Shown here piece after piece: positions 1 through 31,783 of a stretch of 31,783 nt of DNA; position 1 is the first letter of the stretch; each line of letters opens with the position of its first letter. Made by a program: the position numbers and the translations under genes. The DNA comes from Clostridia bacterium (GTDB lineage: Bacteria; Aerophobota; Aerophobia; Aerophobales; AE-B3A). The notes under the pieces are model-generated. The model was not told where the DNA came from. It worked only from the letters and a program-made list of their open reading frames with translations, and did not search any database. The DNA lies in the NCBI GenBank assembly GCA_030610745.1, contig JAUWRC010000001.1, forward strand, positions 1 through 31,783, written 5' to 3'.

Positions 1-2
1 CT

Positions 3-365
3 CATGAACAAGGAAAGATGTATTGGTATCACTGCTGCGGTAATGTTTCAGAGGTTATGGAAGATTTAATTGAAGATGTAAAAATAGATGCATTTCATTC
101 TTTCCAGGATGTAATTATTCCTGTGGGCAAGTTCATGAAAAAATATGGCCACAGAGTTGCTGCCCTGGGAGGAATAGACATGGATAAACTTGGAAGAATG
201 GATGAGAGAGGATTAAGGAAGTATGTACGAGATACCTTAGGGGAATGCATGCCGGCTAGATATGCTTTAGGTTCAGGCAATACCGTGGCAAATTATATTC
301 CCCTTCAAAATTATCTTACTATGTTAGATGAGGGATTGAAATGGAGGAATAAAGATGAGAATTAG
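3..365 (+). CDS. Uroporphyrinogen decarboxylase (URO-D/MtaA-CmuA) superfamily protein, 5'-partial
   Basis: Frame is open from base 3 (HEQGKMYWYHCCGN...), so the gene starts before the window. The YHCCG, DAFHSFQ, LGGIDMD and YALGSGNTV segments and the 'P..NY..ML' tail fit the C-terminal half of URO-D-fold proteins. Confidence 0.8.
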   Translation, partial: HEQGKMYWYHCCGNVSEVMEDLIEDVKIDAFHSFQDVIIPVGKFMKKYGHRVAALGGIDMDKLGRMDERGLRKYVRDTLGECMPARYALGSGNTVANYIPLQNYLTMLDEGLKWRNKDEN

Positions 366-386
366 ACCTGAAAGGAAGGGGGATGT

Positions 387-728
387 ATGATGACAAATCA
401 ACAGATTCAGTCTAGGAAACAACGTTATTTTGGGATCCCTCCAAAGTTTGATCCTGAAAAGGGAAAGACAGTTTTTCAGCCTGAGGGAAAGGGATACGGT
501 TATTGGGTTGGTGGCCATAATGTTATTTTTGATGCCGATGAGAAGAAGTTTTATCTCTACTACCGTATCCGCCATCCCCTTGGTAAGGGTCGTGGTGGGA
601 AGTGCCGTATTGCTGAATCAAGGGATGGTGTTGTATTTACCAATATCTGGAAAGCTACCAAGGAGCAGCTTGACGCAGAGTCTAAGGACGGAAGCCACGA
701 GCTTCGAATGAGCAAGGTTAGTCTATGA
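387..728 (+). pseudogene. Truncated five-bladed beta-propeller (glycoside hydrolase-like) protein, N-terminal part only
   Basis: GYGYWVGG..VIFD..EKKFYLYYRIRHP..GRGGKCRIAES.DGV.F..IWKATKEQLDAES resembles the first blades of GH43/32/130-like propeller proteins. Similarity stops after AES, and the ORF ends 14 codons later, overlapping the convergent gene. 113 aa is too short for a full propeller. Confidence 0.5.
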
Positions 729-1833
729 TAGGGAGGATATCACTGCCTACCTCTTCAAAAACCTGACAAATTGTCTCAATGTTCTCTAAAGGCACATCGG
801 GTTCACATTCAGCATAAAGCATTAGTCCGCCTTTTTTCAATCCCAGCATCTTCGTCGCCTTCCAAATATGGTTTTCGAGTTCCTGCCGACTGGCAAAAGG
901 AAAAAGCTGACGGTCAAGATCAAGATGAATACAAACCTTTCCTTTGGCAACTTTTTCTAATCTTTCCAGGCCGTTGGCTCTAATCTGGGGATTAATGATA
1001 TTCACTCCACATTCAACAAGGTCATCTATGATTTCTAAGATATGCCCATCAGAGTGCAAATAAACATATATTCCTTTCTCTCGGCAAGAACCAAATATTT
1101 TGGCATAACAGGGCTTAAGATATCTTCGCCAGTGAGAAGGGTTAATAGGTAAAGATTTCTGAAGTCCTAAGTCGTCCCCAAAATAGATAATTTCAGCTCC
1201 AATCTCTATCCATTTATTTACTAGCTTAAGATTATAGTTTAAGACCATTTCAATTACCTCGTTTAATCTAGGCTCTTCGGTGGCTATATCCATCATAAAA
1301 TTGTTAAATCCTCGTAAATAATAAAGCCACATATACATAAATCCATGAGTTAAGGCTCCGCTGGCTAAATTTCCTTCTTTTTTAGCCTCCTCAAGCTGTT
1401 TTTTTCTTTCCTCCCAGTTAATTTTTTCTCCAAACCAGTCAAGGAGGAGAGGAGAAGGTGCTTTGTAATTTTTTAAATTTTTCCAGTCTCTTAGAGGTGC
1501 TTCTTTTTCAACCGGTGCAGAATCTAAACCCTCTTCAATATTTTTCCACACTATACCCCAGCTATCCTTCCATCTACCTTTTTGGTAAGCTGGAGAGAGC
1601 TTCATTTTCCTAAAATCACCTTTTTTATAATGAGGGAAAAGTTTTGGGTGTTTAAGGACTATTTTTTCTACTTCTTCTCCATGCTTTATCCAGGTGGCTG
1701 GCATAATGCTTACTACACAGGGAATCCATTCAGGATAGCTGAACTGGACTGCCCGCAAGAAATTCTCTGTATATTTATTATGAGGATATGCTGAGATTCG
1801 TTGGCCAAACACAGTGTCTTTCCTCCAGTTCAT
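718..1833 (-). CDS. Uroporphyrinogen decarboxylase (URO-D) superfamily protein
   Basis: 371-aa ORF with D.WG..W, GFNNFMMD, IYFGDDLGLQ, YLHSDG and INPQ motifs. A GTG at 1812, 9 nt after GGAGG, is an alternative start. Confidence 0.8.
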   Translation of the reverse strand: MNWRKDTVFGQRISAYPHNKYTENFLRAVQFSYPEWIPCVVSIMPATWIKHGEEVEKIVLKHPKLFPHYKKGDFRKMKLSPAYQKGRWKDSWGIVWKNIEEGLDSAPVEKEAPLRDWKNLKNYKAPSPLLLDWFGEKINWEERKKQLEEAKKEGNLASGALTHGFMYMWLYYLRGFNNFMMDIATEEPRLNEVIEMVLNYNLKLVNKWIEIGAEIIYFGDDLGLQKSLPINPSHWRRYLKPCYAKIFGSCREKGIYVYLHSDGHILEIIDDLVECGVNIINPQIRANGLERLEKVAKGKVCIHLDLDRQLFPFASRQELENHIWKATKMLGLKKGGLMLYAECEPDVPLENIETICQVFEEVGSDILPIID

Positions 1834-2043
1834 CTGTATTGTAATTTTTTATTATTTTAACACAATTCTCCTTAAAAGCAACATCCAGCTTCGGTTACAT
1901 TTAGGTGACTTAACGCGTGCCTTTGCCTTAACACCTTTATTTTGATAAAATAGATGAATATGATGTGGTATTTGTAACAAATAAGACTTAGGGTCAGGGA
2001 TATTAATTGGACAAAATTTAGATAAATTATAGGATTAAAAGAA

Positions 2044-2745
2044 ATGAAATCTTCTAAAAAATTAAAAGCTGATTTGCATATACATACTGGAGAGGATCCT
2101 GAGGATAAGATTGAGTATACGGCTAAAGAGTTAATTGACGAGGCTTGGCGCCAGAAATTTGATGTATTAGCTATTACCAATCACAATCTGATTACTTATG
2201 ATGATTATTTAAAGAAATATGCTTCAGATAAGGGAATTCTTCTCATTCCTGGAATAGAGCTAAAGATAGAGGGAAAACATGTTATCCTGCTCAATGTTAA
2301 TAATGTAGAGAAAGAGATTAGGACCGTGGAAGAGCTCGAATACTATAAGAATGAGAATAGTTTGATAATAGCACCTCATCCCTATTTTCCTATGTTTGCC
2401 TCCCTAAAAGCGAAACTTGACCAATATATCCATATTTTCAATGCAATAGAATACACTCATTTCTACTTTAAAAGAATCAACTTTAATAAAAAAGCAGAAA
2501 GAAAAGCGAGGAAATATAATCTTCCTCTCTTAGGAGTTTCCGATGCCCATCACCTTCACCAGTTTGGGTTGACTTATTCTCTCATTGATGCAGAAAAGGC
2601 GCCTGAGGCAATTATCAAAGCAATCAAAAAAAATAAAATAGAGATAGTTACCAGGCCAATGAAATTTAACTGGTTCAATGTTATTTTAAGTTTAAAGCAT
2701 ATGATAACTCAGATATCATTTCAAAAAAGGGGACCTAAAAAGTAG
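2044..2745 (+). CDS. PHP-domain phosphoesterase
   Basis: Metal-binding motifs ADLHIHT, AITNHN, PGIE, APHP and GVSDAH. Confidence 0.88.
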   Translation: MKSSKKLKADLHIHTGEDPEDKIEYTAKELIDEAWRQKFDVLAITNHNLITYDDYLKKYASDKGILLIPGIELKIEGKHVILLNVNNVEKEIRTVEELEYYKNENSLIIAPHPYFPMFASLKAKLDQYIHIFNAIEYTHFYFKRINFNKKAERKARKYNLPLLGVSDAHHLHQFGLTYSLIDAEKAPEAIIKAIKKNKIEIVTRPMKFNWFNVILSLKHMITQISFQKRGPKK

Positions 2746-2760
2746 CCTGCCCCCTTTTTC
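2723..2760. repeat. GTAG-containing palindromic element, likely bidirectional terminator between convergent genes
   Basis: AAAAAAGGGGAC-loop-GCCCCCTTTTTC. Bases 2737-2760 match 3957-3980 at 23 of 24 positions. Confidence 0.6.
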
Positions 2761-3241
2761 CCCTCAAATTTTCTTCATTGTCTTTGTAAGCCTTTAAAAT
2801 CTTATCCACTTTAGCCGAGGCCATTTTGCCAAAATATTTTCCATCCACTACCATTAAAGGTCCCAGAGCACATGCTCCCAGACAGTTAACCGTTTCCAGA
2901 GTAAACATCAAATTCTTAGTTGTCTGGCCAGGTTTGATATTTAAACTTCTTTCTACCTTCTCCAGAACTCTTACTGCTCCTCGCACATGGCAGGCCGTAC
3001 CCAAACAGACACTGATAAGATGCTTGCCTCTTGGCTTTAAACTAAAGGATTTGTAAAAGGTGGCAATGCCGTAAATTCGAATTAAGGAAACATCCAGACT
3101 TTTACTCAAATGGATTAGAGCCTCCTTGGGTAGATAATTATATTCTGTCTGAATGTCCTGTAAAATACCAATTAAAGCACTTTTCTTTCCTTTGTATTTA
3201 TCAATTATTTTGTTGACTTTATCCATTATTTTTGCGTCCAT
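2735..3241 (-). CDS. nuoE: NuoE/HydC-like [2Fe-2S] subunit of an NAD(P)H-dependent oxidoreductase
   Basis: LIGILQDIQ..YNYLP, ATFYKSFSLKPRGKHLISVCLGTACHVRGA and VNCLGACALGP with four Cys ligands. Confidence 0.88.
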   Translation of the reverse strand: MDAKIMDKVNKIIDKYKGKKSALIGILQDIQTEYNYLPKEALIHLSKSLDVSLIRIYGIATFYKSFSLKPRGKHLISVCLGTACHVRGAVRVLEKVERSLNIKPGQTTKNLMFTLETVNCLGACALGPLMVVDGKYFGKMASAKVDKILKAYKDNEENLRGKRGQATF

Positions 3242-3269
3242 TTATCCTTTTTTATCAATTCCAGTATTG

Positions 3270-3356
3270 CTACAGTCTCATATTTTTTAGCCTTTTGCCA
3301 TAGAGTTTCTCAACTTTCGCTCTAAATTCTTTGAAAACATCATTAGTATTCTTCAC
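3270..3356 (-). pseudogene. N-terminal stub of a minimal nucleotidyltransferase (MNT) antitoxin-like gene
   Basis: Hand translation after AGGAG: GTG-KNTNDVFKEFRAKVEKLYGKRLKNMRL*. This fits MNT N-termini but stops before the 'ILYGS.ARG' motif. Confidence 0.45.
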
Positions 3357-3410
3357 CGCAGTTTCTCCTATATCTTACTCCTTGGGGATTAAGGACGACA
3401 TGGCATTTCA

Positions 3411-3611
3411 TTAAAGAGCAACAGAAAGTGGCTTCTTTTTTTTCAGAGAGCTCACTTTCAGGATGGAAAACCCGATAATGTTTCCTTCCCCATCAACTTT
3501 TTCCATTACAGCATCGTTGTCTGTTTCTTTGAAGTAACCAGCTTTCCGCTCAAAGATTACTTCCAAGTAGTCTCCTTCGCTGTCGTACCAAATTTTTATT
3601 TTCTTTCCCAT
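3411..3611 (-). CDS. DUF2283 family protein (putative antitoxin-like)
   Basis: 66 aa with IKIWYD.EGDYLEV and VMEKVD..GNIIGFSIL, the typical DUF2283 pattern. Confidence 0.85.
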   Translation of the reverse strand: MGKKIKIWYDSEGDYLEVIFERKAGYFKETDNDAVMEKVDGEGNIIGFSILKVSSLKKKKPLSVAL

Positions 3612-3639
3612 AGTATTTTTCCTTACTCTAGATAAAGCC

Positions 3640-3787
3640 TCAAACCATTATTTCTCCGGCAATCTTTTCCACTTCTTTCATCAGTCCTGTATTTAGCTCG
3701 AAGAGCGGGGTATTGGCCAGATCTGCCTCCAGAATTTTTTCATCGTAGGAAATAAATCCTAAAAAATTAAAGTGAGGCAATTTTCAT
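3640..3787 (-). pseudogene. cooC: Internally deleted CooC-type (CODH/ACS nickel-insertion ATPase) gene
   Basis: GGAG Shine-Dalgarno, then ATG AAA ATT GCC (MKIA, the CooC start), joined out of frame to LPHFNFLGFISYDEKILEADLANTPLFELNTGLMKEVEKIAGEIMV*, which resembles a CooC C-terminus. Confidence 0.6.
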
Positions 3788-3829
3788 AAATTTTTTCTCC
3801 AAAAAATACCTTCAAAACAAGCTTTTTAA

Positions 3830-3857
3830 ATTTTACCACTTCTCTTATCCCTGTCAA
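3830..3857 (-). promoter_or_regulatory. Sigma70-type promoter upstream of the cooC remnant
   Basis: Minus strand TTGACA-16 nt-TAAAAT with a TG extended -10. Confidence 0.6.
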
Positions 3858-3939
3858 ATTCGTATCTCGTGCCCCTGAGGAGAGAGAGAGTTTTTAACCT
3901 TGTAATTATTTTCACAAGACTAAGCAAATAAAAACGATT

Positions 3940-3980
3940 GAAAAAAGGGGAAAGGAAAAAAGTAGCCTGTCCCCTTTTTC
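3940..3980. repeat. GTAG-containing palindromic element, second copy
   Basis: GAAAAAAGGGGA...AAAAAGTAGCCTGTCCCCTTTTTC, a direct repeat of 2737-2760. Confidence 0.6.
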
Positions 3981-3985
3981 ATACT

Positions 3986-4020
3986 AGATACGAGATACGA
4001 ACAACGAGATAGGTAATACG
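3986..4020. repeat. Degenerate heptamer tandem array
   Basis: AGATACG AGATACG AACAACG AGATAGG TAATACG. Confidence 0.65.
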
Positions 4021-4060
4021 ATTCATGTCCTTTCTTCTCGATATACTAATACGCTAAACG

Positions 4061-4089
4061 CTACAATGTTTGATAAATCAAACCGCTAC
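4061..4089 (-). repeat. GTAG-tagged REP palindrome
   Basis: Minus strand GTAGCG-GTTTGAT-TT-ATCAAAC-ATTGTAG. It supplies the rnfB TAG stop. Confidence 0.7.
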
Positions 4090-4883
4090 CCGCTATATCT
4101 TATCGCTCCCGTAGGGCATCTTTCGGCGCATATTCCACAGCCCTGGCAGTTTCTCTCGTCAATTACAGCCAGATTATCAATTACATGACAAGCATCAAAG
4201 GGACAAACCTTAGCACATATACCGCAAGCTGTGCAGGCTTTTTCACAGGCCGTACGAGCCTTTTTCCCTTTATCCAGGGAGGAACAAACCACTCTATAAT
4301 GAGGCTCCTCATCCAAAACCTCAAGAGAAATTAAGTCTCTCGGACAAGCTTTAACACAATTTCCGCACCCTGTGCATCTGGCAAGGTCTATTTGAGGCAG
4401 ACCGTCCCTCATAGAGATAGCATCAAAGAGACAAGCACTCTGGCAATCGCCATAGCCAAGACAGCCATAGGCACAGATTAGTTCTCCTCCGGCTATTATA
4501 TCTGCCGCCTGGCAATTTTTAATTCCTTTATACTCTGCTTTTTTCTTTCTTTCTAGCTGGGAAGCTCCACAGCGAAGAAAGGCTATTTTGTTCTGGATTA
4601 CCTCAGACTCTACTCCCAATATTTCTGCTATTTTCTGGCTAGTATCATTTCCTCCTGCTACACAGGAGTTGACCGAAGCGTTTCCTTTGGCGATTTCTTC
4701 TGCCAGAGCATGGCAGCTAGCATATCCACATGCACCACAATTAGCACCAGGCAGAATTTCCAGGATTTTTTCTACCCGGGGGTCTTCTTCTACTTTGAGC
4801 TTTCTATGGGCAATGGATAAAAAAAGAGCAAAAGCAGCCGCCAAACCTCCCATGCTTAGAGTAGAAATTAAAATTAAATTCAT
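4086..4883 (-). CDS. rnfB: Rnf electron transport complex subunit B
   Basis: N-terminal TM, EDPR...LPGANCGACGY..C, C.YGCLGYGDC and several CxxCxxCxxxCP ferredoxin motifs. Confidence 0.93.
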   Translation of the reverse strand: MNLILISTLSMGGLAAAFALFLSIAHRKLKVEEDPRVEKILEILPGANCGACGYASCHALAEEIAKGNASVNSCVAGGNDTSQKIAEILGVESEVIQNKIAFLRCGASQLERKKKAEYKGIKNCQAADIIAGGELICAYGCLGYGDCQSACLFDAISMRDGLPQIDLARCTGCGNCVKACPRDLISLEVLDEEPHYRVVCSSLDKGKKARTACEKACTACGICAKVCPFDACHVIDNLAVIDERNCQGCGICAERCPTGAIRYSG

Positions 4884-4900
4884 AGTATAGAGATTTCCTT

Positions 4901-5479
4901 TTAGACGCTGATGAGTCCAGTAAAGCCCATAAAAGCCAGGGCTAATAGACCAGCAGTGATCAAAGTGATGGATGCTCCCTGGAGGGACTTAGGAATATCG
5001 GCAAAATCTAACTCTTCCCTGATTCCAGCCATTATAAGCATAACCAGGGTGAATCCTAATCCTGCGCCAAAGCCAAAAATTATGCTTTCTATAAAACCGT
5101 AATTTCGTAAGGGTATAAAAAGAGCGACAAAGAAAATAGAACAATTAGTAGTAATAAGAGGTAGATAAATTCCCAGGGCCCGATAGAGAACAGGACTGGT
5201 CTTTCGAATAAACATCTCTATTAGCTGAACCAATGAGGCAATAACCAAAATAGCAGCAACATACTCTAAAAAGGGAAGGTTGAACTGGACCAGGATAAAG
5301 TGATTGACCAGCCAGATGATAGCCGCTGTCAGGGTCATAACAAAGGTAGTGGCAAAGCCCATAGTTACAGCTGCTCTTATTTTTCCCGTAACTCCCAGAA
5401 AAGGACAAATGCCCAGAAAATACCTTAAGACAAAATTATTTACCAGGGCCGCACTTAAAAAAAGTAAAATTAGCTTCAT
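4901..5479 (-). CDS. rnfA: Rnf electron transport complex subunit A
   Basis: NNFVL..FLGICPFLGV, LGIYLPLITTNC, GIRE and LALAFMGF motifs in a 192-aa multi-TM protein. Confidence 0.93.
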   Translation of the reverse strand: MKLILLFLSAALVNNFVLRYFLGICPFLGVTGKIRAAVTMGFATTFVMTLTAAIIWLVNHFILVQFNLPFLEYVAAILVIASLVQLIEMFIRKTSPVLYRALGIYLPLITTNCSIFFVALFIPLRNYGFIESIIFGFGAGLGFTLVMLIMAGIREELDFADIPKSLQGASITLITAGLLALAFMGFTGLISV

Positions 5480-5526
5480 TTTATGTAGACTTCTAAAAAT
5501 GAGTTTTTAAAATAAAATTGCTCTAA

Positions 5527-5659
5527 TGTCATTACGAGAAGCGTTAGCGATGTGGCAATCCCAAAAAACTGAGATTGCGGAGCCTGTTCCGAGCAAAGCG
5601 AGGGAGCTACTGGTTTGCTTCGGCTGCGCCTCGCAACGATTTCATCCCTCACAATGACG
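5527..5659. repeat. Composite CGTC-type REP element
   Basis: TGTCATTACGAG...GTGGCAATCCC...GAGATTGC...CTCGCAACGA...CACAATGACG, with inverted termini and the same core as 7991, 18690, 23101 and 30097. Confidence 0.7.
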
Positions 5660-5700
5660 TAGTTCACTGAGTATTTACAAAAAAACTTACAGCTTATTTC

Positions 5701-6804
5701 TTACTTCTCTCTACTTTCTTGCTTCTTTATTTCCTCTAAAAGTGCTTTTACTATATCCTTTTCCTTAACCTTTTTAACCACTTTACCTTTTTTAAAAAGC
5801 ACTCCTCCCTTTTTTGCGCAGGCTATGCCGATGTCTGCCTGCCTTGCTTCTCCTGGACCATTAACTTCACAACCCATAACTGCTATCGTCAGAGGAGTTT
5901 TAATCTTCTCCACTCTGGGTTGGACCTTCTGGACGATAGATTTTAAATCTACCTGACATCTTCCACAAGTAGGGCAGGAGATGAGGATAGCTTTATCTTT
6001 ATATAAATCGAGTGCTCCTAAAATCCCATAGCCTATTTTTATCTCCTCTACAGGATCACCAGTTAAAGAGACTCTGATAGTATCTCCAATTCCTTGGGCA
6101 AGAAGCATTCCTATACCTATAGATGATTTGATAATACCCTGGGGGGAAGAACCAGCAGCCGTTACCCCCAGATGGAGAGGGTAAGGAATCCTATCTGAAA
6201 TGAGCTGGTAGGAAAGGATAGTGGTGAGGACATTACTGGCTTTGAGAGAGATAATAATATCTAGAAAATTTTCCTTCTCTAATAGCCTTACTGTACGCAG
6301 GGCACTTTTTACCATAGCCTCAGCTATTATTCGGCGATGTTCTTTCCCTCTAATCTGAGATACTTTCTCCCAAGCTGGATTATTCTCCAGAAGGTCTTTT
6401 TCTAAACTTCCGGAGTTTACACCGATACGAAGAGGGATTCTTTTTTCCTTAGCTCTTTTAGCTATTTCTATTATCTTATCTTTTCCCATATTTCCTGGAT
6501 TGATTCTTACTTTATCCACTCCCTCTTCTATAGCTTCCAGAGCCAATTGGTGATTAAAATGGATATCGGCCACCAAAGGTACATCTACTTCCTTTTTAAT
6601 CTGAGATAAGGCTTTGACTGCTTCCATGGTCGGTAAGGCCATTCTCACTATCCTGGCTCCGGCTCTAGCAAGTTTTCTGATTTGCTCAATTGTGGCGGCA
6701 GTATCTTCTGTATGTGTCTTAGTCATTCCCTGTACTACTACCGGAGCGCCAGCGCCAATTTTTACCTTTCCTACTCTTACCTCTTGACTTTTTCTTTTTT
6801 TCAC
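5701..6804 (-). CDS. ispG: (E)-4-hydroxy-3-methylbut-2-enyl-diphosphate synthase
   Basis: VQGMTKT, LVADIHF, RINPGN, RIGVNSGSL, PLHLGVT, GDTIRVSL, SCPTCGR and VMGCEVNGPGEA motifs. Confidence 0.96.
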   Translation of the reverse strand: MKKRKSQEVRVGKVKIGAGAPVVVQGMTKTHTEDTAATIEQIRKLARAGARIVRMALPTMEAVKALSQIKKEVDVPLVADIHFNHQLALEAIEEGVDKVRINPGNMGKDKIIEIAKRAKEKRIPLRIGVNSGSLEKDLLENNPAWEKVSQIRGKEHRRIIAEAMVKSALRTVRLLEKENFLDIIISLKASNVLTTILSYQLISDRIPYPLHLGVTAAGSSPQGIIKSSIGIGMLLAQGIGDTIRVSLTGDPVEEIKIGYGILGALDLYKDKAILISCPTCGRCQVDLKSIVQKVQPRVEKIKTPLTIAVMGCEVNGPGEARQADIGIACAKKGGVLFKKGKVVKKVKEKDIVKALLEEIKKQESREK

Positions 6805-6870
6805 TCCTTTTCCTTAAAAAATAGACCAGGCTTTATTCCGGTGAAGAGAACTTGCCTGGCCTGATGTAAG

Positions 6871-7056
6871 TTATACTTCTTTCATAGTGATGGCCTCAGA
6901 GGGACAACCCTCTACACAGGATGCACATCCATCACAGTCCTCTGGCCTAACTAAACTGGCAATATCATCTACTATTTCCAAACAATTATTTGGACATTCA
7001 TCAATACAAATTTCACATCCTGTACACAATTCTTGGTCAATGACGGGTCTTTCCAT
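6871..7056 (-). CDS. 2x[4Fe-4S] ferredoxin
   Basis: CTGCEICIDECP and CDGCASCVEGCP. Confidence 0.93.
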   Translation of the reverse strand: MERPVIDQELCTGCEICIDECPNNCLEIVDDIASLVRPEDCDGCASCVEGCPSEAITMKEV

Positions 7057-7097
7057 TCTTTCACCTCCTGTCTTTTCCGCCTGTAAATTTCTATATC

Positions 7098-7937
7098 CTA
7101 AGAGAGGGTAAAATCAAGAATTCTAATTAAAGTGGGCCTAATCTTACTTCTTTCTACCACTAAATCGATTCCTCCGTGTTTAAGCAAGAATTCTGCCTGT
7201 TGAAATCCTTGGGGAATTTGCTGTTTGATGGTTTGTTTTATTACCCTGGGTCCAGCAAAGCCCACAAGGGCCCCTGGCTCTGCTAGAATAATGTCTCCTC
7301 GACTGGCGAAACTTGCCATCACTCCTCCCATGGTAGGGTGGGTAAGAAGAGAGATATAGAGAAGTCCCTCTCTCTTCAGTTTGGCTACAGCAGCGCTAGT
7401 CTTTGCCATTTGCATGAGGGAAATTACTCCTTCTTGCATTCTTGCTCCTCCTCCTGACCCAGAGATGAGAAGTAGGGGATACCTTTTTTCTATAGCTTTT
7501 TCTATAGCCAGGGTTATTTTCTCTCCCACCACTGAGCCCATACTTCCACCCATAAAGTGAAAATCGGTAATTCCGAGAGTTATTGGAATTTCTCCTATTT
7601 TTCCTTCTCCAATTAGAGCTGCCTCATCTAAACCCGTTTTTTTTCCATCTTTGCTTAATTTTTCTTTATATCCGGGAAAAATTAAAGGATCATCCGAACT
7701 TATTTTAGAATCATATTCATTAAAGCTATTTTTATCCAGAGTAATTTCAATTCTTTCTCTTACCCCCAGATAAAAGTGATAGTTACATTTAGGACAGACC
7801 TTCAGATTTTCTTTCAGGTTTTTATTATAGATAAGCTGTGAACAATTCGTACACTTTGTCCACAGTCCATGGGGAATGTCTATAGTTTTTTTCCCTCTCT
7901 TCTTTATTTTGTTATAAGTTCTCTCAAACCAACCCAT
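7098..7937 (-). CDS. accD: Acetyl-CoA carboxylase carboxyltransferase beta subunit
   Basis: LWTKC..C Zn finger (VCPKCNYH), [20 protein letters not shown] and GFAGPRVI motifs. Confidence 0.95.
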
Positions 7938-7990
7938 CTTTCTTAAGTCCCTTCAGAAAACGTAAATATTCAGTGAAGTACGTTCCTTCC

Positions 7991-8102
7991 TGTCATTGCG
8001 AGGAGTCCTGAAAGCCTTCAGGACGACGTGGCAACCTCATCGGGATTGCTTCGTCACTTTGCTCCTCGCAACGACAGGCGAGGGGCCTGGCTCGCAATGA
8101 CA
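7991..8102. repeat. CGTC-type REP element
   Basis: TGTCATTGCGAG...GACGTGGCAACCTC...GGGATTGCTTCG...CTCGCAACGACA...CTCGCAATGACA, with perfect 12-bp terminal inverted repeats and an internal TCCTGAAAG/CTTCAGGA hairpin. Confidence 0.75.
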
Positions 8103-8120
8103 AAATTGGAATTCTCTATT

Positions 8121-8148
8121 ATAATAACATATAATAATCCAACGTCAA
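8121..8148 (-). promoter_or_regulatory. Putative promoter for the accD run
   Basis: Minus strand TTGACG-16 nt-TATTAT with TG extension. Confidence 0.4.
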
Positions 8149-8202
8149 ATAATAGGTGTAAATCTGTAAATCGGTGTAAATGGATGAGGGAAGAACAAAG
8201 TC

Positions 8203-8230
8203 TTGCAATATCCAGATATTTTGGTATCTT
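8203..8230 (+). promoter_or_regulatory. Putative promoter for the glmU-leuA-pheS-ftsZ run
   Basis: TTGCAA-16 nt-TATCTT with TG extension. Confidence 0.4.
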
Positions 8231-8265
8231 AATATTAGATAAGGGATGTGGGAAAGGAGAAGAGA

Positions 8266-9015
8266 ATGAAGGGGGTAAGGGCAGTAGTTTTAGCAGCGGG
8301 CGAAGGAACACGAATGAAATCAGGGTTAAGTAAGCTAGCTCATTCTTTGGGCTCGCAGGCTTTGATAAAATTTGCTGTTGATGCCTGTATCGAAAGTGGA
8401 ATAAGTAAGATTATTATTGTGGTGGGACATCAGGCAGAAAAGATAAGGTCTATTTTGGGAGAAGGATTTGAATATGTCTACCAACGAGAAAGATTGGGTA
8501 CAGGACATGCTCTCAAGCAAGCCGCTCCTCTCTTAAGTGATTTTCAAGGGGAGTTGGTGGTGCTTCCAGGCGATGCTCCTTTTCTTACTCCTTCCGTGCT
8601 CCTCCAATTAATCCAGTATCAACGAGAGAAAAAGCCGGCAGCAACAGTATTAACTACTCTCCTTCCCGATCCCAGTCACTATGGAAGAGTTATTAAAAAT
8701 GGCTATAGACAGATTAAGAAAATCGTAGAGAGTAAAAATGCCAGTCCTGAGGAGTTAAATATTCGAGAAATAAACAGTGGAGTTTATTGTTTTGACACAC
8801 AGAAGGTACTTTCTCTTCTTCCTTACCTGGAGCGTAATAATAAAGGGAAAGAGTATTATTTAACGGATGTAGTCGAACTTTTAAACATACAGGGATTCAA
8901 AGTAGAAGCAATGCAGACTAAGAATTCACAGGTAGCTTTAGGAGTCAACACTCCTGAAGAATTGGAAAGAGCCTGGGAAATTTTAGAGAGGGGAAAAAGA
9001 AGATGGGCCGAATAA
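8266..9015 (+). CDS. GlmU-like uridyltransferase domain only (no acetyltransferase domain)
   Basis: VLAAGEGTRMKS, Q.ERLGTGHA, GDAP, YGRVI, EINSG.YCF, EYYLTD and GVNT motifs. The ORF stops where the hexapeptide repeats would begin. ATG 8266 follows AGGAG. Confidence 0.85.
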   Translation: MKGVRAVVLAAGEGTRMKSGLSKLAHSLGSQALIKFAVDACIESGISKIIIVVGHQAEKIRSILGEGFEYVYQRERLGTGHALKQAAPLLSDFQGELVVLPGDAPFLTPSVLLQLIQYQREKKPAATVLTTLLPDPSHYGRVIKNGYRQIKKIVESKNASPEELNIREINSGVYCFDTQKVLSLLPYLERNNKGKEYYLTDVVELLNIQGFKVEAMQTKNSQVALGVNTPEELERAWEILERGKRRWAE

Positions 9016-10547
9016 TTATTTTTGATACTACTTTGCGAGATGGAGAGCAAGCTGCTGGAACACGGCTAGGGACCAGAGAGAAGTTGGAAATAGCTCGGCA
9101 GTTGGCCCGGCTGAAAGTGGATGTGATAGAGGCAGGATTTCCTATTTCTTCACCTGAGGATTTTGAAGCCGTACAGGTAATATCAAAAGAGCTCGAAGGT
9201 CCTATTATCTGCGCGCTATCCCGAGCCATAGCTCGAGATATTGATGAATGCGGCAGGGCGCTAGCTAAAACCAAAAAATCCCGCATCCATACGGGCATTG
9301 GCGTTTCTGATATTCACATTGCTGGTAAATTCAGAGATGAGAAATATGGGAAAACAATAGGCGAAAAAAAGACCCATGTCCTTCAAATGTCCATCGAGGC
9401 AGTTAAACATGCCAGGAACTATACCGACGATGTCGAGTTCTATGCCGAAGATGCTGGCCGCGCTAACAGGTCTTACTTGTTCGAGATAATTCAGGCTGTC
9501 ATCAAAGCCGGGGCTACCGTAGTCAACATTCCTGATACAACCGGATACACCGTTCCTGAGCAATTTGGTGCACTGATCCGAGATATCCACACCCGTGTTC
9601 CAAATATTGATCAAGCAATTATTAGTGTCCACTGTCACAACGATTTGGGTATGGCCGTAGCGAACACTCTGGCAGGTGTGAAAAACGGAGCGCAGCAAGT
9701 CGAGGGTACTATTAACGGTATTGGCGAGCGAGCAGGCAATGCAGCCATCGAAGAGGTAGTTATGGCTCTTCATACTCGTCGGGACTATTTTGGAGTAGAG
9801 ACAGCAATTAAAACCAGCGAGTTTTACCGCACCAGCCGTTTGGTGGCTAATATGTTCGGAATGAGGGTTCCACCCAACAAGGCAATCGTAGGGAAGAACG
9901 CTTTTGCTCACAGCGCTGGGATACATGTGGATGGGTTTTTGAAAAAACGGGAGACGTATGAGATTATGCAGCCGAAGGATGTAGGCTTTCCCGAGAGCCG
10001 GGTGGTTCTTACAGCTCGCACAGGTCGCCATGGCCTACGAGATCGCCTTGAAAAAATGGGATATACACTATCTTCAGAAGAACTGGAAAAGGTATATCAG
10101 CGTTTTCTGAGCATCGGGGATAAAAAACAGGAGGTTTTTGATGAGGATCTCATGGCCATCATCCAGGACGAGGTTCGTCCAGTTCCAGAGATGTATCATA
10201 TCGAGTATCTTCACACCTCTAGTGGTACGGGTACAATCCCAACAGCTACCGTGCGCATCCGGGTTGGCAGCGAGTCCAGACAGATGGCTGCTTGCGGCGA
10301 TGGCCCCGTGGATGCAATCTACAAAGCTATCAAGCTTGTGGTAGACATTCCGGCCAAAGTTACCCAATATGAGATCCAGGCAGTAACCAGCGGCGCTGAA
10401 GCCATCGGCGAGGTTACCGTCCGAGTGGAAGGAAAGGATACAGTGGTAATTGGGCGAGGTGCTTCCACGGATATCATCGAGGCCAGTGCCAAAGCTTATA
10501 TTAATGCCATCAATAGATTAGTTTATCAAAAAGGAAAGAGTAAATGA
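9003..10547 (+). CDS. leuA: 2-isopropylmalate synthase
   Basis: [47 protein letters not shown] and a C-terminal regulatory domain (GDGPVDA). Confidence 0.94.
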
Positions 10548-11551
10548 GAGAGGAGCTGGAGAAACTCAAGGGAGAGGCAAGAGAAAAGATTCTTAAGGTT
10601 AAAGATGAGAAATCTCTAGAAAGGGTACGGATTGAGTTTTTAGGAAGAAAGCAGGGTAAAATTACTAAAGTTTTGAGAAGTATAAAAGATATGCCCCCTG
10701 AGCAGAGGCCTCTCATAGGCGAGTTAGTTAACCAGTTAAAGCACCAGATTCAAAAAGAGTTAGAAGAAAGAAAAAAGAACCTGGAAAAGGAAGAAAAAGA
10801 GGAATATATTGACATAACCCTGCCTGGCAAAAGACCTCTTGTGGGAAGATTGCATCCTATTACCCAGACTCTGGAAGAAATCAAAAGAATTTTCCTGGGG
10901 TTGGGTTTTGGGGTGGTAGGAGGTCCAGAGGTAGAAACGGAATATTATAACTTCGAGGCTTTAAATATGCCTCGCTATCATCCAGCTAGAGATGAACAAG
11001 ACTCATTCTATTTAGATAATAATTATCTTTTACGTACTCAAACTTCTCCAGTGCAAATCAGAGTAATGGAGAAAAAGTCTCCCCCCATTCGTATAATTGC
11101 TCCAGGAAGGTGCTATAGACGTGATGCTGTAGATGCTTCTCACTTCCCTATGTTTCATCAAGTAGAAGGATTAGCCGTGGACAAAAAAATAACTTTTTCC
11201 GATTTAAAAGGCTGTCTTACCTATTTTGTCCATCGGATGTTTGGCAAAGAGACAAGGATTCGTTTCCGCCCCAGTTTCTTTCCCTTTACTGAACCCAGCG
11301 CCGAAGTGGACATTAGCTGTATTATGTGCAGGGGTTCAGGATGCAGGGTCTGTTCAGGAAAAGGATGGCTGGAGATTCTGGGAGCAGGTATGGTAGATCC
11401 TGAAGTTTTTAAAAAGGTTAATTATGATCCGGAGAAATATCAGGGATTTGCCTTTGGCATGGGAGTGGAGCGGATTTGTATGCTAAAATACGGGATTGAT
11501 GATATCCGCCTCTTCTTTCAAAATGATTTGCGATTCTTGAAGCAATTCTAG
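10544..11551 (+). CDS. pheS: Phenylalanine-tRNA ligase alpha subunit
   Basis: HPARDEQD, LRTQTSPVQIR, HFPMFHQVEGL, FPFTEPSAE and GFAFGMGVER motifs. Confidence 0.97.
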   Translation: MREELEKLKGEAREKILKVKDEKSLERVRIEFLGRKQGKITKVLRSIKDMPPEQRPLIGELVNQLKHQIQKELEERKKNLEKEEKEEYIDITLPGKRPLVGRLHPITQTLEEIKRIFLGLGFGVVGGPEVETEYYNFEALNMPRYHPARDEQDSFYLDNNYLLRTQTSPVQIRVMEKKSPPIRIIAPGRCYRRDAVDASHFPMFHQVEGLAVDKKITFSDLKGCLTYFVHRMFGKETRIRFRPSFFPFTEPSAEVDISCIMCRGSGCRVCSGKGWLEILGAGMVDPEVFKKVNYDPEKYQGFAFGMGVERICMLKYGIDDIRLFFQNDLRFLKQF

Positions 11552-11564
11552 AATGGAGGCTTAA

Positions 11565-12662
11565 ATGATTGAATTTGAATCCGCCTCTGGTGAGTCTTTA
11601 GCTGAATCAAGTCCAAAGTCATCCTCTCCTCAGATAAAGATTTTGGGAATTGGAGGAGCAGGCTGCAATATCTTATCTCGACTAAATGACTCTTTTCCAT
11701 CGGGAATAGAATCTATTGCCATCAACACTGATACCAGATCCTTAGAAAGATGCGCAGTGAAAAAGAAGTTCCAGTTGGGAAGGGCAGCTACCGGAGGATG
11801 GGGAACAGGCGGCAGTCGAGAGGTGGGCAGGCGGATTGCTCTGGAAGAAAAAGAAAAGCTCAAGCAAATACTAAAAGGAGCAAATCTTGTCTGCCTCGTT
11901 TTTGCCATGGGAAAGGGTACAGGTACAGGAGTTTCCCCTATCATAGCTCAATTGGCTAAAGAAATAGGTAGTCTAAGTATGGGATTTATTGTGCTTCCCT
12001 TTTATTTTGAAGGAGAAAAGAGGGTGAATTCAGTCAAGGAAACTCTTCCAGAGCTAGAAAAGGCCCTGGATGCTCTGATGGTAATTCCCAATGATATTCT
12101 GTTGGAAAATGTGGAGAAAGAGCCCTCTCTGGAAAAAGGATTCAGGAAAATAGATAAAATTCTAAAGGAAGTTATCCAGGCCTTGGGGGATTTACTTTTG
12201 TATCCTGGTTTGATAGACCTGGATTTTGCTGACTTTAAAGCTTTTCTTCAAAAGAAAGGCCACATCCAGGTAGCTATGGGTAAAGGAACAGGGGAAGAAG
12301 CAGCCCAGGATGCGGCTAGGCAAGCTATTTCTTTTCCTCTTTTAGGAAAACTTTCTTTAAAGAAAACCAAAGGAGTTTTATTTAATATTCGAGGGGGAAA
12401 GAACTTGAGCCTATTTGAAGTAGAAAAAGCAGCTTCCATTGTTAAGGAAGCCCTCCCCCCGGGTACCGAGGTTACTTTTGGTGCCAGCATAGACAAAGGT
12501 CTATCCAATGAAGTAACCATTGGCCTTATGGCTGTGGGTGGTGAGATTATTTCAAAAACAGAGAGTAGGAGGAAAAGAGAATTCCATCAGGGCGAGCTGG
12601 ATTTAAAAGTTTATGATGATAATTTGGATATCCCTACTTTTTTAAGAAAGAGAAAGAACTAA
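11565..12662 (+). CDS. ftsZ: Cell division protein FtsZ (divergent)
   Basis: GIGGAGCN, INTD, MGKGTGTG, PFYFEG..R, IPND, LDFAD and the C-terminal core peptide DIPTFLRKR. Confidence 0.88.
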   Translation: MIEFESASGESLAESSPKSSSPQIKILGIGGAGCNILSRLNDSFPSGIESIAINTDTRSLERCAVKKKFQLGRAATGGWGTGGSREVGRRIALEEKEKLKQILKGANLVCLVFAMGKGTGTGVSPIIAQLAKEIGSLSMGFIVLPFYFEGEKRVNSVKETLPELEKALDALMVIPNDILLENVEKEPSLEKGFRKIDKILKEVIQALGDLLLYPGLIDLDFADFKAFLQKKGHIQVAMGKGTGEEAAQDAARQAISFPLLGKLSLKKTKGVLFNIRGGKNLSLFEVEKAASIVKEALPPGTEVTFGASIDKGLSNEVTIGLMAVGGEIISKTESRRKREFHQGELDLKVYDDNLDIPTFLRKRKN

Positions 12663-12736
12663 ATTAGTCGTTAGTATTTAGTATTGGGTTAAGTTTTTCA
12701 ATCAAACTTATTATCATTTCTTCATAATCCTTCCTT

Positions 12737-12771
12737 ACTATTCACTAACGACTATTCACTAAATACTATCA
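12737..12771. repeat. Degenerate heptamer tandem array
   Basis: ACTATTC ACTAACG ACTATTC ACTAAAT ACTATCA. A complementary-looking TTAGTCG TTAGTAT TTAGTAT array lies at 12664-12684. Confidence 0.65.
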
Positions 12772-12784
12772 AAGTGAGGGAAAA

Positions 12785-13087
12785 ATGAAGCACATTCTGC
12801 GTTCTCTAAAACAAAACAGGTATAAGATTACAGGGGGACTGGGCGGTTTATTGATGGCTTTGCTTTTGATATTTGCCTGGCCTCTACTTTTGATTATTTT
12901 TCTAGTAATTATTGGAGTTTTCTTAGGGGGAGTCTTTGATGCGGGAAGAAGAGTGGGGATATTTTTAGATCACCTCTTTTCCCTTAAGAAAAAGACTCCT
13001 AACAAGAAGGCTTCCCGAAAGAGTCCCAACAAGAAAACTTCTCAAAAGAGTTCCCAAAAGACCCCCAAAGATGACAAAATTGATTAA
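12785..13087 (+). CDS. Small membrane protein (DUF2273-like) with a Lys/Ser/Pro-rich cytoplasmic tail
   Basis: ITGGLGGLLMALLLIFAW...IIGVFLGG..D two-helix pattern followed by KTPNKKASR-KSPNKKTSQ repeats. Confidence 0.6.
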   Translation: MKHILRSLKQNRYKITGGLGGLLMALLLIFAWPLLLIIFLVIIGVFLGGVFDAGRRVGIFLDHLFSLKKKTPNKKASRKSPNKKTSQKSSQKTPKDDKID

Positions 13088-13637
13088 AATTATCCCTCCT
13101 CTTAAAAAAGAATTAGCTCAGAGTTTAAAGGTGGGGGAGGAAGTTTTGATTAGTGGAGTTATCTATACAGCAAGAGATGCTGCCCACAAAAGACTCGTTG
13201 ATCTAATAAAGGAAAAAAAACCTCTTCCCTTCCCCTTAAAAAATGAAATCATTTATTATACCGGTCCTACACCAGCCAAACCCCCTAGACCCATTGGATC
13301 TTGTGGGCCTACCACTAGCTTCCGTATGGATAGTTTCACCCCTCTTCTTTTATCCAGGGGCCTGCGAGGAATGATAGGTAAAGGTTCCAGATCGCTCCAG
13401 ATAAGAGAGAGCATAAAAAAGTACAAGGCCATCTATTTTCTTGCTCTAGGAGGAGGGGGAGCCTATCTATCCCGGAGGGTAAAGAGAGCAGAAGTAATAG
13501 CTTTTGCTGATCTGGGCCCGGAAGCAGTATATAAGTTATGGGTAGAGGACTTTCCCGCTATAGTAGGTATTGACTGCCGGGGCGAGGATTTATACCAGAA
13601 TTTAATAAGAAGAAAGGACAACAATGAGAAAAAATAA
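13071..13637 (+). CDS. Fe-S fumarate hydratase/tartrate dehydratase beta subunit
   Basis: IYTARDAAHKRL, GPTTS.RMD, GMIGKG and LGPEAVY motifs. Confidence 0.92.
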   Translation: MTKLIKIIPPLKKELAQSLKVGEEVLISGVIYTARDAAHKRLVDLIKEKKPLPFPLKNEIIYYTGPTPAKPPRPIGSCGPTTSFRMDSFTPLLLSRGLRGMIGKGSRSLQIRESIKKYKAIYFLALGGGGAYLSRRVKRAEVIAFADLGPEAVYKLWVEDFPAIVGIDCRGEDLYQNLIRRKDNNEKK

Positions 13638-14346
13638 ACGCAAAGCTAATGAGCTGCGAGAGGTAACCATGGAAAGAGGATTCGCCAAATATGCCCAGGG
13701 TTCCACTCTTATAAGCCTTGGGAATACAAAGGTGATTTGTACAGCTATGGTGGAAGAGGGAGTTCCAGGATTTTTGCGGGGAAGAGGACAGGGATGGCTT
13801 ACAGCAGAATACGCTCTGCTTCCTTATGCCAGCTCTAACCGACTTTCTCGAGAACGGGAACAAAAAAGGGGTAGATCTTATGAGATTCAGAGATTGATTG
13901 GTCGAACCTTGCGAGCAGTGGTGGATTTGAACGAATTAGAAGAACGCACCATCTGGGTTGATTGTGACGTCCTTCAGGCAGATGGAGGAACAAGATGTGC
14001 TTCTATTACTGGAGCTTTTGTAGCTCTGGTGGATGTAGATAGATGGCTTAAAGCAAAAGGGATGGTAAAAGGCTCTATTATCAAAGAGTTCCTGGCTGCT
14101 GTTAGTGTAGGAGTTAGTAAAGAAGAAAGGCTATTAGACCTATCTTTTCGAGAGGACTCCGAAGCCAGTGTGGATATGAATGTGGCAATGACGGAGGGAG
14201 GGGATCTGGTGGAGGTTCAGGTCAGCGGAGAAGGCGGAAGTTTTTCTCGAAATACTTTCAATGAATTACTTGATTTAGCTGGAGAGGGAATAAAAAAGCT
14301 GCTCCAGCTTCAGAAAAAAGCACTGGGAGACACTGAATGGAGCTAG
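13624..14346 (+). CDS. rph: Ribonuclease PH
   Basis: GWLTAEY..LP, EIQRLIGR.LRA, DCDVLQADGGTRCASITG and DMNVAMT motifs. Confidence 0.95.
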   Translation: MRKNKRKANELREVTMERGFAKYAQGSTLISLGNTKVICTAMVEEGVPGFLRGRGQGWLTAEYALLPYASSNRLSREREQKRGRSYEIQRLIGRTLRAVVDLNELEERTIWVDCDVLQADGGTRCASITGAFVALVDVDRWLKAKGMVKGSIIKEFLAAVSVGVSKEERLLDLSFREDSEASVDMNVAMTEGGDLVEVQVSGEGGSFSRNTFNELLDLAGEGIKKLLQLQKKALGDTEWS

Positions 14347-15515
14347 TGTTAGCTACAAAAAACCTGGATAAAATCAAAGAAATTAAAGAGACTTTCAAGA
14401 ATCTAGGAGTAAAGATATTTACCTTTAAGGATTTTCCTCACTTTCCCTCTGTTGTAGAAGATAAAGAGACCCTTTATGGTAATGCTCTCAAAAAAGCCAG
14501 AACCATAGCCAGGTTCACAGGAAAAATAGCCTTAGCTGATGATTCTGGACTCCAGGTAGAAGCTTTAGGGGGAGCACCGGGGGTCTTTTCCGCCCGCTTT
14601 GCTGGTGAGAAAGCTACCTATAAGGATAACAACCGAAAGCTCCTTTCACTTTTAGAGGAGATTCCTCTTGATAGGCGTAAAGCAACTTTTAGATGTTTTA
14701 TAGCCATTAGCGGTGGGGGTATTAAAGAAAGAGTAGTGGAGGGGATTTGTAAAGGTAGAATTCTTCAAGAGATGAGGGGCGAGAACGGTTTTGGCTATGA
14801 CCCATTATTCCAGCCGGAAGGGTCTACCAGAACCTTTGCCCAGATGAGTTTGAAGGAGAAGGGTGAGATTAGTCACAGGGGCAAGGCCCTAAGGAAAGCA
14901 GGAAAAGTTCTGGAGGAGTGGGGAAATACTACCGTGATCGGCCTCACAGGAAATATTGGCTCTGGTAAAACCACTGCAGCCAGGATGTTCGCAGAGCTAG
15001 GGGCAGAAATTATAGAAGCGGATAAAATAGGACATGATCTTATTAAAAAAGCAGAAGTGGAGGAGAATCTTATCCGAACCTTTGGCAGCTCAATATTAGA
15101 TGAAAAGAAAAAGATTGAGAGAAGAAAGCTGGGAAGAATAGTTTTTAAAGATAAAAAAAAGCTAGAAGAGCTTAATCAGATTCTTCATCCTTTGATAGGC
15201 AGTGAAATAAAGAAGAAAATTGTCTCCAGCAAGGCTCGGGTAGTTATAATAGATGCGGCTATACTCTTAGAGGCAGGATGGGATTCTTTAGTGGATAAGG
15301 TGCTCGTAGTTAGTGCATCTTATGAAGCTCAACTGAAGAGAATAAAAAAAAGCACCAGATTTAGTCCAGAGGAGATTGAAGGAATAATGCAGGCTCAGGG
15401 GCCTCAGGATAAAAAAATCCAGAGGGCTGATTTCCTCATCAGGAATGAAGGAAGTCTGGAGGAGACAAGAAGGCAAGTAGAGCAAATATGGGGGGAACTC
15501 GTCGCTCGTTGCTAG
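14337..15515 (+). CDS. Fusion of XTP/dITP diphosphatase (RdgB/HAM1) and dephospho-CoA kinase (CoaE)
   Basis: About residues 1-195: LATKN..K, ADDSGL, PGVFSARFA, FGYDPLF, SHR. Remainder: VIGLTGNIGSGKT, ILHPLI, IDAAILLE, AD..I.N. One uninterrupted frame. Confidence 0.9.
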   Translation: MELVLATKNLDKIKEIKETFKNLGVKIFTFKDFPHFPSVVEDKETLYGNALKKARTIARFTGKIALADDSGLQVEALGGAPGVFSARFAGEKATYKDNNRKLLSLLEEIPLDRRKATFRCFIAISGGGIKERVVEGICKGRILQEMRGENGFGYDPLFQPEGSTRTFAQMSLKEKGEISHRGKALRKAGKVLEEWGNTTVIGLTGNIGSGKTTAARMFAELGAEIIEADKIGHDLIKKAEVEENLIRTFGSSILDEKKKIERRKLGRIVFKDKKKLEELNQILHPLIGSEIKKKIVSSKARVVIIDAAILLEAGWDSLVDKVLVVSASYEAQLKRIKKSTRFSPEEIEGIMQAQGPQDKKIQRADFLIRNEGSLEETRRQVEQIWGELVARC

Positions 15516-15532
15516 TCGCTCGTATCTCGAAA
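15498..15532. repeat. Degenerate heptamer tandem array overlapping the rdgB-coaE stop
   Basis: CTCGTCG CTCGTTG CTAGTCG CTCGTAT CTCGAAA. The TAG stop is in unit 3. Confidence 0.65.
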
Positions 15533-15548
15533 AGGTGAATAGTAAATA

Positions 15549-15577
15549 GTAGCGGTGCGATTTATCGCACATTGTAG
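15549..15577 (+). repeat. GTAG-tagged REP palindrome
   Basis: GTAGCG-GTGCGAT-TT-ATCGCAC-ATTGTAG. Confidence 0.7.
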
Positions 15578-15654
15578 AGTGAGAGGAAAATAATTAACCA
15601 CTCACCAATTAACTATTTAACCAAAAGAGTTGCCGAAGCGAGGTTTAATTTGAG

Positions 15655-17382
15655 ATGAACAAAATGAAAGTGGACGCCACCAAAGTAGCTTCTATACTTA
15701 GAGAAATGGCTGATTTACTCTCTATTAAGGGGGAGAATCCCTTTCGGATAAGGGCTTATGAAAAAGCAGCCCGGACCCTGGAGCATCTTCCCGGAGACAT
15801 GGAGGCTCTTTATAAGCAGGGCAAACTAAAGGATATTTCAGGTCTCGGTAAAGGGATGCTGGAGAAAATAGCTACTATTCTAAACACTGGTAGGCTCCCT
15901 GCCTATGAGGAGTTAAAAAAAGAGTTCCCAGAGGGTACAAGAGAGCTTTTATTCATTTCAGAGATAGGGCCGAAGACAGTTAAACTTCTTTACGAGGAGG
16001 AAGGAGTAAAAAATATCGAAGATTTGGAGACGTTTGCTAAATCTGGCAAACTGCGGGACCTGCCGGGTATGGGAGCTAAAACAGAGGAGAATATCTTAAG
16101 AGGGATAAAACTTTATCGAACCAGCAAAGCTCGGATACTCCTCGGACGAGCTCAACCTCTGGTAGAAGAAGTTATTGCCGAATTAAAGAATAGAGCTTCT
16201 TCCTGGATTGAGAAAATTAGCCCTGCCGGGAGTTTAAGAAGGGGTAAAGAAACCATAGGAGACATAGATATTCTCGTTTCCTCGAGGAACTCCTCTCCTG
16301 TTATGGATGGTTTTGCTCAGCTCTCCTTTGTCAAAGAAATTCTAGCTAAGGGAGAGACCAAATCCAGTATTCTTACCACTCAAGGTCTGCAGATAGACCT
16401 GCGGGTAGTCTCCCCTGATTCCTTCGGAGCAGCTCTTCAGTACTTTACAGGCTCCAAGTCCCATAATATAAACTTAAGAGAAAGAGCTATAAAAAGGGGA
16501 TTGAAGATAAATGAATACGGTGTCTTCACTCGTGAGGGAGAGAAGCTGGCTGGAAAGAATGAAAAGGAAGTTTACGCCTCTTTAGACCTTCCTTTTATTC
16601 CTCCTGAGTTAAGGGAAGACAGAGGAGAGATTGAAGCAGCTGAGAAGGGAAGAATTCCTTGCCTATTAAGAGAGAAAGAGATAAAGGGTGACCTGCACAT
16701 GCATACTAAAATGAGTGATGGGGTTAATACCATTGAAGAATTAATAGAGAAAGCTAAATCAAAAGGATATGAATACATAGCCATTACTGATCATTCCCTC
16801 TCTTTAAAAGTGGCAAGAGGTCTGAGTATAGAAACCCTTTTAGCTCAGATAAAGGAGATTAAAAAAATAAATTCTCATTTGGAAGGCTTTAAAGTTTTAG
16901 CTGGGAGTGAGGTAGACATTAAAAAAGATGGCAGCCTGGACTATCCTGATGAGATTTTAGGAAAGCTGGATATAGTGATAGCAGCCATACATACAGGTTT
17001 TAAACAAGATAAAAAAACTATAACCGCTCGGGTAGTTAAAGCTATCCAGAGTCCTTTTGTTCGGATTTTTGCTCATCCTACGGGACGACTCTTAGGAGAA
17101 AGGGAGGCCTATGCTGTTGATCTAAATAAGGTCCTGGAAGTAGCCAAAGATAGAGGCATCTGGCTGGAGATAAATGCCCAACCGCAGAGGCTCGATTTAA
17201 CCGATATCTGGATTATGGAGGCAAAGAAAAAAGGGGTAAAACTAGCCATTAACACCGATGCTCACAATAAAGAAGGGTTAGATTTTATGTCCCTGGGAGT
17301 AGCCACAGCCAGGCGAGGATGGTGCCAGGCTCCTGATGTAGTAAACACCCTCTCTTTGGAAGAGTTTATTCACAAACTTTAG
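15655..17382 (+). CDS. polX: DNA polymerase X with C-terminal PHP domain
   Basis: GENPFRIRAY, AGSLRR..ETIGDIDIL, IDLRVV, YFTGSK.HN, NEYG, DLHMHT..SDG, ITDHS and INTDAH motifs. Confidence 0.95.
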   Translation: MNKMKVDATKVASILREMADLLSIKGENPFRIRAYEKAARTLEHLPGDMEALYKQGKLKDISGLGKGMLEKIATILNTGRLPAYEELKKEFPEGTRELLFISEIGPKTVKLLYEEEGVKNIEDLETFAKSGKLRDLPGMGAKTEENILRGIKLYRTSKARILLGRAQPLVEEVIAELKNRASSWIEKISPAGSLRRGKETIGDIDILVSSRNSSPVMDGFAQLSFVKEILAKGETKSSILTTQGLQIDLRVVSPDSFGAALQYFTGSKSHNINLRERAIKRGLKINEYGVFTREGEKLAGKNEKEVYASLDLPFIPPELREDRGEIEAAEKGRIPCLLREKEIKGDLHMHTKMSDGVNTIEELIEKAKSKGYEYIAITDHSLSLKVARGLSIETLLAQIKEIKKINSHLEGFKVLAGSEVDIKKDGSLDYPDEILGKLDIVIAAIHTGFKQDKKTITARVVKAIQSPFVRIFAHPTGRLLGEREAYAVDLNKVLEVAKDRGIWLEINAQPQRLDLTDIWIMEAKKKGVKLAINTDAHNKEGLDFMSLGVATARRGWCQAPDVVNTLSLEEFIHKL

Positions 17383-17466
17383 ACCTAACTGTAAACCTAA
17401 CCTGTCAAAAAATACAAGATATTGTAAAGTAAAATTAGGGGTCACATGAGTCTGACAAAAGCATGT

Positions 17467-17494
17467 TTGACAAAAACAAGGAATAGACTAGAAT
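17467..17494 (+). promoter_or_regulatory. Sigma70-type promoter for the glycerol-dehydrogenase-like gene
   Basis: TTGACA-16 nt-TAGAAT. Confidence 0.6.
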
Positions 17495-17595
17495 TTGAAT
17501 AGCATGGAGCGGGTAGTAAAGACAATCATGAGACAATCATGAGAGTGCTTCGGCTTCGCCTCCATTGCAATGGCAAATGAGGGAAAGAAGAAAAA

Positions 17596-18681
17596 TTGAT
17601 TGACTTATTTCTTGCACCGGGAAGATATATTCAGGAAAGAGGAATATTAAGTAGGGCAGGAGAACTCATCTCATCCTTAGGTAAAAAACCACTATTTTTA
17701 TCTGATAAGTTAGTCTGGTCTAAGGTGGGAAAGATCCTTCTTCACAGCCTAAAGGAAACTAACCTAAGGAGTAGATTTGAGGAATTTAAGGGAGAATGCT
17801 GCAGGCAAGAAATAGAGCGAGTTACCGCCTCAGTAAAGAAGAAAAAAATAGACCTCATTGTGGGCTGTGGAGGAGGAAAAGCTCTAGACACAGCTAAAGC
17901 CGCTAGTTTTTACCTACATCTTCCTGTAATAACGGCTCCTACCAGTGCCGCTACCTGTTCTGCCTGGTCATCCATTGCTCCTCTTTACACAAAGGAAGGG
18001 GTTTACCTGGAGAGCCTGAACCTTCAAAAAAGTCCAAATCTGGCTTTGGTAGACCCCCAGATAATTGCTCAAGCCCCGGCAAGATTACTTTCAGCGGGGA
18101 TGGGAGATGCTTTAGCTAAATGGTGCGAAGGAAGAGTCTCCACCCAGGGAATAAAGAAAGACCTTTCTACCGAGGTAGCATTGGACCTTTCTAAAAAGTC
18201 TTACCATTTAATAAAAAGCATAGGGGTCAAGGCAAAAAGAGATGTAGAAAAGAAAAAAAGTTCTTCAGAATTAGACCAGATTATACAGATTAATATTTTT
18301 TTAACCGGGCTGATAGGTGCATTAGGCAAGGGAAGATGCCGCAGCTCCGCAGCGCATGCCTTCAATTATGGTATGAGTATTTTTAAAGAAACACACGAGA
18401 GCCTGCATGGAGAGAGAGTAGCTTTTGGAATAATAATGATGTTAATTCTTGAAGAACGCAGCGAGGAAGAAATAGACGAACTTTTAAGCTTTTATTCTTC
18501 TTTGGACCTGCCTTTAACTTTGGAAAAATTGGGCTTAATGGAAAATAAGAAGATATTAGTACGATTGGCCAAGGAGATTTGCAAAGAAGGAAGCCATATC
18601 TATAGACTTCCTTTTCCTGTAAATGAAGAAATGGTCTATAAAGCCTTATTAGAAGCAAACGCCCGGGGGAAGAAACTCTAG
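17596..18681 (+). CDS. Glycerol dehydrogenase-like metal-dependent alcohol dehydrogenase
   Basis: PGRYIQ, GCGGGKALDTAK, GMGDALA, AAHAF and LHGERVAFG motifs. TTG start. Confidence 0.85.
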   Translation: MIDLFLAPGRYIQERGILSRAGELISSLGKKPLFLSDKLVWSKVGKILLHSLKETNLRSRFEEFKGECCRQEIERVTASVKKKKIDLIVGCGGGKALDTAKAASFYLHLPVITAPTSAATCSAWSSIAPLYTKEGVYLESLNLQKSPNLALVDPQIIAQAPARLLSAGMGDALAKWCEGRVSTQGIKKDLSTEVALDLSKKSYHLIKSIGVKAKRDVEKKKSSSELDQIIQINIFLTGLIGALGKGRCRSSAAHAFNYGMSIFKETHESLHGERVAFGIIMMLILEERSEEEIDELLSFYSSLDLPLTLEKLGLMENKKILVRLAKEICKEGSHIYRLPFPVNEEMVYKALLEANARGKKL

Positions 18682-18689
18682 AGCGTGTC

Positions 18690-18726
18690 GAGATTGCTTC
18701 GCTCACTTAGTTCGCTCGCTATGACA
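18690..18726. repeat. CGTC-type REP half element
   Basis: GAGATTGCTTCGCTC...GCTCGCTATGACA. Confidence 0.6.
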
Positions 18727-18780
18727 ATAAAAAGCAAATAAACATAGAAGGAATACCACGCACGATGCATCGCGTATCCC

Positions 18781-18824
18781 TTACTACTTACTACTGGAAA
18801 CTATACGCTACCCGCTATACGCTA
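18781..18824. repeat. Degenerate heptamer tandem array
   Basis: TTACTAC TTACTAC TGGAAAC TATACGC TACCCGC TATACGC TA. The end overlaps the stop of the 448-aa gene. Confidence 0.6.
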
Positions 18825-20168
18825 GCTTTTTAGCCTTCTTCGCCCTACAAAAACTACCAGGCCTACTCCTAGAGGAAAGATAGAGAGGATATATAGCCAT
18901 TTTGCCTTTTCTTTTCTTACCAGACGTATCTCTCTTTTACCTCCCTGGAAAAGTTCTCCTTCCTCTTTCTCCATGTTAATCTCGTAACTTGTTTTTTGCA
19001 GAGTGGATGCGAGCTCAAGCTTGTATCCTTCAAAGGTGGGTTGCCTGTCAGGCATTTTTACCGGGTCAAACTCCACAATTTCATATCCTAACTCAGGGCC
19101 GGAGATTTGTTCCACATAATAAGGAAGTCTCACTATTCTCTGAAGAATTTCTTCTCCTTTTGAAAAGAGAAGAGTTACATCTTCGATAGATTTGATGTGG
19201 ACCCATTTCCACCCCTCTTCTCTTCCCCTGTTCTGAGGATCTTCTAATTTGTTGTAATAAAGCTCATTATATTCATCCTGAATAAAGGGATTAAAGTAAA
19301 GAGTATTTTCTCCTGCCGCGTAAATTATCCAGCTTGGGTCATCGCAGGATTCTTTTCTTGTCCATCTATTTCCCGGAATAATCCCATATCCTGTTCCTCC
19401 TTCTCTTCGGCAGGTGAAAAGAACAAGGTCTTTCTCGCTGTCCTGAACAATAGTTCCATCCTCTGCTCTTAATCTTATTTTATAATGGCCGAGGGGCAAG
19501 TTAATAACGTAATCTTTCGTGGGTGGAGTAACATAGAATTGGGGTGGAGAAGGTGGAGTTGGTTCTCGGGGCATCCTTTCCTCAATCTCTTCTTTTTCAA
19601 TCTCCTCTCCCGCCTCTCTTCTTTCTTTTATTTCTTCAAGAAAATCATTGAAATTTTTCTCATATTCTATTTGTGCTTGTTGATATTCGGCAATCTGCTT
19701 ATAATATTCCTCAATAGCCCCCATGAACTTCTCAAAATAAGCACGGGCCTCCTCACCTTTATAAAGAAGGCAAGCTTCTCCGTAGTATCCTTCCGGATAA
19801 TAGCGAGAATTATCCTCTTTTTCTAGAGTCTTAATTACTTTTTCTCCTTTTAAGACCTCCAGCACTCCTTCTACTTCCTCATTCAAAGCCTGAAAGCCAG
19901 CCACATATTTTCCTGTAATGGGCCAGAAATAAACCAGAGTTATACGGGCAGAGATAGCATTGTTTTTATCAGCCATAAGATAGATGGTATCTTCAGTGCG
20001 GGGAGTAAATCCCCCTGTATAACCCCTGCCGTTGAAGACGCTTAAACCATAAACTAACTGTTCTCTGAGCTCTGGTGCCTGGGCTCCGCTTAAAGTAGCT
20101 AGACAGAAGACCCATCCTATAATTAGAGTTAGCGAAAATAGAACAAATCTGCATTTGACAATCTTCAT
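18822..20168 (-). CDS. Hypothetical extracytoplasmic protein with signal peptide and C-terminal TM anchor
   Basis: Hydrophobic N-terminus ending A-Q-A, acidic helical middle, PTPPSPP linker, and a C-terminal hydrophobic helix followed by RRRLKS. Confidence 0.8.
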   Translation of the reverse strand: MKIVKCRFVLFSLTLIIGWVFCLATLSGAQAPELREQLVYGLSVFNGRGYTGGFTPRTEDTIYLMADKNNAISARITLVYFWPITGKYVAGFQALNEEVEGVLEVLKGEKVIKTLEKEDNSRYYPEGYYGEACLLYKGEEARAYFEKFMGAIEEYYKQIAEYQQAQIEYEKNFNDFLEEIKERREAGEEIEKEEIEERMPREPTPPSPPQFYVTPPTKDYVINLPLGHYKIRLRAEDGTIVQDSEKDLVLFTCRREGGTGYGIIPGNRWTRKESCDDPSWIIYAAGENTLYFNPFIQDEYNELYYNKLEDPQNRGREEGWKWVHIKSIEDVTLLFSKGEEILQRIVRLPYYVEQISGPELGYEIVEFDPVKMPDRQPTFEGYKLELASTLQKTSYEINMEKEEGELFQGGKREIRLVRKEKAKWLYILSIFPLGVGLVVFVGRRRLKS

Positions 20169-20191
20169 TAGTCACCTCAAAAAATAGTTTT

Positions 20192-21028
20192 TCATCCCCT
20201 TACCCCTTTTCTTTTAAGGATAGATATAGAGAGTACAAGCAAGATAACAGAATAGATTATAGAATAAAGTATATTTAGCCCCCAGAGAAAGCTGTTATCC
20301 AAGGAAATAGCATCTATACCCCGGCTAAGATAGGAAAAAGGAGAAATCCAATTTGCTCCCCGGGAAACTACGGAAAGAGTATCTGATAAATAGGTTAGGA
20401 TAGAAGAGACTTCCCCTTGAGGCAGGCCAAGGAGTATGGTCTGTCCAACCTCTACAGCTAAAAAGAGAATAAGTACCCCTATTAGCCAGATAATGGAGTT
20501 TCTCATCTTTTTAGTCAGAGATGATATAAAGAGGCCAAAACTGATTACGCAGGAGACGGAAAATATAGAGGTGAGAATAGCCTTACCTAATCTAGAGGAA
20601 AACCCCATGTTAGTAAGAAGAGACACTCCCCAAAAATAAACGAGGAAAAAGAGGACCACTACAAAATAGGTGAGGATGTTTTTAATATACTTTCCCAGAA
20701 TATAGCTGGAAGAGCTTACTGGCCCATAGAAAAGGACCTCCAGAGTTCCCTGATCCTTTTCCCGGGAGATGGAAATAGCAGAAAGCAGAGCCAGATAAAA
20801 AGAGATAATGATGGTAGAGATAAAAAGTGGATAATTTAAAGGGTCTGCGGAAATCAAGATATCGTCTCCCTTAATGCTTCCAAGAAAGTTTTTCAGGATG
20901 AAGGAAGAAGCCACAAAGGAAACAAATGTAGTTATATAAATCCCCCAACTAGACAAAGTTGAATATAGGTCTCTTTTGGCCAGTGCCTTCATTGTATGAA
21001 TAGATAAAGAAAGTTCTTTTCCAGCCAT
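20192..21028 (-). CDS. ABC-2-type permease (GldF/NosY-like)
   Basis: About six TMs with ISREKDQGTLEVLFYGPVS and SPFSY motifs. Confidence 0.85.
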   Translation of the reverse strand: MAGKELSLSIHTMKALAKRDLYSTLSSWGIYITTFVSFVASSFILKNFLGSIKGDDILISADPLNYPLFISTIIISFYLALLSAISISREKDQGTLEVLFYGPVSSSSYILGKYIKNILTYFVVVLFFLVYFWGVSLLTNMGFSSRLGKAILTSIFSVSCVISFGLFISSLTKKMRNSIIWLIGVLILFLAVEVGQTILLGLPQGEVSSILTYLSDTLSVVSRGANWISPFSYLSRGIDAISLDNSFLWGLNILYSIIYSVILLVLSISILKRKGVRG

Positions 21029-21054
21029 TTTATTCTATTTCTCCTCTTTTTTTA

Positions 21055-21768
21055 TTAATATTCCTCATAAAGTTTTACATCATTTACGCTGTCAGCAAAG
21101 TCTCCCTGGGGAGTATGAAGAACTACCTCCAGAAGGCCAAACTTCTCCACTTCCTCATCTACTTTGAGCTTCTCCCAGGGAATAACAGCCTTGTTTTTGG
21201 CCAGGAAGGCTTCCGAGTCCCAGAAAAGTTCAATGGGACCCCGGAATATCTCTCTTCCCTTAACGTAGTCTTCTTCCGTTCCTATCCTAGCCCAGAGGGT
21301 TCCTTCTAAGCTCAAAGGAAGACAGGGAAACTGGGTTATTCCTTCTCCCTTGCTGTTGACAAATCTTATTTCTAATTGAATCCCCTCATCCCCAGATTCT
21401 GTAAAAACAATTATCCTTTGCAGGTCAGGAACTTCTTTACCTTCCATGGATATGTCTACTATATTTTCCCCTCTTTTTAGCTTGATATCCCTGGTAAAGT
21501 CATAATAGCCAGGGGCCGTGGCTGTTAAGGTGTAGGAACCCGGTTTAATCCCTGTTAGAGAATAGGTTTTACCCGGATATCTATATTTGAGAGTAGATTT
21601 GTCACCAACGACAATCCTTATTTCCCACACCGGGTCATCACTTAAGGCATCAACTGCTTTTCCTTGCACCTGGCCATATTTTTCTCCCTTCAAACGAGGA
21701 AGGAAAAGGGCAAGCAAGGCTACTATGATAATACCTATTATGAGGGGATAGACAATGGATTTTTTCAT
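21055..21768 (-). CDS. Membrane-anchored protein with a carboxypeptidase-regulatory-like beta-sandwich domain
   Basis: N-terminal TM, then G.V.G.AVDA....P, GI.PGSYTLTATAPGY and ENIVDISM pattern. Confidence 0.7.
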   Translation of the reverse strand: MKKSIVYPLIIGIIIVALLALFLPRLKGEKYGQVQGKAVDALSDDPVWEIRIVVGDKSTLKYRYPGKTYSLTGIKPGSYTLTATAPGYYDFTRDIKLKRGENIVDISMEGKEVPDLQRIIVFTESGDEGIQLEIRFVNSKGEGITQFPCLPLSLEGTLWARIGTEEDYVKGREIFRGPIELFWDSEAFLAKNKAVIPWEKLKVDEEVEKFGLLEVVLHTPQGDFADSVNDVKLYEEY

Positions 21769-21779
21769 TCTGCTCCTCT

Positions 21780-22718
21780 TTAATCCTCCTTAGCCAATAG
21801 AGAGATATTTTTTTCAGTAATAGTGATAAATGCTTCTTCCAGACTCATCTCTTTAGTCTTTATGCCTAAAACAACTCCTCCCTGGCCAGAAATAGCTTCT
21901 GAAATTTGAGCCCGGTAGTCTTTATCTGCTTTTATCTTGAGAGTTAAAAGGTTTCCTTCTTCCTTTATCTCTTCAATAAAATCAAAGGCGGAAAGAGTAT
22001 CTACAATCTCTTTTTTCATCTGGGAAAGCTCTATCTGTAGCTCTACTACATCAGTCAATTTCTTCTTTAAGTTATCCATACTATCTTCAGCCAAGAGTCT
22101 GCCTTTATTGATAATACCTACTTTTCCGCAAAGTCTTTCTACCTCAGAGAGAAGGTGGGAAGAGATAAAAATGGTTCTTCCCTTTTTATTTTCTTCTTCT
22201 ATAAGGTCTCTGATTCGCTTTATTCCTGTAGGGTCTAACCCGGAGACAGGTTCATCCAAAAGAAGGAGCTCCGGGTCATGCAAGAGGGCTCTGGCAAAGC
22301 CAAGCTTTTGCTGCATACCTCGAGAAAACGCTCCCAATTTTCTGTTTTTAACTTCCAGTAGGTTTAGTTTCTCCAGGAGTCCATTAATTCTTTTCTTCGA
22401 ATTCTTTACTCCATAAAGGTCGGCAAAGAAAGAAAGATATTGGCCGGCACTCATCTCTTTATATAAATATTGTTTTTCAGAAACAACCCCTATTTTTTTC
22501 TTGATAGTAAGAAAATCTTTAGCCATGTCCTGGCCAAAAAGATAAACCTTTCCTTGAGTTGGCTCCAGGATACCCAAAAGCATTAAGATGGTGGTAGTTT
22601 TTCCTGCTCCATTGGGCCCTAAAAAGCCGTAGATTTCCCCTTCTTTAACCTTAAGATTCAAGTTATCCACTGCCCTAAACCCATCGTACTCTTTAATGAG
22701 GCCGTCGGTTTTGATCAT
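21780..22718 (-). CDS. ABC transporter ATP-binding protein (ABC-2/CcmA-like)
   Basis: GPNGAGKTT, FSRGMQQKL, LLLDEP and ISSH motifs. ATG 22718 preferred as start. Confidence 0.93.
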   Translation of the reverse strand: MIKTDGLIKEYDGFRAVDNLNLKVKEGEIYGFLGPNGAGKTTTILMLLGILEPTQGKVYLFGQDMAKDFLTIKKKIGVVSEKQYLYKEMSAGQYLSFFADLYGVKNSKKRINGLLEKLNLLEVKNRKLGAFSRGMQQKLGFARALLHDPELLLLDEPVSGLDPTGIKRIRDLIEEENKKGRTIFISSHLLSEVERLCGKVGIINKGRLLAEDSMDNLKKKLTDVVELQIELSQMKKEIVDTLSAFDFIEEIKEEGNLLTLKIKADKDYRAQISEAISGQGGVVLGIKTKEMSLEEAFITITEKNISLLAKED

Positions 22719-22798
22719 TTTCTTTCCTTTTTTAAAAATCATTCAGCCTTTGCCTTAAGAAATAAGACAAAAGCTTCAAAAAATACCACTGGTTTTTT

Positions 22799-22827
22799 AA
22801 TATACCAACTCAGTTATTTTTTGTCAA
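22799..22827 (-). promoter_or_regulatory. Sigma70-type promoter of the four-gene ABC operon
   Basis: Minus strand TTGACA-17 nt-TATATT with TG extension. Confidence 0.6.
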
Positions 22828-22843
22828 ATACATTACAGTGAAC

Positions 22844-22868
22844 TTGTGAATTAAAGTTTAATTCACAA
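22844..22868. promoter_or_regulatory. Perfect 12-bp-arm palindrome, candidate operator
   Basis: TTGTGAATTAAA-G-TTTAATTCACAA. Confidence 0.4.
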
Positions 22869-22954
22869 AAGATTGAATTCGTTCTCCTGTATCAAATTTT
22901 TTGCCCCCCCAGAAACTGGAGGAGAACGAAAATTGCCTGGACGAAGACGATTTT

Positions 22955-22975
22955 GGATTCAGGATTCAGGATTCA
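22955..22975. repeat. Heptamer tandem repeat
   Basis: (GGATTCA)x3. A further array ATAGCGT GGAGCGG GGAGCGT ATAGCGA lies at 23017-23044. Confidence 0.65.
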
Positions 22976-23100
22976 GAGGCGTGGTTGTCAAAAACAAGGA
23001 ATGGGCGAAAATTTTAATAGCGTGGAGCGGGGAGCGTATAGCGAATAGTATAAGTTATGACCCATTGCCCTACTTGCCATTATTGCGAGCGAATAAAGAA

Positions 23101-23135
23101 TGTCATTGCGAGGAACGGAGCGACGAAGCAATCTC
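23101..23135. repeat. CGTC-type REP half element
   Basis: TGTCATTGCGAGGAACGGAGCGACGAAGCAATCTC. Confidence 0.7.
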
Positions 23136-23172
23136 AGAATGGTAGGGGTGCGATTAACTAAGGGAGATAAAA

Positions 23173-23931
23173 CTGCAAGTAGAAGAAATAAGACGCATAT
23201 TGGAGAGAGTAAGAGGGGGAAAGATAAAAATAGAAGAAGCTTTGGAAAAGCTAAAAGTCCTTCCTTACCAGGATCTTGGCTTTGCTAAGATTGATACCCA
23301 TCGAGAACTGCGCAGGCACTATCCTGAAGTAATCTTTTGCCCTGGCAAAACCACCGAGCAAATTATTCATATTGTAAAGAAAATGAGGGAGGCCAAATCC
23401 AAGGTAATAGCTGTTCGAGCTGAAAAAGAAATTTATGAGGCCATTAAAGAGATTCTACCTGAAGCTAGCTATTTTGAAAAAGCAAAGATAGTGGCCGTGG
23501 GAAAGAAAGAAAAAAAGAGAAGTTCTCATATTATATTGGTAGTAACCGCTGGAACAGCAGACATTCCTGTAGCTGAAGAGGCAGCGGTTACAGCAGAAAT
23601 TCTGGGTAACAGAGTGGATCGCCTCTACGATGTGGGGGTGGCTGGAATTCATAGACTACTTGATAATAAGGAGAAGCTATTTCAGGCTAATGTCCTCATC
23701 GTGGTGGCAGGTATGGAGGGAGCCCTGCCCAGTATAGTAGGGGGTCTGGTAAGCCGGCCCGTTATAGCTGTACCTACCTCTATAGGATACGGAGCAAGTT
23801 TTGGAGGAATTTCAGCTCTTCTTACCATGCTTAATAGCTGCAGCCCTGGAATAGCTGTAGTCAACATTGATAACGGATTCGGAGCCGGATATATGGCCAG
23901 TTTAATCAATCGGATAGAGGTGAAAAGATGA
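23173..23931 (+). CDS. larB: Nickel-pincer cofactor biosynthesis carboxylase/hydrolase LarB
   Basis: FAKIDTHRELR..YPEVIFC.GKT, TAGTADIPVAEEA, DVGVAGIHRL, GMEGALPS and VVNIDNGFGA motifs. Start placed at CTG 23173 after AAGGGAG; the track uses TTG 23200. Confidence 0.93.
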   Translation: MQVEEIRRILERVRGGKIKIEEALEKLKVLPYQDLGFAKIDTHRELRRHYPEVIFCPGKTTEQIIHIVKKMREAKSKVIAVRAEKEIYEAIKEILPEASYFEKAKIVAVGKKEKKRSSHIILVVTAGTADIPVAEEAAVTAEILGNRVDRLYDVGVAGIHRLLDNKEKLFQANVLIVVAGMEGALPSIVGGLVSRPVIAVPTSIGYGASFGGISALLTMLNSCSPGIAVVNIDNGFGAGYMASLINRIEVKR

Positions 23932-25145
23932 GGATTGCTTACTTTAATTGTTTTTCTGGTATTAGTGGAGATATGATTCTTGGAGCATTGCTCGATTTAG
24001 GCTGGCCAGTGGAAGAGCTGGAAAAAGAGTTAGGTAAATTAAACTTAACTGGCTATAAAATTAAAGTAAAGAAAGTACAAAAAAAGAGTATTGCTGCCAC
24101 CCAGATTAAGATAGAGACTAAAGGCGACGAAAAGGAAAGAAAACTTCCTCATATTTTATCTATTATAGAAACAAGTAAGCTAGGCAAGGAAATAAAAGAG
24201 ATTAGCAAGAGCATATTCACCAAATTGGCTGCTGTTGAGGCAAAGATACACAAAAAAAGCCCAGAAGAGATACATTTCCATGAATTAGGAGGTCTGGACA
24301 CTATTATTGATGTAGTAGGAGCAGCAGTAGGAATAAAGTATTTAGGGATAGAGAAAATTTATGCCTCCAGCCTTCCTCTTGGAAAAGGTTTTGTTAAATG
24401 TGCTCACGGCACTCTGCCTCTACCTGCTCCAGCCACTTTGGAGCTATTAAAAGAAATTCCTGTCTATGGTAGCCAGATTGAGGCAGAGCTGGTCACTCCT
24501 ACTGGAGCGGCTATTATTACTAGCCTGGCGAAAAACTTTGGTGAAATGCCCTCTATAAAAATTGAAAGCATCGGCTATGGGGCAGGGCAAAGGGACCTCC
24601 CCACCCCTAATTTATTAAGAGTTTCTGTAGGTATAGCAAAAAATGCTTACCAGGAAGATACAGTCTCTTTAATTGAAACTAACATTGATGATATGAATCC
24701 AGAGTTCTACGAGCATGTCATAAATAGATTATTCAAGGAAGGAGCTCTCGATGTTTTCCTCACCCCTATTCAGATGAAAAAGACCAGACCGGCCACTATG
24801 CTCAGTGTTATGGCAAAAGAGGAAAAAATAGAAAAGATGCTCGAGATTATTTTCGAAGAAACCACTACTCTGGGGGTAAGAATCTCTAAAGTAAAGAGAA
24901 AAAAATTAATGCGAGAGAGCCGAGGTATAGAAACCAGGTACGGTAAAATCGAGGTTAAAATAGCCAGGCTCAATGGGGTCATTAAAAACATCGCCCCTAG
25001 CTATGAAGATTGCCAGAAGATTGCTTTCCGTCTTAATATCCCCCTTAAAGAGGTCTATGAAGAAGCAAAAATTCGTATCTCGTCGTGCGTGATGCGTATT
25101 GCGCGAAAAAAAGGAAAAGAAGATGCTCAAACAAATAGCGAATGA
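23928..25145 (+). CDS. larC: Nickel-pincer cofactor nickel insertase LarC
   Basis: FSGISGDMILGAL, E...H, HFHELG..DTI.D, C.HG.LP.PAPAT, ELVTPTGAA, ETNIDDM, MKK.RP and ETTTLGVR motifs. Confidence 0.93.
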   Translation: MRIAYFNCFSGISGDMILGALLDLGWPVEELEKELGKLNLTGYKIKVKKVQKKSIAATQIKIETKGDEKERKLPHILSIIETSKLGKEIKEISKSIFTKLAAVEAKIHKKSPEEIHFHELGGLDTIIDVVGAAVGIKYLGIEKIYASSLPLGKGFVKCAHGTLPLPAPATLELLKEIPVYGSQIEAELVTPTGAAIITSLAKNFGEMPSIKIESIGYGAGQRDLPTPNLLRVSVGIAKNAYQEDTVSLIETNIDDMNPEFYEHVINRLFKEGALDVFLTPIQMKKTRPATMLSVMAKEEKIEKMLEIIFEETTTLGVRISKVKRKKLMRESRGIETRYGKIEVKIARLNGVIKNIAPSYEDCQKIAFRLNIPLKEVYEEAKIRISSCVMRIARKKGKEDAQTNSE

Positions 25146-25734
25146 GCTCAAAAAGCACGCTCCTTTCACTTTTCTTGGAGCTACTACAGGAATCATCATT
25201 ATGGCAGCAGTAGTTTTTACTGATGTTCCTTCCGAAATTTCCCATACTCTTTTTTATATCTTACACCCTCTCCATGTTATATTGAGCGCACTTGTAACTA
25301 CAGCTATGTATAAACGATATAGTAAGGGAAAAGTGTGGGAAGTAATTTTGATTGGTTATGCAGGCTCTATCGGCATAGCTACATTAAGCGATATAGTAAT
25401 TCCTTATTTAGGAGGAAGCTTGCTTGGCATCAAGATAGGATTTCATCTGGGTTTTATTGAAAAATGGTGGCTCGTAAACCCCCTGGCCCTAGCCGGTATT
25501 GCCATCGGCTATTGGAAACCTACAACCAAGGTTCCCCATGCAGGGCACGTATTGTTAAGTACCTGGGCATCACTGTTTTACTTCACAGCATTTGGGGCAG
25601 CAAATTGGATGCCTTTACTTCCTTTTGTCTTACTCTTTTTATTCCTCGCTGTCTGGATTCCTTGCTGTACAAGCGATATAGTTTTCCCCCTTTTATTTAC
25701 CTCGCTACAAAAGGTCCCTCCTTCAAGGAATTGA
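25123..25734 (+). CDS. Uncharacterised six-TM membrane protein with duplicated HxxHV-LS / SDIV-P motifs
   Basis: ATG 25123 overlaps the end of larC. About six hydrophobic segments with His, Asp and Cys inside them. Confidence 0.75.
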   Translation: MLKQIANELKKHAPFTFLGATTGIIIMAAVVFTDVPSEISHTLFYILHPLHVILSALVTTAMYKRYSKGKVWEVILIGYAGSIGIATLSDIVIPYLGGSLLGIKIGFHLGFIEKWWLVNPLALAGIAIGYWKPTTKVPHAGHVLLSTWASLFYFTAFGAANWMPLLPFVLLFLFLAVWIPCCTSDIVFPLLFTSLQKVPPSRN

Positions 25735-25861
25735 TGATACTCTTGCGGTAATCAAGCTTGATATTGAGTTTATCAAAAACGAACTTAAACAGAAAGTTGC
25801 CCGTGACGAATTTGCTGTCTTAGAAAGAAGAGTTAGTATGCTCGAAGCTAAACTAAGTTAG
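25733..25861 (+). pseudogene. C-terminal coiled-coil fragment of a small hypothetical gene
   Basis: Start-less frame DDTLAVIKLDIEFIKNELKQKVARDEFAVLERRVSMLEAKLS* with heptad character. Confidence 0.4.
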
Positions 25862-25880
25862 AGATAACATAAAGTTTCCA

Positions 25881-27014
25881 TTATATCCGAACCCCCCACT
25901 TATTCATTTTGACGTATTTCATCCCACTACCGTCTAATTCAAAATATTCTGATTCTGAACAGGGTATACAGAACTTCTCTCCATCCTTTTCAACAATCCT
26001 TGCAGCCATAATACTTTCTCCACATTTAGAGCATATTATACTATCATAGATAGGTGCATAGTCTGGAATTTCTACTTGCACTTTTTTAACATTGAAGAGA
26101 GATTCGAAATCCAATTCAATAACTTCAAAAGAGACCCTCCTAAATAGTCCCGCTAACTTTCTCATATCCTCATCATTTCCTTTTCTCTCTACTACTACTT
26201 TCTGAAAAAGCTCTTTAGATTCTGGATATTTATTATCCCAAAGTGCATAAGCATCGGGCTTTAAGGAAATCCTCAGACCTTTACCGTCTCTTCTTGTAAC
26301 TGTCACTGCAGTTTTTCCAAAATCCCTGTATATCAAACCGTTATTGCCAAAAGTACAGCCGGTTACAAATTGGATACCATCACTGAAACAACTGTTGGTT
26401 TCAACTATGGCAAGCAACTTTTCCATTCCTTCAGAATGTATTCCAAGCTCTCTTAAGGAATAAGCCCCGGCAATGACACCAAAACTCAAACCTGGGCAGA
26501 AATGCCCGTGTATATCCCCTGCCTTCAATAGAAGAGTCTTTAGATTGCCACTCTTGATAAGGCCGTTTATCTCTGATCTTGGATTAGCCTTTTTATATTC
26601 TTGCCAGACCCTTATTTGCTCGGCTTCATCTAGAGAAGGGACATAAGGTTTTATATCCAAAACAGGTGTACCATCTAAAGCATCCAGGCCTTCGACCTTT
26701 AACTGCCTATCTTTTCTCTCAATGAGTCTAACTGTAGTAACACCGATACTACTTGGTCTTTTAGGGCTGCGAGAAGCAAATACTCCCTTGATTTGGCCGT
26801 CCCATACAGGCCCTTTGAGATTATACCCCTCTGAGAGATGAAAATTAAAAATAACCTGGATATATTCGTTTTTTTCAATACGATAAAGCCCTTCCTCGTA
26901 TTTTGGATCAATAATAATAATGCTTTCATATTTGCGCATCTTGGCAGGATCTGCTCTTTCTTTAAACTTGCTTCTAACTACACCGATAGATTGAAATTCA
27001 GCTATTTTTATCAC
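25881..27014 (-). CDS. TsaA/TrmO-like SAM-binding domain fused to an FmdE-family domain with Zn finger
   Basis: N-half: IGVVRS, IF.FHLS, GVFASRSP.RP..IG.T, LDG.PVLDIKPY. C-half: HGHFCPGL, VETNSCFSDGIQ..TGCTFGN, CSKCGE...CIPC. Confidence 0.88.
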   Translation of the reverse strand: MIKIAEFQSIGVVRSKFKERADPAKMRKYESIIIIDPKYEEGLYRIEKNEYIQVIFNFHLSEGYNLKGPVWDGQIKGVFASRSPKRPSSIGVTTVRLIERKDRQLKVEGLDALDGTPVLDIKPYVPSLDEAEQIRVWQEYKKANPRSEINGLIKSGNLKTLLLKAGDIHGHFCPGLSFGVIAGAYSLRELGIHSEGMEKLLAIVETNSCFSDGIQFVTGCTFGNNGLIYRDFGKTAVTVTRRDGKGLRISLKPDAYALWDNKYPESKELFQKVVVERKGNDEDMRKLAGLFRRVSFEVIELDFESLFNVKKVQVEIPDYAPIYDSIICSKCGESIMAARIVEKDGEKFCIPCSESEYFELDGSGMKYVKMNKWGVRI

Positions 27015-27774
27015 CTATGAACTCCTCTGGAATAACAAAGATTCCTTTTGAGTGATTTATAACCCTAACCTTTATACCATAAACAGCTTCTATATTTTCC
27101 GGGTTAAGTACCTCTAAACCTCCCGCAGCAAAAACTTTTCCATAATTTAACATTATAACCTTATCACTATATCTTAAGGCTAGATTTAGATCATGTATAG
27201 CTATTATTGCCGAAACCCCACTCCTTGTTTGTTCCTTTACCAGGTTTAAAACCTCTAATTGATGTTTTAAGTCTAAATTGGCTGTTGGCTCATCTAAGAG
27301 GAGAATTTTTGGCTCTTGAGCAAGTGCTCTACCTATTATAACCTTCTGCCTCTGCCCACCACTAAGTTCATTGATATCACGTAACGCAAACTCTTCTAGC
27401 TCCAGTGTCCCTATAACATCGGATACTACTTTTAAGTCTTTGGCTGCTGGTGCCCACCTGATGTACGGCTTCCTTCCCATTAATATTGTATCAAACACTG
27501 TCGAGGGAAAGCTTTTTCCATTACTCTGTGGGACATACCCCATTCTCCTGGCAACCTCCTCACTTCCAATGCCCTTAATATCCTTCCCATCTATCATGAT
27601 ACACCCCCGTTGGGGTTTTAAAATTCGATCGATACATTTTAGGAGGGTACTCTTTCCCGAGCCGTTTGGGCCAACGATTGTAAGAACTTCTCCACCCTCT
27701 AATCTGAAGCTAATATTATTTAATGCAGGTGCGCTGCCATAGCTAAATTTTATACCTTTGATTTCCAACTTCAC
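26998..27774 (-). CDS. FecE/BtuD-type ABC ATP-binding protein
   Basis: GPNGSGKST, YVPQ, LSGGQRQ and LLDEPT..LDLKHQ motifs. The GTG start at 27774 overlaps the permease stop (GTGA). Confidence 0.92.
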   Translation of the reverse strand: MKLEIKGIKFSYGSAPALNNISFRLEGGEVLTIVGPNGSGKSTLLKCIDRILKPQRGCIMIDGKDIKGIGSEEVARRMGYVPQSNGKSFPSTVFDTILMGRKPYIRWAPAAKDLKVVSDVIGTLELEEFALRDINELSGGQRQKVIIGRALAQEPKILLLDEPTANLDLKHQLEVLNLVKEQTRSGVSAIIAIHDLNLALRYSDKVIMLNYGKVFAAGGLEVLNPENIEAVYGIKVRVINHSKGIFVIPEEFIGDKNS

Positions 27775-28838
27775 CAGTATTTCCTCCCTTTTATCACTAA
27801 ATATATAAAGAGGGGTGCACCGAGGAAAGAAGTTAGAATCCCAACAGGAAGAACAATTGGCGAGATGATTGTTCTTGCAGCAGTATCTGAAACCAGCAGC
27901 AATATTGCCCCAATAATACATGAGGACGGTATTAGATACCTCTCGTCTCCCCCAATGATTTTACGTACAATGTGAGGTACTACCAACCCAATAAACCCAA
28001 TTATACCAATAAAAGAGACTATCAATGCTGTCACTAAAGAGGCAACTAGCATACCTCCAATTCTCACCCTTTCCACATTTACACCCAAACTTTTTGCAGT
28101 CTCTTCTCCACAGTTCAATGCATTGTAGTTCCACATATTATAGAGAAAATATATTGCAGAAGGGATCACCACTGCTGCGATTATCCATATATCGCTCCAT
28201 GAAGTCCTACCTACATCGCCAAAGGTCCAGAAGATAATAGATGAAAGTTGTACATCTTCTGCAAAATACTCCATGGCTGTGGTTCCAGCTATGAACAACG
28301 ATCCTATGGCCACACCGGTAAGAATCATTGTCTCTGGAGATGCTCCCTTATATTTGGCAAGTAAAATGATTATAAAAGTCGCTACTAAGGAAAACCCAAA
28401 TGCACACATCGTGATTATATATGGATTGTTCAGAATAACGGCATCAACACTGCTGCTTTGAATGGACCCAACACCTAGCACTACGATGGCGAATGCCGCA
28501 CCGAATGCCGCCGAATGGGATATTCCCAATGTAAAAGGCGAGCCGAGCGGGTTTCTCAGTATGCTCTGCATTGCCGCTCCTGATACGGCTAACCCCAATC
28601 CTGCAACTATTGCTGTAATAACCCTAAGAATACGTATCTTCCAAATTATGGTGGATATAATACCATCATCCTGGCCTATCAATGCTGCAATAACCTTAGA
28701 TACCTCAATACGAACAGAGCCCACACTAATTGAAATAATAACCATAAGGAAAAGGAGGGTCATTGAAATCAATACAAAGAGAACCTTTTTCTTTGTATGT
28801 GCTCTATAGCTATCCAGAATGCTCTCTTTACTAGACAT
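27771..28838 (-). CDS. FecCD/BtuC-type ABC permease
   Basis: RILR...A...G..LAVSG..MQ..LRNPL.SP..LG, GEETA.SLG.NV and GIIGFIGL.VPH motifs. ATG 28838 preferred as start. Confidence 0.92.
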   Translation of the reverse strand: MSSKESILDSYRAHTKKKVLFVLISMTLLFLMVIISISVGSVRIEVSKVIAALIGQDDGIISTIIWKIRILRVITAIVAGLGLAVSGAAMQSILRNPLGSPFTLGISHSAAFGAAFAIVVLGVGSIQSSSVDAVILNNPYIITMCAFGFSLVATFIIILLAKYKGASPETMILTGVAIGSLFIAGTTAMEYFAEDVQLSSIIFWTFGDVGRTSWSDIWIIAAVVIPSAIYFLYNMWNYNALNCGEETAKSLGVNVERVRIGGMLVASLVTALIVSFIGIIGFIGLVVPHIVRKIIGGDERYLIPSSCIIGAILLLVSDTAARTIISPIVLPVGILTSFLGAPLFIYLVIKGRKYW

Positions 28839-28860
28839 ATGCCGCCATTCTTTATCCTTC

Positions 28861-29937
28861 CTATTCGAGTTTTTTAAATCCTCCATATTTATCCTTCATA
28901 TCCGAATATACACCCTTTCCTAAGAAGTGCTGGTAAATATCGTCTGCCTTCTTTTCCGGATCTACATCGCTGAATCTATCAGGGAAAAGTACCTTTCCAA
29001 CGTAATATGCATCCGCTAACACTGTAGCGAAATTTGTTGCGTACCAATTATACGGCATAACGCCATATAGTTCCCCGTTTTTCACCGCTTCTATTGAATC
29101 ATATACTCCATCCTTTAAATCGTCCATTATGAGAGAGTAACCGCCTTGGTCTACGAATATTATTTCCGGATTCCATTCTAACAACTTCTCTTTATCAATG
29201 AATGCATGCTCCGTTTCTAGTTCACCGGCTACATTGTTAGCATTGACAAATACAAAGGGTGAATATTCCGGTTCGGTGGATAAAATCCCATGAGCGCCGC
29301 GGTAACCAATGCCACCAATATAGACCTTTTGTTTTTGATTGTTTGTGATGTCCTTGGTCCGGTCATTGAGAGCCTGAATAGTGTCGTCTATGTATTCGAT
29401 GAGTTCTTCAGCCCTGTTCTTTTTACCCATTACCTTTCCCACAAGCCTCAGGTTCTCGTAAAATGTATCCCTATTATCATCAAGGTCTCCATAATCCAGA
29501 GCCACAACTGGTATCCCAGTCTTTTCCTGAAGTTCATCAGCATCACCCACAGTAGTATACGTCCAGAATATTACATCGGGCTCTTGTGCCACAATAAGCT
29601 CTGCGTCACCACCATGTATAGGACCAATAGGAGGAAGGCTAGCAAGTTCTGGATGGGCAAAGTCATAGGGCTTATCGCCCCTTTGCTCGATATCCTCTAC
29701 CCCAACTATTTTATCGATACATTCGAGATATACAAGCAACCTTAATGCTCCTGCTTCGATGCCAACAACCCTATCCACTTTTTCAGGAATTTTAACAGCT
29801 CTATTGAGCATATCTTTGATCGACACCGTATTCTGGGTGATTTTACTTTCTTGACAGATACTCCCTATATACAAAAGTGCAGCTAGCACTACAGCCCCAA
29901 TAGCTACCGTTCCAATCCATTCTTTCTTAATTGTCAT
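28861..29937 (-). CDS. Periplasmic-binding-protein type III (BtuF/FepB-like) substrate-binding protein
   Basis: N-terminal hydrophobic anchor, D.LNRAV.IPEKV.RVV, E.IVA.EPDVI, LQEKTGIP, WNPEII and LADAYYVGKVLFPDRF motifs. Confidence 0.9.
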   Translation of the reverse strand: MTIKKEWIGTVAIGAVVLAALLYIGSICQESKITQNTVSIKDMLNRAVKIPEKVDRVVGIEAGALRLLVYLECIDKIVGVEDIEQRGDKPYDFAHPELASLPPIGPIHGGDAELIVAQEPDVIFWTYTTVGDADELQEKTGIPVVALDYGDLDDNRDTFYENLRLVGKVMGKKNRAEELIEYIDDTIQALNDRTKDITNNQKQKVYIGGIGYRGAHGILSTEPEYSPFVFVNANNVAGELETEHAFIDKEKLLEWNPEIIFVDQGGYSLIMDDLKDGVYDSIEAVKNGELYGVMPYNWYATNFATVLADAYYVGKVLFPDRFSDVDPEKKADDIYQHFLGKGVYSDMKDKYGGFKKLE

Positions 29938-30056
29938 TTACCCTACCTTCCTAGTAATTTTTTAATCTTCGTGTTATCCTTGTTCCAATACAACAACATC
30001 AAATACTGCTTTTACAAGCCACGAGTCACGGGCAACAGCTCACCATTCCTCATTTG

Positions 30057-30224
30057 CCATTGCGAGGAGTATGTAGCAGTGCGATTTATGGCACATTGTC
30101 ACTGCGAGGCGCCTGCCTGTGCAGACACGCAGACAGGGAGCCGAAGCAATCTCGAAAAAGCTGCAAGTTTCTGAAGAGTAGCGGTGCCATTTATGGCACA
30201 TTGTCGGATGAATCCGACCGCTAC
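30057..30224. repeat. Nested REP cluster: CGTC-type element(s) plus three GTAG palindromes
   Basis: GTAG copies at 30073-30100 (+), 30178-30203 (+) and 30200-30224 (-); the last two form an inverted doublet GTAGCGGT...ACCGCTAC. CGTC core TGTCACTGCGAG...GAAGCAATCTC at 30097-30153. Confidence 0.7.
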
Positions 30225-30242
30225 TACCCGCTATACGCTATC

Positions 30243-30662
30243 TTAGGCTAGCTCTTTCCCCGTGGTAGTCATAGTTAACTTGCCGTGCTTTACACCGCGA
30301 GTGCTTATCAGCTTATCAGCAATAGTCTTAATTTTATCCACTCTTCCCCTTACCAATAAAACCTCCAGACAATTGTCCTCGTCCAAATGCAGGTGCATAG
30401 TAGAAATGATAAGGTTATGGGAATGATGTTGGAGCTCAATCAAAGCCTCTGAAAGCCCTGGTGTGTGATGGTTATAGACAAGGGTGATTGTCCCTGCCAT
30501 CTCTTTTTTCTCTGTCTTCCACTCTTCTTCCACCAGATGACCCCTGATTAAATCTCTTACCGCCTCTGATCTATTGGTATATCCCTTCTTAGATACCAGC
30601 TTGTCAAAATTCTTCAGTAATCTCTTTTCCATAGATACCCCGAATCTTACTATCTCTTCCAC
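30243..30662 (-). CDS. nikR: Nickel-responsive transcriptional regulator
   Basis: RHH domain ([17 protein letters not shown]) plus the Ni site QHH.H...[16 protein letters not shown] 30662 after GAGGTG preferred; alternative start 30671. Confidence 0.95.
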
Positions 30663-30781
30663 CGTACTCACCTCACTTAGTTCATAGTTCGTTGTTCGTA
30701 GTTCGTAGAAAAAGAGGCGAAGAAACAGAGAAGCAAAGATGCAAGGAAAAATCTATGATGAAAACATACCAATTTCTCTAT

Positions 30782-30816
30782 TTCTTGCTTCTTGCTTCTT
30801 GCTTCTTGTTTCTTGT
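30782..30816. repeat. Heptamer tandem repeat in the nikR leader
   Basis: (TTCTTGC)x3 (TTCTTGT)x2. TAGTTCA TAGTTCG TTGTTCG TAGTTCG also lies at 30678-30705. Confidence 0.7.
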
Positions 30817-30937
30817 TTCTTACCACTTATAGCTTATAGTCGATGAACAATGAACTACCAGCGAGCTCATAAGAGCGAGCGTACTATGAACTATAAAACT
30901 TATTTTTATTCTGGATTCAATAATCCTTTTTCGCCTT

Positions 30938-30966
30938 TGTGTTACTATTTTTAATATGGTAACACA
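30938..30966. promoter_or_regulatory. Putative NikR operator
   Basis: Perfect palindrome TGTGTTAC-N13-GTAACACA upstream of nikR, overlapping a predicted -10. Confidence 0.72.
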
Positions 30967-30983
30967 GAATTGGAAAAAGTCAA
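30956..30983 (-). promoter_or_regulatory. Putative nikR(-ABC operon) promoter
   Basis: Minus strand TTGACT-16 nt-TACCAT with TG extension. Confidence 0.5.
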
Positions 30984-31183
30984 ATGGTCGAATGGGATAG
31001 TAAAAAATGAGATAATAAATGGGTAGGTTTATTAAAGGTCAGGCTAGAAAGGTGAAAGGAACCTTTTCTCTCAAACCATCTAAAAAAACCTGGCAGTAAA
31101 AATCACTAAGGACAAAAAAGCTTTCGAAACTTTCTTTTGGACTTTGGCGGCGAAGAAGTTTTATTTTTTTCTTATAACGATTA

Positions 31184-31296
31184 TTATGGCAAATGCTCTA
31201 AGTCTGTTAAATCTTTATGTCTTCCACTCGCTTTCTTGTTTTTTTGAGATCATCAATCGATAACACCTTTTTGTCGAGTCGTGGCAATTTGTACAT
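31184..31296 (-). pseudogene. Collapsed remnant of a putative two-gene nucleotidyltransferase TA-like module
   Basis: AAGGAG, then MYKLPRLDKKVLSIDDLKK. A one-base shift in an A7 run gives NKKASGRHKDLTDLEHLP*, resembling the 'K.A.GR.KD..D...L' C-terminus of small nucleotidyltransferases. Confidence 0.4.
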
Positions 31297-31392
31297 TTAT
31301 CTCATCTCCTTGAATTCCATGCCACAACGACAAAGCTCACCTGCTGCTATGGAGCGCAGCGTAATAGCGGTCAGGAGCAGCGCATTGTTAGG

Positions 31393-31572
31393 CTACTTCA
31401 GTCCTAAATATTTTCTAATATGTTTTACCAAGTTATTATCAATCTCCGTATGCCTTGGAATAGGTTGTTTCTTGCTCGTAGAAGGATTCATGTAGAGATC
31501 GTGATTAGCTCCTGGCCTTAAGAAAATACAACCATCTTTTATGAGTTAACGGACAAATTCTTTCCGCTTAAT
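31393..31572 (-). pseudogene. hicA: HicA-family mRNA interferase toxin, inactivated
   Basis: (ATT)KRKEFVR*LIKDGCIFLRPGANHDLYMNPSTSKKQPIPRHTEIDNNLVKHIRKYLGLK*, with the G..H motif and PIPRH.EI. Start is ATT and codon 9 is TAA. Confidence 0.8.
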
Positions 31573-31760
31573 ATAGCGATTTCTCTCATTCGATGTTCTT
31601 CTGGAACTTCATCCATAGCCATCAACAGGTATGCATCTCTATTATTTTCTTCTAATTTTTCGAGAGTCTCTCCCTGCGTCATAATTTCTGGATGTTCGAG
31701 AAGTTTCCCAAGCCAAAATTTTTCTCCCTTCCAGTAAATCATAGTCATTTTTGTCTTCAT
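31539..31760 (-). CDS. hicB: HicB-family antitoxin (short form, read-through C-terminus)
   Basis: W.GK..E.P.IMTQGETLE.LEEN.RDAY motif. AGGAGG lies 7 nt before ATG 31760. Confidence 0.82.
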   Translation of the reverse strand: MKTKMTMIYWKGEKFWLGKLLEHPEIMTQGETLEKLEENNRDAYLLMAMDEVPEEHRMREIAILSGKNLSVNS

Positions 31761-31783
31761 GGTCATTCCTCCTGTAAATATTG

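Follow-up and report, generated by a model that had tools for sequence, protein, structure and literature searches.

Two convergent operons form a probable nickel island in an uncultured cold-seep bacterium

The locus described here is probably a nickel island made up of two convergent operons in the genome (1.37 Mb, 149 contigs, 79.5% complete) of an uncultured cold-seep bacterium. We think it likely that one operon, headed by nikR, serves NikR-controlled nickel import by means of an acquired cassette, and that the other, larB-larC-TM6, is a cofactor operon. The locus brings a nickel sensor, an "iron-type" ABC pump, and pincer-cofactor genes together in one place, alongside two families of unknown chemistry.

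Gene content and the lar operon

Gene identities were called with Pfam and NCBIfam profile searches using curated cut-offs, and all gene calls of a first-pass annotation within the window (the whole stretch of 31,783 nt) hold in these searches. The features are as follows:

23200–23931, plus strand: larB (NCBIfam LarB equivalog)
23928–25145, plus strand: larC (LarC1 and LarC2), its start overlapping the larB stop by 4 nt
25123–25734, plus strand: TM6 membrane protein of 203 aa, with a 23-nt overlap with larC
25881–27014, minus strand: TrmO_N-FmdE-zinc-ribbon fusion gene, last in the importer operon
26998–27774, minus strand: ABC ATPase, 258 aa from GTG 27774 (Pfam ABC_tran, E 2.1e-34)
27771–28886, minus strand: FecCD-family (type II, BtuC-like) permease (Pfam FecCD, E 5e-93)
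28861–29937, minus strand: class III (Peripla_BP_2) binding protein, SBP (Pfam Peripla_BP_2, E 1.5e-22)
29938–30242: nikR-SBP spacer, largely dispersed REP-like repeats (BLASTN against the genome)
30243–30671, minus strand: nikR (NCBIfam NikR equivalog)
30672–30938: nikR leader with a long hairpin-forming repeat (about 30678–30897)
30939–30965: NikR operator GTGTTAC-N13-GTAACAC (exact consensus match)
30956–30983, minus strand: promoter-like site TTGACT-16-TG-TACCAT (consensus scan)

The two overlaps on the plus strand bear out the coupling of larB, larC, and the membrane protein gene that had been noted earlier. The overlaps noted for the last three genes on the minus strand are real as well, measuring 26 nt (SBP/permease), 4 nt (permease/ATPase), and 17 nt (ATPase/fusion gene). 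LarB matches the equivalog for the nickel-pincer cofactor biosynthesis carboxylase/hydrolase with 305.6 bits (cut-off 175) and, from 23242 on, is 92.6% identical to its counterpart at the sister locus L090; the TTG codon at 23242 is possibly the real start. LarC is a full-length nickel insertase (E 2.3e-149 for Pfam Ni_insertion), and it scores 218.7 bits with the NCBIfam model for LarC1 (cut-off 90) and 154.1 bits with that for LarC2 (cut-off 50).

In Lactiplantibacillus plantarum, LarB, LarC, and LarE make up the pathway to the nickel-pincer nucleotide cofactor. As in that pathway, LarB and a full-length LarC match their equivalogs here, and LarA-family clients are encoded elsewhere in the genome; however, the island has no larE, neither larA nor a Lar(MN)QO transporter adjoins the lar genes, and larC is coupled to an uncharacterized membrane protein. 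The absence of larE and larA from the window, stated earlier, was confirmed. At the genome level, two LarA-family genes were located on contigs C125 and C109, and the search for larE returned sub-threshold PP-loop matches together with a 27-residue relic on a further contig (C37:5970–6050). Intact larE is present in 11 of 14 family relatives; none was found in this 79.5% complete genome, and a working pincer pathway here is uncertain. Searching the genome for [NiFe] hydrogenase, CODH, CbiM, and HypA gave no hits, and the two LarA-family enzymes are the only nickel clients detected, so the island here would serve pincer-cofactor enzymes: the larB-larC-TM6 operon would build the nickel-pincer nucleotide cofactor, and the coupled TM6 protein would most likely be a metal permease.

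NikR, its operator, and the repeat-filled spacers

The nikR product matches NCBIfam NF003381 with 215.8 bits (cut-off 105), combines an N-terminal ribbon-helix-helix domain (Pfam RHH_1) with a C-terminal NikR_C domain (E 1.5e-33), and matches Pyrococcus horikoshii NikR (2BJ1) with an E value of 1.7e-47; GTG 30662 is an alternative start. The high-affinity nickel site of NikR is formed by H88', H99, H101, and C107 (Helicobacter pylori numbering), and in an alignment with the H. pylori and P. horikoshii proteins these His/His/His/Cys columns are kept (qH / mHlHl / nCle).

The palindrome at 30939–30965 reproduces the published NikR box GTGTTAC-N13-GTAACAC exactly, and no other site in the 149 contigs comes within two mismatches of the box. 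The consensus reported for δ-proteobacterial NikR, GTGTTAC-N13/14-GTAACAC, lies upstream of nikMNQO (PMC545781). Equivalent boxes stand 5' of nikR at L090, L114, L115, L116, and L119, and 5' of an FmdE gene at L117; the match to the consensus and its recurrence before orthologous nikR genes in sister genomes argue for the NikR control claimed in the first-pass annotation. That annotation had also placed a perfect operator-like palindrome over the nikR promoter, and the box does overlap a promoter-like site on the minus strand, whose -10 element falls within its right half. This site has 9 of 12 consensus matches and an extended -10 TG; the scan overall was not enriched over shuffles, and the site is assigned by position only. 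Operator sequence and geometry are those of the δ-proteobacterial regulons, and an uptake operon may be repressed in response to nickel by the same logic; here, however, the regulated transporter is of the FecCD type rather than NikMNQO, nikR is the first gene of its own operon, and an inserted repeat separates box and nikR (PMC545781). With sufficient nickel, Ni-NikR would bind the box over the promoter; when nickel is scarce, the import operon would be expressed, the promoter reading nikR and then, through the repeat-filled spacer, the SBP, permease, ATPase, and TrmO_N-FmdE genes.

Both spacers, between box and nikR and between nikR and the SBP gene, are filled with short repeats dispersed over the genome (BLASTN). 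In the second spacer, the copies at 30073–30100 and 30178–30205 have the palindromic core GTGCCATTTATGGCAC in common. The nikR leader carries inverted repeats I3, I5, and I8 and has partial copies at other places of the genome. It varies within the population (a contig of run X4 has 22 other bases in place of 30675–30833) and gives only weak matches to hairpin RNA models. Two points count against import under this promoter: 268 nt lie between the box and the start of nikR downstream of it, and stable hairpins stand between the box and the ABC genes. Since the ABC genes begin 306 nt beyond nikR, behind these hairpins, co-transcription is unproven. No promoter-like or terminator-like site was found on the minus strand of the nikR-SBP spacer, and the spacer contains no riboswitch. 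A separate Fur- or B12-controlled promoter for the ABC genes, which would conflict with the first-pass annotation, is not indicated, as neither a B12 riboswitch nor a second promoter-like site was found for them.

The same repeats bear on whether nikR and the cassette are truly adjacent. In each of four runs, the short-read Logan contigs end within the repeat at 30178–30224, none of them joining nikR to the SBP gene, and copies of the spacer repeat are found on dozens of contigs (BLASTN against the genome), as would be expected if the adjacency were an assembly artifact made at a dispersed repeat. We regard this as highly unlikely, given that at the same-genus loci L090, L113, and L114 nikR has the same orientation and lies within 1.3–6.2 kb of TM6 and larC, that independent short-read contigs in three runs span the junction of larC, the membrane protein gene, and the fusion gene, and that the SBP gene stands directly behind nikR in 11 other species.

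Sister genomes and the cargo of the import cassette

In sister genomes of this small phylum, an orthologous nikR with its box is retained beside larBC, and the slot behind nikR is filled by a DsbD_2 permease, CbiM (NikMNQO-type), a NikABCDE-type system, or an SBP-FecCD-ATPase cassette. The nikR orthologs are 77–93% identical (91–93% in same-genus genomes) and adjoin larC/TM6 or larBC. At L090 and L114 nikR heads a DsbD_2 permease, at L113 FmdE and TrmO_N genes plus a NikABC(DE)-type system, and at L116 and L119 CbiM-type systems; the L116 genome has a second nikR, in two frames, on another contig without lar genes, where it stands at the head of an SBP-FecCD-ATPase-FmdE-TrmO_N cassette with split genes (L115). 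The four cassette genes described here are 69–83% identical to those of MAG locus L008 (82.5% for the permease) and only 42–65% identical to cassettes of their own phylum, but nikR is only 47% identical to that of L008. This disparity indicates that the import cassette of four genes arrived by horizontal transfer and was placed behind a resident nikR, where it took over from another nickel transporter. The lar linkage is likewise conserved beyond this genome, in the sister genomes and at the archaeal loci L009 and L010, where nikR and an SBP-FecCD-ABC-fusion cassette converge on larC-larB-larE in the layout seen here.

The Peripla_BP_2 SBP, FecCD permease, and ABC ATPase are encoded together by overlapping genes (Pfam). 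GTG 27774 is the likely ATPase start; it is preceded by a ribosome-binding site (GGGAGG) and overlaps the stop codon of the permease gene by 4 nt (GTGA). ATPase homologs at other loci measure 254–266 aa. The SBP carries an N-terminal membrane anchor and has as its best PDB match Thermotoga maritima TM0189 (2ETV; E 1.7e-99, 317 residues aligned), a close homolog annotated as a putative iron(III) binding protein, for which our literature search found no ligand or function. BtuCD/FecCD-type importers typically carry bulky chelates, and the first-pass annotation had set them apart from nickel importers. That distinction does not stand, as experiments have shown NiuBDE of H. pylori to be a FecCD-type importer of nickel, with cobalt and bismuth as further substrates (PMC5140060). 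Within the cytoplasm, the metallochaperone SlyD acts on NiuD (PMC7840056). Like NiuBDE (CeuE/FecDE) of H. pylori and H. mustelae, the cassette combines a class III SBP with a FecCD-type permease and an ATPase; NiuBDE is repressed by nickel (PMC5140060), as the cassette here is predicted to be, and each importer is associated with a helper protein that binds metal in the cytoplasm (PMC5140060, PMC7840056). The putative helper here is the TrmO_N-FmdE-zinc-ribbon protein inside the operon rather than SlyD, and the cassette, a type found in anaerobic bacteria and archaea, has no outer-membrane receptor. The SBP was also considered as a NiuB/CeuE ortholog with a Ni-(His)2 site; this was rejected because H. 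pylori CeuE/NiuB (4INO) and 4LS3 match over about 95 residues only with E values of 0.37–0.45 (0.37 for 4INO).

There is strong support for nickel uptake under NikR, and the SBP-FecCD-ATPase pump most likely imports nickel, a predicted role that rests on regulatory and syntenic evidence. By analogy with NiuB and NikA, the type II importer would probably take up nickel bound in a small chelate, for example Ni-(His)2. The nearest characterized relative of the SBP, and the second best among solved ones, is the molybdate/tungstate binder MolA (HI_1472, E 2e-23), which counts against nickel import. The cargo could accordingly be molybdate or tungstate, as in MolABC, or else cobalt, zinc, or an iron chelate, with the NikR linkage due to cross-metal regulation or chance; the breadth of NiuBDE (PMC5140060) and an FmdE crystal site that held mostly zinc (PMC2954224) are in keeping with this. 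It is nevertheless an unlikely reading, because NikR lies within the locus at 25 of the 62 fusion loci described below, the exact NikR box is present, the nickel-site residues of NikR are conserved, and recognized nickel/cobalt transporter types fill the slot in sister genomes.

A Ni-pincer precursor or metallo-tetrapyrrole (F430/corrinoid) cargo, processed by the TrmO_N-FmdE protein to feed LarC, had been proposed in the first-pass annotation. Besides the usual preference of such importers for bulky chelates, the convergence of lar genes on the cassette here and at L009, L010, L059, L074, and L087 and the three of four AdoMet contacts kept in the TrmO_N domain speak for it. Against it, the equivalent sister-genome slot holds CbiM-type, NikABCDE-type, or DsbD_2 transporters, only about 10% of the fusion loci (6/62) carry lar genes, the pair, fused or split, is found with NikABCDE-type and DsbD_2 transporters as well, no cobalamin riboswitch was found, and the nearest characterized relative of the SBP binds a small oxyanion rather than a macrocycle; we consider such a cargo very improbable. 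Nickel uptake under NikR and the lar linkage are the parts of the original interpretation that find support, and the tetrapyrrole or pincer cargo and the LarC-specific feeding are those that do not.

The fusion protein and the TM6 family

FmdE proteins (PF02663) have an alpha+beta core, an FHGHxC motif that forms a metal site with a distal Cys, and an optional treble-clef zinc finger; most of their genes sit beside metal transporter genes, and in B8FYU2_DESHY a mixture of Zn and Ni occupied the His15/His17/Cys19/Cys55 site (PMC2954224). The fusion protein combines a TrmO_N domain (a class VIII SAM-binding beta-barrel; E 5e-29) with FmdE (E 2.2e-35) and zf-dskA_traR (E 1.2e-8) domains (Pfam), and its PDB matches are 2NV4, 2GVI, 2GLZ, and 3D00, the last three being FmdE folds. 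Its FmdE part has the FHGHxC-type motif (IHGHFC, 168–173), a distal Cys (C209, 36 residues past C173, as Cys55 is past Cys19), and a zinc finger, a C4 ribbon (CxxC...CxxC, 328–352); this ribbon and H169, H171, C173, and C209 are invariant in 22 fusion-family sequences. Fold and metal site are shared with 2GLZ, 2GVI, and 3D00 (PMC2954224), and the fold and three of four AdoMet contacts with the archaeal YaeB/TrmO-like AF0241 (2NV4), in whose numbering the contacts are Gln22, Arg82, Asp111, and Lys122 (PMC4132733). Arg, Asp, and Lys are kept; Gln22 is replaced by Lys in a column that is variable in the family, which counts against the import model. Unlike in their FmdE and TrmO-like parents, the two domains are fused here (adjacent in reverse order in sister genomes), and the pair appears from its gene neighborhoods to be tied specifically to NikR-controlled importers.

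The gene might simply encode the tRNA m6t6A37 methyltransferase TrmO, its position behind the ABC genes being functionally meaningless: the NCBIfam TrmO equivalog is matched (104.4 bits, cut-off 93.25) and homologs are named TrmO in databases. We give this hardly any credence. The C-terminal DPRxxY domain that Escherichia coli TrmO requires for m6t6A formation (PMC4132733) is missing, with FmdE and the C4 zinc ribbon in its place, Gln22 of the AdoMet site is replaced, and no m6t6A has been found in archaea (PMC4132733), home to many members. Moreover, among species-representative genomes, 62 fusion loci have enough upstream flank, and in 42 of them the full cassette lies directly upstream, the fusion gene standing directly behind the transporter ATPase gene. 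TrmO_N and FmdE, fused or split, accompany three transporter classes, and as the parts travel with NikABCDE-type and DsbD_2 transporters too, mostly without lar genes, the fusion protein appears to be a general nickel-handling partner and not a LarC-specific cargo processor. It would accept or process cytoplasmic nickel at a His2Cys2 site, and the beta-barrel may hold a SAM-type ligand. That both this pair and TM6 represent undescribed families in nickel trafficking is a speculative proposal that we hold to be rather doubtful; if true, the TrmO_N and FmdE pair, fused or split, would be an obligate cytoplasmic partner of nickel importers, and SAM-dependent chemistry would release or hand on nickel, making it neither a passive chaperone nor a tRNA enzyme.

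The TM6 protein is built as an internal repeat of 3+3 transmembrane segments and carries the HxxHVxxS and SDxxxP motifs in pairs, along with a CC pair; its halves align with a probability of 95.7% (hhalign, E 1e-8), and its structure model has a pLDDT of 90.9. The family has more than 7,900 homologs, belongs to no Pfam or NCBIfam family (no Pfam match among 36 members scanned), and has no PDB match by Foldseek, the AlphaFold DB matches being only family members without names. The best VIA-align match, a prokaryotic TRIC channel (Z 10.2), is below the reliable level for helical bundles, and placement in a known metal permease family was rejected, as there was no curated sequence or fold match. 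TM6 is a candidate transition-metal permease. If the proposal above were true, the 2x3-TM protein with its paired HxxH/SD motifs and CC pair would found a new class of such permeases, normally Fur-family-controlled and recruited here to supply LarC with nickel. The larC-TM6 pair is kept at L090, L113, L114, L116, and L123, and a Fur-family gene stands directly 5' of the TM6-family gene in 66 of 80 metagenome loci.

Gene content and operator of the island

The genome of the window (contig C42) was assembled from a cold-seep sediment metagenome (1.37 Mb in 149 contigs, 79.5% complete) and has a tmRNA, which marks it as bacterial. Every gene called in the first-pass annotation, which had been made from the sequence only, was borne out by Pfam and NCBIfam analysis. 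The overlaps it described among the last three minus-strand genes also stand, because the ABC ATPase most probably starts at the GTG at 27774, where a GGGAGG ribosome-binding site is present and the start forms a GTGA overlap with the permease stop codon. We refer to the four genes behind nikR as the cassette.

Genes of the nickel island
23200-23931, plus strand, larB (Pfam/NCBIfam)
23928-25145, plus strand, full-length larC (Pfam/NCBIfam)
25123-25734, plus strand, 203-aa membrane protein (TM6), overlapping larC by 23 nt
27014-25881, minus strand, TrmO_N-FmdE-zinc-ribbon fusion protein (Pfam/NCBIfam)
27774 (likely GTG start), minus strand, ABC ATPase (Pfam/NCBIfam)
28886-27771, minus strand, FecCD permease (Pfam/NCBIfam)
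29937-28861, minus strand, Peripla_BP_2 binding protein (Pfam/NCBIfam)
30671-30243, minus strand, nikR (Pfam/NCBIfam)

NikR of the window matches NikR of P. horikoshii (E 1.7e-47) and keeps the three His residues and the Cys that form the high-affinity nickel site. At 30939-30965, the operator GTGTTAC-N13-GTAACAC reproduces exactly the published NikR box, which was derived for delta-proteobacteria (PMC545781). It is the sole site with two or fewer mismatches in the genome, and we estimate that about 0.01 such perfect 14-base matches would be expected by chance per 1.37 Mb. NikR boxes also lie 15-166 nt 5' of the nikR orthologues in five compared loci (L090, L114, L115, L116, and L119), and a NikR-type box precedes the FmdE gene of another (L117). 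Comparative genomics, the exact box, and the retained nickel-site residues give good support to the putative control by NikR that had been proposed earlier. A consensus scan placed the -10 element of a minus-strand promoter-like site (TTGACT-16-TG-TACCAT) within the right half of the box, a call that depends solely on position because the scan is not enriched over shuffled sequences.

A gap of 268 nt separates the box from the start of nikR, and one of 306 nt separates nikR from the binding-protein gene. Short repeats with copies on dozens of contigs make up much of both spacers; dispersed repeats of this kind fill the space between genes in this small genome, and short-read assemblies break there. 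Within the window, REP-/MITE-like repeats were located at 30073-30100, 30178-30225, 30678-30897, and 23100-23136, and one repeat core is the palindrome GTGCCATTTATGGCAC. The repeat in the nikR leader folds into a long hairpin, which accounts for the sole Rfam matches over it in 29800-31200, all weak and to hairpin RNA models. Rfam searches identified no riboswitch at gathering thresholds in the whole window or at E up to 1 in 29800-31200, and the consensus scan found no minus-strand promoter-like or terminator-like site between nikR and the binding-protein gene. The simplest reading of these results is that nikR and the cassette would form a single autoregulated transcript. A search for RNA sequencing runs returned DNA runs alone, from cold-seep and sediment metagenomes. 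The nikR-cassette spacer folds into stable hairpins, yet with a z-score of just -1.14; these hairpins could attenuate such a transcript. In a population variant of the leader, carried by a contig from run X4, 22 other bases replace 30675-30833 (159 nt absent). Independent short-read contigs from three runs bridge the larC, membrane-protein, and fusion genes. All of these contigs end in the repeat at 30178-30224, so that the case for nikR being joined to the ABC genes depends on the original assembly and on synteny.

A GldA-like dehydrogenase gene lies directly 5' of larB in the same-genus locus L090, and its orthologue in the window (17596-18681) lies about 4.5 kb from larB. The insert between the two in the window (18822-23199) consists of a minus-strand ABC-2 transporter operon of four genes and a repeat-bearing spacer. 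Upstream of the dehydrogenase gene are larE in L090 and a PolX gene in the window.

Transporter exchange behind one nikR

Our comparison collection includes just 31 species genomes of the phylum. Within it, nikR orthologues at the same island are 77-93% identical, and the slot behind nikR is variable.

Transporter genes behind nikR in compared loci of the phylum
L090 and L114 (same genus), DsbD_2-family permease
L113 (same genus), FmdE and TrmO_N followed by a NikABC(DE)-type ABC system of the peptide/opine class
L116 and L119, CbiM-type (NikMNQO-like) systems
L115 (another contig of the genome that carries L116; outside the island, no lar genes), nikR in two frames heading a split-gene cassette of binding protein, FecCD permease, ATPase, FmdE, and TrmO_N

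Since recognised nickel systems fill this slot interchangeably, gene order in the relatives argues that the FecCD-type cassette would likewise import nickel. The natural exchange of four types of transporter behind a single orthologous nikR resembles a genetic complementation experiment carried out by evolution, and it gives good comparative support to nickel uptake by the ABC genes as first supposed. The more exotic cargo suggested at that time, a pincer precursor or a tetrapyrrole, gained no support, the slot being occupied by recognised nickel systems in sister genomes. The nikR of L115 (6973-7388 on contig C58 of genome G008) matches in two frames, corresponding to residues 4-95 and 96-142, which suggests a frameshifted gene; an intact nikR lies at the lar island of that genome.

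The closest solved relative of the binding protein is TM0189 of T. maritima (2ETV, E 1.7e-99), for which our literature search found only methods papers and no published function. The next closest is MolA, a molybdate/tungstate binder, and this similarity keeps alive the alternative that the cassette carries a cargo other than nickel, against which stands the occupation of the slot by nickel systems. The binding protein has no significant similarity to NiuB/CeuE of H. pylori (E 0.37). As a nickel importer, the window system would work like NiuBDE, the FecCD-type nickel importer of that organism, but it falls outside the NiuBDE lineage.

The four genes of the cassette are 69-83% identical to those of a metagenome-assembled genome (L008) whose nikR is just 47% identical to that of the window, and they share just 42-65% identity with the cassettes of their own phylum. 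On these identities, descent from the phylum's own split-gene cassettes was rejected, and the cassette was acquired and then placed behind the resident nikR, with repeats at the junction. The binding protein (28861-29937) has an N-terminal hydrophobic anchor at about residues 8-28 without a canonical lipobox, which fits an archaeal-like origin of the cassette. Both the transporter swapping behind one orthologous nikR and the acquired origin of the cassette are new from the window.

The fusion protein and its family

The N-terminal domain of the fusion protein folds as a class VIII SAM-binding beta-barrel (2NV4, E 1.4e-20) and keeps three of four AdoMet contacts (Arg, Asp, and Lys), the Gln being replaced. 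The protein has no DPRxxY domain, which E. coli TrmO requires (PMC4132733), and therefore it was not assigned to TrmO. Its FmdE part keeps the FHGHxC...C site, occupied by a mixture of zinc and nickel in 2GLZ (PMC2954224). H169, H171, C173, C209, and the four zinc-ribbon cysteines are invariant across 22 sequences of the family. The family is large, with 1423 proteins at E up to 1e-10. In relatives from the phylum, FmdE-zinc-ribbon and TrmO_N are encoded by separate adjacent genes in the order opposite to that of the fusion (L113:396-1485, L115:1405-2454, L117:2378-3433, and L122:2-928), and the pair in L113 precedes the NikABCDE-type transporter. That the two parts are split there and fused here is a Rosetta-stone sign of joint function. 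A complex prediction for the split proteins of L113 scored 0.00, which counts neither for nor against binding. We infer that the fusion may accept or process nickel in the cytoplasm; the closest precedent for such logic is that NiuD depends on the metallochaperone SlyD (PMC7840056). Our literature search on FmdE together with TsaA or NikR brought up no study of what the fusion does.

The fusion is about 50% identical across Halanaerobiales, Bacteroidales, Spirochaetes, Thermotogae, and Bipolaricaulota, as well as Asgard archaea, Thermoplasmatota, haloarchaea, and methanogens. We examined 62 species-representative loci that extended far enough upstream: the full cassette lies directly 5' of the fusion gene in 42, NikR is encoded within the locus in 25, and nikR immediately precedes the binding-protein gene in 11. 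The fusion adjoins NikABCDE-type genes in four loci (L011, L014, L015, and L088) and directly precedes a DsbD_2 permease gene in nine Bacteroidales loci (L029, L047, L071, L073, L078, L081, L082, L083, and L085). This kind of permease also follows nikR in the same-genus L090 and L114. The linkage to lar genes that the first-pass annotation expected is real, the same convergent layout recurring with larC-larB-larE in Thermoplasmatales-like loci (L009 and L010); with lar genes at only 6 of the 62 loci, it is a minority pattern. Given that frequency and the neighboring NikABCDE-type and DsbD_2 genes, we found no support for the proposal that the fusion feeds LarC; the cassette would be a general nickel route in most genomes.

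Strict anaerobes and archaea are usually credited with taking up nickel through NikABCDE, NikMNQO, or NiCoT. The window locus and its relatives point to a widespread fourth route, the FecCD-type cassette, annotated in databases as a system for iron, B12, or siderophores, with its conserved accessory, the fusion, labelled as a tRNA methyltransferase or methanogenesis subunit. If this route is confirmed, thousands of gene annotations will need correction.

TM6 and the nickel economy of the genome

TM6 matches no Pfam or NCBIfam model and has thousands of homologues. Its structure model is confident (pLDDT 90.9), and its two halves align with each other (hhalign probability 95.7%, E 1e-8), HPxHVxxS lying opposite PHxxHVxxS and SDxxxP opposite SDxxxP. 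Invariant His, Asp, Ser, and Cys residues characterize the family, and many homologues have His-rich tails. Fold searches returned no named relative; a match to TRIC (Z 10.2) fits a 3+3 inverted repeat but was too unreliable for family assignment. The larC-TM6 pair is kept in the window, L090, L113, L114, and L116, which represent two genera of the window's family, and in a metagenome contig (L123). A Fur-family regulator gene lies directly 5' of TM6 on the same strand as a two-gene unit in 66 of 80 metagenome loci (L123-L202); every NCBIfam score of this partner fell below the cut-off, and none assigned it to a metal. TM6 is most likely a metal permease, recruited here beside LarC, and as such a candidate it links a large Pfam-less membrane-protein family to metal homeostasis. 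TM6 follows an MntP-type gene in one genome (L120) and converges on feoB in L118 and L121.

We detected no [NiFe] hydrogenase, CODH, CbiM, or HypA in the assembled genome. A search for larA, which had been recommended as a check, located two LarA-family genes outside the window (contigs C125 and C109). The detected nickel clients are pincer-cofactor enzymes only, making the nickel-pincer cofactor the whole detectable nickel economy of the genome; this, together with the coupling of a metal-linked family (TM6) to larC, is a further novelty from the window. The companion search for larE yielded no intact gene in the assembled genome, whose incompleteness (79.5% complete) means that this absence is no proof of loss, and a C-terminal relic of 27-48 residues at C37:5970-6119 (locus L093; 27 residues at 5970-6050), in the 216 nt that separate a NifU-like gene from a NIL/ferredoxin gene. 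Intact larE is present in 11 of 14 family relatives, and the larE of a same-genus genome (G010) is 90% identical to the L090 protein. A short ORF at 3640-3857 of the window resembles the C-terminus of CooC; a collapsed cooC, if it is one, would agree with CODH being absent from the assembled genome.

Follow-up and report, generated by a model that had tools for sequence, protein, structure and literature searches.

P0001, a membrane protein of 203 residues whose gene ends the larB-larC operon, is predicted to be an uptake permease of a new family for divalent transition metals, in this case most likely bringing in Ni2+ for LarC and the nickel-pincer cofactor, and we hold this view with slightly better than even confidence. 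P0001 is a member of a large, new and unnamed membrane protein family, and the genomic context of this family is consistently metal-related. An earlier sequence-only reading of the window (the whole stretch of 31,783 nucleotides that was analysed) had taken the protein for a candidate metal transporter or chaperone coupled to larC. What stands of that proposal is an unrecognised family in a metal context, and what has fallen away is LarC as the dedicated partner of the family.

Comparative genomics has turned up organisms that have nickel enzymes or B12 pathways without a recognisable Ni/Co transporter (PMC2667541). The P0001 family is plentiful where energy metabolism leans on Ni/Fe cofactors, as in ANME and alkane-oxidising archaea, Dehalococcoidia and sediment anaerobes. 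If the prediction is true, the known transporters would gain a family with a new fold, and gaps in the metal-uptake reconstructions of uncultured anaerobes would be filled. A compact single-gene nickel importer would then also be at hand for the heterologous production of nickel-pincer enzymes.

The family and the operon

The family is large and widely spread. The P0001 query matches at least 7,966 proteins, and the family profile matches 485 clusters (50% identity). Members occur in the window's own phylum, in Chloroflexota, Thermodesulfobacteriota/'Deltaproteobacteria', Planctomycetota and Verrucomicrobiota, as well as in ANME-1, Syntrophoarchaeum, Methanosarcinales and Bathyarchaeota among the archaea. 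For ten diverse clusters of the family the source names are "hypothetical protein" or absent. No Pfam or NCBIfam model matched P0001, which agrees with the earlier remark that signatures of NiCoT, UreH/HupE, ZIP and CDF proteins are absent, and none of the known metal-transporter models of Pfam matched when 64 diverse relatives were searched. A sequence search of the PDB with P0001 returned noise only (E of 1.5 or more), a feature search of the ESM Atlas among named clusters gave no usable match, and in the literature, which was incompletely covered, we found no paper giving the family a name. Because there is no Pfam model, Pfam-based neighbourhood pipelines are blind to the family; such a pipeline has recently been applied to the mining of lar gene clusters (PMC13524815).

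The gene and its surroundings in the window are as follows.

25123..25734, plus strand: gene of the six-helix membrane protein P0001 (203 aa, stop codon included; ORF table)
25123..25145, plus strand: overlap of the P0001 start with the 3' end of larC (23 nt; sequence read and ORF table)
25112-25115, plus strand: AGGA, likely ribosome-binding site, 7 nt upstream of the P0001 ATG
23200..23931, plus strand: larB, first gene of the larB-larC-P0001 operon (NCBIfam LarB NF033503, 305.6 bits; cutoff 175)
23928..25145, plus strand: larC, nickel insertase (Pfam Ni_insertion, 498 bits; the NCBIfam LarC1 and LarC2 models match too)
30243..30671, minus strand: nikR, 4.5 kb downstream of the P0001 gene (Pfam NikR_C, RHH_1)
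28861-29937, minus strand: periplasmic binding protein of the nikR operon (Pfam Peripla_BP_2)
27771-28886, minus strand: FecCD permease of the nikR operon (Pfam FecCD)
26998-27921, minus strand: ABC ATPase of the nikR operon (Pfam ABC_tran)
25881-27014, minus strand: TrmO_N-FmdE-zinc ribbon protein of the nikR operon (Pfam TrmO_N, FmdE)
30939..30965, no strand: NikR-box-like palindrome GTGTTAC-N13-GTAACAC upstream of nikR (0 mismatches, the sole match in the window)

The ATG at 25123 agrees with the N-termini of the relatives, which read M-[LIV]-[KR]-x-I-A-x-E-L, and the P0001 gene may be translationally coupled to larC. Convergent to larB-larC-P0001 runs an operon headed by nikR. The NikR consensus used for the palindrome was taken from PMC545781; in the loci of two relatives (L003 and L005) nikR is likewise preceded by this box, there with 1 mismatch. 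The scan of the window with this consensus found none upstream of larB, a point against the nickel reading. The genome from which the window comes has 2-3 LarA homologues, and a NiFe hydrogenase was looked for in it and none was found.

Duplicated HxxH and SDxxxP motifs in six helices

The AlphaFold2 model of P0001 has a pLDDT of 92.8 and a pTM of 0.89. It was built on an alignment of 139 sequences, as one of 23 close relatives had given an unusable model with a pLDDT of 46. Six long helices are seen (2-32, 37-66, 71-100, 115-131, 136-156 and 163-191), in keeping with the roughly 3+3 membrane helices read from the sequence beforehand. The same reading had noted an internal duplication in which HPLHVILS recurs as HAGHVLLS together with an SD repeat, and this duplication is confirmed. 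When halves cut from the alignment of the 64 family sequences were compared by hhalign, they matched with a probability of 96.3% (E 1.9e-9, score 51.2 over 72 columns), pairing HxxH with HxxH and SDxxxP with SDxxxP, against scores of at most 15.5 for 25 column shuffles and 11.2 for a reversed half. With P0001 alone, BLAST of one half against the other was marginal (E 0.052). The repeats and their motifs map to the DNA as listed.

25159..25413, plus strand: repeat 1, residues 13-97, TM1-TM3 (hhalign of the two family halves)
25477..25698, plus strand: repeat 2, residues 119-192, TM4-TM6, inverted relative to repeat 1 (hhalign; K/R counts)
25264..25275, plus strand: H48-P-L-H51 motif in TM2 (H48 and H51 in 64/64 relatives)
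25387..25404, plus strand: S89-D90-I-V-I-P94 motif in TM3 (D90 and P94 invariant; S89 in 59/64)
25537..25548, plus strand: H139-A-G-H142 motif in TM5 (H139 and H142 each in 62/64)
25663..25689, plus strand: C181-C182-T-S184-D185-I-V-F-P189 motif in TM6 (C181 in 63/64, C182 in 56/64; D185 and P189 invariant)

The motif of the first half continues as H48-P-L-H51-V-I-L-S55 and that of the second as H139-A-G-H142-V-L-L-S146. All four motif histidines and both motif aspartates sit within helices of the model, and the second half has an added pair of cysteines, just as had been described. These residues are also kept by the family. H48, H51, D90, P94, S146, D185 and P189 are invariant across the 64 relatives, down to 28% identity, and the conservation of H12, H108, H139, H142, C181 and S184 is 90% or higher. 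Further conserved His/Glu residues stand ahead of each repeat, E8 and H12 before the first and H108 and E113 before the second, E113 being less conserved (45/64). The position four residues before the Asp of the TM3 motif is Cys in 34/64 relatives and Ala in P0001. Some relatives carry His-rich insertions in the outer loops (6/64 and 4/64), the N-tail (8/64) or the C-tail (8/64).

The distribution of K/R over the loops indicates an N-in/C-in topology, and because of this topology the two 3-helix repeats are mutually inverted. Keeping the same ligands in both halves is typical of inverted-repeat ion transporters. The topology suggests two pseudo-symmetric half-sites at different depths rather than one site. 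The polar stripes H48-H51-S55-T59 of TM2 and H139-H142-S146-S150 of TM5 could run antiparallel and line one ion path. A cation would be taken up at the outer His2-Asp half-site (H48, H51, D90) and would then cross a central Ser/Thr region to the inner His2-Asp-Cys2 half-site (H139, H142, D185, C181, C182), where the softer ligands may make it easier for the cation to move inwards and be released to acceptors in the cytoplasm. Transport might proceed either by alternating access or by a channel-like relay. A homodimer prediction with two copies of P0001 gave a score of 0.00, the mark being 0.42, and has no bearing either way.

Genomic neighbourhoods and alternative explanations

The neighbourhoods of the relatives tie the family strongly to metal homeostasis, and the genes that recur there are of the Fur, NikR, lar, feoB and Mrp/MinD-ferredoxin kinds. 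The commonest neighbour is a Fur-family gene: in 58 of the 96 loci it precedes the family member by no more than 200 nt and in the same orientation. This count overstates the number of independent events because most of these loci are from Dehalococcoidia; on the tree the Fur label changes at least 5 times on well-supported branches. A divergent, adjacent nikR occurs in 6 of the 96 loci, all archaeal and from at least 2 archaeal lineages. The dyad TTAWTAA-N14/15-TTAWTAA spans 28-29 bp, as NikR operators do, and 6 copies of it were counted in 938 kb; five of the six, candidate NikR operators, precede archaeal family members by 95-138 nt. Fur-family and NikR regulators normally repress uptake genes, which we counted for uptake. 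For the distant relatives P0172, P0205, P0216, P0137, P0125 and P0192, no metal genes were seen in the contexts examined, which counts against the metal reading.

Delivery of nickel to LarC, which was proposed from the sequence, is not borne out as a trait of the whole family. The gene is linked to larC in 5 of the 96 loci, all in one bacterial family, and among the 31 genomes of the window's phylum LarC is present in 25 and the P0001 family in 13. For the window's own copy nickel is nevertheless our best guess, because this copy is the last gene of the larB-larC operon, which lies within a NikR island, and because the archaeal relatives are divergent to nikR. The range of the family may be Fe2+/Ni2+ and not Ni2+ alone, because the commonest partner is a Fur-like regulator, and the substrates are probably Ni2+ and Fe2+ (perhaps Co2+/Zn2+), set by the regulator of each copy. 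Against the nickel reading, a second nickel importer would be redundant, because the window has a NikR-linked ABC importer and the close relatives L003 and L005 have a nikR-adjacent DsbD_2-type membrane protein. As a precedent for it, Desguin et al. reportedly found in 2014 that a nickel transporter, Lar(MN)QO, is encoded within the lar cluster of Lactobacillus plantarum itself.

A different account would make P0001 an importer of Fe2+ or of divalent cations in general, with its place behind larC a by-product of the metal island and no particular part in supplying nickel. Besides the frequency of the Fur-like neighbours, which score best against models of Bacillus-type Fur, this account can draw on feoB, which adjoins the gene in the sister clade (G001-G003) and is no more than 2.5 kb away in L003 and L005, on the Mrp/NBP35, MinD-ferredoxin, NifX-like and peptide deformylase genes that adjoin family members in other phyla, and on the LarC excess among the genomes of the phylum. 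Given the Fur-like neighbours and these iron-flavoured contexts, the main substrate of the family may indeed be Fe2+. However, the Fur-family matches are all below the curated equivalog cutoffs, so these regulators may sense iron or another metal, and it is nikR and not fur that is divergent to the six archaeal relatives. The 23-nt overlap with larC and the larE/B/C-P0001 gene order, which is kept in the window's genus, in a genome of genus g3 (G008) and in L003, also argue for co-expression with nickel-cofactor genes. We regard this account as unlikely for P0001.

It is rather improbable that P0001 binds metal in the membrane without transporting it, be it as a chaperone, sensor, store or intramembrane metalloenzyme. 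Intramembrane His3-Asp zinc sites define hydrolases such as PAQR/alkaline ceramidases and His-box motifs the membrane desaturases, a chaperone would be compatible with the coupling to larC, and one relative, P0128, is fused to a methyltransferase domain. On the other hand, the same ligand set in both repeats would be unusual for an enzyme active site, there was no match to an enzyme family or to a solved enzyme fold, and the varied partners (LarC, Mrp, MinD-ferredoxin, deformylase or none) speak against a chaperone with a single client.

A slightly poorer prospect still is a metal exporter guarding the cell or LarC from excess Ni/Co/Fe/Zn. The exporters RcnA/NicO, CadD and MntP are small membrane proteins lined with His/Asp/Cys, import is already covered by the ABC system in the window, and NikR and Zur/Fur can act as activators in some species, all of which we counted in favour of export. 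Nickel exporters, though, usually pair with RcnR/CsoR-, ArsR- or MerR-type sensors, and none of these was seen beside the 96 family copies. An Rfam scan of the window returned zero elements and hence no NiCo riboswitch, and co-transcription with a nickel-consuming insertase suits supply more than removal.

A remote kinship with TRIC/UPF0126, with P0001 as a monovalent-cation channel or small-solute carrier in a coincidental metal context, is very improbable, since the resemblance on which it builds (prokaryotic TRIC channels as best structural neighbours, 5h36_A giving a Z of 10.3, well ahead of the next row at 6.5, with an rmsd of 2.9 Å across 132 residues; an ESM Atlas cluster of PF03458 proteins with TM 0.58/0.63; inverted 3+3 repeats in both folds) is opposed by a superposition that is one helix out (model 42-192 on residues 4-143 of the 5h36_A chain), so that repeat misses repeat, by Foldseek E-values of 0.6-0.9, by the lack of a PF03458 match in P0001 (E up to 10) and in the 64 relatives (E up to 0.1), and by the structure-comparison tool's own note that Z near 10 is also seen for unrelated helical bundles. 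The likeness of the model to TRIC appears to be only a register-shifted resemblance. When the window's phylum was searched for PF03458 proteins, none turned up.

Uptake of a divalent metal, most likely nickel, remains the reading we prefer for P0001. A more detailed version, which we put forward tentatively and with somewhat less than even confidence, is a new transporter family with a fold of its own, of which P0001 would be the first example. The family would serve as a NikR-controlled Ni importer in methane- and alkane-oxidising archaea (ANME-1, Syntrophoarchaeum, Methanosarcinales) and in Bathyarchaeota and as a Fur-controlled Fe2+/Ni2+ importer in Dehalococcoidia and other subsurface anaerobes, with the cation relayed through the membrane by two pseudo-symmetric His2-Asp(-Cys) half-sites.

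Comparison with known systems

The known secondary nickel/cobalt permeases of the NiCoT/HoxN/NixA, HupE/UreJ and UreH types, which NikR controls, are, like P0001, small polytopic proteins with His and Asp inside helices, and like P0001 they adjoin nickel enzyme or maturation genes and nikR. HupE/UreJ proteins also come near P0001 in size, at about 190 aa with 6 helices. Unlike these permeases, most copies of the P0001 family stand beside a Fur-like regulator and not NikR. The motifs differ as well, as the NiCoT/HupE signatures are HX4DH (in TM2 for NiCoT) and HPxxGxDH, and P0001 has a duplicated HxxH and SDxxxP instead. Accordingly the NiCoT model of Pfam (NicO, PF03824) did not match P0001, which has H-P-L-H-V and H-A-G-H-V and no H-x4-D-H, and the HupE/UreJ model (PF04955) matched neither P0001 nor the 64 relatives. 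The ZIP model (PF02535) found nothing in P0001; three long relatives with His-rich inserts scored 17.9-20.7 bits, below the gathering score of 35.1 bits, at profile positions 45-196 and over the N-terminal parts of these insert-bearing proteins.

Close in architecture are MntP, UPF0016/GDT1, CadD and other members of the LysE superfamily, which have about 200 aa, two inverted 3-helix repeats and divalent metal substrates. P0001 shares with this superfamily the inverted 3-helix repeats carrying a common polar motif, and this is a likeness of architecture only. MntP, UPF0016 and CadD gave no Pfam match and are not among the structural neighbours listed, and the motifs of UPF0016 and MntP are mainly acidic where those of P0001 are His/Asp/Cys. 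TRIC/UPF0126 proteins offer the closest solved fold, inverted 3+3 with a path inside each protomer, but they have seven helices (3+3+1) against six in the P0001 model, which is without their seventh, and their conserved residues differ, as TRIC proteins are not known to carry these His/Asp/Cys motifs.

Close in proposed function is Lar(MN)QO, in which nickel supply is encoded together with larB/C/E, the same role that we propose for P0001. Lar(MN)QO is a multi-subunit importer of the ECF/ABC type, whereas P0001 is a single protein of 203 aa in an operon without an ATPase partner.

The P0001 protein and its family

The gene of the membrane protein P0001 starts inside larC, overlapping its stop by 23 nt. 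The ATG at 25123 fits the N-termini of the relatives and has AGGA 7 nt 5' of it. The genes around it in the window are as follows.

5' of the P0001 gene, same strand (+): larB (NCBIfam LarB, 305.6 bits)
23928-25145 (+): larC (Pfam Ni_insertion, 498 bits)
25123-25734 (+): P0001 gene, open reading frame of 203 aa
Opposite strand (-), convergent on the P0001 gene: operon of nikR, a periplasmic binding protein, a FecCD permease, an ABC ATPase and a TrmO_N-FmdE-zinc ribbon protein (Pfam)

The motifs that the sequence-only reading described match the P0001 sequence exactly, and the roughly 3+3 transmembrane arrangement with intramembrane His and Asp agrees with the structure model. Built from 139 relatives, this model is confident (pLDDT 92.8, pTM 0.89) and shows six long helices and a further short one (110-113). 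Helix 37-66 contains H48/H51, helix 71-100 contains D90, helix 136-156 contains H139/H142 and helix 163-191 contains C181/C182/D185.

The internal duplication proposed earlier is borne out at the level of the family. As single sequences the halves of P0001 match weakly (E 0.052); as halves of a 64-sequence alignment they are matched by hhalign with a probability of 96.3% (E 1.9e-9), pairing HxxH with HxxH and SDxxxP with SDxxxP, and the score of 51.2 compares with at most 15.5 for 25 column shuffles and 11.2 for a reversed half. Lys and Arg cluster in both tails and in loops 2-3 and 4-5, and few occur in loops 1-2, 3-4 and 5-6, which gives an N-in/C-in topology and hence two inverted repeats. 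Among the 64 relatives (down to 28% identity) H48, H51, D90, P94, S146, D185 and P189 are invariant, and conservation reaches at least 90% at E8, H12, P14, S89, H108, H139, H142, C181 and S184. A Cys four residues before the Asp occurs in repeat 2 of 63/64 relatives and in repeat 1 of 34/64 (P0001 has Ala there), so the ancestral motif of both halves was probably CxxSDxxxP. In some relatives the outer loops hold long inserts rich in His, or the tails are His-rich.

In a search limited to 8,000 candidates, at least 7,966 proteins match P0001, and a profile search gave 485 family clusters at 50% identity. The absence of known metal-transporter signatures noted earlier holds, since P0001 has no Pfam or NCBIfam match; for the 64 relatives no Pfam family was matched by more than one, and every match was weak. 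A PDB sequence search and the Atlas named clusters returned nothing for P0001, all members examined are named "hypothetical" or "uncharacterized" at source, and we found no description of the family in the literature searched, the coverage of which was incomplete. One genome of the window's phylum has two full copies (G003:C8 and G003:C230); in another the copy is in three pieces with internal TGA and TAG stops (G029:C52:6638-7226), perhaps as a pseudogene or through an assembly error.

Genomic context across relatives

Genomic context is the main functional evidence for the family. We collected 96 distinct family loci and scored the neighbours by unbiased clustering, Pfam and tblastn.

Recurrent neighbours of family genes
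Fur-family gene, at most 200 nt upstream, same strand: 58/96 loci; many Dehalococcoidia clades, 'Deltaproteobacteria' MAGs, three genomes of the window's phylum
nikR, divergent and adjacent: six archaeal loci; a Methanobacteriota MAG, two Hecatellales/Bathyarchaeota, ANME-1, Syntrophoarchaeum, one labelled Halobacteria
(larE-)larB-larC-family gene: the window and four relatives, all of one bacterial family; nikR always within a few kb
Mrp/NBP35, MinD-ferredoxin ATPases, NifX-like, DUF5320: Planctomycetota, a Syntrophobacter MAG and others; sometimes with Fur or peptide deformylase
feoB, beside the family gene: sister genus

Related genomes among these loci are not independent; the Fur label changes at least five times on well-supported branches of the tree and the NikR label at least twice. 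The linkage to metal genes is repeated across the loci with Fur-family, nikR, lar or feoB neighbours; for several distant members no metal genes were found nearby. The highest scores of the Fur-like partners are with Fur models, yet these stay below the cutoffs.

Candidate operators were seen at several of these genes. A perfect GTGTTAC-N13-GTAACAC palindrome at 30939-30965, 268 nt before the start of nikR, matches the NikR signal of delta-proteobacteria (PMC545781); it occurs only once in the window, and no box of this type lies upstream of larB there. Two close relatives have this box, with one mismatch, upstream of nikR (L003, 10477; L005, 2564). In 938 kb of loci we counted six TTAWTAA-N14/15-TTAWTAA dyads, of which five precede archaeal family members by 95-138 nt; these five are spread over two archaeal phyla. 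Their sites (L027:371, L032:4052, L054:1389, L056:6863 and L059:1049) flank a TATA-like TTTAAATA, and L054 has the dyad and no adjacent nikR. With a span of 28-29 bp, as in NikR operator geometry, this dyad is a candidate archaeal NikR operator.

Several further features were observed. The operon of the nikR-headed ABC importer closes with a 377-aa fusion of TrmO_N, FmdE and a DksA/TraR-type zinc ribbon (25881-27014, -), and L007, L054 and G010:C21 have shorter TrmO/FmdE-like genes close to family members. Straight after the P0001 gene, a coiled-coil-like open frame of about 37 codons (25751-25862, +; …LDIEFIKNELKQKVARDEF…), read by eye and lacking an ordinary start codon, may be a gene remnant. 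Intergenic repeats lie 5' of larB (GGATTCA, three in tandem, 22960-22985) and 5' of nikR (runs of GTTCGT- and TTCTTGC-type units, 30690-30840). A Fe-ADH gene (17596-18681) lies 4.5 kb upstream of larB, and a GldA-like iron-type alcohol/glycerol dehydrogenase gene lies within the larE-larB-larC operon of a close relative (L003:4860-5957); on the reasoning of PMC13524815, the nickel-pincer cofactor may serve such NAD-type oxidoreductases when they adjoin lar genes. A recurrent cluster of a Mrp/NBP35-NifX-like fusion, two MinD-type ATPases with ferredoxin inserts, ARMT1-like, DUF5320 and NifX-like genes (L076:3660-9690; L064, L067, L071, L078, L125) has a family member embedded; L076 also has a Fur-family gene farther upstream, and L125 a deformylase gene.

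Proposed function and its relation to LarC

The evidence for metal transport by the family is strong but indirect. Several facts point to an uptake permease for metal cations: it is a small protein with inverted repeats, both repeats have the same His/Asp/Cys ligands, some relatives have His-rich loops, and the adjoining repressors normally control uptake genes. For P0001 the best guess at the substrate is Ni2+, since its gene is probably transcribed together with larB-larC and lies in a NikR island. For the family as a whole, given the Fur-like partners and Fe-S-type neighbours, the substrate may be Fe2+ or a broad Ni2+/Fe2+ range. Judging from helix positions and periodicity, a cation would enter at an outer mouth of H108/E113, move to H48/H51/D90, cross S55/S146 in the middle of the path, pass H139/H142/D185/C181/C182 and leave by an inner mouth of E8/H12.

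The dedicated hand-off of Ni to LarC that had been proposed is unsupported. LarC is present in 25/31 genomes of the window's phylum and a P0001-type protein in 13/31, so the latter is not a fixed part of nickel-pincer biosynthesis. Other NikR-linked candidate importers are also present: the window has the ABC system, and L003 and L005 have a DsbD_2-type protein. The latter, a 235-aa membrane protein (PF13386; L003:9074-9781, L005:1154-1861), follows nikR in place of the window's BtuCDF-type ABC importer; between near relatives, the transporter under NikR control has been swapped. P0001's genome (79.5% complete) has 2-3 LarA homologues, and neither a PF13386 gene nor a NiFe hydrogenase was found in it.

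Comparison with known folds

Foldseek of the P0001 model against the PDB gave nothing below E 0.6. Exhaustive structural alignment put prokaryotic TRIC channels (PF03458) on top (5h36_A, Z 10.3, rmsd 2.9 Å over 132 residues); the best unrelated entry scores 6.5. In the ESM Atlas the model and a PF03458 cluster gave a TM of 0.58/0.63. However, the superposition on 5h36_A places model residues 42-192 on chain residues 4-143, and hence TM2-6 of P0001 on TM1-5 of TRIC, so that repeat does not lie on repeat. TRIC also has a seventh helix, which P0001 lacks. We regard these channels as the nearest known packing only and do not claim TRIC membership. P0001 belongs to a real and widespread gene family, undescribed in the literature searched and new as a family within a known functional kind.
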